Assembly: GCA_016839945.1 (NCBI GenBank)
Contig: JAEOTE010000092.1
Span: 1-45,301 of the forward strand
From: Candidatus Heimdallarchaeota archaeon
GTDB lineage: Archaea > Asgardarchaeota > Heimdallarchaeia > Heimdallarchaeales > Heimdallarchaeaceae
Direction of reading: 5' to 3'
DNA: 45,301 nucleotides
In this document: piece by piece, positions 1 to 45,301 of the stretch
Position numbering within the stretch: position 1 is the stretch's first letter
How the letters are laid out: each line of letters starts with the position of its first letter
Notes under the pieces: generated by a model
Databases searched by the model: none
What the model saw: the letters and a program-made list of their open reading frames with translations, nothing else
What the model was told of the DNA's origin: nothing
Position numbers and translations under genes: made by a program

Positions 1-536
1 AAATTAGTTATAAGTCTATTAACTTCTAGAGTTTCAACAAATTTCTTGATTTTGTTCAATAAAGAAATTATTAGGTTTCCAGAACCACAAGCTATATCTC
101 CAAAAAAATATTCATTGATTTTGCTGGATGTATCTACTAATTCTGGAAGGTGCTTTAAGAAATAACTATAAGATTTGTTTACAATAAAATTGGAAATAAA
201 TGATGGTGTATAGAATTGTCCTTTTTTCTTTGAAGCAGAAAGAGAAGTTTCGAGAAATGATAAATGGAAGGGAGTTAAATGAGTAGGTGAAAGATTTTCA
301 TCTAGCGAAAAGGAATATAGAGATACTATACTGTCAAAAGATTCTTTTGAATTTTCAAAATTATCTTTTATCTCTTTAGGACAAGTTTCTAGAAGGATAT
401 CTGATAAGGATTTATCTGGGGAAATCTGAAAAAGATTATCGAGAAGATAATACCAAATTACATTTGAATCTCCTATATCTCGATTTTCTTTTTTTAGTGA
501 AAAAAAAGGATATAATTGAGATTCTTTGATTTTCAA
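1..536 (-). CDS. N6-adenine DNA methyltransferase (N-6 DNA methylase / type IIG RM-like), 3' end outside the window
   Basis: Not in the ORF track. Manual minus-strand translation gives a frame open from a TTG at 536 to the window edge, containing KKKGQFYTPSFISNFIV and the SAM-binding motif I FGDIACGSGNL. Start uncertain. Confidence 0.8.
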   Translation of the reverse strand, partial: MKIKESQLYPFFSLKKENRDIGDSNVIWYYLLDNLFQISPDKSLSDILLETCPKEIKDNFENSKESFDSIVSLYSFSLDENLSPTHLTPFHLSFLETSLSASKKKGQFYTPSFISNFIVNKSYSYFLKHLPELVDTSSKINEYFFGDIACGSGNLIISLLNKIKKFVETLEVNRLITN

Positions 537-580
537 TAGGTAATAGTATTAAGCAGAAAATAAAAAGATTAGTATTAATA

Positions 581-1810
581 TTACAACGTTTCATGGTTAA
601 TAGAAAATTTCTTTTTCCTTTCAATTATTTCGATTATAAGAGATTCTAATTCTTCTATTTCTGGTTTAAAAAGGCTGATGAGACGTTCTTTTCCTCCTGT
701 CTCGATATCTTCTTCAATTTTTGTGGTTATGAGATCTCTATTTGAAAGTTCAAAGACACTTTCCCAAATTGTTTCAGCATATTCTGAACTCACATTAAAC
801 TCTTCACAAATTGATTTGTATAATTCAAAAATCTCAGAATCAATGATATAATCTGTATCTCTCCTCTTAAGCTCCCTAATAATTCCAAGCAATATTAAGT
901 TATGATGCAAAGTAAATGCGAGTAATTTTTCCTCTTCTGTTTCAGCAAGAATTAATCCTTTAGCTTCTCTCACATGATGTGGTTTAATAGGTGACATATT
1001 ATAATAATCTGCACATCGTCCAGCTCCCCAAAGAATTTCAATTGCAAAACTGGCTTTACCAGATTTAGAAGTTAAATCCGCGATAACTTCTGCGATTTCT
1101 GATGAAAAACAATAAGAACGTATGGCAATTTCAGCGCGAGAGTTTATTATATCCCTTAATTCATTTTTAGAATAGTGATTTAATGATATATGATTAGAAA
1201 GAAATTTCTTTTTTGTTTTATTATTAAAATGCTCAATAAATTTTAGATTTCTTTCAATGAAAATATACGAAATCCATTGATTTTTTGTCATTTTATTTAT
1301 TTTTAAAAGTGAATAGACTAAATCGATTCCTCTGCGGGAAATAAGATAATCGATTTCATCAATCACTAAAAGAATTTTCAGCTTATGAAGTTCTAGTAAT
1401 CTAACAAGTAAATGAATTAATTCCTTTGAAGAATAACCTCTAAGAAGTATTGTTTTATCCAATCTTCTCACAAGTGTACTCATTATTAAGAATGGACTTT
1501 TATAAACTCTACAATTGATATAGATAAAAAGAAAATCTCTCAACTTATATTGATTCTCTAATTGTTGCCCAAATCGTTTTGCCAAAACAGTTTTACCTGA
1601 TCCTGTAGGTCCAGAAATGGTAATTAATCTTAATGGACTAACATCTTCACTAAAAATGTTTTTGAAAAGATTTATTAATTTTTTGAGTTCTTCTTCTCTT
1701 CCTGGTAAGGAAGATGGGACATAGATTAATGATAATGTATTTTCATCTTTGAATACTGTAGGTTTCTTTTTTAGAGAATAGATACTATTTTCATTAGAAT
1801 TATCTTGCAA
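581..1810 (-). CDS. cdc6: Orc1/Cdc6 family AAA+ replication initiator, divergent paralog
   Basis: N-terminal VFKDENTLSLIYVPSSLPGREEE, Walker A GPTGSGKT, YINC, Walker B LLVIDEID, C-terminal winged-helix-like region. Confidence 0.9.
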   Translation of the reverse strand: MQDNSNENSIYSLKKKPTVFKDENTLSLIYVPSSLPGREEELKKLINLFKNIFSEDVSPLRLITISGPTGSGKTVLAKRFGQQLENQYKLRDFLFIYINCRVYKSPFLIMSTLVRRLDKTILLRGYSSKELIHLLVRLLELHKLKILLVIDEIDYLISRRGIDLVYSLLKINKMTKNQWISYIFIERNLKFIEHFNNKTKKKFLSNHISLNHYSKNELRDIINSRAEIAIRSYCFSSEIAEVIADLTSKSGKASFAIEILWGAGRCADYYNMSPIKPHHVREAKGLILAETEEEKLLAFTLHHNLILLGIIRELKRRDTDYIIDSEIFELYKSICEEFNVSSEYAETIWESVFELSNRDLITTKIEEDIETGGKERLISLFKPEIEELESLIIEIIERKKKFSINHETL

Positions 1811-1912
1811 TATACTCTCTTGATAATATAACTTTCATTATATAAAATTATTGAGAACTTAATTCTGATAAATACTTTATTCTAAATTTATCGAAAAAAT
1901 CTCATTGTTTAA

Positions 1913-2632
1913 TCATTTCAATCTTCTTTGCTCAATAATCGAAATAATGTTCATTATTATCATAATTTCCACAGTTAAAATTAAGAACAATATTATTATT
2001 AACTCTGTCCAAAATTCTGTTTTCACAAGAAAACTTTGAAATTTACCTTCCCATTGAATACTCATCCTAAATAGAAAAAATATAAATGACACTCCTGCTA
2101 AAACATAGAGAAAATAAGACAAATAATTCTTTTTTACATCATTATCATAAGTTATACCTGTAAAGATTAATGCTAAACTAAAGAAAAGCTCAATTGGTAG
2201 AATTATATTCAGATGACTGTTTTCAGTAAGTGAATTCTTCATGTAGAAAAAGAAAATAAGTGATCTATAGATACAGACATAGACAAAATATACAAACCAG
2301 CTTATTATTGCAAACAGTCTTGATACTTGTAACAATTCTTTCTTTCTATTAACCATTAATAGTGGTAGAATGATACATGTTATCCCAATTAAATATATAG
2401 CAACATAAAACGGATTAAAGAAAGCATTCAATTGTTCTGTACTCATTGTAAAATAATTATCATGATGAAGTAATGTAATCATTACATCTTCAAACATATA
2501 AAACCTGAAGAATCTAACATTTTGGATTACTAAATGAATTGAAAGAGAGAGAGAAGCTATACAATAAAAAACAATGATAATTATAGATTGAATAAAGTTC
2601 TTCTTTGTATCCAAATGATTGTCTCTTTCCAT
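1913..2632 (-). CDS. hypothetical integral membrane protein (~6 TM)
   Basis: 239-aa ORF with repeated hydrophobic segments and no recognised motif. Confidence 0.7.
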   Translation of the reverse strand: MERDNHLDTKKNFIQSIIIIVFYCIASLSLSIHLVIQNVRFFRFYMFEDVMITLLHHDNYFTMSTEQLNAFFNPFYVAIYLIGITCIILPLLMVNRKKELLQVSRLFAIISWFVYFVYVCIYRSLIFFFYMKNSLTENSHLNIILPIELFFSLALIFTGITYDNDVKKNYLSYFLYVLAGVSFIFFLFRMSIQWEGKFQSFLVKTEFWTELIIILFLILTVEIMIIMNIISIIEQRRLK

Positions 2633-2723
2633 TTCTTTCTCGTCATGTAAATCTAAAAATGAATTTAAAGCTTACTGCAATATTATAACAATTTAAAAAA
2701 ATGTGAAGAAGTGTTCAATAAAT

Positions 2724-4154
2724 CTAATCTTCTTCTAATTCTATTGTCTTCTTGTGCATTAGATGTCTTTCCCAATCAAAAGATATGTTTCCATCTTCAT
2801 GTTCAGTAAATGGAATATTCATTGATCCATAATCCGTAAGTAAATAGAAATCCATTACTTCAGGATCATCATTCTTAGGGATTAGTGGTGCTTCCCATTT
2901 CTGAGACCAGTCATCATTTATTAGAAATAGAACCAATCCTCTTTGTTCTATTGTACAAGTGATTGTTTTTTTGTAAGCTTCATATCTACCACAAAGTTTG
3001 CGATAATGTTTCTTCCTCTTATAATAAGGCATTTCTTCCTCTGGATCTTTTCCTAACAATAAAGCAAAAGCAGTTAGCATTAAATAAACTGGAGTCACAT
3101 GGACGTTCTGTAATTGCGCATAAGTAAGGTTTAATTCAGGAATAAAGCCAACATATCCTCCTGATACACCAGACATTCCACCATGATATATTAATTTATA
3201 ACCAAAGAAATTCTCAAAAATTCTCCAACCATACCCATAAGCTGGTTCGACTCCAGGGCAATAGTGAACATAGTTTTGTGGTAAGTTTTTGTTGTGAGTG
3301 TCCCACATCTCCTTAACAAGATTTTCAGCTAACACCCTCTTCCCATTGAATTCTCCACCATTTAAGTTACATTGAAGGTAATTAGTAATCTCTTCAACAC
3401 TTGAAATTAATCCACCAGAACCTGCAATAAAAGGTCCTGATAACAGATCTGTAGAGCTTCTTTCGATTCGTTTATCTTTAATTGCCAAATTAAAACCTCT
3501 TGATGAATCTTTATCTTTTTTTACATCCTCAAGAGAAAAAGTGCTTCTATTCATTTCTAGAGGTTCTAAAATATTTTCTTTTACATAATCTTCAAATGAT
3601 TTTCCACTAATTTTTTCAACAATTTGACCAAGTAAAGCAAAACCTCCATTCCAATAATAATATTTGGTGTTTGGAGGACTTCGTAGTGTAGATTTTGAGT
3701 CATTCACATGAAAATAAAAATCATCCCAGTTACCCAAAGGAAATTCTGGAGCTTTTGCTTTGACTAATTGTTGATTCATTTGTGAAAAATAAAAAGTCAT
3801 AAGCGAAGGAACACCAGAAGCATGACTCATTAGATGAAGAATCTTTATTGGATTGTCTTCAAAGCCGATATCTACTGGAAGATATTTTGAAATTGGATCA
3901 TTAATATCTAATTTGCCAGCTTCATGAAGCTGTAAAATAGCCATACAAGTTACAGATTTTGTTATTGATGAAACACCATAGAGTGTTTCCAAAGAAGCTG
4001 GTTTTACATCTCCTTTTTCTCTAAGTCCAAATGCTCTCTGATATATTGGTTCTCCATTCTGTGTTATTAAGACTGAAAATCCTGGGATTTTTTCATCCCT
4101 CATAACTTTTACAACTTCATGCTCATATTTTTCCTTGAAAAGCTTTAAATCCAT
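2724..4154 (-). CDS. serine hydrolase, beta-lactamase / D-aminopeptidase (CubicO/Pab87-like) family
   Basis: SxxK (SITK), LMSHASG, YxN (YWN), HGG motif and a C-terminal extra domain; no signal peptide. Confidence 0.88.
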   Translation of the reverse strand: MDLKLFKEKYEHEVVKVMRDEKIPGFSVLITQNGEPIYQRAFGLREKGDVKPASLETLYGVSSITKSVTCMAILQLHEAGKLDINDPISKYLPVDIGFEDNPIKILHLMSHASGVPSLMTFYFSQMNQQLVKAKAPEFPLGNWDDFYFHVNDSKSTLRSPPNTKYYYWNGGFALLGQIVEKISGKSFEDYVKENILEPLEMNRSTFSLEDVKKDKDSSRGFNLAIKDKRIERSSTDLLSGPFIAGSGGLISSVEEITNYLQCNLNGGEFNGKRVLAENLVKEMWDTHNKNLPQNYVHYCPGVEPAYGYGWRIFENFFGYKLIYHGGMSGVSGGYVGFIPELNLTYAQLQNVHVTPVYLMLTAFALLLGKDPEEEMPYYKRKKHYRKLCGRYEAYKKTITCTIEQRGLVLFLINDDWSQKWEAPLIPKNDDPEVMDFYLLTDYGSMNIPFTEHEDGNISFDWERHLMHKKTIELEED

Positions 4155-4191
4155 ATTATCACAGTCAGTTATGTTAATATATACACTTATA

Positions 4192-4256
4192 AAAGTAACG
4201 TATAGTTTATAACATTTTTGCTAAACATTAATTTATTTCCCGAAAATCTTATATAT
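4192..4256 (+). promoter_or_regulatory. dppA promoter: imperfect dyad ACGTATAG-N15-CTAAACAT, then BRE-like CCCGAAAA and TATA-like TTATATA
   Basis: 31/37 nt identical by hand to 6144-6180, in the same position relative to a CCCGAAAA + TATA-like element. Confidence 0.65.
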
Positions 4257-4279
4257 TCTTGAGAAATTATATGAATAGT

Positions 4280-4300
4280 CTTTGACATTTTGAGTCAAAG
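4280..4300. promoter_or_regulatory. perfect inverted repeat CTTTGAC-N7-GTCAAAG, candidate operator or 5'UTR hairpin
   Basis: Seen directly between the TATA-like box and the dppA start. Confidence 0.4.
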
Positions 4301-4325
4301 GTAAAAATAAAAGGAATGAAAAGAT

Positions 4326-6068
4326 TTGAATAAAAAATTGTTAGTAAGTGCAACATTTTTAACGCTAATCCTGATAGGAATGTCTCCTAGTTTAATGGTT
4401 TGGGGACAAGAACCTATCATTGGAGGAATTCTACATACTCCTCTTTCAGCTGACGCACATGCACTGAATCCATTCTCTTGGACAACAACTTATGAAGCTT
4501 ATATAATTTGGCACATATATGATCCTCTGGTACGAATGGACTTAGAAAATCAAGCATTTGCATGTATTGCTGAGAGTTGGTCACACAGTACCGACTATTC
4601 TGAATGGACATTTGTAATAAAAGACGATGTTTATTGGCATGATGGAAAAAAACTAACTGTTGATGACGTGTTTTGGACATACAATATGCTTTGGAATGAT
4701 ACTAACGTTCCAAGACGTAGTTGGCTTTTTGATGAGATAACAGATCTTCAGATTGTAGATAACACAATTGTTGTTTCATTTGGATGGGGACCAAAACCTG
4801 CAGACGTTCTTTATGATCTCGCAACTACACTCATAGTTCCTGAACACATTTGGGATGGTATAGACCTATATACATTCGCAAATGATGAACCAATTGGTAG
4901 TGGTCCATTTAAATTCGTTGAATGGGAAAGAGCACAATTCTTTAGATTGGAAACACATGACCAATATCAGTTCCCAATTTATGTTGATGGTAAAACAATA
5001 CCTATTATCAGCGAAGTTGAAGCCCAATTTTATGCACTAGCTGGAGGAGATATTGAAACAATGGCTAATCCTCCACCTGAATTAGAAGATGCAGCTGAAT
5101 TCTATAATTCCTCAGTTCACACAGCTCTTAATGATTACTGGGTTTACCTAGGAATGAATCAACGACGTTACCCAAATAATGTTACTGAATTTAGACAAGC
5201 TGTTTCGTATGGAATAGACCGTGACGAAATCGTTGAAATTATCAAATATGGTCGTGGTGCAGTAATGCCCGCTTCATGTAATTTACCATGGGGAACATAT
5301 TATAATCCAAGTGCTAAAACTTATCCTTACAATATAACTAAAACCATTGAAATGCTAGACGCTCTTGGGTGGACTGACACTAACGCTGATGATATCCGTG
5401 AAGATGGTCTTGGACAAGATTTAGAATTCGATGTTATAGTAAGTGCAGATGCTCAAGAATCTGTTGACACTGTTAAGTTCATTAAAACCTACCTTGAACC
5501 TGCAGGAATCAAAGTAAACGTAGTTCCAATCATTTGGGATGTTCTTTGGCAAACTGTTGGTGGACTTGGTCACATTGATCAAGACTATGATTATCCAGGC
5601 AAATATGATTATGACTGGGCAGTCCTAGGTTGGGTAGGTTTTTGGAGCGATTTCCATCCAAGCTCATTCTATTGGTTATTAAGTGCTGATAGATGGTGGG
5701 GATCAGATGATGTCAACATTCCAGGATGGAACAGTTCAGTTCGCTGGGAAGTAACAGACCTATGTAATGACACACTCTACTCAACAGATGACGCAGTTAT
5801 TGAAGCAAACATTGATTTAATACAAGAACTTGTTGCAGAAGATCTACCTTATGTACCATTACAAGTTAATGGTGGAACATACCTTTACAAAACAGATGAA
5901 TATAAAGGCTGGGAATTAGGTCCAACAGATGGTCCTGATAATTACTTCACTTGGCTAAGTATACAACTAATTAAACCACCAGAAGCTGGTCCAGGATTTC
6001 TTGCATTAGGTGCAATAATTACACTAGTAGTCAGTGTTGCCTTTGTAAGATACAGACGTAGAAAGTAA
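4326..6068 (+). CDS. dppA: peptide/nickel ABC transporter substrate-binding protein (family 5) with PGF-CTERM-like anchor
   Basis: Signal peptide, IYDPLV, WHDGKKLTVDDVFWT, PIGSGPFKF, FRQAVSYGIDR; C-terminus GPGF + TM helix + RYRRRK. Confidence 0.92.
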   Translation: MNKKLLVSATFLTLILIGMSPSLMVWGQEPIIGGILHTPLSADAHALNPFSWTTTYEAYIIWHIYDPLVRMDLENQAFACIAESWSHSTDYSEWTFVIKDDVYWHDGKKLTVDDVFWTYNMLWNDTNVPRRSWLFDEITDLQIVDNTIVVSFGWGPKPADVLYDLATTLIVPEHIWDGIDLYTFANDEPIGSGPFKFVEWERAQFFRLETHDQYQFPIYVDGKTIPIISEVEAQFYALAGGDIETMANPPPELEDAAEFYNSSVHTALNDYWVYLGMNQRRYPNNVTEFRQAVSYGIDRDEIVEIIKYGRGAVMPASCNLPWGTYYNPSAKTYPYNITKTIEMLDALGWTDTNADDIREDGLGQDLEFDVIVSADAQESVDTVKFIKTYLEPAGIKVNVVPIIWDVLWQTVGGLGHIDQDYDYPGKYDYDWAVLGWVGFWSDFHPSSFYWLLSADRWWGSDDVNIPGWNSSVRWEVTDLCNDTLYSTDDAVIEANIDLIQELVAEDLPYVPLQVNGGTYLYKTDEYKGWELGPTDGPDNYFTWLSIQLIKPPEAGPGFLALGAIITLVVSVAFVRYRRRK

Positions 6069-6085
6069 AGTTTAAAATACAAAAT

Positions 6086-6130
6086 TAAAGAAGAGAGTTG
6101 AAAGCTAAACTCTCTGGCTTTATTTTTTTT
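6086..6130 (+). terminator. hairpin plus oligo-T terminator downstream of dppA
   Basis: AGAGAGTT (6092-6099) / AACTCTCT (6108-6115) stem with 8-nt loop, extendable by TAAAG/CTTTA, followed by T8. Confidence 0.6.
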
Positions 6131-6143
6131 CAAAAAATAATTC

Positions 6144-6206
6144 AAAGTAATGTTTAGTTAGTAATATTTTTTCTAAACATATAGTTTTACCCGAAAAATT
6201 TAAAAA
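6144..6206 (+). promoter_or_regulatory. dppB promoter: perfect dyad ATGTTTAG-N15-CTAAACAT, then BRE-like CCCGAAAA and TATA-like TTTAAAAA
   Basis: Second copy of the element at 4192-4228; lies ~40 bp upstream of the dppB start. Confidence 0.65.
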
Positions 6207-6245
6207 TATTTTTGAATATTAAGGTTCAAAAGCGGTGTTTAGATA

Positions 6246-7238
6246 ATGGGTTTAAGAGGATATATAGCTAAAAAACTATTTTTTGCAGCTGTTGCTTTTT
6301 TTGTAGCAATTACAATTGTTTTCTTTCTATACCATGTTATACCAGGAAATCCAGCGAATATATTTGCAACCGATAGAACTGTTAATCCTGATCAAAGAGA
6401 TGCATTACTTGAAAGATGGGGGCTAAATGAACCTTTATGGAAGCAATATGGTATTTTTTTGAGGAATTTATTTCAAGGAGATCTTGGGTTCTCATATCTT
6501 CAAAAAATGCCTGTTACAGATGTTATTGGTGAATCTCTTCCTTGGACGCTTCTACTACTTGGAACGTCTTTTGTTTTAAATGCAGTTATAGGAATCTTTC
6601 TTGGAGCGTTTGTTGCATGGAGAAGAGGATCCAAATTAGATACAGGATTTGTATTAACATACAATTTCTATAATGCTATTCCTTTGTTCTTTGTAGGAAT
6701 GCTTTTTATTGCTTTATTTAGTTTCTATGTTCGAAAATGGGGATGGGGATTCTATTTTCCTGCATATGGAGCACAAACAGCAGGATCTTCGGAATGGGGA
6801 TTCTTTCCTCGTTTAGTAGATATTCTCTGGCATTTAGCTCTACCACTGACGGTACTAACTATAGCAGGTATTCTAGGTTGGTCATGGTTCATGCGAGGAA
6901 ATCTAATAAATATACTAACTGAAGATTATATTAAAACAGCAAGAGCCAAAGGATTAAATGAAAACCAAGTTTTGTATAAGCATGCTTTCAGAAATGCTAT
7001 CCTTCCAGTTGTTACTAACATAGGAATGAGTATAGGAGGATTAATTGGCGGAGCAGTTTTAATTGAAACGGTATTTTCATATCCAGGAACGGGAAGAATG
7101 CTCTATGAAGCACTCATTAGACACGATTATCCTCTAGTTCAAGGGGCATTTATAATCATATCAGGTTTGACTTTACTTGGATTGTTGATAGCAGAGATTA
7201 TTTATGGATTCATAGATCCAAGGATAAGAACAGAATAG
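6246..7238 (+). CDS. dppB: peptide ABC transporter permease
   Basis: GLNEPLWKQY, GDLGFS, EAA loop EDYIKTARAKGL, HAFRNA, ETVFSYPGTG, DYPLVQG, DPRIR. Confidence 0.93.
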   Translation: MGLRGYIAKKLFFAAVAFFVAITIVFFLYHVIPGNPANIFATDRTVNPDQRDALLERWGLNEPLWKQYGIFLRNLFQGDLGFSYLQKMPVTDVIGESLPWTLLLLGTSFVLNAVIGIFLGAFVAWRRGSKLDTGFVLTYNFYNAIPLFFVGMLFIALFSFYVRKWGWGFYFPAYGAQTAGSSEWGFFPRLVDILWHLALPLTVLTIAGILGWSWFMRGNLINILTEDYIKTARAKGLNENQVLYKHAFRNAILPVVTNIGMSIGGLIGGAVLIETVFSYPGTGRMLYEALIRHDYPLVQGAFIIISGLTLLGLLIAEIIYGFIDPRIRTE

Positions 7239-7246
7239 AGGTATTA

Positions 7247-8173
7247 ATGATGGCAACAATGCTTAATAAAAATAATATAATGCGTCGCTTCAAAAGATGG
7301 AACAAGTCATGGAAAGTCTTCAGTAGAAATTGGATGGGTGTTTCAGGCTTAATTATAATGCTATCACTAGTAACATTAGCAATCTTCGCTAAACAAATTG
7401 CTGGATATCATGTTGATGATAGAGATTCTGAAAACATTTTCCAACCACCGGTAGAAGGACACATTTTAGGAACTAATCGTCATGGCAATGATATTTTTTC
7501 CATACTATTGAATAGTCTTGGGATATCCTTAGCAGTAGGTGTAGTAGCTGGTAGTTTAACTGTAATATTAGGAACTACTATAGGAGTTGCGAGTGCATAC
7601 ATTGGCGGGAAATTTGACACTATAGTTATGCGGATAACAGACATAGTTTTGGTAATTCCTGCTTTACCTTTGATGCTTCTCCTAGCATCATTAGTCCCAT
7701 TAATTGTTGATAAACTTTCTTGGTTAGATACCATTCCTTGGTGGTCTATCATTGCATTTGTTTATGTTGTAGTGTTCTGGCCAGTTTCTGCAAGATTAAT
7801 TCGAGGACAAGCACTATCACTTAAACATAGAGCATTCATTACTAGTGCTAAATCTGCTGGTGCTGGAAATGGATATATTATATTCAAACACTTATTACCT
7901 AATGTCTTTCCATTAATGCTTACAATGATTATAACATCAATGAGACAGGCAATTCTATATGAAGCTTTCCTCTCATTTCTTGGGCTAGGAGATCCTTCAA
8001 ATTGGAGTCTTGGTAAGATGTTAAGTGTGGCTCAACAACAAGCTTCACTAGCTACAGGAGCATGGTGGATGTATCTCCCAGCAGGTATAGCTATTGCTCT
8101 CACAACTCTCAGTTTTGCTTTCATTGGAATTGCTTTTGATGAAATTGTAAACCCTCAATTAAGAAGGAGATAA
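7247..8173 (+). CDS. dppC: peptide ABC transporter permease
   Basis: HILGTNRHGNDIFS, MRITDIVL, ARLIRGQ, KHLLPNV, LSFLGLG, NPQLR. Confidence 0.93.
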   Translation: MMATMLNKNNIMRRFKRWNKSWKVFSRNWMGVSGLIIMLSLVTLAIFAKQIAGYHVDDRDSENIFQPPVEGHILGTNRHGNDIFSILLNSLGISLAVGVVAGSLTVILGTTIGVASAYIGGKFDTIVMRITDIVLVIPALPLMLLLASLVPLIVDKLSWLDTIPWWSIIAFVYVVVFWPVSARLIRGQALSLKHRAFITSAKSAGAGNGYIIFKHLLPNVFPLMLTMIITSMRQAILYEAFLSFLGLGDPSNWSLGKMLSVAQQQASLATGAWWMYLPAGIAIALTTLSFAFIGIAFDEIVNPQLRRR

Positions 8174-8177
8174 TACT

Positions 8178-9233
8178 ATGGCACTACTTGAAGTAAAAAA
8201 TCTTAAGACGTACTTTCATACAAGAGCAGGTTCAGTTAAAGCTGTTGATAATGTAAGTTTTAAACTAGGAAAAGGAGAAGTTCTTGGACTAGCAGGTGAA
8301 AGTGGTTGTGGAAAAACAACCACTTGTTTATCGATAATGCAAATGATTGACTTTCCAGGGGAGATCATGGAAGGTCAAATTATATACGAAAATGCATTCG
8401 AAGTTATTACAGAAAATCCAAGTAAGAGTTTTCGAGATAGAATCTTTAATAGAAACGTAGAGAATAAAAAACGAACTAAAAACCTACTTGAGTTTTCAGA
8501 AGCTGAGATGAGAAGTATAAGAGGCAATCATATATCTATGGTTTTTCAAGGAGCAATGAATGCACTAAATCCTGTACACAGAGTAGGTAATCAGATTCAA
8601 GAGGTTTTAAACATACATGAACCAGAATTGGAAAAAGACGAAGCTTGGGATAAAGTTATCGATATTCTTGAAACTGTTGGTATAGATTCAGTGAGAGCTA
8701 GAGATTATCCTCATCAACTCAGTGGAGGAATGAAACAAAGAGCTCTTATTGCGATGGCTTTAGTCAATAATCCCGATATAGTAATTGCAGATGAACCTGT
8801 TACTGCGCTTGATGTAATTGTTCAAGCTCAAGTTCTTAAAGCTACTAAAGAATTACAGAGAAAATTTGATTTATCTATGATAATGATAACCCATGATTTA
8901 TCAGTAATAGCTGAAGTATGTGAAACTCTAGCTATAATGTATGCTGGGAAATTAGTTGAGTATGGAGATCTTCGAACATTGTTTAAAGAACCCTTCCACC
9001 CTTATACTCAAGCCCTAATCAATGCCTTTCCAAGCATAGCAGGTCCAAAGAAAGATTTGTATGACATTGGTGGATTTCCTCCTGATTTACGCAATCCACC
9101 TTCAGGGTGTCGATTCCATCCTAGATGCTCTAAAGCGATGCCAATATGTAGTAAAAAAGAACCTTCAAACACTCCTATCAAAAATGGTTATGTCGCTTGT
9201 TGGTTATATGAAGAGGAGGAAAAGAGAAAATGA
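8178..9233 (+). CDS. dppD: peptide ABC transporter ATP-binding protein
   Basis: GESGCGKT, signature LSGGMKQR, Walker B IADEP, ITHD, C-terminal PPSGCRFHPRC...VACW domain. Confidence 0.95.
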   Translation: MALLEVKNLKTYFHTRAGSVKAVDNVSFKLGKGEVLGLAGESGCGKTTTCLSIMQMIDFPGEIMEGQIIYENAFEVITENPSKSFRDRIFNRNVENKKRTKNLLEFSEAEMRSIRGNHISMVFQGAMNALNPVHRVGNQIQEVLNIHEPELEKDEAWDKVIDILETVGIDSVRARDYPHQLSGGMKQRALIAMALVNNPDIVIADEPVTALDVIVQAQVLKATKELQRKFDLSMIMITHDLSVIAEVCETLAIMYAGKLVEYGDLRTLFKEPFHPYTQALINAFPSIAGPKKDLYDIGGFPPDLRNPPSGCRFHPRCSKAMPICSKKEPSNTPIKNGYVACWLYEEEEKRK

Positions 9234-11020
9234 CATCTTCAGAGATTTCAGATTATTCTTCAATCAGATTAATGAGAATGGCAGGATTTTCATTTCTAGG
9301 ATTGGCTATAATATTTGTTGTTCTGGAAATAATCGTTGTTTTTTTTGGTGAATTATCTTATCTTTCCATTATAACTTCTTTACTACTAAGTCTCTCAGTT
9401 GTAATTCTAGTTTTGTCACTTAGAAAAGTTGCTCTGCAAACTCCCAGTATTAGGAGAAATGTCATTATTGCTAGTAGCTGGTTAATTGGTTATATCTTCC
9501 TAACTATTATTTCAGAAACATTCTTTGTCTTTCTTATATTACAAGTTGCAGCATTTGTAATTGGGCTTATTTCTATGTTAGTAAGAATTATCTCATTTAC
9601 TCAATTAAATAATACTTTCAAACGATTATCTAAAATCGGCTATAATCTTGATTCACAGATTTTCTTACTTTATGGATGGTTTGCTGTTCTTTCAACTGTT
9701 GCATTAATAGTTTCTGTATATACCTTAAATCTTACAGTGATTATTGCTGTAGTAATCACAACTGTTGTAGGAGAAATTTCTCTTTTATTTGCAGTAGGTT
9801 ACAAATTAATTCAAAACTCAAATGCGATTAAAGATATTTTTGAGGGTGTACAAAAACGATTTCTAGATGATAGACCAGAACTAGAGGATCATGAAAACAT
9901 CGTAGTAGAAGCAGTTAATTTAGAAAAACTCTTCCCTGTAATATCAGGCTTTTTTGAAAGCATTTTCTCAATCGAAAGAATTAAAAACACAGGAAGAGCA
10001 ACTGCAAAATATTTCTCTAGCATTTTCTCAAAAGAACGAACTAAAACGATAAAAGAACTAACTAGAGAATATTTCGGGAAAGTATTTGAAGAAAGAGAAA
10101 AACTCTTTGTTCATGCAGTAGATGATGTTTCTTTTAGGATTCATAAAAGAGAAACTTTTGGATTAGTTGGAGAGAGTGGTTGTGGAAAATCAACTACTGG
10201 ATTACTCTTACTATATCTCTTAGAGAGTACTGGAGGTAAAATCTTTTTCAAAGGACTAGATTCTTCAGAACTTTCTGTCAGAGAACTTAAGGAAGTTCGA
10301 CGGTATATACAAATAATTTTCCAAAACCCGTATGAATCATTAAGTCCCCGTTTCAGCATTTTAGATATTATCGCTGAACCTTTGAGATTACTTAACATAG
10401 AGACAGATGAAGCTAAAATAGAAGAAAAGGTTAAAGAAGAATTGGAAAGTGTAGGGTTAATTCCTGCGGAAGATTTTATTGATAGGTTCCCACATGAGTT
10501 AAGTGGGGGACAGAGACAAAGAGTTGGTGTTGCAAGAGCTTTCATACTTGATCCTGAATTCATAGTTGCAGACGAACCTGTATCTATGTTAGATGTATCT
10601 ATCAGAGTAGGTGTTTTGAAAATAATGCGACAGCTTACTCTTGATAGAGGTACTGCTTTTCTTTTTATTACTCACGACCTTGCACTAGCAAGAGTCATGT
10701 GTGATAGAATTGCAGTAATGTATCTTGGTAGGATTGTTGAACAAGGGCCAACAGAAGAGCTGATTCAAAAACCTATCCATCCATATGCTAAAGCTCTTAT
10801 TGCAGGAGTCCCCAAACCTGATCCTGATGCAAAAAGAACAGAAGAGTTACCTATTATTGGTGAAGTTCCAAGTGGGATTGATGTTCCAGCTGGTTGCAGA
10901 TTTAATCCACGATGTCCTTTTGCAATTGACAAATGCAAAATTTATGATCCAAAACTTGAGGAGGTCGAAGAAAACCATTTAGTTGCATGTCTTCGGTATA
11001 AAGAAATCAATGATATGTGA
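9230..11020 (+). CDS. dppF: peptide ABC transporter ATP-binding protein (DppF/OppF-like) fused to an N-terminal ~6-TM domain
   Basis: About 195 N-terminal residues with six hydrophobic helices, then GESGCGKS, LSGGQRQR, VADEP, ITHD, GCRFNPRC. ATGA overlap with the dppD stop. Confidence 0.9.
   Translation: MTSSEISDYSSIRLMRMAGFSFLGLAIIFVVLEIIVVFFGELSYLSIITSLLLSLSVVILVLSLRKVALQTPSIRRNVIIASSWLIGYIFLTIISETFFVFLILQVAAFVIGLISMLVRIISFTQLNNTFKRLSKIGYNLDSQIFLLYGWFAVLSTVALIVSVYTLNLTVIIAVVITTVVGEISLLFAVGYKLIQNSNAIKDIFEGVQKRFLDDRPELEDHENIVVEAVNLEKLFPVISGFFESIFSIERIKNTGRATAKYFSSIFSKERTKTIKELTREYFGKVFEEREKLFVHAVDDVSFRIHKRETFGLVGESGCGKSTTGLLLLYLLESTGGKIFFKGLDSSELSVRELKEVRRYIQIIFQNPYESLSPRFSILDIIAEPLRLLNIETDEAKIEEKVKEELESVGLIPAEDFIDRFPHELSGGQRQRVGVARAFILDPEFIVADEPVSMLDVSIRVGVLKIMRQLTLDRGTAFLFITHDLALARVMCDRIAVMYLGRIVEQGPTEELIQKPIHPYAKALIAGVPKPDPDAKRTEELPIIGEVPSGIDVPAGCRFNPRCPFAIDKCKIYDPKLEEVEENHLVACLRYKEINDM
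9950..10095 (+). repeat. degenerate 60-bp (20-aa) tandem repeat inside dppF, about 2.5 copies
   Basis: 9961-10020 vs 10021-10080 match at 40/60 nt by hand. Protein FFESIFSIERIKNTGRATAK / YFSSIFSKERTKTIKELTRE / YFGKVFEEREK. Confidence 0.7.
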
Positions 11021-11059
11021 TTTTTTTCATATTCTATTTCTTTATTTGGAGTTGATTTA

Positions 11060-13312
11060 ATGAGTGAAAATAAATTCAATGAAATCGAAAATCTCATGAT
11101 CACTGGAGAGTACAGGAAATCATTAGATTTAATTTCAAAAGTTCAAATAAATAAACAATTAAATGATGATGAAGTATTCCATCTTCTATCATGTAAATGT
11201 ACATCTTTGAACTGCTTAGGTGAATATGAAGAAACAATTAAAACCGCAAGTGGATATCATATCGAAGCTAAATCTAAACAAAAAGCTTTATGTGAAATTG
11301 ATGCATTATTATTTACAATATTTGCATATTACAGATTAAATAAAAACGAAGAAGCATTAAGAAATGTAGAAAGCGTTGAAAAACTTCTGGAAGGATGTTC
11401 TGAAGAAGGATTGAATCATCGAAAATCAAGATTGCTAGCTGATAAAGCACTTCTTTATTCTAGCAAAGGAGAAGTTAATCAAGCTCTCGAATTATCACAA
11501 GAAAATCTTCAGCTTTGTCAAAAGATGAAAGTGCCACATTTACTAGCAAGAGCTCAGTACATATGTGGCATCATATACAATGATATGGGAGAGAATGAAA
11601 CAGCAATAGATTTCTTTGAAAGAAGTTTGGAGATAAGAGAGAAGCTACAGAATCATTATGACTTAGCTCATTCACTATTCAGACTAGGATACACTTGGAG
11701 GACTCTAGGTGTGCTGGATACTGCTCAAGATTATTTCAATAAAAGCTTAAAACTGAGAGAAAAGATTGGCAACCAACAGGATATTTCTTGGACTCTTTTA
11801 AATATTGGAGATATTCATCTTGCTAGAAAGGATTTGAAAGAAGCTCAGCAGTATTATGATAGTTCTCTTTTGATAAATCAAACTAATAATTTTGATTATG
11901 GAACTGTTTTTTCTTTGATAAGATTGAGTATGATATATGAAGATATGGGGAATCCTCAATTGGTTATAGACACTCTAGAGAAAGCTCTTAATTATTCGCA
12001 GAATCTAGAAATTGTTGGTCCTGAGGTTTTTGTTCTATTTGATTTAATAAATTTCGTCACTGACATTAATACTGAAATTTCTAAAGAATCAAAATCGGAG
12101 ATTAAAGAAATCGATCAAGAAACAATAGAATATGTCAAAGAGAAATTTAACATGTTGAGTGATCATCTGAATAGATTTTCTTTCATTAATTATCTTCATA
12201 GAATAAAGCTGTTTAATCAAATGTATCGACTTGCTAGAGCTTTAGTTCTTAAATCCAACGAAACTGCAAGAGATAAGAAAAAAGCTCAGAGATTGTTGGA
12301 AGAGATTACTGATGAAGATATCATTTCTTATGATTACACAATAATTGCAATGTCAAATTACAGTGAATTACTTGCCGATGAATTAAAAAAACATCTTGGA
12401 GAAGAAGGACTAGTTACCGAGTTATCTGATCTTTCACACATGTTATCACCGGATTATTCGCAAAGAGCATATGCAATAGCAGCAGAAAGTTTTCTTCATC
12501 AGACAAAAACAGCTCTTGAAGAGATAGATATAGCGAAAGCAAGGGAATTGCTTAGGAGAGCTCAAAACCTGAATAATTTCTTAATTTTGTACAACAAAGG
12601 TCCTACACCTTTCAGAATACTATATATTCTCCATACTAAGGAAATGAATTTAAACGGATTGAGCAAAAAACTTGGTATAACAAAAGGTGCTTTAACTAGT
12701 CATTTGAAATTGTTAACTAGTTTAGACTTAGTAAAAATCTCTAAAGAAACACAAGTACGTTCAGCTACTATGTTGAAAAAATACTATTCCTTAGGAGAAA
12801 AAGGAATAGAATTAATCCAAAGATTTGATTTAGATATCTTAGAATCAATTTCTAAAGGTAAAGAGGAGAGTAAATCTATTCTTGATACTCAAATGACACC
12901 TAGATTGTTAACTAAGATGATAAGAGATGTAACTTATTTAATTGACAAAAGTCAAAATTTCGTTGAAGAACAGATTTTAACTCACTCATTTAACAGTTCA
13001 GATGAGATAGAAAAACGATCTAATGAATTAGAAGTAGCTAGTAAATGCATAAAAGATTCTGAAGAAATTAAAATTGATAATTTGTTTCTAACGGAAAAAC
13101 AATACAAGGCTTATATGATGCTGTGGAAAGAGTTCAGAGATAAAGTTCAAGATGAAATTCTTACTGTAAATATTGATTCTTCTGAATATCATTCAGTAGA
13201 AAAACCAAATTATATTGTTCATCTATCTCTACCAATAAGAGATTTAATAGATCTAGAAAGATTTTTAGAAGAGAAAAGAAGAAAAGAAGAGAAGGAGAAG
13301 AAGATTTCTTAG
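11060..13312 (+). CDS. TPR-repeat protein with C-terminal ArsR-like winged-helix DNA-binding domain, putative transcription regulator
   Basis: TPR units (AIDFFERSLEIREKL, AQDYFNKSLKLREKIG); wHTH FRILYILHTKEMNLNGLSKKLGITKGALTSHLKLL...KKYYSL. Confidence 0.8.
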   Translation: MSENKFNEIENLMITGEYRKSLDLISKVQINKQLNDDEVFHLLSCKCTSLNCLGEYEETIKTASGYHIEAKSKQKALCEIDALLFTIFAYYRLNKNEEALRNVESVEKLLEGCSEEGLNHRKSRLLADKALLYSSKGEVNQALELSQENLQLCQKMKVPHLLARAQYICGIIYNDMGENETAIDFFERSLEIREKLQNHYDLAHSLFRLGYTWRTLGVLDTAQDYFNKSLKLREKIGNQQDISWTLLNIGDIHLARKDLKEAQQYYDSSLLINQTNNFDYGTVFSLIRLSMIYEDMGNPQLVIDTLEKALNYSQNLEIVGPEVFVLFDLINFVTDINTEISKESKSEIKEIDQETIEYVKEKFNMLSDHLNRFSFINYLHRIKLFNQMYRLARALVLKSNETARDKKKAQRLLEEITDEDIISYDYTIIAMSNYSELLADELKKHLGEEGLVTELSDLSHMLSPDYSQRAYAIAAESFLHQTKTALEEIDIAKARELLRRAQNLNNFLILYNKGPTPFRILYILHTKEMNLNGLSKKLGITKGALTSHLKLLTSLDLVKISKETQVRSATMLKKYYSLGEKGIELIQRFDLDILESISKGKEESKSILDTQMTPRLLTKMIRDVTYLIDKSQNFVEEQILTHSFNSSDEIEKRSNELEVASKCIKDSEEIKIDNLFLTEKQYKAYMMLWKEFRDKVQDEILTVNIDSSEYHSVEKPNYIVHLSLPIRDLIDLERFLEEKRRKEEKEKKIS

Positions 13313-14427
13313 TTTTTATTCCGATTTCTTTTAATTAATCCTCTTTTTCTAAGCTTCAATGTCCTTCTTACCGCAAGAACTATTTCTAAGAAAATGAAAA
13401 TTCCAAACGAATATAAAATAAAAACCAAAACCACAATCCTGACAAAAGGAGAATATGATTGATCAAATCTAAGGTAAAGATGAATCAAACCTGTCCCAAG
13501 TTCATAGAATGGTTGAAAAATGTCATAGATTATATTATCTTTATACTTACCTAGTACTTCAACTCCGTATGAGTCTATAATGAACATAGTATTTTTAGCT
13601 CTAAGTTGTACCATTAAAGCTTCTTCTGAGAATTCTGTTACATTAAGAGCTGTCCATGCATTAACTTTCCCTCCATCAGATCTATCTGGTGAATGCATAT
13701 CTGTTCCTGTAATTAATCCTATTGTCTCATTATGTTCTAGATAAAAATCATAAGATACGTAATCAAATACTTGACCGTTCACTACTTCAAAAAAATCTAC
13801 TCCCCAAGACATCAGTTGATTTCTAGAGGGTGTTATGTCATTAAAAGAATTCTCACTATACAGCAAATGATTTGCTACAACAACTCCACCTTGAGAATGT
13901 GCTTCTTCAATTGTTTCTATTATTTCATCATCTGTTGGATTAATTGGTATTTTTAAGTTCCATTCCTTTATTCCTAGAAGATTCAAATGTACTCTTTTTG
14001 TAGTCCATTCCATCCCTTGAAGAATAATAATCTTATCTTTATACTCTTGTGCTAATTCAGCTATCTCAAATGAATTCTCAAGTGAGTTATGATCAGTAAT
14101 AGCAAAAGCATTGAATCCAAGAGCTAAATGCCATTCAATACTTTGTCTGATGGTTAATTTTCCATCACTGTATTTTGTATGGGAATGTTGATCAAACAAT
14201 ATATCATATGTGATATTGGTTACAGGAATAAAAGGATCTATGTCTTCCCAACTATCTTCATAGTATTTTCTTTCCGCTGGACCAAATTTTGCCATAATAA
14301 CACTAAAAGCCATAACAGACCCTATAACAATAAAATATATCAATAGATGCTTAATTATTGTTGGTACCTTCTGCGGAAATTTCATGAGTAATTTAAGAGA
14401 ACAATTTATAAAAGCGTTAAGTTTCAC
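13309..14427 (-). CDS. membrane-anchored PHP-domain metallohydrolase
   Basis: PHP motifs DQHSHTKYSDG, ITDHN, GMEWT, ANH, GTDMH; TM helices at both ends. Start may be the ATG at 14385. Confidence 0.85.
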   Translation of the reverse strand: MKLNAFINCSLKLLMKFPQKVPTIIKHLLIYFIVIGSVMAFSVIMAKFGPAERKYYEDSWEDIDPFIPVTNITYDILFDQHSHTKYSDGKLTIRQSIEWHLALGFNAFAITDHNSLENSFEIAELAQEYKDKIIILQGMEWTTKRVHLNLLGIKEWNLKIPINPTDDEIIETIEEAHSQGGVVVANHLLYSENSFNDITPSRNQLMSWGVDFFEVVNGQVFDYVSYDFYLEHNETIGLITGTDMHSPDRSDGGKVNAWTALNVTEFSEEALMVQLRAKNTMFIIDSYGVEVLGKYKDNIIYDIFQPFYELGTGLIHLYLRFDQSYSPFVRIVVLVFILYSFGIFIFLEIVLAVRRTLKLRKRGLIKRNRNKN

Positions 14428-14447
14428 TCATATTATTATTTTGTTAT

Positions 14448-14834
14448 TCACATAGTCAAAGCATTATTTTTGTGTTCTAACGCAATTTCCTCAAATTTAT
14501 ATGTGACTTCACTTAGAAAACTAACTTTCTCTGCAGAATCAGAATAAAATCTCTCGAGCGTTTTTTCAATTATTTTTCCTGTATTTTCAGTTTTATTATC
14601 TTCTATTAAAATAGTAATTTCATAAGGTTCGGAAACAAAATTTTCAATAGGTTCGAGAATCATTTCTGTTGTATTTTCTCTGCGTATTCTTTTTAATTTT
14701 TTAATGCGTTTTTCATATTGAATAAGGAGACTTTTAAAAGATGTAAAATTAGCATTATTTTCATAGAAATCTCTAGCTTCAGTTTCCAATTTTAATGCAA
14801 ATTTTAGGACTGCTCCTAATGTAGCTAAGTTCAT
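14448..14834 (-). CDS. ferritin-like (rubrerythrin-like) four-helix-bundle protein
   Basis: Twin FALKLETEARDFYE / IEKTLERFYS pattern; 17 bp downstream of mmsA on the same strand. Confidence 0.6.
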   Translation of the reverse strand: MNLATLGAVLKFALKLETEARDFYENNANFTSFKSLLIQYEKRIKKLKRIRRENTTEMILEPIENFVSEPYEITILIEDNKTENTGKIIEKTLERFYSDSAEKVSFLSEVTYKFEEIALEHKNNALTM

Positions 14835-14851
14835 TTTTTCACCTTATTTTT

Positions 14852-16309
14852 TTAGAACCATCTAGTAATAACTACTTTTTCTTCTGTAAAGAAATCCACA
14901 GCATTCTTCCCTTGTCCATGTAAATCTCCTTTGAAGCTATCTTTCATACCAGAAAATGGAAATGTAGAAATTGGTGCAGCAACACCAATGTTTATACCTA
15001 TGTTTCCAACATTTACTCTATATTGATATTCTCTAGCTATTTTTCCACTTGATGTGAAGATAGAGGATGCGTTTCCATATGGATTTTCGTGAATAATGTT
15101 AATAGCTTCATCTAGATTTTTAACATGAATAATTGGGATAACAGGACCGAAAATTTCATCTTGTGCTATAGTCATACTTGGTGTGACTTTATCAAATATT
15201 GTCGGTCCAATAAAGAAACCATTTAAGAATTTCTCATTTTTTCTTACATTTCTTCCATCAAGTATAATTTCGGCTCCTTCTTCAACTCCTGTTTGGATAT
15301 AACTTAGAACACTTTTCATTCCCGCTTCTGATGCAAGAGGACCCATTTGAATACTTTCATCTAATCCCTCACCAATAGTAATTTTCTTAGCAGCTTCTAA
15401 AAGAGATTCTCTGAGTGTTTCATATATATCCCCTACAGCTAGAAGTACTCCTCCTGCAAGACACCTTTGACCTGCATTTCCATAAAAGGAAGTTATTAAA
15501 TTTGGAATTGTTCTTTCAAGATTAGCATCAGGCATCACTGTAATAAAATTCTTTGCTCCTCCTTGGACTTGAACTCTTTTCCCAAATTCACCACATTTTT
15601 TATAGAGAAGTTTTCCAACTTTTGTTGAACCTACAAAAGATAATCCAACTGTATCAGGACTCTCAATAAGTGTATTAACAGCTTCTGCTCCACCATGAAC
15701 TAAATTGATAACTCCTTTAGGAATACCAATTTCATCAAATATTTCAAATTGTTTAACCATACTTAAAGGACATTGATCTGAAGGTTTCAGAATATAAGTA
15801 TTCCCTGTTGCAATAGCATAAGGCCAGAACCAAGAAGGAACCATTGCAGGGAAATTAAAAGGTGCTACACAAAAGAAGATACCCAATGGTTGTTTTATTA
15901 CCATTTCATCTATACCTGCAGCTACATCTTCAATATTATATCCCATCTGAAGCGTAGGTATTGTTGTTGCAGTTTCAATATTTTCGATTGTTCTTCTATA
16001 CTCTCCTCTGGATTCATCTATCGTTTTTCCATGTTCTATTGTTAACACTTCTGATAATTCATCAAAGTTTTCTTCTAGAGCTTCTCGAAAATCATATAGA
16101 TACCTAATCCTGGATTGAGCTGGAGTAGTTCTCCATCTCCAGAATGAAGTTTTTGCTGCTTCAATTGCTTGCAATGTTTCTTCTTTTGTACTTATAGGTG
16201 ATTTAGCAATAATTTCTCCAGTTGCTGGATTAATAACATCTCTAGTTTTGTCTGTTACAGATTCAATCCATTTTCCATTAATGTAATTCTTTAAAACTTC
16301 TCCATTCAT
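14852..16309 (-). CDS. mmsA: CoA-acylating (methyl)malonate-semialdehyde dehydrogenase
   Basis: APFNFPAMVP, LKPSDQ, SFVGSTKVG, RVQVQGGAKNF (no ELGG glutamate, typical of CoA-acylating ALDH), GQRCLA, EIFGPV, FFTEEKVVITRW. Confidence 0.92.
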   Translation of the reverse strand: MNGEVLKNYINGKWIESVTDKTRDVINPATGEIIAKSPISTKEETLQAIEAAKTSFWRWRTTPAQSRIRYLYDFREALEENFDELSEVLTIEHGKTIDESRGEYRRTIENIETATTIPTLQMGYNIEDVAAGIDEMVIKQPLGIFFCVAPFNFPAMVPSWFWPYAIATGNTYILKPSDQCPLSMVKQFEIFDEIGIPKGVINLVHGGAEAVNTLIESPDTVGLSFVGSTKVGKLLYKKCGEFGKRVQVQGGAKNFITVMPDANLERTIPNLITSFYGNAGQRCLAGGVLLAVGDIYETLRESLLEAAKKITIGEGLDESIQMGPLASEAGMKSVLSYIQTGVEEGAEIILDGRNVRKNEKFLNGFFIGPTIFDKVTPSMTIAQDEIFGPVIPIIHVKNLDEAINIIHENPYGNASSIFTSSGKIAREYQYRVNVGNIGINIGVAAPISTFPFSGMKDSFKGDLHGQGKNAVDFFTEEKVVITRWF

Positions 16310-16457
16310 ATTACCACTTTGTACTAATTATTCCAATTTGAGGTTAATGTGTTAAAAGATTATTCAAGACTTATAAGTTTTTTATAAAATCAAAAAAAAA
16401 CACTTCTAGAATACCTTTTTAAGGAGAAATCTGTTATTTTTCAAAATAGTCTTTGAT

Positions 16458-17759
16458 GTGATTTATTTGAATTCCAAAGAAGTAATAAAAAAAGATAAAG
16501 AATTCTATATTCAAGGGTATGCAAGAGTACCTGTTGTTTTTACAGAAGGTAAAGGTGCTATGTTAAAAGATATTGATGGAAAAGAATACATTGATTGTTT
16601 TGCTGGAATCGCGGTTACTAATGTAGGTCATGCTCATGAAAGATTAGTTAAAGTTGCCAAAGAACAAATGTCAAAATTGATTCATACATCAGGTCGGTTC
16701 TTTAATGTTCCACAGACACTTCTAGTAGAGAAACTAGCAAAAATAACTCCTGGTGATTTAAAATACACATATTTATGCAATAGTGGAACAGAAGCAGTAG
16801 AAAATGCAGTTAAGTTGGTTAAGAAATATGCTTATTCACAAGGAAAAACAGGAGCAGCTTTAATAGCTTTAGAATGTTCTTTTCATGGAAGACTAGGGTA
16901 TTCTCTAACATTAACAGGACAAGCAAAATACAAGAAAGGTTTTGGAACTTATGCTAATGCTCCAGGAGTTGTTCATGCTCCAGCACCATATACTTACAGA
17001 TCTAAGTTATCAGAAGAAGAATGTGGTATAGATGCTGCATTAGCTATAGAAACAACAATAGATAGGCAAACAACGGGAGATGTAGCAGCTTTCATAATGG
17101 AACCAATATTGGGAGAAGGAGGAATTATAATCCCACCTGATTCTTATTTTAAAACTCTTGTAAGCATTTTAAAAGAGAGAGATGTTCCATTCATATTGGA
17201 TGAAGTACAGACTGGATTTGGTCGCACAGGCAAGTTGTTTGCTAGTGAGTATTGGGATCTTAAACCTGACCTTATGACATTAGCAAAAGGACTTGGAGGA
17301 GGAATGCCTATTGGCGCTGCAATTGCTACTAGTAGGATAGCTGATTGCGTAGAATCAGGAGATTTCTTCTCTACTTATGGAGGAAATCCAGTTTGTAGTG
17401 CAGTAGCTTTAGAAAATATATCTATCCTATCTGATGAGCAATTAATTAACAATTCAGCTAAAATGGGTAAAATCTTTCTAGAAGAATTGACTGAAATGAA
17501 AGAGAAGAAACCAATCATTGGTGAAGTAAGAGGAAAGGGTTTGATGATAGGAATAGAATTAGTCAAAGATCAACAATCAAAAACACCTGCTTCAGCTGAA
17601 GCAAAAAAGATTGTAACATTTCTCAAAAACGAAGGGATCATAATTGGTTTAGGTGGTATATTTGGAAATGTTCTACGATTACAACCTCCCCTATGTATAG
17701 ATGAGGATCAAGTGGTTAAAGTATTAGAAAAAATTAAAAAAGGAATCAACTTGCTTTGA
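16458..17759 (+). CDS. class III PLP-dependent omega-amino-acid aminotransferase (GabT/AGXT2/ArgD-like)
   Basis: NSGTEAVE, SFHGR, EPILGEGG, DEVQTGFGRTG, LAKGLGGG, STYGGNP. Confidence 0.92.
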   Translation: MIYLNSKEVIKKDKEFYIQGYARVPVVFTEGKGAMLKDIDGKEYIDCFAGIAVTNVGHAHERLVKVAKEQMSKLIHTSGRFFNVPQTLLVEKLAKITPGDLKYTYLCNSGTEAVENAVKLVKKYAYSQGKTGAALIALECSFHGRLGYSLTLTGQAKYKKGFGTYANAPGVVHAPAPYTYRSKLSEEECGIDAALAIETTIDRQTTGDVAAFIMEPILGEGGIIIPPDSYFKTLVSILKERDVPFILDEVQTGFGRTGKLFASEYWDLKPDLMTLAKGLGGGMPIGAAIATSRIADCVESGDFFSTYGGNPVCSAVALENISILSDEQLINNSAKMGKIFLEELTEMKEKKPIIGEVRGKGLMIGIELVKDQQSKTPASAEAKKIVTFLKNEGIIIGLGGIFGNVLRLQPPLCIDEDQVVKVLEKIKKGINLL

Positions 17760-17770
17760 ATAACATCCTA

Positions 17771-18727
17771 TTATTCTTTATAACAGCTTAACACTGCATC
17801 CCAGGCAACTTCGGAAGCTTCAATTCCAAAGGAAGTTAAAGGTAATTTTTTGTTTTCTATCTCTTGAGTGCTAACAATGTAAAGTGAATCACCATCATTA
17901 ATAGCATGAAAAGGTTGTATTGCACGAGCCATTGAAGCATGAATTTGTCTTCCAGCTTGTCTTAAAGAATAATCATCAAATTTCTGATTGGTTACTATTA
18001 GAGTTAGAGTTGTGTTTGTTGTAAGATTTTCATTCCTATCAGCTATTTGTGTATTAATATATTCTTTTGCATTAACTCTCTCATTTTTTGTTCGATCTAA
18101 AAATCCTCTTACAATTTCTCCATCTCGGTTAATTATTGCTCCTAGAGCATTTACTACTGTAAAAACTAATATTTTGGTATCTCCTACTTTGGTATAAGCT
18201 CCTCCTTGTCCTGCCATTTCAGCATATGAAAAATCTAGGCATTTTCCTACTGAAGCTGATATGCCTGCACCTTGAGGTCCTAATGGAAATTTACCTTCTA
18301 CAGCTATTTTCAAGGCTTCTCTTCCTAAATTTTTATCTGGATAGATTGAATTCTTTCTAGGTCCAAAATCATAGATTATTGCACCAGAGACTAATGGTAT
18401 TTCCAGCCAATTAGGAGAGTAATTCCTCCATTTGAGTAATTCAGCTGATACACCAGTTATGGCTTCATATCCCCATAAAGACCCTCCAGCAAAACAGATG
18501 GCATCAGCATAAGTTCTATTCTGTCCAATTACTCCAGGGGCTCCTCCTCTAATATCACTAGCCATTTTGACTCCTTTAGGAAAATAAAAAACTGTACATC
18601 CTGTTGGACCATCCTCATATTCAGCTATACCTATTTTTAATCCAGGAAAATCAAATTTTAAAATTGGTTCTTTGAAGGAAGTATTTAGCTTTAGCTCAGC
18701 ATCATCATTGGATATTAAATCATTCAT
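17771..18727 (-). CDS. peptidase S58/P1 family Ntn hydrolase, NylC (6-aminohexanoate-oligomer endohydrolase)-like
   Basis: FDFPGLKIG..YEDGPTGCTV, RGGAPG, IIYDF..R...YPDKNLG, SASVGK, GQGGA, VVNALG, autocleavage N|TT, IHASMARAIQPFH...DGD, ASEVAWDAVL. Confidence 0.88.
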   Translation of the reverse strand: MNDLISNDDAELKLNTSFKEPILKFDFPGLKIGIAEYEDGPTGCTVFYFPKGVKMASDIRGGAPGVIGQNRTYADAICFAGGSLWGYEAITGVSAELLKWRNYSPNWLEIPLVSGAIIYDFGPRKNSIYPDKNLGREALKIAVEGKFPLGPQGAGISASVGKCLDFSYAEMAGQGGAYTKVGDTKILVFTVVNALGAIINRDGEIVRGFLDRTKNERVNAKEYINTQIADRNENLTTNTTLTLIVTNQKFDDYSLRQAGRQIHASMARAIQPFHAINDGDSLYIVSTQEIENKKLPLTSFGIEASEVAWDAVLSCYKE

Positions 18728-18851
18728 ACAGAAAGTTGGAAATTAAATTATTAAGAGTTTCTTATTAAATAAAAAGAAAGTGAAGAATTATCGTCTTCAT
18801 TTCTTAAATGTAATTATATTTATATTACCAAAATATTGCCAATTTATAAGG

Positions 18852-20111
18852 ATGAAAATCAAACCTGAGACAATTAAAGAAATTGCAGCTGTTTTAATAC
18901 TATTAGTCATAGGTGTAAGTCTTCCAATATTAATAACATATGAGAAAGAATACAATATTGAAATAAAAAATGATAAAGACTTCAAGAAATACAAATTCCC
19001 TGGAAATGGATCTGTATCCAATCCTTATCTCATAGAAAATCTATCAATCATACGAGCAAAAAAAAGAGGAATATCTATTTCAAATACAAGTAAGTATTTT
19101 GTTATTAGAAATTGCACTCTTGGGTACAATTTATTTAATGGAATTAACATCCAATACATAAAAAATGGAACAGCTAAAATCTATGATAATGTTTGTTTTG
19201 GACATTCAGCAGAGGGAATAAATATAGTTTCTTCTGATTATCTCGAGGTTTACAATAATACTTGTTTTGATAATAAAATTGAACTAAATATTGAGAGTTC
19301 TAAACATTGTTATGTAGCTAATAATCATCTTTACAGATCTAGAGAAATTACTGGTCAAGAAAGATTTGTGTATAGTGGACTAATATTGAAGAATTCATTC
19401 TTTGTAACTATTGACAACAACAAAATTACTCAAACAACCCGAGGAATATATATAGAAAAAAGCTATAATTGTACCATATCAAATAACAACATAAATAAGG
19501 TTGCCAATTTAGGAGTAACTTTAATTTCAAGCTCATATTGTAACATTATCGGTACTACTAGCAAATCCACAATATATGATGGCTTTGTTTTTCGTCATTC
19601 TAACTATAATTACATTACAAATTGCAGTTCTATTGTAAATAATTTTGGATTTTATCTATCAGATAGTAGTGAAAATACTCTCTCCTTTAACAAAATTGAA
19701 AGGAATAGAGAAGGTCTCCATCTTACATCTAATAGTCATAATAACACTATAAGCTATAATGAATTTCTCAACAATACTGATGAAGGAGTTAATATTGATG
19801 GGGGTGAGTTTAATATTATTCATCATAACACTTTTTCTTTCAATAATCTTGGAGAAATTTCCCAAGCTCAGGATAATTCATCGAATAACATATGGTATGA
19901 CATTAATTCTCATGAAGGCAATTTTTGGAATGGGTGGAACAGCTCTGATCCTTATGTAATTATGGGAAGTGCAAATAGTACTGATTTATATCCATTAGAC
20001 GAACCCATTAACTTAATAATGAAGAATTATTTCATCAGAATTCATCAAGAATTGAAATCAATAGAAGGTTTCCAAAAATTGTTTATACACTTTTCAATTA
20101 CTAATTCATGA
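18852..20111 (+). CDS. membrane-anchored right-handed beta-helix (NosD/CASH-like) surface protein
   Basis: N-terminal TM, FPGNGSVSNPYLIENL, many GI.I..S.N..I.NN repeats, GNFW...DLYPL end. ORF is open from 18780; ATG 18852 preferred. Confidence 0.82.
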   Translation: MKIKPETIKEIAAVLILLVIGVSLPILITYEKEYNIEIKNDKDFKKYKFPGNGSVSNPYLIENLSIIRAKKRGISISNTSKYFVIRNCTLGYNLFNGINIQYIKNGTAKIYDNVCFGHSAEGINIVSSDYLEVYNNTCFDNKIELNIESSKHCYVANNHLYRSREITGQERFVYSGLILKNSFFVTIDNNKITQTTRGIYIEKSYNCTISNNNINKVANLGVTLISSSYCNIIGTTSKSTIYDGFVFRHSNYNYITNCSSIVNNFGFYLSDSSENTLSFNKIERNREGLHLTSNSHNNTISYNEFLNNTDEGVNIDGGEFNIIHHNTFSFNNLGEISQAQDNSSNNIWYDINSHEGNFWNGWNSSDPYVIMGSANSTDLYPLDEPINLIMKNYFIRIHQELKSIEGFQKLFIHFSITNS

Positions 20112-20132
20112 AAAAAAAAGGAAGATGCGAAT

Positions 20133-21323
20133 TTAACCACTTCTTTTCCACTTTCTTCTTTTTGTAATGATTATTGCAAGAACCATTAAGATTGGTGCAT
20201 AGGTAACAAATTTATAGCTAGTTTTAGTTGTTTTATCAATTAAGATAGAAGGATCTAAAACTCCTCTAACTGCTTTTGATGCATTCAAAAGTCCATATCC
20301 AAAGTAATCATCTTTTCCTGAATCTCCTAGATCAGTTGCTGATTTATGAAGAATATCTCTTATCTCTTTAACTGTTAAAGAATAATTCAAAGATTTCATC
20401 AAAGCGATAACACCAGAAACTTGTGAACATGCAAATGAAGTTCCCAATCCCCACCCATAGTATGAGTTAAAAGAATAAAACGGCATTGTGCTCCAAAGTT
20501 TAACACCACCACCTTCATCACCAACTGGAGCAACAATTTCAGTTGCTTCACCATAATTACTATAGTCAGCTTTTTCTTGATTATTGTTTGTTGCACCAAC
20601 AGCTATAACTATTTCACTAGCACCTGGGTGCTCTATGAAATTCCGTCCCCCTGTAGGTAACCATGTATTCCCTGTAACAGCTACTATCGGGATATTTTTC
20701 TCATAAGCATAAGCAAGTTCATCATAATATAATGAAGAATTATCAAAAGCATATAAGCTGAGATTTATTACATCAGCACCATTATCAGCAGCATAACGAA
20801 TAGCAGCTCCAAAATCCGTATAACTATAAAATGCTTCGTTGATGTCCATTAGTCTAACGTCCATAATTGTTACATTTGGAGCAACTCCCAGCATCCCATT
20901 ACTATCCCATGGTGCTACAATAGTTCCTGCTATAAAAGTGCCATGCCAATGAACTAGATCCCCTGGTTCTGGTCCAGGTGTTGAATCATCAGAACTAAAA
21001 TCCCAACCATGAACATCATCTATGTACCCATTTCCATCATCATCAATTGAATTATTAGCTATTTCATCTACGTTAGTCCAGGAAACATTTTGCAAATCAG
21101 GATGAGAAAAATCAATTCCTGTATCAATTACTGCAACAGTGATATCTTTCGATCCGTTAGTGATTCTTAAAGCATCTTTAAGATATATTTGTTCTTGAAA
21201 AAACTGATTCTCATGATTAATAGCTTTAGTCAGATTTATCAAGCTGTTTTGAGTGTTACTGAAGCTAAAGATAGATAAAGAAATAATAATAGTAAGTACA
21301 AAGATTGTTTTACTTTTAGACAT
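20133..21323 (-). CDS. subtilisin-like serine protease (S8), secreted and C-terminally anchored
   Basis: VAVIDTG, DDDGNGYIDDVHGWDF, HGTFIAG, TGN oxyanion Asn, GTSFAC, FGYGLLNA; signal peptide and TM + basic tail. Confidence 0.92.
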   Translation of the reverse strand: MSKSKTIFVLTIIISLSIFSFSNTQNSLINLTKAINHENQFFQEQIYLKDALRITNGSKDITVAVIDTGIDFSHPDLQNVSWTNVDEIANNSIDDDGNGYIDDVHGWDFSSDDSTPGPEPGDLVHWHGTFIAGTIVAPWDSNGMLGVAPNVTIMDVRLMDINEAFYSYTDFGAAIRYAADNGADVINLSLYAFDNSSLYYDELAYAYEKNIPIVAVTGNTWLPTGGRNFIEHPGASEIVIAVGATNNNQEKADYSNYGEATEIVAPVGDEGGGVKLWSTMPFYSFNSYYGWGLGTSFACSQVSGVIALMKSLNYSLTVKEIRDILHKSATDLGDSGKDDYFGYGLLNASKAVRGVLDPSILIDKTTKTSYKFVTYAPILMVLAIIITKRRKWKRSG

Positions 21324-21515
21324 AAATGAAAGACAGATTAGACATAAATAAATCTATTGTAGAATAGAAAAAACAAGAGAAAATACATGGATATTTTCAC
21401 AATTTAAATAAGGACTTTCACTTTCAAAAAGAGCTGAAAACCAAAAACAGAAGGCTTCTAATAATAACTTGCGACATGTATTATTTTCACTTTGAATAGT
21501 TTCAGTGAGCTGTGT

Positions 21516-21531
21516 CTCTAAACTATATAAA
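21516..21531 (+). promoter_or_regulatory. probable TATA box (CTATATAAA) of the TFB-like gene
   Basis: TATATAAA about 30 nt upstream of ATG 21561, consistent with a short-leader archaeal transcript. Confidence 0.4.
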
Positions 21532-21560
21532 CGTACAAAGTGATTTTTAGTACGATAGAA

Positions 21561-22493
21561 ATGTCAAAAACTATCTTACTTGAAGGAGATCTTATTTGCC
21601 CAGAATGTGGTGAAGATACATTCGCTACTACTACAGCTGATATTGTATGTAGGAACTGTGCATCAGTGGTAGAAAGGATTATTGAGGGAAGCCATTTTCT
21701 CCAAGGTGGAGAGAATGAAAGAATGGGTTCCCCAGAAAGTAGAAGAGGGGGAAAGAGTACTTTCTTCAAAATTCATGATGCGAATGCTGGTGAAAATAGA
21801 GACAGATATAAAAGATTGTGGAATGTGGAAAATTCAATTTATCATGCAGTTGACGAACAAAAGTCTAGATTGCTCTCAATATTAACAAAAATTGGTTTAT
21901 CAGAGAATGAAAGAAACTCTGTAATGTTCGAATTAAAAAAAGTGTATAATCAAGAACGCTTTCATAAAAGAAAAGTAACAAACATCTTCCTGCTAGCAGC
22001 TGCTATAACAATTAAGCAATTAAAGAATAAAGGAAGAGCAATCAGTATTAATGACATAGTAGGAATCTTCAAAGCTCACGGGTGCAAACTTTCAAGCAAA
22101 TCAATAAGAGATTACATTCTTGATCACAATATCAGTTACAAAACAAGCTCACCAAAGCAGTTTGTTCCAGTATATTTAGCAAAGTTAAAATCTAATGAAG
22201 TATTAAGGGATCGATTAAATCAGATTAATCCTAAAGATGAGCTTGTTGTTGATAAGATGTTTACAACTATTGAGAGATTAGCTACAAAGCTATCTGAAAT
22301 CAAACAAAGTGGAAGAAAACCAAGTGTATTTAGTGTTTCATGTTTGTATGTTGCAACCTGTATGGTGGGACAACGTTACACCGGTTCAAACCTTTTGACC
22401 AAAGAAGAAATATCAAGGTTCTGTAACATTCCAAGTACATCTCTTCGAGATCATACTAGATTTTTAATGAATAATGTGAAACTTAATCTCTAA
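21561..22493 (+). CDS. tfb: transcription initiation factor IIB-like protein (divergent TFB)
   Basis: Zn ribbon CPEC-x13-CRNC, ERMGSP, two cyclin-like repeats (LAAAI; SGRKPSVFSVSCLYVA..TKEEISRFCNI). ORF is open from GTG 21540. Confidence 0.75.
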   Translation: MSKTILLEGDLICPECGEDTFATTTADIVCRNCASVVERIIEGSHFLQGGENERMGSPESRRGGKSTFFKIHDANAGENRDRYKRLWNVENSIYHAVDEQKSRLLSILTKIGLSENERNSVMFELKKVYNQERFHKRKVTNIFLLAAAITIKQLKNKGRAISINDIVGIFKAHGCKLSSKSIRDYILDHNISYKTSSPKQFVPVYLAKLKSNEVLRDRLNQINPKDELVVDKMFTTIERLATKLSEIKQSGRKPSVFSVSCLYVATCMVGQRYTGSNLLTKEEISRFCNIPSTSLRDHTRFLMNNVKLNL

Positions 22494-22494
22494 A

Positions 22495-22540
22495 TTCCAT
22501 TTTTTTTAATTTTTTTCAATGTTTTTTTCCTTTTTATTTG
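22495..22540 (+). terminator. oligo-T archaeal terminator after the TFB-like gene
   Basis: Several consecutive T5-T8 runs directly after the stop codon. Confidence 0.45.
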
Positions 22541-22601
22541 TATATGAAACTTTAAAATGGTTTTTAAGGCAAAATTTCATACTTTATATTACTGATATAC
22601 A

Positions 22602-24509
22602 ATGGTTTCCAAAAGCGAACAGAAAAAAATCATTAAACTACTCAAATCTAAACTTACAATAGAAAGGCTTGATGGCTTACATGAGCTCAAATCAACAGGA
22701 CAAGAAGCAGGTTTTGCTATTTCAGAATTGTCTAATATTATTAAAAAAGATCAAGATGACCTGTGTATAATAAATGCTCTAGACATCATAGCTATGCTTT
22801 CAGAAACCAATGCTGAATATATTTCTATTATTGAACAAGCTGCTACTGCTGAAAGAGTAGGTGTTAAAAGAAAAGCTGAGAAGCTGTTAACAACAATTAG
22901 TGGAAGAGTTCAAATCGTACCAATAAGTGATGAAGAAGAAGCTCCTCTAACAGATGAGCTTTTTGAGAAAATAGAAGAACCAATAACTGAACAACCTACA
23001 ATAACAGTCCAAACTGATGTATCTGACGATATTAGTTTTGATTTAGAAGACTTTTCAGTTGGTGAAACAACTGAATTGCAGTCAGTACAAGCACTAGAAG
23101 TCCCAGCTGCTACATTTACTCCTGAAAGTATCCCCCCACCTCCTCCATCTAAAGTTGAAACACCTCCTCCAGAACCTCCACCTGTTCCTCCTGAACCAAT
23201 TGAAGAAGCAGCAATTCCTGAAATTGAAGAAGTTGAAGAAGTGGAATTAGAAGAAATAGAAGCTGTAAATGAATTTCAACTCATAGAATTAGAAGATGCT
23301 CCTCTTGAAAATTCTTTAAAAAATCTGTTATCCTTATCTCAGTCACTATCTTCAACTGAAGATACTGAAAAACTTACAATTATCCAAACAAAAATTACTA
23401 ATGTTTTAGATATGTTAACTGATCATTTACACGAAGTGATGGGTTTAGACAAAGAATTTGATCAACAAAAGTTCTTGGAATATACTTTCAGTGAAGATGA
23501 TGTTGAATATCTACGAAATATTGTATTACTCTTTGGATCTAAACTTCAGGATCAAATCAGTGATAAAGAAAGCATCAATTCTCTCATTTTCATGGGAGCA
23601 TTAGCACAAAAATTAAATTTATTTGATGAAACTGTAATAATTTACAATTTAATACTAAAACTCGATAACAACAATAAAGTTGTTTTGAATAATCTTGGGA
23701 TGCTTTTCGCTAAAATGGATGCAACAAATGAAGCAATTGATCAATTTCAACTTCTCCTTAAGTTAGAACCATCAAATGCTAAAATAAATGCAAAAATTGG
23801 TGATTTATTTTTATTCAAAAAAGAAGACTATGATGGAGCAATAGAATATTACAATAAATCTTTAGAAATTGATGAATCTTTATTCTCAACTGCTATGAAT
23901 TTAGCAGCTGCATTAAGTAAAAAAGAAGATTATGATGGTGCAACTTCTGTTCTCTTAAGGAGTCTTAAAACTAATGAAGGAATTCCTGATTTATGGTTAA
24001 ATTATGCAATTCTTCTCGTAAAGCAACTAAAGTTTCATGAAGCATTAGAAGCATATTCTAAAGCTTTAGATGTAGCTCCAGAGGATTGGAATTTTAAAGA
24101 AAGAGCTGAAACTGAGAAAGAGAAAGTAGAAAAAATACTTGAGTCTCCAAAATATGCAGAAACAGAAGAAGAAGATTTGCGTTATATGGTGGATAAAAGC
24201 AGTAAAGTTGAAATCAGTAAAGCCTTCATTTTTGCTCAAAAACCACTTGATGATGAGGTTTTCTTAGCTGTTTTTGATTGGTTTAAATCTAAGAAACATA
24301 AATATCTAATTGATGATGCCTTAGAACCAAAATATGGGAGTATTATGAATGAAGATCAATTCCCAATTGACCCATTAAGAGCTAAGGATTTTGGAGAAAT
24401 TATTTGGCCTGAGCAATTCGAAAAAGAATTAGATCTTTCAAAATTTCACTGTGAATTAGTCGATTTAGAAGGGTATGATAAAATAGTTGTTTTTATGGAA
24501 GAGATATAG
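22602..24509 (+). CDS. HEAT-like / acidic proline-rich linker / TPR protein
   Basis: N-terminal HEAT-like helices, IPPPPPSKVETPPPEPPPVPPEP, TPR units (VLNNLGMLF, AIEYYNKSLEID, LWLNYAILL, ALEAYSKALDVAP). Confidence 0.75.
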   Translation: MVSKSEQKKIIKLLKSKLTIERLDGLHELKSTGQEAGFAISELSNIIKKDQDDLCIINALDIIAMLSETNAEYISIIEQAATAERVGVKRKAEKLLTTISGRVQIVPISDEEEAPLTDELFEKIEEPITEQPTITVQTDVSDDISFDLEDFSVGETTELQSVQALEVPAATFTPESIPPPPPSKVETPPPEPPPVPPEPIEEAAIPEIEEVEEVELEEIEAVNEFQLIELEDAPLENSLKNLLSLSQSLSSTEDTEKLTIIQTKITNVLDMLTDHLHEVMGLDKEFDQQKFLEYTFSEDDVEYLRNIVLLFGSKLQDQISDKESINSLIFMGALAQKLNLFDETVIIYNLILKLDNNNKVVLNNLGMLFAKMDATNEAIDQFQLLLKLEPSNAKINAKIGDLFLFKKEDYDGAIEYYNKSLEIDESLFSTAMNLAAALSKKEDYDGATSVLLRSLKTNEGIPDLWLNYAILLVKQLKFHEALEAYSKALDVAPEDWNFKERAETEKEKVEKILESPKYAETEEEDLRYMVDKSSKVEISKAFIFAQKPLDDEVFLAVFDWFKSKKHKYLIDDALEPKYGSIMNEDQFPIDPLRAKDFGEIIWPEQFEKELDLSKFHCELVDLEGYDKIVVFMEEI

Positions 24510-24511
24510 AA

Positions 24512-26620
24512 CTATTTATTGTGAAACAGTTTTCCACTAATAAACTTCTTTTTTCTTTCTAGAATAAAAATAGCAACAAGAATTCCACTTCCAATTATAG
24601 GTGTTGTTACAGTAAGTGCGATTTTTCCCTTGGACCAACCTGAGTTGTAAATTTCATCTATTGTCTGAATTCCATCTTGGTTCTCAACTATGATTTGAAT
24701 TTTTCTAACTGAATTACTTATATTACTTAGAGAAATCTGAAAATTGTTTGGTTGCCATTGCGGAAGAAAATTAATTTTTCTCTCGTATATTATCTTTTTA
24801 TTAACTTTAACTTTTAGTGTACCTTCTGTAATATCATCAATTTTATAGCCATTCCATGTTGTTAGATTTAGATTTAATATTCCAGTTTCTAGATCTAACA
24901 TTTCATCTTCAATTTGAATAATTGGCTGCTCATAAAATCTTTCTACTAAGTGAACCCAAAAATAAGTATCATTAAAACCATTGATTATTAGTTCCCAAGC
25001 AATTTCTCCCTCTGTTGTAATCTCTGTTATAATTGTTGGACTTTTTTCATTTAAAACGAGTGCTCTATTCCCAAAAATCCCTAAAGTATTTCCTCCTGGT
25101 AATCTATCAGCATCACCGCCTGATTCAGGGAAGTAATATGTTTGATTAGTAGTTACCCATGACCAGAGTTCCCTCATAGTTTCCTCTTCTTCATTTATTT
25201 CAAACTCAAGAAATCTAGAGAAGCCTTGACTGTTCTTTAAGGTCATAGTATCAGGATTAGTCTCATTATACAAATCATTATCAAAAATTATGAATCTGTT
25301 CTTCCCTATCTTTTCCAAATTATGAGGAAAATGAAACAAAGAATCTACCAATCCTTCACTTTGATTATACATAGTAAAATTGCATAATCTTCCTGCTTCC
25401 CAAAGAATATCTTTAGTATTATAATCGATTTTAGCAATAGTGTCTAAATTCCGGATATTCAGATAAATTACTTCATCTTGTTTATCCCAGACAAAACTAT
25501 TGGAATGCATCCAATCTGCTCCACCTCTCGATGTTAAATTAAGTCCAAGACTTGTGTGACGAGTTGCATTAAATGGATATTGAGTTCTAGCGTCCCACTC
25601 CCAAATTATTTCTCCTTCTCTAGTATATTCTGTTAGTTTATCGTAAAGGATGTTTGCTCCATCCCATGATTCAGATGAATATACATATTCTAAAATAATG
25701 AATGTATCAGTTTCTGGATTATAATCGAAATCATGATGTCCTCCAGGAACATTTAGAGTTTCTACTTCTCCAGTTTTATAATTCCATAATTCCAAAAAGC
25801 CTTCTTGACCTCCCATTGCAACTATAGAAGAATCTATGAATTTGTGAACTGTATGAGCCGAATTTTCAAGTTCATATACAATTTCCCCCCTAGAATTAAC
25901 TATGAGCACTTTTCCTTGACTTGGAGTTGCTAAATCAGGTTCCCCATATTGACCAGGCTCTAAATCTATCTGAATGTAAGGAAGTAATGTTAATCCAGTA
26001 TCCCAGTATAAATCTCTTTTATCTGTTGAAATGACAAAATTATCTGTTATTTCTATTGGAGTAACATATGTCCCCATTATAGTAGCAGCAGCTGTTTCTA
26101 CAATTTGATTAACCTTGAGAACATCACCAAATTTCCCATCAAATGATAATGATCCTCTCTGGAAAGCTTTTCTTGGTGTAATCTCCTGCTTTATGATTCT
26201 CACCATAGTTGTAAAATTCAAACTTATGACGATGTTATAATTATCTGGAGGAGATGGTCCAATCTCTACAGTTAAAGAATCATTTTCGATAATGAACCAC
26301 ATGTCTTCTTCGTCACTTACATTAAACCATACTACATCATCCCAATCTTTTACTAGCTCCAATATCACAGGACTATGATCTGCAACATATTGAGAGAAAA
26401 TAACAAAATCATCCATGTTTTCCCAGATAAATGAATTATTCTCGAGTTTAGAGAATAAATCTACTTTAATATCAATAATTTCTACTGGTGCATTATCGAG
26501 GTTAAAAGGTACAGGTTTGTACTTGAAATGAATTGTAAGGAAGAAACTTAATCCTCCTGCGATGAAAATAAGAATTAAAGATCCGATTGAGAATAATAAG
26601 ATCTTAATCTTCTTTTTCAT
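24512..26620 (-). CDS. arylsulfate sulfotransferase (ASST)-like beta-propeller with N-terminal SCP2 lipid-binding domain, TM at both ends
   Basis: SCP2-like ISLNFTTMVRIIKQEITPRKAFQRGSLSFDGKFGDVLKV; ASST motifs GHHDF, DWMHSNS, FPHN, FDND, GDADRLPGGNTL. Confidence 0.8.
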   Translation of the reverse strand: MKKKIKILLFSIGSLILIFIAGGLSFFLTIHFKYKPVPFNLDNAPVEIIDIKVDLFSKLENNSFIWENMDDFVIFSQYVADHSPVILELVKDWDDVVWFNVSDEEDMWFIIENDSLTVEIGPSPPDNYNIVISLNFTTMVRIIKQEITPRKAFQRGSLSFDGKFGDVLKVNQIVETAAATIMGTYVTPIEITDNFVISTDKRDLYWDTGLTLLPYIQIDLEPGQYGEPDLATPSQGKVLIVNSRGEIVYELENSAHTVHKFIDSSIVAMGGQEGFLELWNYKTGEVETLNVPGGHHDFDYNPETDTFIILEYVYSSESWDGANILYDKLTEYTREGEIIWEWDARTQYPFNATRHTSLGLNLTSRGGADWMHSNSFVWDKQDEVIYLNIRNLDTIAKIDYNTKDILWEAGRLCNFTMYNQSEGLVDSLFHFPHNLEKIGKNRFIIFDNDLYNETNPDTMTLKNSQGFSRFLEFEINEEEETMRELWSWVTTNQTYYFPESGGDADRLPGGNTLGIFGNRALVLNEKSPTIITEITTEGEIAWELIINGFNDTYFWVHLVERFYEQPIIQIEDEMLDLETGILNLNLTTWNGYKIDDITEGTLKVKVNKKIIYERKINFLPQWQPNNFQISLSNISNSVRKIQIIVENQDGIQTIDEIYNSGWSKGKIALTVTTPIIGSGILVAIFILERKKKFISGKLFHNK

Positions 26621-26670
26621 TTAATCAAATGAAAAAAGCATCTTTTACTTTTCAACTTTGTGCTTTAAAT

Positions 26671-27357
26671 TTACTTAAAACTCTTTTTTCTTTTATAATA
26701 AAATCTAATAGAAATTAAGATAAAAATTGAAGATAGTACAAAAAGTGAAGTATTTGTTTCGGTAGAATCAGTACCATTTTCGATCCAATTATGGTAGAAG
26801 GCTTCTATAGCATCAATTTCTGTATATAACCCAGAAATATATTCGATTTGAATATAGCGTGCTTCTTCCCAACCAATAAAAGCTAAATCAAAACTTTGGT
26901 TACCTTCAGCTGTTCCAATATCAACAAAAACTTGTGAAAGGTTATTACCAACTTTTACTTTATAAGTTCCTTGTCCAGCTATTACATTAAAATCGTCCCC
27001 TGTTCCATCAAGAATCTGTTCATTATTCCCCATATCTAAGGTGATAAGACCACTTGAATAATCTGAAAAAATTCGAGAAAAAACTCCATCAGGTGCTCCT
27101 AAAGCATCAGAACCACTAATGTAATAGTATGATAATTCGTTAATTAATTCATTTGCGTAGGAATCGTTCTTATAGCTATTCTTTACTGCATTATAAACAC
27201 AAAAATCTCCAAGAAAAGGTGAATTAGAAGAAGATATTTGCATTATATTACATTGTGAACAAAAAACAAAAATTTGAACTATGAAAACAAGAAGGAAAAG
27301 TTTTCCTAATCTTTTTCTGGAAAATGATTTGAAAGATAATGGTAGTTTTAGATTCAT
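26671..27357 (-). CDS. secreted, C-terminally anchored cell-surface protein of unknown function
   Basis: Signal-like N-terminus, ALGAPDG, ILDGTGDDF, EIDAIE; S/T linker + TM + KRKK tail. Confidence 0.7.
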   Translation of the reverse strand: MNLKLPLSFKSFSRKRLGKLFLLVFIVQIFVFCSQCNIMQISSSNSPFLGDFCVYNAVKNSYKNDSYANELINELSYYYISGSDALGAPDGVFSRIFSDYSSGLITLDMGNNEQILDGTGDDFNVIAGQGTYKVKVGNNLSQVFVDIGTAEGNQSFDLAFIGWEEARYIQIEYISGLYTEIDAIEAFYHNWIENGTDSTETNTSLFVLSSIFILISIRFYYKRKKSFK

Positions 27358-27417
27358 TTTATGTTTCCATTTAGATGGTTGTTTTAGTGTATAAAATTAT
27401 TTTCCCATATCTATAAT

Positions 27418-29052
27418 CTAACTGTTACCACGTATTTTAGGTAATCTTATTCCTTTAAAGTAACTTTTGAAAAGATCTAAAAGGAATTTTATATCTTCTC
27501 TAGTTATTAATTTTAATATAGCAACTATACTACAGAATAGAATTGTACTAATTCCAAATGATAAAAGAACATTGAAATTAGTATTCAAGAATGTAAAAGC
27601 AAAGTAATAGAGTATAGCACCAATTCCTGATGAAAAGATCATAACTAAGATAATTGAAGCTAATATCTTAATTGGATATTTGACTTTGAAATATTTTTGG
27701 GATACAATTGCTAAACCAAAGAAATAAAGAAATCTTCTTACTAGATATGCACAAGCAATACCCAACAAACCATCTATTGGGACAAGGAAATAAGCTGTAA
27801 GAGCTGCCAATATAAAAGAAATTATCCCTACAATTAAGTTCCAATAATTCTTAAAATACAATGCATGCCCGTAGTTTGTTATCCTCCCCATATATTGTAT
27901 AACTATGGATACTAACAAAATAGGTATGATATATAGACTTGGTAGATAGTCTGATCTTGTAAAAAGAAGTATTAGAAAAGGTGAAATTGCAAAAAGACCC
28001 AGAGTAAGTGGAAACATTAGAATAGTAAATAGTTTTGAAATTTGTATTGAAAATTTTCTCATATAGCTATAATTTTCTTTTTCAAAATGCTTGTAGATCA
28101 TCGGACTATATACCATTCGAAAAACATTTCCGGCAAGGAGTATAAGATTTACAACGGTTAGAGCACCATATCTATATAGCGCTATTACTTCATTTCCCGT
28201 TACTATTGTTGTGTCAGAGACTATTAAATCAAGAACGCGATCAGCAGGAGAAGAGAAATTTATTATTGATCTTAAATCTACAATAAATTCAACATATATA
28301 AGAATCCCCAAATCAAAAAGATACCAAAGGTTTCCTACAATATAAACAGGGAGAGAAAATTCCATTATTTTCTTTAATTCTGTGAAAGAAAATTTTCCAA
28401 TACCTATATCTCTGATTATTACAAAGCCTGTAAATAATGTCACAATAATCTCTGTTGTAGCTAAACCTGCTATTAAACCGAATATTCCCCATTTGAGTAG
28501 AATTACAAAAAGTAACCCAAAGGGTACTTGCAGTAAGACTCTCATAATTACAACTATTGAATAATATCTGCTATTTTGAAGTGATGTTGCTACTGAAATA
28601 AATATGGTGGTGATAAATTGTGCTAGAACAATACCTGCAACTAAGAATAAAGTAATGACGTAATTTTCAACTTCTAGAAAGGATATTGGTTTTCCTGATA
28701 TAATGTAGGAAATCAAAAATCCCAATATTAGAAGAAATTCAACAACAACGAATGTAATGAATCCTGTGAAAACAAAATTTTTTAAATTTTGCAGCTTATC
28801 TTTTGTTTTGTATCTTACTGCATATCTATTAAGTGCTGTTGGAATACCTAAAGCTCCAAAACTCATTACTAATGCAACAGCTGAAAGTATTATGGTGTAT
28901 TGACCCATTTCAGCTTGTGATAGAACATTGGTGAAAATCTTTGTAAACGCAATTCCCAGTAATTTTGCAATTACAAACGAAATAAGGAAAGTGAAAACAA
29001 ATCTTGAGCTTTTTCCTTGATCTATCAAAGATTTCTCAGATACACTTTCCAT
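27418..29052 (-). CDS. oligosaccharide flippase (Wzx/RfbX, MOP superfamily)
   Basis: About 14 TM; FTNVLSQAEMGQY, LGIPTALNRY, FSLP pattern. Confidence 0.85.
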   Translation of the reverse strand: MESVSEKSLIDQGKSSRFVFTFLISFVIAKLLGIAFTKIFTNVLSQAEMGQYTIILSAVALVMSFGALGIPTALNRYAVRYKTKDKLQNLKNFVFTGFITFVVVEFLLILGFLISYIISGKPISFLEVENYVITLFLVAGIVLAQFITTIFISVATSLQNSRYYSIVVIMRVLLQVPFGLLFVILLKWGIFGLIAGLATTEIIVTLFTGFVIIRDIGIGKFSFTELKKIMEFSLPVYIVGNLWYLFDLGILIYVEFIVDLRSIINFSSPADRVLDLIVSDTTIVTGNEVIALYRYGALTVVNLILLAGNVFRMVYSPMIYKHFEKENYSYMRKFSIQISKLFTILMFPLTLGLFAISPFLILLFTRSDYLPSLYIIPILLVSIVIQYMGRITNYGHALYFKNYWNLIVGIISFILAALTAYFLVPIDGLLGIACAYLVRRFLYFFGLAIVSQKYFKVKYPIKILASIILVMIFSSGIGAILYYFAFTFLNTNFNVLLSFGISTILFCSIVAILKLITREDIKFLLDLFKSYFKGIRLPKIRGNS

Positions 29053-29222
29053 TTTTTTCCACCAATTGTAGATTATAGGATTCTCTAACTTTTTAAGATT
29101 ATCTAATTTTTATGTATAAGTTTTTCTGATTACTCTTTAAAAATCTGTAAATAAGCATCATAAAATATTTATTTCAATAAGGGACATATACATGAAAGAT
29201 AGAGAAGGAAAATGTAACTAAA

Positions 29223-30161
29223 GTGAAAGATTCTATGATAAAAAGGAAAAAGAGAAGTCTGCTATATCTTATAAAGAATAGGGAACTTAAGAAACAAATA
29301 AAGTGGAAGTATTATATAAATACAAACCACAACCCTAGCAAAACGCTTTTTATATCTGGAATGGGTAGAAGCGGCACAACTTGGCTTTCACAAATTTTAA
29401 ATTATGACAACAGATATAGATATATTTTTGAGCCTTTTTATCCAGAGAGATCAGATCTGTGCAATTTTTTTGAAAAAAGACAATACCTAAGACCTAACAC
29501 AAATTATCCAAAGTATCTTTATTCTGCAAATCAAATAATATCAGGTAAAGTCAGAAGTCATTTCTTGGATCGATATAATGCAAAATTCCTTTGTAGAAAA
29601 AGAATGGTAAAAGATGTCCAAACAAATCTACTTCTAGGGTGGATAAATCAGAATTTTAAGAAAACAAAAATACTACTAACTATAAGACATCCCTGTGCAG
29701 TTGCAAATTCTTGGCTGAAATTAAACTGGGAACCTTTAGTTGATGTGTACTTAAATCAAAAAGAACTAGTTGAAGATTATTTGAAGGAATTTGAAAAGGA
29801 TATTAAAAAAGCTGAAACCAAATATGAGAAACTATTGTATATGTGGTGCATAGAATATTATGTTCCCTTGCAACAAAAAAGAAATAATTTACTTGAAATG
29901 AAACAAATATTATACGAGGATCTGTGTCGAAATTTTGAGCAAACAATAAGAAGTGTTTATGAATATATTGAAGAGAAACACAGTCCATCTCTCTACGAAA
30001 TGAAGGATAAACCATCATATACTACCCGTCCTTTTGCAGCTATTTTACAAAAAACTAATCTCCTACATTCATGGAAAGATAGTCTGACAAAAAAGCAAAT
30101 CAAACAAGCAAGAGATATAACATCTCTATTTGAATTAGAAAAAATGTACGAATTTAAATAA
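29223..30161 (+). CDS. PAPS-dependent sulfotransferase
   Basis: 5'-PSB SGMGRSGTTWL, FEPF, 3'-PB IRHPCAVANSW, LYEDL. Confidence 0.88.
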   Translation: MKDSMIKRKKRSLLYLIKNRELKKQIKWKYYINTNHNPSKTLFISGMGRSGTTWLSQILNYDNRYRYIFEPFYPERSDLCNFFEKRQYLRPNTNYPKYLYSANQIISGKVRSHFLDRYNAKFLCRKRMVKDVQTNLLLGWINQNFKKTKILLTIRHPCAVANSWLKLNWEPLVDVYLNQKELVEDYLKEFEKDIKKAETKYEKLLYMWCIEYYVPLQQKRNNLLEMKQILYEDLCRNFEQTIRSVYEYIEEKHSPSLYEMKDKPSYTTRPFAAILQKTNLLHSWKDSLTKKQIKQARDITSLFELEKMYEFK

Positions 30162-30254
30162 AGTAAATCTAAATTTACTCTAAAAATCAGAATACTTTTA
30201 TTGAACTAAAAATCAGTATAATTAAATCTTTAATAGTTAAAGAGGAGAAATTTA

Positions 30255-30710
30255 ATGGAGAAATGGAAGAAAGATTTTCTTGAATGGATAGATTTTGAAT
30301 CAAATGATTACCATCCATTTGTTTGGATAAGAGGTGAACCAAAAATCGGTAAGAATGTCTATATAGGTTTTTTTACAACAATAAATGCAAAGGATAGTAA
30401 TATCGAAATAGGAGATTATTGTGATATAGCTCCCTTTGTTAGCATAAATTGCGCTGATAGTCATAAAAGATGTATTGGCTTACTTAATGACATTGAACGC
30501 CAACCAATAATAATTGAAAACAATGTTTTCATTGGTTCTCATAGTGTAATTAAAGCTGGAGCTCATATTGGTCATCATTCAGTAATAGCAGCTGCAACTG
30601 TGGTAGATCCTGTTAAAATTCCTCCTTATTCTTTGGTTATAGGAAATCCAATGAAAGTAAAAGAAGGGTATTATAAATCAAAATTACAGGAATTAGGTAA
30701 ATTAGATTAG
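30255..30710 (+). CDS. hexapeptide-repeat (LbH) acyltransferase
   Basis: KIGKNVYIG, EIGDYCDIA, IIENNVFIG, HIGHHSVIAA, VIGNP. Confidence 0.88.
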   Translation: MEKWKKDFLEWIDFESNDYHPFVWIRGEPKIGKNVYIGFFTTINAKDSNIEIGDYCDIAPFVSINCADSHKRCIGLLNDIERQPIIIENNVFIGSHSVIKAGAHIGHHSVIAAATVVDPVKIPPYSLVIGNPMKVKEGYYKSKLQELGKLD

Positions 30711-30724
30711 CAATCACTATATTT

Positions 30725-31774
30725 TCACTCAATTAACTCCCAATTTAAAGGGGTTCCTTTCTTAATATCTTTCTTAACTTTTTTACCTAGAATTTCTTTA
30801 AGATATTTTGTGTGCAATCCAAAAGCTGGTCGTATAGATTTCACATTTTCTTTTGTTAATAAATCACCAGCTTTGATGTCTTGAATAATAAATAGTGACC
30901 TTGAGAATTCTTTGCTTTTTTTCATTTTCTCTGTTAATCTATAATCTGAACTTCCAAGAGCCTTCTCAATTTCTCTAATTGAATCCACCATTGATTTAAA
31001 TTCATCTGGTTCTAAAGAAAAAGCTGCATCAGGTCCCCCTAGATTCCTGTCAAAAGTAAGATGCTTTTCTATTAAGCATGCTCCAAGAGAAACAGCTGCA
31101 ATAGGTACAGAAACTCCTAATGTGTGATCTGATAATCCAACTAATGTTCCAAATTTCTTTGAAAGATATTCTATTGTTTTTAGATTCACATCTTCCAATG
31201 GTGTTGGATATGCTGAAGTACATTTGAGTAAAATTATTTGATTATTCCCTGTTCTCTTACATGCTTCTATTGCTTCTTCAATGTCTTCAATTTCAGCTAT
31301 ACCTGTAGAAATAATGATGGGTTTTCCCTTGGAAGCAACATACTCTATAAGAGGTAAATCAGTAATCTCAAAAGAAGCTATTTTATAAGCTGGAACATTC
31401 ATTTTTTCCAAGAAATCTACAGCTGTTTTATCAAAGGGTGATGAAAAGCATAACATTCCTAAATCTTCTGCAATTTCTTTTAATTTTGGTTGCCACTCCC
31501 AAGGAGTATATGCTTCTTCATAAAGTTGGTAAAGAGTTTTCCCATCCCATATGGTTTCCTGTTTAATGCGGAAATATTTATTATCACAATCTAAGGTTAT
31601 AGTGTCTGGAGTATATGTCTGTAATTTAATTGCATCTGCTCCTGCTTCTTTTGCAGCTTTGACAATTTTTATAGCTAACTCATAATCATGCAAATGATTT
31701 GCAGAAAGCTCTGCTACTATTAAAACTGGATTTTTTTTCCCAACTTTTATGTCACCAATTTTGATCGGTTTCAT
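30725..31774 (-). CDS. pseI: pseudaminic acid synthase (NeuB/SpsE family)
   Basis: AELSANH, KLQTYTPDTIT, YTPWEW, KIASFE, LLKCTSAYP, GLSDHT, IEKH, C-terminal SAF domain. Confidence 0.92.
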   Translation of the reverse strand: MKPIKIGDIKVGKKNPVLIVAELSANHLHDYELAIKIVKAAKEAGADAIKLQTYTPDTITLDCDNKYFRIKQETIWDGKTLYQLYEEAYTPWEWQPKLKEIAEDLGMLCFSSPFDKTAVDFLEKMNVPAYKIASFEITDLPLIEYVASKGKPIIISTGIAEIEDIEEAIEACKRTGNNQIILLKCTSAYPTPLEDVNLKTIEYLSKKFGTLVGLSDHTLGVSVPIAAVSLGACLIEKHLTFDRNLGGPDAAFSLEPDEFKSMVDSIREIEKALGSSDYRLTEKMKKSKEFSRSLFIIQDIKAGDLLTKENVKSIRPAFGLHTKYLKEILGKKVKKDIKKGTPLNWELIE

Positions 31775-31896
31775 TTCATCACCAATTAGATGTTTATTTT
31801 ACTGTATTTAGTTTTACTATCTTTTAATCTTTATTAAAATAGTTTTTAATGTAGTACATAATAATACTTACTGTAAATTCAAGAGATGCTTTTTGC

Positions 31897-32664
31897 ATGA
31901 AAGAAAAAACTATTGCTGTTGTACAAGCTCGTATGGATTCATCTAGACTTCCAAGAAAATCTATGTTGAAAATTGGTAACTGGTCTCTAATCGAATTAGT
32001 TTTGAAAAGAGTAAATCTTTCTTCCAGAATTGATGAAATAATTCTAGCTACTACCAACAATCCAAAAGATGATGCATTAGTAACCCATGTTGAGAATCTG
32101 GGATATCAGGTTTTTAGAGGATCTGAGCAAGATGTTTTATCCAGATTTTATAATGCTCTATCTTCATTTAAAACAGCAATAGTTGTAAGAATTACAGGTG
32201 ACTGTCCTTTGATATCCCCTAAATTAATTGATTTGGCAATCCAGAGATTTTCAGAAACAAAAGCTGATTATTTATCTCTCTCGATAGGTAAAGAAAAGAA
32301 TTTAGCATTTCCAAGGGGTTTAGACGTAGAAATCACAAGTTTTGAAGCATTGAGTGATGCTTATAATAAAGCTGAAAAAGATTATGAAAGAGAGCATGTG
32401 ATGCCTTATCTTTATACACACAAAGAAGATTATTCAGTAATTTATCTAGATCCTGAAGTTGAAGAATCAAGACCTAACTATCGTTTGTGTGTAGACACAC
32501 AGAAAGATTTAGAGCTGATTACAGCAATTTATAATGTCTTCAAAGAAAATTTGATTAATATAAACTATAAAGAAATAATCAAATTTTTGGATGATAATCC
32601 GCAAATATCAGAAATAAACAAAGAAGTAGAGCAAAAAGACTTTACTGTTGCTGACGATAGATAA
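31897..32664 (+). CDS. acylneuraminate / pseudaminate cytidylyltransferase (SpsF/PseF-like)
   Basis: VQARMDSSRLPRK, FRGSEQDVLSRF, RITGDCP, REHVMPY, RLCVDT. Confidence 0.88.
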   Translation: MKEKTIAVVQARMDSSRLPRKSMLKIGNWSLIELVLKRVNLSSRIDEIILATTNNPKDDALVTHVENLGYQVFRGSEQDVLSRFYNALSSFKTAIVVRITGDCPLISPKLIDLAIQRFSETKADYLSLSIGKEKNLAFPRGLDVEITSFEALSDAYNKAEKDYEREHVMPYLYTHKEDYSVIYLDPEVEESRPNYRLCVDTQKDLELITAIYNVFKENLININYKEIIKFLDDNPQISEINKEVEQKDFTVADDR

Positions 32665-32743
32665 GAATAACAATATTCAAATAAAGTAGAAAATTCTTCC
32701 TTATTAGCAAAATAACAAAATAATACCTGAGAGTGATTTTCTT

Positions 32744-33781
32744 TTGAACAAGATAGAAGATAAGATATGGGAATGTATCCAAGATAAAATCATATTAATT
32801 ACTGGAGGAACTGGTTTTTTAGGTAAATCTCTAGCAACACGATTTCTAAAATATGAACCTCAATCACTTCGTATATTTAGTAGAGATGAAGTCAAGCATT
32901 TTCGTTTTAATAATGCTTTTGGGAGTAATCCTCTTATTCGAAATTTAATTGGTGATGTGAGGGATTATGATAGAATGATCAGAGCAGCAGAAGATGCAGA
33001 TGTACTCATTCATGCAGCTGCTTTAAAGAGAATAGATATACTTGAGTATAATGTTACAGAATCTGTTAAAACCAATGTTCTAGGTACTCTCAATGTTGCT
33101 AGAACTGCTTTAAGAAACAATATTTCGAAAGCTCTTTTTGTTTCCACAGATAAAGCATGTTATCCTCTAAATTCTTATGGAGCATGCAAGTTATTAGGTG
33201 AAAGAATATTTACAGAAATGAATTATAGTAAAGGTAAATCCAAATCAATTTTAAGTTCTGTTAGATACGGGAATGTTTTGGCTAGTACTGGTTCAGTGAT
33301 TCCATTCTTTAAGCAGAAGATTCAAGATAGTGAACCTATTCCTTTAACACATCCTGAAATGACCAGATTTATTGTTTCTGCAGAGCAAGCTGTTGATCTA
33401 GTCATGAAAGCTCTTGTTTATAGTGTTGGAGGAGAAGTTATAGTACCAATTTTACCATCGGCAAAAATTGTAGATTTAATTGAATCTATTAAAACTCTAT
33501 TGAATGCAGAAGGCGAAATTATTGATGTTGGCATTAGACCTGGTGAAAAAATTCATGAAATATTAATAAACGAATACGAGATTCCTCATACTTATAAATT
33601 TGAAGATCTTTATATTATCTCTTCTCTTATAGAAAAATACCAGACAGAGGTTGATAGACCTATTTATCAAACAAAGGGAGAATCTATGGTAAAAACTGAG
33701 ATGAAAGAATACTCTTCCAAAGATAATCTTATTTCTCAAGGTAAATTATTGGAACATCTCAAAAACTTAAACATATTATAA
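32744..33781 (+). CDS. pseB: UDP-GlcNAc 4,6-dehydratase (inverting)
   Basis: TGGTGFLG, FSRDE, GDVRD, HAAALK, STDKA, YGACK, VRYGNV, MTRF, GIRPGEKIHE. Confidence 0.88.
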   Translation: MNKIEDKIWECIQDKIILITGGTGFLGKSLATRFLKYEPQSLRIFSRDEVKHFRFNNAFGSNPLIRNLIGDVRDYDRMIRAAEDADVLIHAAALKRIDILEYNVTESVKTNVLGTLNVARTALRNNISKALFVSTDKACYPLNSYGACKLLGERIFTEMNYSKGKSKSILSSVRYGNVLASTGSVIPFFKQKIQDSEPIPLTHPEMTRFIVSAEQAVDLVMKALVYSVGGEVIVPILPSAKIVDLIESIKTLLNAEGEIIDVGIRPGEKIHEILINEYEIPHTYKFEDLYIISSLIEKYQTEVDRPIYQTKGESMVKTEMKEYSSKDNLISQGKLLEHLKNLNIL

Positions 33782-33791
33782 GGTTGGTTTC

Positions 33792-34928
33792 ATGAAAATC
33801 CCCTATGGAAAACAATGGATATTGGAAGAGGATATTGAAAAAGTAACAGACATTCTAAAATCTAACTATCTCACAACAGGTCCTGCTGTTAAGGACTTTG
33901 AAAAAGCATTTGCAGAATATGTTGGTGCTAAGTATGCAATCGCTGTTGCTAATGGGACTGCTGCTCTTCACTTAGCAGCTAAAGCTCTAGGTGTTCAAGC
34001 AGGATCAGACATTATTACTACTCCTATGTCTTTTGCAGCAACATCAAACTGTGTTTTATATAACTCTGGAAATCCTATTTTCGCAGATATAACTGAAAGA
34101 GGTTTAATTGATCCTTTTGAAATTGAAAAGAATCTGACAGAAAAAACAGAAGGTATCATACCTGTTCATTATATGGGTTTACCAAGTGAATTAGAAGAGA
34201 TTTCTAAGATAGCCAAAGAAAATAATTTATTCATTATTGAAGATGCATGTCATTCCATAGGTGCTAAGTATAAGAAAAGTTCAATTGGTGATTGCAAATT
34301 CTCTGATCTTGCTGTTTTTAGTTTTCATCCCGTTAAACATATAACCACAGGAGAAGGAGGAATAATTACAACAAATAATGAAGAACTATTTAGTTTACTT
34401 CAAGATTTAAGAACTCATGGGATAACTAAAGATAATTCAAAATTTAAAACAAAGCATAATGAACCTTGGTATCAAGAAATGCAGCATTTAGGATATAATT
34501 ATAGACTAACTGATATTCAAGCAGCACTTGGTTTAAGTCAGCTATCTAAAATTGATCAATTTATCAAAAGAAGAAGAGAAATAGCTGCAATATATTTTGA
34601 ATTCTTTATGGATTTTGAAGATTCAGTTGAAACTATTCCTGAAAGAGAACATGAATTTCATGCTTATCATTTGTTTGTGATCAAATTGAAAGATTCAATG
34701 AAAAGAGAAGAATTATTTAATTATCTTCAAAAAAGAGGTGTTTATTGCCAAGTACATTATATCCCAATTTATTGGCACCCTTACTATCGGGAGTTAGGTT
34801 TTAAGGAAAAATTATGCCCAAAAACTGAAGACTTCTATGAACGAATTATTTCTTTACCAATGTATCCAGCTTTGACTGTCGAAGAATTAGACTATGTTTT
34901 ATCATCGTTGAAGAAGTTTTTTAAATAA
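33792..34928 (+). CDS. pseC: UDP-4-amino-4,6-dideoxy-N-acetyl-altrosamine transaminase
   Basis: IPYGKQWI, NGTAALH, EDACH, SFHPVKHITTGEGG, GYNYRLTDIQAALG, QVHYIP. Confidence 0.92.
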   Translation: MKIPYGKQWILEEDIEKVTDILKSNYLTTGPAVKDFEKAFAEYVGAKYAIAVANGTAALHLAAKALGVQAGSDIITTPMSFAATSNCVLYNSGNPIFADITERGLIDPFEIEKNLTEKTEGIIPVHYMGLPSELEEISKIAKENNLFIIEDACHSIGAKYKKSSIGDCKFSDLAVFSFHPVKHITTGEGGIITTNNEELFSLLQDLRTHGITKDNSKFKTKHNEPWYQEMQHLGYNYRLTDIQAALGLSQLSKIDQFIKRRREIAAIYFEFFMDFEDSVETIPEREHEFHAYHLFVIKLKDSMKREELFNYLQKRGVYCQVHYIPIYWHPYYRELGFKEKLCPKTEDFYERIISLPMYPALTVEELDYVLSSLKKFFK

Positions 34929-34949
34929 ATATCTACTCTTGCTCTATAG

Positions 34950-35729
34950 GTGGAATCAATTCGTTTCGGAATTAAACTCTGGACAATTAATGAAGAATCT
35001 TTTCAAGCTTGTGAGAATCTTCTAGAATCAAAAACATTTGACTATCTAGAATTATACATTGTTCCTAATGAATATGATTTAGATTCCTTATCACGTTTTT
35101 CAAAATATGATATTATTCTACATGCTCCATCCTTCAATCATAAATTCAACATAATCAATAAAAACAATATATTTCACAACGCAATAAAATCTATAATTGA
35201 AGTTTCAGAAGTAGTTAGGAGTACTCATACAATTTTTCATCCAGGAGTGAAGATAAAGAAGACTAATCAAAATTATCTCGAGGTTGTCATTAATAACATA
35301 CAAGAGATTCAAGAGCAAGGAGTGGAAGTTATATTAGAAAATGTCCCTGCTTTAGCTTTAGATGGAACCACTGAATTAATTGCATCACGATTTAAAGATT
35401 TTAAATTCATCATTGAAAAAACAAAAGCATTAGTATGCATTGATATTGCACATACAGTAGCTAGTGCGAATAAGTTCAAGATAGATCCATTATCTTACAT
35501 CAAAAACTTCCTTGAACTAGAGCCTTATATGGTGCATATTTGTGATGGAGATTATAATGCAATCACAGATAAACATCTCAGTATCAGTAAAGGTTCCTTT
35601 CCATTAACTAATATTCTACAACTCTTGCCAAGAGATGTTCATATCTCTCTAGAAACCCCAAAAGTTGATTTTAAAAAACTGAAAGATGATATAGAAAATC
35701 TATATCTATTGAAAAATTTGTTAAATTAA
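34950..35729 (+). CDS. TIM-barrel metalloprotein (AP endonuclease 2 / xylose isomerase-like)
   Basis: LHAP, FHPG, LENVP, CIDIAH, VHICDG, DKH, LETP metal-ligand pattern. Confidence 0.8.
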   Translation: MESIRFGIKLWTINEESFQACENLLESKTFDYLELYIVPNEYDLDSLSRFSKYDIILHAPSFNHKFNIINKNNIFHNAIKSIIEVSEVVRSTHTIFHPGVKIKKTNQNYLEVVINNIQEIQEQGVEVILENVPALALDGTTELIASRFKDFKFIIEKTKALVCIDIAHTVASANKFKIDPLSYIKNFLELEPYMVHICDGDYNAITDKHLSISKGSFPLTNILQLLPRDVHISLETPKVDFKKLKDDIENLYLLKNLLN

Positions 35730-35793
35730 CTTTAAAGAACAAAATTCTAAATTCCAAATGATATTTTTACTAAATATTACACACCAAGAAAAA

Positions 35794-36858
35794 CTAAGAG
35801 AATCTAAGTTTTTTAATTGGTCTTTTTAGAAGACCAATGCCATATCGTAATGCATCCTTTCTTCTCAATTTTCCAGTTTTCAGTGAATGAAATGAACCTT
35901 TGAATAGTACAATTAAACCTGTTCCTACTTCTGAACTAAATTTTCCAAGAATGCCTAATTTTGTGCTTATTCCATTTCCTAACCTTCGTAATTTGAATCC
36001 AAAGTTTTTAAAGAAATATGTATACCAAGGTACAAATTTGAATCGTTTTTTGTATTTTTTATCTAGTTTTTCTTGTAAATTTACCATTACATCTTTCAAG
36101 CTTTTATTGTGTTTAATCATGTATTTTAATATAGGAACTGATTTTGGTCTAAATCCCATTATTTTTGAGCATACTATATCTACACAAGTGTCATTTGTTC
36201 CTGATATAATTAAATTAGACCTTATCATAGTTCCATCAGAAGGTCCAAAATACTCCATTCCAATTATTCCGTCAACAATACACAGATTTGATTTAAATAC
36301 CTGACTTAAATCATACATTATTTCATTCATGTAAGGATGATAATGTCCTCTGAATTTTCCAGGTATTAGTCCAAATAGATTTTTCAAACAAACAGTTATT
36401 TTCATACTTGCATGAGTTTTAAGTTTTGCAAAATTTATAAGCTTCGTAGCTTTTAACGTTTTTTCACTCACACGAAGTGTATCAAAATAATGTCCATCTA
36501 CACTAATCTCAACGATTTTATCTTTCGATAGATTTACTAGCTCAACTCCCATTTCTTTTTCTAGCTCTCTATATCCTAAAATTTCAAATTCTCTGGTTGC
36601 ATCAGATATTGGGTGATCACTTTCACCAATGATAATCCTACATTTTGCTTGTTTTTGAATTTCTTGAATAAGATATTTCACTAATTTAACATCAGTAGTA
36701 CTCCCTTCATTAGCTGATGCTAAATCACTCAAATTAGGTTTAATCAGAACTATATCGTTATCTGTAAAAGTTATATTGTTTTGTTCTAAAATTTCAGAAA
36801 ATAAATTACTGAAATTTGTTTCTTCATCAACCTCATGAACAAAAACAAAGTTATGCAT
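35794..36858 (-). CDS. DUF362 domain protein
   Basis: VLIKPNL, TTD, IGES, AKLKTH, CLKNLFG, IVDGI.GME..GP. ATG 36858 has a GGTGAGG RBS and overlaps the upstream stop (ORF open from 36870). Confidence 0.85.
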   Translation of the reverse strand: MHNFVFVHEVDEETNFSNLFSEILEQNNITFTDNDIVLIKPNLSDLASANEGSTTDVKLVKYLIQEIQKQAKCRIIIGESDHPISDATREFEILGYRELEKEMGVELVNLSKDKIVEISVDGHYFDTLRVSEKTLKATKLINFAKLKTHASMKITVCLKNLFGLIPGKFRGHYHPYMNEIMYDLSQVFKSNLCIVDGIIGMEYFGPSDGTMIRSNLIISGTNDTCVDIVCSKIMGFRPKSVPILKYMIKHNKSLKDVMVNLQEKLDKKYKKRFKFVPWYTYFFKNFGFKLRRLGNGISTKLGILGKFSSEVGTGLIVLFKGSFHSLKTGKLRRKDALRYGIGLLKRPIKKLRFS

Positions 36859-37870
36859 AAACTTCCTCACCTATATCTACAAATTCACCTTTCTTTTTCG
36901 CAGATTCATATGCTTTTTCTACGATAGCAACAGGTGATAGAATGTTTTGTTTGGTGAATAAAGGATTCTTTCCTGTTTTAACTGCTTTATAGAAGTGTAA
37001 CCATTCTTCTTGATAAGGGGAACCTCTTACAGTGGCCTTAACAACTAAAGGGGGTTGTCCTACTAAACCTTTTAGAGTAACTAGAACTCTTGGTTTGTCT
37101 AAACTTGCATAAGCTTGTCCTTCAGTTCCAAAAATTGAAAGATAATTTGCTTTGTAATCTCTCCAACCTAAATTTATATGAGCTGTGCTACCACCTTCAA
37201 ATGCAACAAATAATGTTGCTCGATCATAAACGGGAGATTTCTTGTCCATATAGTCAATATTGCACCAAACTTTCTTTGGTTTTCCCAAAATCCAGGAAAC
37301 TAAATCAATATGATGAGTTCCCATTTCTGCCATTACTCCTCCCCCTTTTTCTAAATCCAGTTTGAAATCTTCCTTAGATTTTGTTGGCCATGCATAAGCA
37401 TTTGAACACATTGTTGATTGAATGCTAATGATGTCTCCTAGCTTTTCTTTTGATAAATTTTTGAGCTTAAAATATTGTGGAATAAATCTTAAATTATAAC
37501 CAATAAAAAGTATTTTTGAAGTTTCTTCCATTTTGCTTATCATTCTTTTAGCTTCATCTACTTTGATTGTAAGAGGTTTTTCACAAAGAACATGTTTGTT
37601 CTTCTCAAAAGAATCAATAACCATTTTTTCATGTAAATGTGGTGGAGTGGCAATTAAAACTCCGTCTATACTTTCATCCTCCAATATTTCTTGATAATCG
37701 GTTGTTTCTTTTGAATCTAAATTATATTTCTTCTTTAGTCTTTCAATATTTTTTAAATCCAAATCAGCAATTCTTGAGATATTGAAATTTGCAGTTCTTT
37801 TTAAAACAGGAAGGTGTATTGTCTCAGTTATAGCTCCACAACCAATTATTCCAATATTGAGTTTCTTCAT
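36851..37870 (-). CDS. Gfo/Idh/MocA family NAD(P)-dependent oxidoreductase
   Basis: IGIIGCG, IATPPHLH, HVLCEKP, GYNLRF, GGGVMAEMGTHHID. Confidence 0.92.
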   Translation of the reverse strand: MKKLNIGIIGCGAITETIHLPVLKRTANFNISRIADLDLKNIERLKKKYNLDSKETTDYQEILEDESIDGVLIATPPHLHEKMVIDSFEKNKHVLCEKPLTIKVDEAKRMISKMEETSKILFIGYNLRFIPQYFKLKNLSKEKLGDIISIQSTMCSNAYAWPTKSKEDFKLDLEKGGGVMAEMGTHHIDLVSWILGKPKKVWCNIDYMDKKSPVYDRATLFVAFEGGSTAHINLGWRDYKANYLSIFGTEGQAYASLDKPRVLVTLKGLVGQPPLVVKATVRGSPYQEEWLHFYKAVKTGKNPLFTKQNILSPVAIVEKAYESAKKKGEFVDIGEEVYA

Positions 37871-38085
37871 GTTTCAAACATCATCTGTCTTTTATATTTG
37901 AAGATATCTAAATCGCATAAAATATACCAATTTTTTCTAATTTCACTAATATATCTTATTTTCAAAAAATTTAAAGGAAAACAAAATACATGAGCAAGTT
38001 TCATATAGCAAATATTTAATATATATGCTAATCGAAAAGCAATAGTGAAATGATGCAAAAAACAAATAAAACAAAGGAAACATAA

Positions 38086-39387
38086 ATGAAACTCACTTAT
38101 AATAAAATTGTTAATTCAATTTCTCTAAGACTTAAAGATGATCAAATTAAAACATTTGTTTTCTTAATGATCAAATCAGCTTTGGTTTCTATTTGTGGTT
38201 TTGTTTTCTGGATTTTAGCTGCTCGTTTGTATCCAGATGATATTGTAGGTAAGGGAACTATAGCTCTTTCACTTCTAAATACAATATCACAGATTGCTAG
38301 ATTAGGTTTTGATATCTCAGCGATGAAATTCATTCCTGAAAAAAAAGAGCAAGCTCCTTCAATTATCAATTTGATGTTTTTTGCAACAGGTATATTTGCA
38401 GGTATAGCTACTATTGTAGCAGTTATAATAGCTCCATATCTTAATTTCTATAATGCTGAAAATGCATACGTAAAAATTCTTTTGATTCTTTTTTCTATTT
38501 TCTGGGCAATATATTTCCTGATGGATTTCATTGGTATCAGTTTATATCTCTACAAAATAACAATTATCAAAAATATAATATTCTTAGGTTTAAGGTTTGT
38601 TTTTCTTGGTATTTTTATATTTGTAAAACTTCCTTCAGCAATAATAATTGTTATTGGAATATCTGAATTGATTGCTGTTTTAACGACATTTATTATGTTC
38701 AAAAAGAGAATCCCAAATCTGAAATATAGCATAAAACAAGCTTATAGAAGTATAAGACAATTAAAGGAAATGATTTTCTTTTCCTTTGATAATTATTTAG
38801 CAGATGTTCTTTTTAAAACTGTTAATTACATCACTCCACTCATTATAGGGGTTATATTAACTGAAGCAGCAGCAGGATATTTCTTTATTTCTTGGCAGCT
38901 TACAATGATAATTTATATTATACCAGGAGCTATATCCTCTTCTCTTCTAATACAAATAAGCTATAAATCAAAAAATGCACAAAAAAGAGTTACACTTTCT
39001 ATCTTTATATCTATGATTACATCCATTGTATCAATCATTATTGTTGCTTTTGCAGGAAGATACATATTATTATTATATGGAGTAAGTTATGCTGATAATG
39101 CTTACTTCCTTCTTTTATTACTTTCTTTTACATCTAGTTCCTATAGCTATATTACAATAAAAGTTTCAGAATTAAGACATAAAAGCAAAACTAAGATAAT
39201 CATTCTAATCAATCTACTGCTTGTGGGGATATATTTTGCAAGTTTTGTAATCTTTCTAAATCTTAATTATCATCTTGATTCTTTTGGAATCGCTTGGTTT
39301 ATAGGAACTTCCATCGTAGCATTAATCATTGCTTTAACTGAATTGTTCTTTTTCATAAAAGGAAAAACCAGAACAATATCCACATAA
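38086..39387 (+). CDS. oligosaccharide flippase (Wzx-like)
   Basis: About 12 TM; GFVFWILAARLY, RLGFD, PLII..L..AAAGYF, LLLYGVSY. Confidence 0.82.
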   Translation: MKLTYNKIVNSISLRLKDDQIKTFVFLMIKSALVSICGFVFWILAARLYPDDIVGKGTIALSLLNTISQIARLGFDISAMKFIPEKKEQAPSIINLMFFATGIFAGIATIVAVIIAPYLNFYNAENAYVKILLILFSIFWAIYFLMDFIGISLYLYKITIIKNIIFLGLRFVFLGIFIFVKLPSAIIIVIGISELIAVLTTFIMFKKRIPNLKYSIKQAYRSIRQLKEMIFFSFDNYLADVLFKTVNYITPLIIGVILTEAAAGYFFISWQLTMIIYIIPGAISSSLLIQISYKSKNAQKRVTLSIFISMITSIVSIIIVAFAGRYILLLYGVSYADNAYFLLLLLSFTSSSYSYITIKVSELRHKSKTKIIILINLLLVGIYFASFVIFLNLNYHLDSFGIAWFIGTSIVALIIALTELFFFIKGKTRTIST

Positions 39388-39491
39388 TATTCAAAAATTC
39401 TTTCCATTTATCCTTTGAAAATTTTAGTAAAACAAATATGAAAAATTTTATATTTGCAGTTTTTTTTGTTGCCATGGCTACTGGTGACACT

Positions 39492-40745
39492 ATGGGTGAT
39501 TTAGGTTTTGTAAGGTTAAAAATTGCATTAGAACGACTTTTTATTTTTAGAAAAATACTCAATATTTTTCCAAGAAGAATTCAATTAAAAATCTACTATT
39601 TCTTTAGATGGCCTTTAGATATTTTATTTTATGGACCCAAATTAAAAACAATTATAAAAAAAGAAGATGAAAGTATAACAAAGAGGAAAAGAATTCTCTT
39701 TTTATTGGGTGATCCAGCAAGAGATATGATGACCTATTCTTTATTAGAAGATAAATTAAGCGAGAAATATTATATTCAAATAATTAATCATCTTAGTCAC
39801 AGACCTTATGTGAAAATTTTCAGACCTGATTTAATAATAGTTTCTGAGACTCGTAGCATGTTAATGAGTAGAGCAATGAAATTTGCAAAAAGGAAGCTAA
39901 AAGATATCAAAATTCTTACACTTCATGGTGAGGGTGCAATAAATCCAGCAGCTATGGAATGGTGGTCATCAGGAATACATCAAGATTGGGAAATGGTATG
40001 GGGAAAGAGAGCAAAAAAGATATTGATGGAATATGGTGAAAAATCTGAAGATCAAATAATTGTTACAGGAAATCCAAGATTTGATTACCACAAAAATCCA
40101 ATTTCTAAACAAGAATATGAAAAAATCACTGGGATTAAAAATGAAAAGAAGTGTGTTTTATTAGCTACCAATTTTCTCATTTTTAGTGGAAGAGTTAACC
40201 AAGATTTTGATTTTGATGTTGAGACATATATCAAATTAAGAGAAGTAATTACAGAAGCTTTTACTAATATTGCAATGAGACACCCAGAAATACAATTCAT
40301 AATTAAGTTACATCCAAGTGAAGTAGATGAAATATACACAGCTACAATTCAAAGAAAGGGAATTCAGAATATTGAGGTATATTGCAAAGAAGCACAAAGT
40401 AATATTCCAATAAATTACTTCTTACCTTTTATTGATGTCTTAGTACATTGGAGTTCTACAACATCTACTGAAGCATGGATGTATGAAAAACCAACAATAT
40501 CTACACAATTCTTAGATCTAAAAACACTTGTTGGTGAATTCGTTCAAGGATCAATTATTACATACAATGAAGAGGAATTAGAAAAAGAGATAATGGATAT
40601 ACTAAGTGGAAAACAAATACCAAAGGAAATGAGGGAATTCCAAATTGAACACATTGAAGATTGGTATGGTCCTATAGATGGTCAAAGAACTAATGTAGTT
40701 GTAAATTATATTACAGATATACTAGAAAATAGATTTCCAAATTAA
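39492..40745 (+). CDS. surface-carbohydrate biosynthesis protein, GT-B-like (glycerophosphotransferase / UDP-GlcNAc 2-epimerase-like)
   Basis: VWG, VTGNPRFD, IIKLHPSE, SSTTSTEA, DG near the end. ATG 39492 has a GGTGA RBS (ORF open from 39438). Confidence 0.72.
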   Translation: MGDLGFVRLKIALERLFIFRKILNIFPRRIQLKIYYFFRWPLDILFYGPKLKTIIKKEDESITKRKRILFLLGDPARDMMTYSLLEDKLSEKYYIQIINHLSHRPYVKIFRPDLIIVSETRSMLMSRAMKFAKRKLKDIKILTLHGEGAINPAAMEWWSSGIHQDWEMVWGKRAKKILMEYGEKSEDQIIVTGNPRFDYHKNPISKQEYEKITGIKNEKKCVLLATNFLIFSGRVNQDFDFDVETYIKLREVITEAFTNIAMRHPEIQFIIKLHPSEVDEIYTATIQRKGIQNIEVYCKEAQSNIPINYFLPFIDVLVHWSSTTSTEAWMYEKPTISTQFLDLKTLVGEFVQGSIITYNEEELEKEIMDILSGKQIPKEMREFQIEHIEDWYGPIDGQRTNVVVNYITDILENRFPN

Positions 40746-40781
40746 TACTATATAATATTTCAGTTTCTATCTAGACATTAA

Positions 40782-42539
40782 TCAATTTTTGTGTTCAAGC
40801 ACATAATTGAGATTTTCATTATAAACTAAAGTATAATATGAAGAATTAAGCAATAATCCCAATATTGCATAAGGATTTTTTTCGTTTTGAAAAATTGTTT
40901 GACGATAATAGTATTCTCTTGAAAAGACAACTATGTGATTTGAGAATACAGGCGTTACACTATCGTTTGTATATACATAATGTGTACCATTGAAATCTAC
41001 ATTAGATAACTTGATAGTGTGGTATATTTCATAATTTTTTCCTCTCAATAATTCTAAATTTGACATAATAATTGTTTTATCTTGATAATTATTCTCAATG
41101 AAATCTATTAAACGAAATTCTCCATCTGAAATAAAGTCAACTTCTTCATTTCCATATCTACTAATTAGAAACATTGAACTGAATATCAGAACCAGAAGAA
41201 AGAAATTTTTAATATTAACTCTCTTAATGAAAGATAAAACAGAAAAAATAACAATTGGTAAAGCAAAATAATATGTTCTTTGTATTAATTCATCACTAGC
41301 ATATATGAATAGAAATGCAAAGAAGCATATTACTAGAGCTAAAAGAAGTGATAAAATTGGGTAGCTTAATTTCTTCTTTTCCTTGTAATTTCTATACAAA
41401 GAGATCGCAATCAATACAAAAAATACTGCAGATAAAACTAATCTTATTACTATAATGAAAATTCTTGTTGTATTACCTGAGATGATATTCTGAAACATCA
41501 ATATCAGAGCATATGGTTTGATGTCTGTTACACCACTAAAGAAATCTGATATTCTTGAAATGACCCAGCTATTTGTAAAGAAAAGAATACATGCTATAGC
41601 TACAACACTTAAAATACCAATATAAATATACAATCTAGCTTTCTTGTTTTCAGCAAAATGTTTTCTTAATTTATTTAAATAAAACATAATGAAAATAAAT
41701 ACTGTTACGAAGAAAATGATTGAAGTATACAAATGAGTAAAAACTAATGCTACTAAATAAAGAGCAATAAAGCTACTAGTTTTCAAAGATTCCGTAAATA
41801 GCTGTTTTCTAGATAATTCTTCTTCTTGGATTTTTCTATAGAAATCACATAAAATGCCAAATCCAGCCAAAAATATGATATATGCAACACTCTGACCATT
41901 AACAAAATCCTGCGATATCCAATCGTAAAACGTAATAAATAGCAATGTTATGACTACAGAATATTTTTTTCTTTCAGTAGAATTTTTTGTAGTAATTCTG
42001 AGAATGTTTTCTATTATTACCATTAAAAACAAAGTGAAAACAATTCGAAAAATGAATGGATAAATTGTTTGAGCAACCATATATTTGGAAGGATTAGTTA
42101 TTTGAGATGTTAATAATCCAAACAAAAAGAAAGAACCAGGCCAAGAGTGGTACCATAAATCCAGTGTTCCTATTCTATCTAAATATTCCCAGTGTCCTAT
42201 ATATTTAAATGCTGAAAATATTCTCGCATTTCTCGTTATAAAGAAGCTTGGAGCAAAATAATAAGCAAATAGAATAAGGATGTTGATGAAAATATGAAAC
42301 TTTTTTTTATACACAAACAGACTAAGGGAGAGATTGATAATACAAATTAATAACCCTAAATAGTAACTAAAATGTAAGCCGTTAAAAAGTCCCCAGTTAG
42401 CGAAATCTGAATTACTGAAGAAAATAGCAATATTCCACAATAGAATAGAGAAACCTACAAAAATCCATTGCAAAAATGGGTTCTCTATTAAGAAAGCATT
42501 GAGCTGATTTGCTGTTTTTCTTATTTTAGTCGTATTCAT
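40782..42539 (-). CDS. multi-pass membrane protein in glycosylation locus (GT-C / polymerase-like)
   Basis: About 13 TM, YHSWPG, FTHLYTS, R.YYF, short soluble C-terminal domain. ATG 42539 has a GGTGA RBS (ORF open from 42575). Confidence 0.65.
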   Translation of the reverse strand: MNTTKIRKTANQLNAFLIENPFLQWIFVGFSILLWNIAIFFSNSDFANWGLFNGLHFSYYLGLLICIINLSLSLFVYKKKFHIFINILILFAYYFAPSFFITRNARIFSAFKYIGHWEYLDRIGTLDLWYHSWPGSFFLFGLLTSQITNPSKYMVAQTIYPFIFRIVFTLFLMVIIENILRITTKNSTERKKYSVVITLLFITFYDWISQDFVNGQSVAYIIFLAGFGILCDFYRKIQEEELSRKQLFTESLKTSSFIALYLVALVFTHLYTSIIFFVTVFIFIMFYLNKLRKHFAENKKARLYIYIGILSVVAIACILFFTNSWVISRISDFFSGVTDIKPYALILMFQNIISGNTTRIFIIVIRLVLSAVFFVLIAISLYRNYKEKKKLSYPILSLLLALVICFFAFLFIYASDELIQRTYYFALPIVIFSVLSFIKRVNIKNFFLLVLIFSSMFLISRYGNEEVDFISDGEFRLIDFIENNYQDKTIIMSNLELLRGKNYEIYHTIKLSNVDFNGTHYVYTNDSVTPVFSNHIVVFSREYYYRQTIFQNEKNPYAILGLLLNSSYYTLVYNENLNYVLEHKN

Positions 42540-42553
42540 TTTTTCACCTTTAT

Positions 42554-43360
42554 TTATGGAATAATCTTTAGCCAATGGAATAAGTACCCTACTTCCTCGG
42601 AATCGGATTCTATGTTATCAAGAAAGAAATTGAAGATGACATGATATAAAGCATACACAGGAAAGTTTACTGTATATTTTAATTCCAATTCCCCAGAAAC
42701 TGTTGAATTAGCATAATCTTCCAAATAGATAGTTCCATTAACAATTATCTTCATTTTCAAAAAGATTGAATCTTTTGAGACATGCTTAGCTGAAATTCTA
42801 AATTCAAATGAAGTATTAGTTATATTCGAGGGGGGAACTTCAGAAAAAGCAAAAATATAACTTTCTGATTCTTTTTTGAAAAAGAGAGGAAAACATAAAC
42901 CAGTTATTATTAAAATTGTAGTTAATCCATAAAGAATATTCTTCTTCATTGATTTTTTTGAAATTTCTACTTTCAACACTTTTCTAAATGAAGTCAAATC
43001 TATATTGAAATCTTTATAGAATTTATTCCTAATCAAGAGAATTTGAAGTGCAATTTCCATTAGCAATGTAATGGATGAAATGATGATTATGATTATCTGA
43101 TATTTCACTGACTTTGTAATTAAAGTAACAAATGTTGCTACTATAATTGTTATTGAAATACTGAGAGAGAAGCTATAAACTATTTTTTTAAAAATTTTAT
43201 CAACTTTATAATTTAAAAGATCGAATAATATATAACCAGGAATAAAAAAGATGGTTAAGCTTATTGGAACTAGGCTAAACCAACCTAAGTAATTGCTTAG
43301 AAAAGACAATATTACGATTAAAACAAAGAGTGTGTGAAGTAATATTGTTTTCTCCTTCAT
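42554..43360 (-). CDS. DUF1616-like archaeal membrane protein
   Basis: FFIPGY, YSFSLSISI TM region plus a C-terminal beta domain ending LFHWLKI. Confidence 0.65.
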   Translation of the reverse strand: MKEKTILLHTLFVLIVILSFLSNYLGWFSLVPISLTIFFIPGYILFDLLNYKVDKIFKKIVYSFSLSISITIIVATFVTLITKSVKYQIIIIIISSITLLMEIALQILLIRNKFYKDFNIDLTSFRKVLKVEISKKSMKKNILYGLTTILIITGLCFPLFFKKESESYIFAFSEVPPSNITNTSFEFRISAKHVSKDSIFLKMKIIVNGTIYLEDYANSTVSGELELKYTVNFPVYALYHVIFNFFLDNIESDSEEVGYLFHWLKIIP

Positions 43361-43474
43361 TATTATTATTCCTTTTGTACTTTATTTAAATTGTTTTCTC
43401 TTTAAAATGAAACGACGTATTTTACTTTTTATTTGATATAGACTACTCTCTATTACTTATATTATTTAAAATCT

Positions 43475-44632
43475 TTAGTATATCTCTTGTAAAATAAAAT
43501 CTTGTATCTTTTCAGATAGGTTTTTCCAACTATATTTTTCTAGATTGAAAGTTGAACTTCTTTTTGTCTTTTTCTGTAAAACTCTGTCTAAGCTTTCAAT
43601 AAAAGATTTTGTATCAGAATAGACTCCTCCATTCTTATACTCTTCCATAAAGAATTGGTGGGGATTTATTTTGGATGCAAGAATTGGTTTGTTCATTGCA
43701 GCATACTCAAGTAATTTCAAAGGAAAGCTTTGTCTAAAGATAAGAATATCGGCAATATGAGATATACAAATATCAAAACTTTGTATCCATGATGGGATCT
43801 CTTCATGATTTACAGGGGGAACAAAAAAAACACTATTGTTCAAATTTAGTTCTTCTGCCTTTTTTGTCATTTTATCAAATCCAGTTCCTTTTCCAATAAA
43901 AACGAGTATTAAATTTGAGTAAATTTTTAATGACTCAGAAAAGAGTTTTATTAGTTCCTCTAAATTTCTACTTACCTCCCATGAGCCGATATATCCTAAA
44001 ACTATGCTATTCTTATTTAGATTTAACCTTTCTTTAATATTAATTTCTAACTTTTCTTTCTTGAATAATTCTATATTTATTCCAGAAGGTATAATCAAAC
44101 ATTTCTTATTTTTTGGTATATTTTTCGAGTAGAATTCTCGGAGTTCATCAGTAATAAAAATCAAGCCATTTGTTTTTCTCATAAGGAATTTTTCTATTTT
44201 TGAAGCTAATTTGATATAAATGGATGAAATAAATTTAGGAATCGAACCTATAGAAAGACCCACATATAACCATGGACTCCTTATATCATAAATCACTTTA
44301 GTTTTTTTTCGAATTCTAGACAATTTAATAGCTGCAAGGGAAGAAAGTGGATATAAAGCATGTATAACATCAATTGGTTTTCTTTTATTTAGCTTTCTTA
44401 ATGCTCGTGAGGTTTTTAATGTGTATCTTATATTTCCCAATAATGAATATGGATCTCCTTTTACTGATATATTACTAAAATCATGTCCTTCTTGATATGA
44501 ATTTTCACCACATGAAATTACTGTTATTTCAATATCTTCAAGCTTCGATAGACTTTGAGAAATATTAAATAAGTAAGTTGAAAGCGCTTTATGAGAGCGA
44601 AGCGGAAAATTTTGAATGACAGCAATATGCAT
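43475..44632 (-). CDS. glycosyltransferase family 4
   Basis: DVIHA, IIPSGIN, GYIGS, IGKG, FPLKLLEYAAMNKPILAS, YSW. Confidence 0.92.
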   Translation of the reverse strand: MHIAVIQNFPLRSHKALSTYLFNISQSLSKLEDIEITVISCGENSYQEGHDFSNISVKGDPYSLLGNIRYTLKTSRALRKLNKRKPIDVIHALYPLSSLAAIKLSRIRKKTKVIYDIRSPWLYVGLSIGSIPKFISSIYIKLASKIEKFLMRKTNGLIFITDELREFYSKNIPKNKKCLIIPSGINIELFKKEKLEINIKERLNLNKNSIVLGYIGSWEVSRNLEELIKLFSESLKIYSNLILVFIGKGTGFDKMTKKAEELNLNNSVFFVPPVNHEEIPSWIQSFDICISHIADILIFRQSFPLKLLEYAAMNKPILASKINPHQFFMEEYKNGGVYSDTKSFIESLDRVLQKKTKRSSTFNLEKYSWKNLSEKIQDFILQEIY

Positions 44633-44750
44633 TAATTTTGAGTTTAAAATTGTATTTATATTATTTGTGATTTGTCGTTTACATATCTTACAAGTCCAGA
44701 TAATTTTATTTTCTTACTTACAAATAGAAGAAATTAACAAATATAATTTC

Positions 44751-45301
44751 TTATTTGAAATGCATCTTAAGAGCAGATACTAATAATGCAATGCTTAAAA
44801 TAATAATGCCACTCATTATTATAACAATTCCAACTATAATCATAAATGGATTTTCTATATTTCCTGCTATTAACCAGTCTAAGATTTCAGAGCCACCAAA
44901 ATAGAATCCTAACACAATAAGAATACTACTTAATATAGCAAAAATTTTCAGAGGGTTAAGATCAATTAGCACTTTAATTAGAAATAAACTACTTGATCTA
45001 GCAAAATGAAATGGATTTTTCATAAGTCTTGACTCACCGTCTTCACGTTTTGCAAAGAAGATTGGAATTTCCCCTATCTTAGCTTTCTTTGTTGTTGCTT
45101 CAAGTATCATCTCTTGAGTGTATGTAAAATCACCTCTGATTTTTATTTTCTCAGCAAAATCATTTGTAAAAGCTCTGAAACCTGTCTGACCATCAGAAAT
45201 ACCTACTTTAGTTAGATATCTCAAGAGTCTAGAATATGATCTATTACCAAATTTTTTGAAAAAGGACATTTTTTCAATAGTTCCTGCAAATCTTGAACCC
45301 A
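44751..45301 (-). CDS. glycosyltransferase family 2 (DPM1-like), 5' end outside the window
   Basis: Frame stays open to the window edge (GSRFAGTIEKM...), SDGQTGFRAF, EIPI, RED.ES, two C-terminal TM helices. Confidence 0.88.
   Translation of the reverse strand, partial: GSRFAGTIEKMSFFKKFGNRSYSRLLRYLTKVGISDGQTGFRAFTNDFAEKIKIRGDFTYTQEMILEATTKKAKIGEIPIFFAKREDGESRLMKNPFHFARSSSLFLIKVLIDLNPLKIFAILSSILIVLGFYFGGSEILDWLIAGNIENPFMIIVGIVIIMSGIIILSIALLVSALKMHFK

Follow-up and report, generated by a model that had tools for sequence, protein, structure and literature searches.

The question raised by this locus is whether the gene for a relative of NylC belongs to a catabolic pathway with the two genes beside it, which encode a class III aminotransferase (AT) and a (methyl)malonate-semialdehyde dehydrogenase (mmsA). 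All three lie in a 45,301-nucleotide stretch of a Candidatus Heimdallarchaeota genome (hereafter, the window), together with the other features listed in Table 1. The initial annotation regarded the trio as a natural counterpart of the nylon-oligomer route, releasing beta-alanine-like units from amides and converting them to acetyl- or propionyl-CoA. Its description of three adjoining genes, with mmsA and AT divergent across 148 bp and AT and the hydrolase gene convergent across 11 bp (17760-17770), matches the ORFs exactly, whereas the proposed pathway is supported only in part, and the span assigned to it, starting at 14448, takes in a fourth gene that went unmentioned (the 128-aa ORF).

Table 1. 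Features of the locus (coordinates are those of the window)
Feature	Position	Strand	Basis or remark
Predicted cytoplasmic S12 beta-lactamase-fold peptidase with Pab87 octamerisation domain	2724..4154	-	PF00144, 183.5 bits; PF13969
Opp/Dpp-type ABC importer (SBP_bac_5 binding protein, two permeases, OppD-like and OppF-like ATPases)	4326..11020	+	Pfam
TPR and ArsR-type wHTH one-component regulator	11060..13312	+	TPR families; HTH_5
Membrane-anchored PHP-domain metallohydrolase, CehA/McbA family	13309..14427	-	PF02811; NF038032, 101.4 bits (cut-off, 80)
Ferritin-like four-helix-bundle protein, 128 aa	14448-14834	-	Conserved, constant partner of mmsA
mmsA	14852-16309	-	485-aa ORF
Divergent promoter region of mmsA and AT	16310-16457		148 bp
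Class III aminotransferase (AT)	16458-17759	+	433-aa ORF
NylC-like P1/S58 hydrolase	17771-18727	-	318-aa ORF
Membrane-anchored right-handed beta-helix (NosD-like) protein	18780..20111	+	PF13229, PF05048; N-terminal hydrophobic segment
Membrane-anchored extracellular subtilase (S8)	20133..21323	-	PF00082, 158.7 bits; signal-like N-terminus, C-terminal anchor

The mmsA product is a predicted CoA-acylating (methyl)malonate-semialdehyde dehydrogenase (MmsA), scoring 522.3 bits against TIGR01722 (cut-off, 448.5) and matching the Bacillus subtilis enzyme MSDH (PDB 1T90) with an E-value of 4.6e-139; its Arg-Cys catalytic motif and an upstream Arg align with those of 1T90. The AT (PF00202, 401.6 bits), a class III (GabT-like) omega-aminotransferase with beta-alanine or 3-aminoisobutyrate as its probable substrate, scores under every NCBIfam equivalog cut-off; among solved structures, GABA transaminases match it best (E = 1.7e-77). 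Solved racemases and epimerases of the class III fold match almost equally well (E = 1e-72), and D-specific peptidases exist within the S12 and S58 families, as would suit an AT that racemizes or epimerizes D-amino acids supplied by D-stereospecific peptidases (Pab87-like, DmpA-like and NylC-like), with MmsA serving an unrelated purpose such as valine catabolism. However, the leucine/methionine racemase model, with its cut-off of 800, scores the AT at 282 bits, which the GABA-AT and acetylornithine-AT models both exceed; AT and mmsA stay together in every locus, and no mmsB or other valine-pathway gene was found nearby. A non-orthologous class III aminotransferase adjoins mmsA in sister families, which is sensible only for a transaminase, and a racemase is thus very improbable. 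Together, AT and MmsA very probably burn beta-alanine, and the beta-alanine/3-aminoisobutyrate route first assigned to this pair is supported.

Among 61 relatives surveyed, mmsA (counted at >=53% identity) is present in 18, and at every mmsA locus examined of sufficient extent the genes for the small protein and a class III aminotransferase adjoin it, either divergently or collinearly. The stable unit is composed of mmsA, the ferritin-like protein gene and AT, rather than of the trio, of which the adjacency stands but the status as a unit does not. The module as initially drawn is incomplete, because it overlooked this partner of mmsA and omitted two further companions of the core, the Opp importer and the regulator. 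The 128-aa protein, for which no match was found in Pfam or NCBIfam, has invariant residues E17, E53, E57, E61 and E109 and a RRENTTEMILEPI motif in an alignment of 15 sequences. Its AlphaFold2 pLDDT is 91.2, and Foldseek returned weak matches only, to ferritin-like proteins (E = 0.09-0.3).

The hydrolase matches PF03576 (S58) at only 43.6 bits, compared with 386.5 bits for the DmpA-like protein that takes its place in relatives. It aligns with solved NylC structures over residues 12-315 (E = 1.3e-73); its predicted cleavage site, N238/T239, corresponds to N266/T267 of NylC, and K162, N193, Y119, D278 and D280 correspond to K189, N219, Y146, D306 and D308, respectively. No signal peptide was found in it, and the hydrolase, AT and MmsA are all predicted to be cytoplasmic. 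Judged from its sequence, the protein is a cytoplasmic NylC-like N-terminal-nucleophile amide hydrolase of the P1/S58 superfamily, and it falls in an Asgard clade (SH-aLRT, 99). In the window, its gene has its own promoter region and forms a separate transcription unit convergent to AT; the two are therefore not co-transcribed there, a point against the module as first proposed. The divergent promoter region of mmsA and AT contains a 12-mer, AATAGTCTTTGA, which occurs a second time upstream of the binding-protein gene and is not kept in relatives, and a search for a motif common to the promoter regions that would show co-regulation of the hydrolase gene with AT found none.

NylC-like genes were identified in 6 of the 61 relatives, all carrying mmsA, and are absent from 12 of the 18 mmsA-bearing relatives. 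Of 11 distinct Asgard loci, nine have the gene adjoining AT or within 5 kb of it. These nine show no fewer than five gene arrangements and include members of each of the four subclades into which the Asgard NylC clade divides; the relatives are kin, and such locus counts exceed the number of independent events. Because an AT would be expected within 5 kb of only about 2% of random genes in G000 (3.0 Mb, with one mmsA and six class III aminotransferase genes), this adjacency is beyond chance, and the linkage presumed by the initial annotation is conserved in relatives. Two NylC subclades that share only 57% identity each abut AT, in genomes with mmsA genes 79-82% identical. On a Hodarchaeales contig, the NylC-like gene lies 23 bp after oppF.

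In all 15 resolved Asgard loci, the gene directly after AT encodes an amide hydrolase and no other kind of protein. The occupants are NylC-like (six loci, the commonest), DmpA/BapA-like (four; E = 1.4e-99 to 1B65 and 1.5e-92 to 3N2W), FmdA_AmdA (two), and beta-lactamase-fold, Amidohydro_3 and CN_hydrolase proteins (one each). Positional replacement is seen in G001, with the order AT(+), DmpA-like(-), S8(-), versus AT(+), NylC-like(-), beta-helix(+), S8(-) in the window; in G000, the sole DmpA-like paralogue (44% identical) is encoded on a different contig. This pattern is established here, as is the conservation of the core, and the position after AT appears to be an exchangeable slot for an amine-liberating amidase. 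The hydrolase is thus a facultative and exchangeable occupant rather than the fixed member first proposed, being present in 6 of 18 mmsA-bearing relatives, with five other amidase families in the same slot.

It is possible, if rather doubtful, that the genes are merely co-located, with the core burning beta-alanine from any source and the NylC-like protein acting as a general hydrolase that does not specifically feed the AT. The island contains at least nine hydrolase families in addition to S8 proteases, and the hydrolase gene, besides being facultative and separately transcribed in the window, shows no such linkage in G004 and occurs by itself on a contig of Promethearchaeota; the contexts of its bacterial homologues are unrelated. 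Such co-location would not, however, account readily for an amidase gene at the same position in every resolved locus, for the collinearity of the NylC-like gene with AT in G022, G012 and G044 (gaps of 1-32 bp or overlaps), or for the candidate beta-alanine-releasing enzyme found at that position in a pyrimidine-type operon.

The reductive pyrimidine route converts uracil and thymine to beta-alanine and 3-aminoisobutyrate, respectively. In two sister families of the same class (f3 and f5), a dihydropyrimidinase gene precedes the unit of mmsA and the small protein gene, the product of the latter being recognised with hhalign (99.4%). This order is seen in G041, G044 and G045, where the dihydropyrimidinase is identified by its resemblance to that of G053; the contig of G043 stops short of this position. 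The AT of these families is non-orthologous to that of the window (28-30% identity). The cluster is resolved in full in G053 only, where the dihydropyrimidinase (TIGR02033, 466 versus 393 bits) is accompanied by a divergent gene for a PreA-type dihydropyrimidine dehydrogenase (NF006183, 432 versus 335) and, directly after AT, by a CN_hydrolase gene resembling those of N-carbamoyl amidases, a candidate beta-ureidopropionase. The presence of the core within such an operon points to beta-alanine/3-aminoisobutyrate as the substrate and provides an independent anchor for it.

These operons could also mean that the NylC-like protein stands in for beta-ureidopropionase (N-carbamoyl-beta-alanine amidohydrolase) or for ring opening, with beta-alanine derived from uracil rather than peptides. 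A Hodarchaeales gene order (mmsA, small protein, luciferase-like oxidoreductase, Amidohydro_3, NylC-like) agrees with this, as does the location of NylC-like genes directly after psuK-psuG, the product of which is uracil, in 34 of the 58 loci from Gaiellales-type actinobacteria. Yet the psuKG link is limited to one actinobacterial lineage, and the Amidohydro_3 partner, with no significant NCBIfam match, resembles only uncharacterised Pyrococcus hydrolases and is not a dihydropyrimidinase. No dihydropyrimidine dehydrogenase or dihydropyrimidinase gene was found in the locus of the window and its genus, which has an Opp importer instead, and three CN_hydrolase genes in G000 could serve as beta-ureidopropionase. 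We know of no P1/S58 enzyme that cleaves a ureido bond, and a pyrimidine role for the hydrolase seems unlikely.

In the family to which the window belongs, the core adjoins the importer and the regulator, and the three are collinear in G001, G004, G005, G012, G022, G023 and G025. The regulator lies between oppF and the core in seven other loci examined (43-75% identity), adjoining the core or separated from it by the PHP hydrolase gene alone; in an eighth (G006), its homologue is at the contig edge. The PHP hydrolase, with hydrophobic segments at both ends, is encoded by the gene that closes the mmsA transcription unit and was found in G016, G004, G001 and G025 only. The beta-helix gene is divergent from the NylC-like gene, which it also adjoins in G016 and on the P0004 contig, and S8 genes, in one or two copies, are a recurrent flank (G001, G004, G005, G006, G012, G016 and G022). 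No hydrophobic segment was found in the S12 peptidase, homologues of which flank the corresponding locus in G005 and G023; its fold is common to NylB.

We consider it somewhat better than even (about 55%) that the locus is one version of an island through which Heimdallarchaeia-type Asgard archaea import and break down unusual peptides or amides, with the NylC-like protein feeding AT and MmsA. The membrane-anchored S8 protease, possibly with the PHP hydrolase and the beta-helix protein, would cut material outside the cell, and small oligo-amides would enter via the Opp/Dpp transporter under the control of the TPR-wHTH regulator. Cytoplasmic cutting would be performed by the Thr-nucleophile NylC-like hydrolase, located exactly where close relatives have a DmpA/BapA-type beta-aminopeptidase, and by the Pab87-like S12 enzyme. 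The AT would then convert released beta-alanine (3-aminoisobutyrate) to malonate (methylmalonate) semialdehyde, from which MmsA, with CoA and NAD+, would form acetyl-CoA (propionyl-CoA). While gene identities and conserved catalytic residues are established here, the substrates and the flux direction are inferred, as is the passage of the NylC-like product to the AT; in this lineage, the most likely role of the hydrolase is to release beta-alanine-type units from amides taken up by the importer. Points against this reading include the following: the island is rich in hydrolases, so that adjacency may partly reflect shared peptide catabolism alone, and 6-aminohexanoate, the monomer of the characterised NylC, would give no MmsA substrate.

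The initial annotation suggested that the context could reveal what NylC-like enzymes natively act on. However, neither AT nor mmsA was found near the gene in the 77 nearest bacterial NylC-like loci (53-58% identity) or on three further bacterial contigs, so the Asgard context cannot be read as holding for such enzymes at large. It provides a first, lineage-limited clue to the natural role of 'nylonase' relatives.

The characterised NylC is an endo-type 6-aminohexanoate-oligomer hydrolase. The window protein has full-length similarity to NylC of Arthrobacter, Agromyces and Kocuria (PDB 3AXG and 5Y0L) and to Nyl12 (9Z0A), with E-values of 1.3e-73 and 2.6e-67, and shares the Asn/Thr autoprocessing site and the Lys, Asn, Tyr and Asp-x-Asp residues. 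It differs in being archaeal, about 28 residues shorter at the N-terminus and placed in a separate Asgard clade, and its gene adjoins beta-alanine-type catabolic genes instead of lying near nylA or nylB; its substrate is probably not 6-aminohexanoate oligomers. The Arthrobacter pathway (NylC, NylB, NylD and NylE) has the same reaction order of amide hydrolase, omega-aminotransferase and semialdehyde dehydrogenase, and family-level parallels to these enzymes, including a beta-lactamase-fold protein, are encoded within 16 kb in the window. A genuine nylon-oligomer pathway is nevertheless scarcely credible. The NylE analogy holds at the superfamily level only, since NylE is a non-acylating adipate-semialdehyde dehydrogenase whereas MmsA is CoA-acylating, specific for (methyl)malonate semialdehyde and equipped with Arg residues for a C3 carboxylate. 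The implied chain is C3 rather than C6, the beta-lactamase-fold gene is Pab87-like rather than NylB-like, and a natural chromosomal island, kept across uncultured Asgard archaea from environmental metagenomes, contrasts with a plasmid-borne xenobiotic pathway. A published panel study, too, concluded that nylon degradation is not what NylC homologues do natively (bioRxiv 10.1101/2024.11.14.623603).

Compared with reductive pyrimidine clusters (PydA/PreA, PydB dihydropyrimidinase, PydC beta-ureidopropionase, aminotransferase and MmsA), which contain the core of mmsA and the small protein in sister Asgard families, the locus in the window lacks PydA, PydB and PydC and carries an oligopeptide importer, peptide/amide hydrolases and a non-orthologous AT. 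DmpA/BapA enzymes release N-terminal beta-amino acids, including beta-alanine. These beta-aminopeptidases (PDB 1B65 and 3N2W) share with the window protein, which is of the NylC subtype, the P1/S58 superfamily and the autoprocessing mechanism; related enzymes are treated in PMC9235088.

Close parallels to the core are beta-alanine catabolic operons, in which a class III aminotransferase gene adjoins that for a CoA-acylating MSDH and beta-alanine is converted to acetyl-CoA via malonate semialdehyde. The bauA/bauC genes of Pseudomonas aeruginosa encode one such pair. Others are the operon of Pseudomonas sp. AAC (KES23458/KES23460; PMC4907197) and the co-localised genes of Sulfolobus tokodaii, with the Sulfolobus BarR regulon (PMC4977709). 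The Asgard pair differs from these in that its AT is GabT-like rather than of the pyruvate-dependent omega-transaminase type, its regulator in the window is of the TPR-wHTH type rather than Lrp or LysR, the ferritin-like small protein is always present, and the pair comes with an Opp importer and with an amidase that varies between loci.

The three adjacent genes that the initial annotation had proposed as a beta-amino-acid amide catabolic module are arranged exactly as described, with mmsA and the class III aminotransferase (AT) gene divergent across 148 bp and the AT and hydrolase genes convergent at a spacing of 11 bp, and the enzyme class assigned to each product holds. The interval originally delimited also takes in a fourth gene, unmentioned at the time, which encodes a small protein of 128 aa (see the table). 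The dehydrogenase scores above the TIGR01722 cut-off (522.3 versus 448.5 bits) and can be aligned end to end with 1T90, the methylmalonate-semialdehyde dehydrogenase (MSDH) of Bacillus subtilis (E = 4.6e-139). In this alignment, the Arg-Cys catalytic motif is kept (GQRC, aligned to GERC of 1T90), as is the upstream Arg, the second substrate-carboxylate Arg of the B. subtilis enzyme (EYRRTIEN versus EVGRGIEN); in the MSDH literature, both Arg residues, the one preceding the catalytic Cys and the upstream one, serve the substrate carboxylate. Judged by its sequence, MmsA is a predicted CoA-dependent (methyl)malonate-semialdehyde dehydrogenase of the TIGR01722 family.

Coordinates of the genes, sites and loci discussed in the text
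Feature	Location	Coordinates	Strand	Remarks
OppF-like ATPase	window	9230-11020	+	
PHP-domain CehA/McbA-family metallohydrolase	window	13309-14427	-	hydrophobic anchors at both ends
Small protein, 128 aa	window	14448-14834	-	ferritin-like; without Pfam or NCBIfam family
mmsA	window	14852-16309	-	CoA-acylating MSDH, TIGR01722
Class III aminotransferase (AT)	window	16458-17759	+	PF00202
NylC-like P1/S58 hydrolase	window	17771-18727	-	match to solved NylC
AATAGTCTTTGA sites	window	4274-4300 and 16445-16456		
Reductive pyrimidine operon	L119 (G053:C93)	7058-14253		complete-looking; sister family, same class
Hydantoinase-like gene cluster	L134 (G000:C126)	4178-10900		
Hydantoinase-like gene at contig edge	L135 (G000:C149)	1-2124		
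AT copies of G012	L010; L116	68-592; 723-2033		
Hodarchaeales operon	L127 (JGI Ga0452204_012863); L013	1627-8965; 5460-10942		
psuK-psuG-NylC-like examples (within L017-L091)	L041; L060	8475-10948; 4283-6815		

The AT has a full-length Aminotran_3 fold (PF00202, 401.6 bits, residues 20-428) and falls below all NCBIfam equivalog cut-offs (TIGR00700, 343.9 versus 506.65 bits; PRK05769, 384.4 versus 552 bits); the substrate proposed for it comes from context only. Among solved structures, GABA transaminases match it best, followed at slightly lower scores by class-III-fold racemases; that the protein is itself a racemase is highly improbable. Adjacent class III AT and MSDH genes are kept across relatives, in every mmsA locus examined that extends far enough, with mmsA partnered by one or the other of two non-orthologous ATs.

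The hydrolase is similar over its full length to the solved NylC structure 5Y0L (E = 1.3e-73; residues 12-315 versus 40-353). N238/T239, which are the same in all 14 Asgard rows of the alignment, correspond to the autoprocessing site Asn266/Thr267 of NylC, of which the Thr is the nucleophile, and K162, N193, Y119, D278, and D280 match NylC Lys189, Asn219, Tyr146, Asp306, and Asp308, respectively. Because it has no signal peptide, the enzyme is predicted to be cytoplasmic, as are AT and MmsA. By sequence, it is a NylC-type P1/S58 Ntn hydrolase. True nylon degradation, to which the similarity to NylC might point, is barely credible for this locus: the window dehydrogenase is MmsA-type, whereas the NylE-type non-acylating adipate-semialdehyde dehydrogenase of the Nyl pathway is missing from the window, as is a NylB orthologue, the sole PF00144 gene being Pab87-like and 13 kb away. 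A panel study left the native function of NylC homologues undetermined and did not find them near nylA or nylB (bioRxiv 10.1101/2024.11.14.623603).

The region upstream of the trio encodes a Pab87-like S12 peptidase of the beta-lactamase fold, an Opp/Dpp importer (five genes), a TPR-wHTH regulator, and a membrane-anchored PHP-domain metallohydrolase. A beta-helix protein and a subtilase, both membrane-anchored, are encoded downstream, and the window also carries a TFIIB-like and a Cdc6-like gene. The PHP hydrolase gene is co-transcribed with mmsA and the small-protein gene, and beyond the window it is confined to the closest relatives (G016, G004, G001, and G025); a sequence search with its product gave no solved relative. 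The OppF-like ATPase (596 aa) has strongly hydrophobic stretches in residues 12-192, before the ABC domain, which suggests that it is tethered to the membrane.

Of 61 related genomes, 18 yielded mmsA and 6 the NylC-like gene, and each of these 6 also carries mmsA; these assemblies are 63-96% complete, and an undetected gene is therefore not proof of absence. In the window's own family, all 10 mmsA loci examined (eight retrieved loci and those of G016 and G022) contain mmsA, the small-protein gene, and the AT gene, divergent or collinear, and this core usually adjoins the Opp and TPR-wHTH regulator genes where the contig is long enough. The stable unit is therefore the core with importer and regulator, which replaces the trio originally taken as the unit.

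The gene directly after the AT gene, on the side away from mmsA (hereafter the slot), encodes an amide hydrolase in 15 of 15 Asgard loci where it is readable; because the genomes are kin, these loci represent perhaps ~8-10 independent arrangements. The slot is occupied by NylC-like enzymes in the window, G016, G022, G012, G044, and the Hodarchaeales contig of P0076; by DmpA/BapA-type S58 enzymes (1B65, E = 1.4e-99; BapA 3N2W, E = 1.5e-92) in G001, G021, G023, and the metagenomic contig of P0004; by FmdA/AmdA amidases in G005 and G004; and by a beta-lactamase-fold protein, an Amidohydro_3 protein, and a CN_hydrolase in G025, G006, and the Hodarchaeota locus L013, respectively. Comparison of the gene order in G001, AT(+), DmpA-like(-), S8(-), with that in the window, AT(+), NylC-like(-), beta-helix(+), S8(-), indicates that the NylC-like enzyme occupies the place of the beta-aminopeptidase-type enzyme of a congener; the only DmpA-like protein of the window's genome is a 44%-identical paralogue encoded on another contig. 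Further hydrolases around the core belong to the S9, M20, and AAT-family Ntn groups. Amidohydro_3 adjoins the NylC-like gene in four loci, and the sole matches of this partner are uncharacterised Pyrococcus structures.

In G012, a NylC-like gene follows one of two AT copies and not the other. A separate AT-NylC module was rejected there, since the copies, which lie on two contigs of one genome bin, share 94% identity and are best explained by strain heterogeneity, probably for the presence of the NylC-Amidohydro_3 cassette. A Hodarchaeales operon comprises genes for MmsA, the small protein, a luciferase-like oxidoreductase, Amidohydro_3, and the NylC-like enzyme, followed in L127 by BKACE and SDR genes. 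Since BKACE enzymes act on beta-keto acids, the operon may host additional chemistry of beta-amino or beta-keto acids.

The strongest evidence on the function of the core comes from pyrimidine operons in sister families. That of G053 encodes a divergent PreA-type dihydropyrimidine dehydrogenase (NF006183, 432 versus 335), a dihydropyrimidinase (TIGR02033, 466 bits versus a cut-off of 393), an orthologue of MmsA with 54% identity, a protein homologous to the small protein (hhalign, 99.4%), a class III AT of the PRK06062 type that is not orthologous to the window's (28-30% identity), and, directly 3' of the AT gene, a CN_hydrolase resembling N-carbamoyl amidases; an SsnA-like aminohydrolase gene lies beside the operon. 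Judged by resemblance to the genes of G053, the dihydropyrimidinase-mmsA operon start also occurs in G041, G044, and G045. Genes for the small protein and a PRK06062-type AT follow mmsA in G045 and G043, the G043 contig stopping short of where a dihydropyrimidinase gene could appear. The reductive pyrimidine route ends in beta-alanine from uracil and in 3-aminoisobutyrate from thymine, which AT and MmsA would then convert to acetyl-CoA and propionyl-CoA, respectively, and the AT-MmsA core very probably handles one or the other of these amino acids. This link to a known beta-alanine-producing pathway is present in the sister families, not in the window itself; that the NylC-like enzyme acts on pyrimidine-derived amides, as such operons might suggest, is improbable. 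In G053, the only operon resolved that far, the CN_hydrolase in the slot is a candidate beta-alanine-liberating enzyme. By analogy, the slot occupants of the window's family, the NylC-like enzyme included, are most simply read as amidases releasing beta-alanine from imported amides.

The window's genome carries two hydantoinase-like amidohydrolases, both under the dihydropyrimidinase cut-off, which were considered as candidate parts of a second pyrimidine route. One (L134) is clustered with genes for a metallo-beta-lactamase-fold protein, a PLP decarboxylase, an Asp/Glu/hydantoin racemase, a second class III AT, and an SDR. The other (L135) follows a luciferase-like gene, and pathway partners of its G004 counterpart are not obvious from the ORF layout alone.

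The small protein constantly accompanies mmsA, in the version of the core with importer and regulator and in the pyrimidine operons alike. It contains invariant Glu residues and the motif RRENTTEMILEPI, and AlphaFold2 predicts a confident four-helix bundle (pLDDT 91); Foldseek matches to ferritin-like proteins are weak (E >= 0.09), and its Atlas score (0.89) is no more than a lead. The protein may serve MSDH as an accessory subunit or sensor that has so far gone unrecognised.

In a quick-search tree of 96 sequences, in which the Asgard rows are of deviant composition, the Asgard NylC-like proteins form one clade of 14 rows (SH-aLRT 99) with four subclades. The version found in the window and G016 is ~57% identical to that of G022, G012, and G004, compared with 79-82% for mmsA of the same genomes, and both versions abut the AT. 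The proposed linkage is borne out in relatives: a class III AT gene lies within 5 kb of the NylC-like gene in 9 of 11 distinct Asgard loci (including four added metagenomic contigs), the exceptions being G004 and a Promethearchaeota contig. On a Hodarchaeales contig, the NylC-like gene lies 23 bp after oppF. Among the 77 nearest bacterial loci (53-58% identity; best 80 of 480 genome hits), none has mmsA within 10 kb, and one has an AT gene, 30% identical and 7.4 kb away; three further bacterial contigs have neither gene within 6 kb. The link between NylC-like and AT genes is thus peculiar to the Asgard clade among the loci compared, and the idea that this context could reveal what NylC-like enzymes at large act on in nature is not borne out.

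In Gaiellales-type actinobacteria, psuK (PfkB) and psuG (Indigoidine_A) directly precede the NylC-like gene in 34 of 58 loci (psuK being seen in 31 of the 34), often with gaps of a few bases. This arrangement is missing from Chloroflexota, Thermomicrobiota, and cyanobacterial loci, across which no recurrent neighbour is conserved. Bacterial neighbourhoods were rejected as a guide to function, since psuK/psuG, ClpB, and LytR recur in Actinomycetota only; a Calothrix locus with PFOR and DHO_dh-like genes next to the NylC-like gene was likewise set aside, its context not being kept in other cyanobacterial-clade loci. It is doubtful that the Asgard slot and the Gaiellales psuK-psuG-NylC arrangement, which yields uracil, reflect a single role, with NylC-like P1 hydrolases acting in nature as beta-alanine- or 3-aminoisobutyrate-liberating amidases equivalent to beta-ureidopropionase or beta-aminopeptidase. 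If so, the shared substrates would be beta-alanyl or ureido amides from pyrimidines or beta-peptides, and activity on nylon would arise incidentally, from recognition of an omega-amino-acid leaving group.

In the model proposed for the window, membrane-anchored proteases and hydrolases would cut extracellular material, Opp would import small oligo-amides, cytoplasmic amidases, here the NylC-like and Pab87-like enzymes, would cut these, and AT and MmsA would oxidise the freed beta-alanine or 3-aminoisobutyrate. We assign a probability of roughly 0.55 to the NylC-like enzyme feeding the AT-MmsA core. Several points count against this model: the NylC-like gene is convergent to the AT gene in the window and hence not co-transcribed with it, it is facultative among relatives, characterised NylC prefers C6 units, and no shared regulatory motif was found. 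As a candidate for such a motif, AATAGTCTTTGA, a 12-mer, has just two exact copies in the 45-kb window, one upstream of the binding-protein gene (4326-6068) and one upstream of the AT gene. The first copy overlaps the palindrome CTTTGAC-N7-GTCAAAG (4280-4300), which is perfect and has a chance expectation of 0.01; the 12-mer is kept upstream of the binding-protein gene in G023. It was dropped as a shared operator, being absent upstream of the NylC-like gene of the window and not conserved upstream of the AT gene in relatives, including G016 at 90% identity. Co-location without flux is the chief alternative; we consider it rather unlikely. The loci point to amide-bound beta-alanine as a possible carbon and nitrogen source for these archaea.

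Work on enzymatic nylon recycling starts mainly from NylC-type enzymes. A testable short list of substrates emerges from the Asgard loci, namely beta-alanine oligomers or peptides and N-acyl or N-carbamoyl beta-alanine, and the NylC-like enzyme, AT, and MmsA also furnish a ready coupled assay. MmsA and the ferritin-like protein, joined by either AT, form a single conserved oxidation unit that would receive its substrate from amidases of at least six unrelated families or from the pyrimidine pathway. Such reuse of a catabolic funnel illustrates modular pathway evolution in archaea near the eukaryotic ancestor. Literature searches found no paper describing the window locus and, for Heimdallarchaeia with beta-alanine, no paper with the lineage name. 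Each part belongs to a known family (NylC-type P1 hydrolase, TIGR01722 MSDH, or class III aminotransferase), and the pairing of AT with MSDH is already known as a beta-alanine module, documented as an operon of beta-alanine AT and MSDH in Pseudomonas sp. AAC (PMC4907197) and as co-localised genes in Sulfolobus tokodaii (PMC4977709). What is new is the joining of this module to an importer for oligopeptides, a TPR-wHTH regulator, and a slot in which amidases are exchanged, together with a constant ferritin-like partner of mmsA without described function and a NylC-like enzyme in a natural catabolic context.

Follow-up and report, generated by a model that had tools for sequence, protein, structure and literature searches.

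A NylC-type Ntn-hydrolase in a conserved gene island of Heimdall-group archaea and its candidate native function

The stretch of DNA analysed here (the window, 45,301 nucleotides) carries an intact open reading frame for a 318-residue protein resembling the nylon-oligomer hydrolase NylC, which raises the question of what such an enzyme does for an archaeon. According to the literature, the native function of NylC homologs is undetermined and is unlikely to have been the breakdown of nylon (PMC11601465), and the preliminary description of this locus, which had called the natural substrate unknown, is in line with that literature. The answer that we consider fairly probable from the sequence comparisons set out below is that the protein acts as a cytoplasmic, self-processing NylC-type amidase belonging to a Heimdall-group gene island and devoted to imported non-standard amides or peptides, with a route through beta- or omega-amino acids being favoured and with a native job other than nylon.

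The relationship to NylC is clear. A phmmer search against the PDB aligned residues 12-315 with NylC (E 1.3e-73, 251 bits), followed by Nyl12 (230 bits), Nyl50 (104), Nyl10 (74) and ThnT (48), and it did not retrieve DmpA or BapA at E<=1. A family-profile search gave the same ranking, with a profile score of 364 bits, and DmpA/BapA were still undetected at E<=10. In addition, the Pfam family PF03576 (Peptidase_S58) matched residues 26-293 (E 3.6e-11, 43.6 bits vs a cut-off of 23.9). The AlphaFold (AF2) monomer model (pLDDT 91.2, pTM 0.91) was compared with known structures by Foldseek, and the alpha-beta-beta-alpha fold proved to be shared with NylC, Nyl50, ThnT, BapA and DmpA (probability 1.00 in each case). 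The TM-score was 0.93 to the NylC precursor structure 7yu0_A (42-44% identity), whereas it was 0.81, 0.69 and 0.63 for other S58 branches, BapA/DmpA giving 0.61-0.64 (13-14% identity). The ten motifs of the preliminary description all occur, once each and in the same collinear order: FDFPGLKIG (starting at residue 25), YEDGPTGCTV (37), RGGA (60), IYDFGPRKNSIYPDKNLGREAL (118), GISASVGK (155), GQG (173), NALGAIINRDGEIVRG (193), NTT (238), HASMARAIQPFHAINDGD (263) and ASEVAWDAVL (304). The resemblance far exceeds chance, because of both the E value of the NylC match and the PF03576 score above its cut-off. Placement on the NylC side is based on these score and TM rankings and on the cleavage columns, which hold Gly|Ser in the DmpA-type paralogs of two other genomes (G049 and G062); in place of the DmpA/BapA-type combination of a Gly|Ser site, a Ser nucleophile and high similarity, the protein has Asn|Thr. 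The protein therefore belongs to the NylC-type branch of the S58/P1 family and is a genuine NylC relative. The preliminary description had preferred the NylC branch to DmpA/BapA and had proposed a sequence/HMM search and a structure overlay; both of these, the latter with a predicted model, came out on the side of NylC.

The residues expected of an active enzyme are in place. In the phmmer alignment, Y119, K162 and N193 correspond to Tyr146, Lys189 and Asn219 of NylC, the pair N238|T239 to Asn266|Thr267, and D278 and D280 to Asp306 and Asp308; the last two, the DGD aspartates, presumably have a functional role in NylC. T239, D278 and D280 are invariant across 69 NylC-type rows, the Asn of the site is found in 68 of them, the Lys in 60 and the Asn at position 193 in 65, and position 119 is always aromatic (Y/F/W), so that the Asn|Thr site and the Tyr, Lys, Asn and DGD equivalents pointed out earlier are not only present but conserved across the clade. 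NylC is known to cleave itself at Asn266/Thr267 into an alpha chain of 27 kDa and a beta chain of 9 kDa, with the Thr becoming the N-terminal nucleophile of the latter, and its Lys189 and Asn219 are presumed to be catalytic (PMC6021441). By homology, the 35-kDa Asgard precursor would cleave itself at Asn238|Thr239 to yield an alpha chain of ~26 kDa and a beta chain of 9 kDa (25.8 and 9.0 kDa as predicted, vs 27 and 9 kDa in NylC). The newly exposed N-terminal Thr239, helped by Lys162 and Asn193, would then attack amide bonds, and Tyr119, probably contributed by the adjacent subunit, would line the active site. The protein is predicted to be cytoplasmic, since none of the 22 N-termini of the Asgard clade has a signal peptide or a transmembrane segment. 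A dN/dS of 0.14 against an ortholog 90% identical shows that purifying selection acts on the gene.

Beyond the active site, NylC (Arthrobacter/Paenarthrobacter sp. KI72, plasmid pOAD2; PDB 3axg, 5xyg, 7yu0) and the Asgard protein differ in several respects. Besides coming from an archaeal host, the latter is devoid of the first ~28 residues of NylC and of the 10-residue loop Gly325-Asn334, the site of Arg330 (for its role, see PMC13015463). It has Ala95 at the D122 position, and its Tyr103 matches the residue that the stabilising H130Y change introduces. NylC assembles as a doughnut-shaped tetramer of alpha-beta heterodimers, and this Tyr of the Asgard protein is a putative interface residue. 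The metagenomic enzymes Nyl12, Nyl50 and Nyl10 (PDB 9z0a, 9cxr, 9yys) belong to the same superfamily and use Thr-nucleophile chemistry, although they are more distant than NylC; counting onward from the conserved Lys, Asp165 appears to stand where Nyl12 has its anion-binding Arg159. DmpA and BapA (PDB 1b65, 3n2w) share with the Asgard protein PF03576 and the self-processing fold, as well as, by prediction for the latter, the hydrolysis of amides in non-alpha or non-L substrates.

The genes that surround the NylC-type gene are collected in Table 1.

Table 1. Features of the island in the window, the basis for their identification and the other loci in which they are kept
Feature	Position	Strand	Basis and remarks	Other loci
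Pab87/CubicO-type S12 (beta-lactamase-fold) peptidase	2724..4154	(-)	PF00144 E 8e-54, PF13969 Pab87_oct; divergent from importer	G031, G062, G022, G025
Opp/Dpp-type ABC importer	4326..11020	(+)	Binding protein of the SBP_bac_5 family (4326-6068), two permeases and two ATPases; Pfam and NCBIfam	With island in G031, G062, G019, G022, G025, G032, G011, G035
TPR + ArsR-type HTH one-component regulator	11060..13312	(+)	TPR_12, HTH_5; after transporter	43-75% identity, between transporter and MMSDH, in G031, G019, G022, G032, G011, G035; nearby in G021
PHP-domain (CehA/McbA-type) metallohydrolase, hydrophobic termini	13309..14427	(-)	PF02811; NF038032 101 bits vs cut-off 80	Same position in G020, G019, G032, G011
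hyp128, conserved 128-aa protein	14448..14834	(-)	Beside MMSDH	Adjoining MMSDH in 9 other loci
CoA-acylating methylmalonate/malonate-semialdehyde dehydrogenase (MMSDH)	14852..16309	(-)	TIGR01722 522 bits vs cut-off 448.5	
Class-III (GabT-like omega-) aminotransferase	16458..17759	(+)	PF00202 E 4e-120	
NylC-type S58/P1 Ntn-hydrolase precursor gene	17771..18727	(-)	318 aa, ATG start; NylC match, PF03576, AF2 model	
Predicted alpha subunit	18014..18727	(-)	Residues 1-238, ends Asn238; holds Y119, K162, N193	
Predicted beta subunit	17774..18013	(-)	Residues 239-318, starts Thr239; holds D278, D280	
Codon of putative nucleophile Thr239	18011-18013			

The PDB match of the dehydrogenase to 1t90 reaches 467 bits and that to the next aldehyde dehydrogenase family 242. 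The class-III enzyme has GabT as its best PDB match (265 bits), with racemase and epimerase relatives at 238-249; acetylornithine aminotransferase structures, like all of these, fall within 238-265 bits, and no NCBIfam equivalog cut-off is reached. As for hyp128, it gave no Pfam or NCBIfam match, and a weak lead towards Ferritin_2/Rubrerythrin clusters comes from an Atlas feature score of 0.89.

The association between these genes recurs in other Asgard genomes. The aminotransferase adjoins or neighbours the NylC-type gene in five of six other Asgard loci, which represent three families and varied orientations, and it lies next to the MMSDH gene in all 11 assessable family loci. Moreover, each of the five NylC-positive genomes of the genus is also MMSDH-positive, and none of the 18 MMSDH-negative genomes of the family has a NylC-type gene. 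In the window itself, the aminotransferase and NylC-type genes are convergent, with stop codons 11 bp apart, and are therefore not co-transcribed there. In three other loci (G031, G035 and G049) they are read in the same direction and lie some 30-70 nt apart, and in G031 ten genes, from that of the binding protein through the NylC-type gene, lie on a single strand. The position 3' of the aminotransferase is occupied by an amide hydrolase in 11/11 assessable family loci (in G011 after a 1.3-kb gap), and this hydrolase may be NylC-type, DmpA/BapA-type (316 bits to DmpA), Amidohydro_3 or FmdA, so the slot is shared with DmpA/BapA-type genes of sister genomes. The CN_hydrolase, Amidohydro_3 and FmdA genes of the islands score below every NCBIfam equivalog cut-off. 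A tree of the aminotransferases shows no grouping by the type of hydrolase downstream; the slot has therefore been swapped repeatedly, and the same tree rules out that the aminotransferase and the NylC-type gene move as a travelling cassette. A strict complementarity of NylC-type and DmpA-type enzymes is likewise ruled out, because G031 and G035 have both in one island. An in-frame TGA in a second DmpA-type paralog, considered as a possible selenocysteine codon, is a real stop codon that had been read through.

These elements can be integrated in a predicted route. The Opp/Dpp transporter, possibly controlled by the TPR-HTH regulator, would take up oligopeptide-like compounds, and the NylC-type enzyme would be one of several interchangeable island hydrolases that degrade non-standard peptides or amides intracellularly. 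In the version that we favour, imported oligoamides would be its substrates and beta- or omega-amino acids, for instance beta-alanine or beta-aminoisobutyrate, its products; the class-III aminotransferase encoded alongside would turn these products into (methyl)malonate semialdehyde, and MMSDH would convert the latter into acetyl- or propionyl-CoA. The route would represent a natural counterpart of the logic that leads from NylC, through (NylB), to NylD and NylE, and nylon oligomers would be cleaved only as a promiscuous side reaction. As in the NylD/NylE pathway, amide hydrolysis would give an omega-amino acid, then a semialdehyde and finally an acid or acyl-CoA, all of these steps being predicted for the archaeon. 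NylE is a non-acylating adipate-semialdehyde dehydrogenase, while the Asgard dehydrogenase is of the CoA-acylating C3 type. A class-III transaminase together with an MMSDH-type dehydrogenase makes up a characterised beta-alanine catabolic operon, that of Pseudomonas sp. AAC, in which the omega-transaminase KES23458 is accompanied by the malonate-semialdehyde dehydrogenase KES23460 (PMC4907197), and the Asgard island resembles it in that both kinds of gene adjoin. Beta-alanyl substrates are also handled by DmpA and BapA (PMC9570944). Nevertheless, the FmdA-type amidases found in the slot release ammonia and not an amino acid, and a general amidase island thus fits better than a strict beta-alanine pathway.

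A broader version of this idea, which we regard as possible but doubtful, would make all NylC-type enzymes natively intracellular hydrolases of beta- or omega-aminoacyl oligoamides. The island, with its Dpp/Opp importer, beta-lactamase-fold exopeptidase, NylC-type endo-amidase, omega-transaminase and semialdehyde dehydrogenase, would then be a pre-industrial counterpart of the NylB/NylC/NylD/NylE pathway. If this were true, nylon hydrolysis would be latent across the family, because the natural substrates would already be nylon-like; beta-alanine- or GABA-rich oligoamides of sediment necromass would be an example. The linkage, however, is not general. Among 80 metagenome loci, mostly from high-GC bacteria, a class-III aminotransferase was near the NylC-type gene in one and MMSDH in none, and neither was near it in four loci from bacterial genomes. 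The linkage to the aminotransferase and MMSDH is thus specific to Asgard archaea and may not reflect the general function of the family.

Among the alternatives to the favoured beta/omega-amino-acid route, the one that survives best, though we deem it unlikely, is the salvage of D-amino-acid peptides, for example from bacterial cell-wall debris. In that case, the island would correspond in Asgard archaea to the Pab87 locus of Pyrococcus, with D-aminoacyl peptides, or peptides that resist proteases for other reasons, as the substrates of the NylC-type enzyme, and the class-III enzyme would be an amino-acid racemase or epimerase and not an omega-transaminase. A Pab87/CubicO-type peptidase does lie at the edge of the island and is kept in four other loci, and the slot is also used by Amidohydro_3 genes (the D-aminoacylase family) and by DmpA-type "D-aminopeptidase" genes. 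The scores of the class-III enzyme against P. horikoshii racemases and Ile 2-epimerase (238-249 bits) are compatible with such a role, although its best PDB matches are GabT transaminases. Furthermore, D-peptide salvage gives no role to MMSDH, which is next to the class-III gene in every assessable locus, and no D-specific NylC-type enzyme is known, which also counts against it. The parallel with Pyrococcus abyssi is close: Pab87 is D-stereospecific, and its gene lies beside those for a dipeptide ABC transporter and for two enzymes, a PLP aminotransferase and a D-aminoacylase (PMC2651629). This set is nearly the same as that of the island, which has the Pab87-type peptidase, the Dpp/Opp importer, a class-III PLP enzyme and, in sister genomes, Amidohydro_3. 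The Asgard island goes beyond this set in having MMSDH, the TPR-HTH regulator, hyp128 and S58 hydrolases of the NylC or DmpA type, and the published description of the Pyrococcus locus mentions no NylC-type gene (PMC2651629). The salvage of D-peptides and the beta/omega-amino-acid reading are not mutually exclusive, and both can hold. The question of the substrate is in this way narrowed to a short list, namely oligoamides of the beta-alanyl or omega-aminoacyl kind, or peptides made of D-amino acids, and the island contributes to a view of Heimdall-group archaea in which they scavenge non-standard peptides that are hard to degrade.

It is less probable still that the protein is a generic intracellular peptidase or amidase devoid of any metabolic tie to its neighbours, the island being a collection point for accessory hydrolases in which adjacency results from shared ancestry and insertion hot-spots. 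The Asgard NylC-type copies form one clade in the tree (support 100/99), and synteny is therefore partly due to shared ancestry and does not count as independent evidence. Such a collection would also account for slot hydrolases that are chemically unrelated, FmdA included, for the S9, M20, CN_hydrolase, C45, M14 and patatin genes that other island loci add, for the NylC-type gene of G019, which is located away from the island, and for the absence of the aminotransferase and MMSDH near bacterial homologs. Nor was a promoter element common to the island genes found: an element composed of a 37-bp dyad and CCCGAAAA is confined to the pair of dpp promoters (4192 and 6144) and is missing from the NylC-type and aminotransferase/MMSDH promoters, which rules out the dyad as the mark of a shared island regulon. 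However, the genes have stayed close in three Asgard families despite changes of order and strand, at a protein identity of 46-58% (local alignments), and, within the family, the NylC-type gene is confined to MMSDH-positive genomes. A Variovorax plasmid, in turn, has a peptide-type ABC transporter directly before its NylC-type gene. These facts argue against a generic enzyme unrelated to its neighbours.

That the protein is a true nylon-oligomer hydrolase, selected or recently acquired for a man-made polyamide, is very improbable. Its closest structurally characterised relative is indeed NylC, and in a published panel of 95 diverse NylC homologs about 40% hydrolysed nylon, with activity unlinked to phylogeny. 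Yet identity within the well-supported Asgard clade falls to 46-60%, which makes the clade far older than nylon. No pOAD2-type NylA or NylB homolog was identified, the sole beta-lactamase-fold gene being the Pab87-type one with its octamerisation domain, and a protein predicted to be cytoplasmic would be unable to reach the polymer. The panel also bears on practical use: as a candidate for nylon depolymerisation the Asgard enzyme is plausible but not distinctive among homologs, given that about 40% of those in the panel are active and that phylogeny does not predict which. With hundreds to thousands of NylC homologs known, its value as another candidate nylonase is modest. What is added here is an Asgard clade, its rarity among Asgard genomes, the lack of signal peptides, a conserved island and a swappable hydrolase slot. 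The island, in which the NylC-type enzyme is accompanied by a peptide importer with its regulator, by a peptidase of the D-stereospecific type, by a putative omega-aminotransferase and by MMSDH, and in which a DmpA/BapA-type enzyme may substitute for it, hints at the natural role of the NylC family.

The host is an Asgard archaeon, as the preliminary description had thought probable: the 90%-identical ortholog lies, with the same gene order, on a contig of a Candidatus Heimdallarchaeota MAG, and genes for Cdc6/Orc1 and for a TFB-type Zn ribbon protein are also present in the window. Two observations might suggest that the MAG is contaminated by bacterial DNA or that the gene came very recently from bacteria: its closest non-Asgard relatives are bacterial, at 55-60% identity, and just 7 of the 400 Asgard genomes have it. 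The probability of either is next to negligible in view of these archaeal genes on the same contig, of a uniform GC content (about 0.27-0.36) without a break at the NylC-type gene, of syntenic orthologs in several independent Asgard MAGs and of the named Heimdall, Hodarchaeales and Promethearchaeota proteins that group inside the clade. NylC-type relatives as a whole are not rare and are already common in databases, 4,493 homolog clusters having been found; public Asgard homologs are already annotated as "P1 family peptidase".

The NylC-type protein is an S58/P1 Ntn-hydrolase in family and fold, with the catalytic residues of the family and no export signal; a signal peptide was found in none of 22 proteins of the Asgard clade. 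Its open reading frame is intact, begins with ATG and encodes 318 residues, and a script located each of the ten motifs quoted in the preliminary description once, in collinear order. The protein scored over the gathering score of the Pfam model Peptidase_S58 (PF03576, E 3.6e-11), zero NCBIfam models matched, and the top matches among all PDB chains were NylC entries (5y0l, 3axg, 7yu0 and others; E ~1e-73, 250 bits, residues 12-315). NylC is cleaved at Asn266/Thr267 into subunits of 27 and 9 kDa; Thr267 is the nucleophile, and Lys189 and Asn219 are presumed to be catalytic (PMC6021441). The PDB alignment and a script check placed Asn238|Thr239 at Asn266|Thr267, Tyr119 at Tyr146, Lys162 at Lys189, Asn193 at Asn219 and Asp278/Asp280 at Asp306/Asp308, so that the cleavage site and the Tyr, Lys, Asn and DGD equivalents recognized earlier are indeed retained. 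The predicted chains are of 25.8 and 9.0 kDa. Across 69 NylC-type rows the catalytic columns were near-invariant, position 119 being aromatic (Y/F/W) in every one, and the gene is under purifying selection (dN/dS = 0.14 against a 90%-identical ortholog).

The proposed placement in the NylC branch, rather than with DmpA/BapA, was borne out by bit scores, TM ranking and cleavage-site columns (the tree described below lacks NylC itself). A single-sequence search of PDB chains gave 251 bits to NylC, 230 to Nyl12, 104 to Nyl50, 74 to Nyl10 and 48 to ThnT, with DmpA and BapA undetected at E<=1. A profile of 27 homologs kept this ranking (364, 315, 166, 129 and 90 bits), and even so DmpA and BapA were undetected at E<=10. 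The AlphaFold2 model (pLDDT 91.2, pTM 0.91) reached a TM of 0.93 to the NylC precursor 7yu0_A at 44% identity, compared to 0.81 for Nyl50, 0.69 for ThnT and 0.61-0.64 for BapA/DmpA at 13-14% identity. DmpA/BapA-type paralogs of sister genomes carry Gly|Ser in the columns holding Asn|Thr here. Taken together, these results did not show the grouping with DmpA/BapA that the preliminary description had named as counting against it. Compared with NylC, the protein lacks the N-terminal ~28 residues and a 10-residue loop (Gly325-Asn334) bearing Arg330, regarded as the counterpart of the anion-binding Arg159 in Nyl12 (PMC13015463); it presents Tyr103 at the stabilising H130Y position and Ala95 at that of D122. 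The structures of Nyl10, Nyl12 and Nyl50 have been solved (PMC13015463).

The host had been described as a probable Asgard archaeon, and rightly. The closest genome record was a Candidatus Heimdallarchaeota MAG contig (isolate YT1_048) with an ortholog 90% identical and the window's gene order (PHP, the conserved 128-aa protein hyp128, methylmalonate-semialdehyde dehydrogenase (MMSDH), aminotransferase, NylC-type gene, beta-helix protein, S8); genes for Cdc6/Orc1 and a TFB-like Zn-ribbon protein also lie in the window, whose GC is low throughout, with no break around the NylC-type gene. In the 317-aa protein listed in the table, the TFIIB Zn-ribbon match is sub-threshold (25.2 bits, cut-off 29) and Pfam detected no cyclin-fold TFB core; the protein is possibly a TFB paralog that has diverged.

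The protein is a member of an established family and no rarity, homologs filling 4,493 clusters at E<=1e-3 in a protein search. Beyond three near-identical matches, hundreds at 53-61% identity came from Chloroflexota, Cyanobacteria, Poribacteria, Deinococcota, further bacteria and Asgard MAGs; the Asgard ones are public as 'P1 family peptidase' (Heimdallarchaeota, Hodarchaeales, Promethearchaeota, 'Asgard group'). The gene was present in 7 of 400 Asgard genomes, the window's included (E<=1e-20), and in 4 of the 24 other genomes of its genus. With DmpA-type paralogs as the root, a maximum-likelihood tree of 65 rows set all ten named Asgard sequences on the same side of a branch supported at 100/99 (UFBoot/SH-aLRT), nested in a 20-row clade that held no named bacteria.

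Features of the window around the NylC-type gene and further loci discussed in the text
Feature	Position	Strand	Remarks
Pab87/CubicO-type S12 peptidase	2724-4154	-	PF00144 + Pab87_oct
Opp/Dpp ABC importer	4326-11020	+	
Second ABC ATPase of importer	9230-11020	+	596 aa
37-bp element, first copy	4192-4228		upstream of SBP gene
37-bp element, second copy	6144-6180		upstream of first permease gene
TPR + ArsR-HTH regulator	11060-13312	+	
PHP metallohydrolase	13309-14427	-	
hyp128	14448-14834	-	weak ferritin-like lead only
MMSDH	14852-16309	-	TIGR01722 above cut-off; 467 bits to 1t90
Class-III aminotransferase	16458-17759	+	
NylC-type gene	17771-18727	-	
Membrane-anchored beta-helix protein + S8 subtilase	18780-21323	+/-	
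Protein with TFIIB Zn-ribbon match	21540-22493	+	317 aa
SCP2-arylsulfotransferase protein	24512-26620	-	702 aa; SCP2 sterol-transfer domain 83-174, ASST domain 234-538
Sugar-modification cluster	29223-34928		sulfotransferase, hexapeptide acyltransferase, NeuB-type synthase, CMP-sugar cytidylyltransferase, Polysacc_synt_2 dehydratase, DegT aminotransferase

Proximity to the importer, the aminotransferase and MMSDH is conserved within Asgard. Of six other Asgard loci, five, covering three families, have the aminotransferase beside the NylC-type gene or close to it. In genome G031, ten genes run on one strand from the binding protein (SBP) through both permeases, both ATPases, the TPR-HTH regulator, MMSDH, hyp128 and the aminotransferase to the NylC-type gene, with the Pab87 gene divergent; in G035 and G049 the NylC-type gene comes after the aminotransferase on the same strand. 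G062, from another family, has a tight co-directional run of MMSDH, hyp128, a luciferase-like oxidoreductase, Amidohydro_3 and the NylC-type gene, there, Pab87 and Opp lie 12-20 kb upstream, and MMSDH and the aminotransferase are divergent. The exception is G019, whose copy lies elsewhere, with neighbours coding for two Amidohydro_1 proteins, a patatin, a LuxC and an M14 peptidase. An MMSDH ortholog was present in 13 of 31 family genomes, and every NylC-positive genome of the genus (five in all) was among these. A conserved chassis surrounds MMSDH in eight further contigs: (Pab87), Opp, TPR-HTH, (PHP), hyp128, MMSDH and aminotransferase.

What varies is the gene 3' of the aminotransferase, in the family loci examined always an amide hydrolase. 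This slot holds a NylC-type S58 gene in the window's genome (G000), G020, G031 and G035 (contig C41), a DmpA/BapA-type S58 gene in G025, G032 and G040, Amidohydro_3 in G021, G035 (contig C174) and, after a 1.3-kb gap, G011, and FmdA/AmdA in G019 and G022; NCBIfam gave no finer naming of the other island hydrolases. The DmpA-type occupant is genuinely related to DmpA/BapA, scoring 316 bits to 1b65 and 315 to 3n2w. The aminotransferase tree shows no grouping by hydrolase type; the aminotransferase has therefore been inherited vertically, and the hydrolase beside it exchanged repeatedly. The two S58 types do not strictly exclude each other: both are found in one island in G031 and G035.

Several details of these loci deserve mention. 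The two closely related G035 aminotransferase copies (L016:2-574, contig C41, followed by the NylC-type gene; L129:741-2015, contig C174, followed by Amidohydro_3) may represent genuine paralogy or a bin in which two strains were merged. Directly downstream of the NylC-type gene of G031 (L015:7355-8979, minus strand, contig C174), Amidohydro_3 is split into ORFs of 415 and 123 aa that jointly span the Pfam model; the gene is either a pseudogene, with a frameshift or stop, or misassembled. The window's genome carries a second, DmpA-type S58 paralog on a separate contig (C21:23894-24967, L135), which shares 46% identity with the DmpA of G062, an island-type one. Orthologs of this paralog in five sister genomes were flagged for in-frame TGA, but the flags marked only the true stop codon read through. 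In the window, the second ABC ATPase has an N-terminal extension of ~270 aa, NCBIfam matches beginning only at ~residue 265-295 and orthologs elsewhere aligning only from ~residue 214-225. The sugar-modification cluster resembles a nonulosonic-acid (pseudaminic/legionaminic-type) pathway.

The linkage to aminotransferase and MMSDH does not extend to bacterial homologs: the former was nearby in 1 of 80 metagenome loci (mostly ~70% GC) and the latter in 0 of 80, and four bacterial genome loci had neither. On a Variovorax boronicumulans plasmid (NZ_CP138497.1, L106:1-6481), a five-gene peptide-type ABC importer directly precedes a NylC-type gene (50% identity), followed by an M81-family metallopeptidase gene; importer linkage therefore occurs outside Asgard too. 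A C. difficile plasmid record (NZ_CP149720.1, L108:2986-3954) holds a distant S58 homolog (31% identity, Asn|Thr site) between birA and an ECF-transporter S component with a type III pantothenate kinase. ThnT is a pantetheine hydrolase, and a pantothenate- or pantetheine-related role could be considered for this homolog.

The conserved Asgard island with its swappable amidase slot is the point of interest; it offers a concrete hypothesis for the native function of NylC-type enzymes. Drufva et al. produced 95 homologs (pairwise identity 30-50%), nearly 40% of which hydrolysed nylon, and stated the native function to be undetermined and probably other than nylon degradation (PMC11601465). Archaeal terms were found neither in that article nor in one of its supplementary files, and our literature search found no paper in which S58 enzymes are connected with Asgard archaea or with an aminotransferase/MMSDH module. 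Family and mechanism class are close to certain: by homology, the precursor would self-cleave at Asn238|Thr239, and Thr239 would drive amide hydrolysis. A role within the island, whose conservation in Asgard is largely supported, is probable; the enzyme would work inside the cell on compounds brought in by the Opp/Dpp system. The reading that we favour, still tentatively, is that it frees beta- or omega-amino acids for transamination to (methyl)malonate semialdehyde, whose oxidation would yield acyl-CoA. This reading is suggested by the invariant aminotransferase-MMSDH pairing, by the precedent of a characterised beta-alanine operon (PMC4907197) and by a slot shared with DmpA/BapA-type beta-aminopeptidases, which act on beta-alanyl substrates (PMC9570944). 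The main rival is the salvage of D-peptides: the P. abyssi locus of the D-stereospecific Pab87 has a nearly identical chassis (PMC2651629), and class-III racemases/epimerases score nearly as high as GabT for the island aminotransferase, but such salvage gives MMSDH no role. Both readings may be partly true, the island being a general system for protease-resistant, non-standard peptides. With the published panel as prior, promiscuous hydrolysis of nylon oligomers is possible, if somewhat doubtful; being cytoplasmic, the protein is not expected to degrade polymer in vivo.

The Pab87/CubicO-type peptidase, a beta-lactamase fold with a Pab87 octamerisation domain here found in an Asgard archaeon, belongs to a family reported in 2009 only from organisms near deep-sea hydrothermal vents (PMC2651629); its orthologs in G031, G062, G022 and G025 are 48-65% identical. 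The 37-bp element is missing at the NylC-type and aminotransferase/MMSDH promoters, and no third copy was found in the window with up to 12 mismatches allowed. Its two copies are identical at 31 of 37 positions, each is followed by CCCGAAAA, and the second contains the dyad TGTTTAG-N15-CTAAACA.
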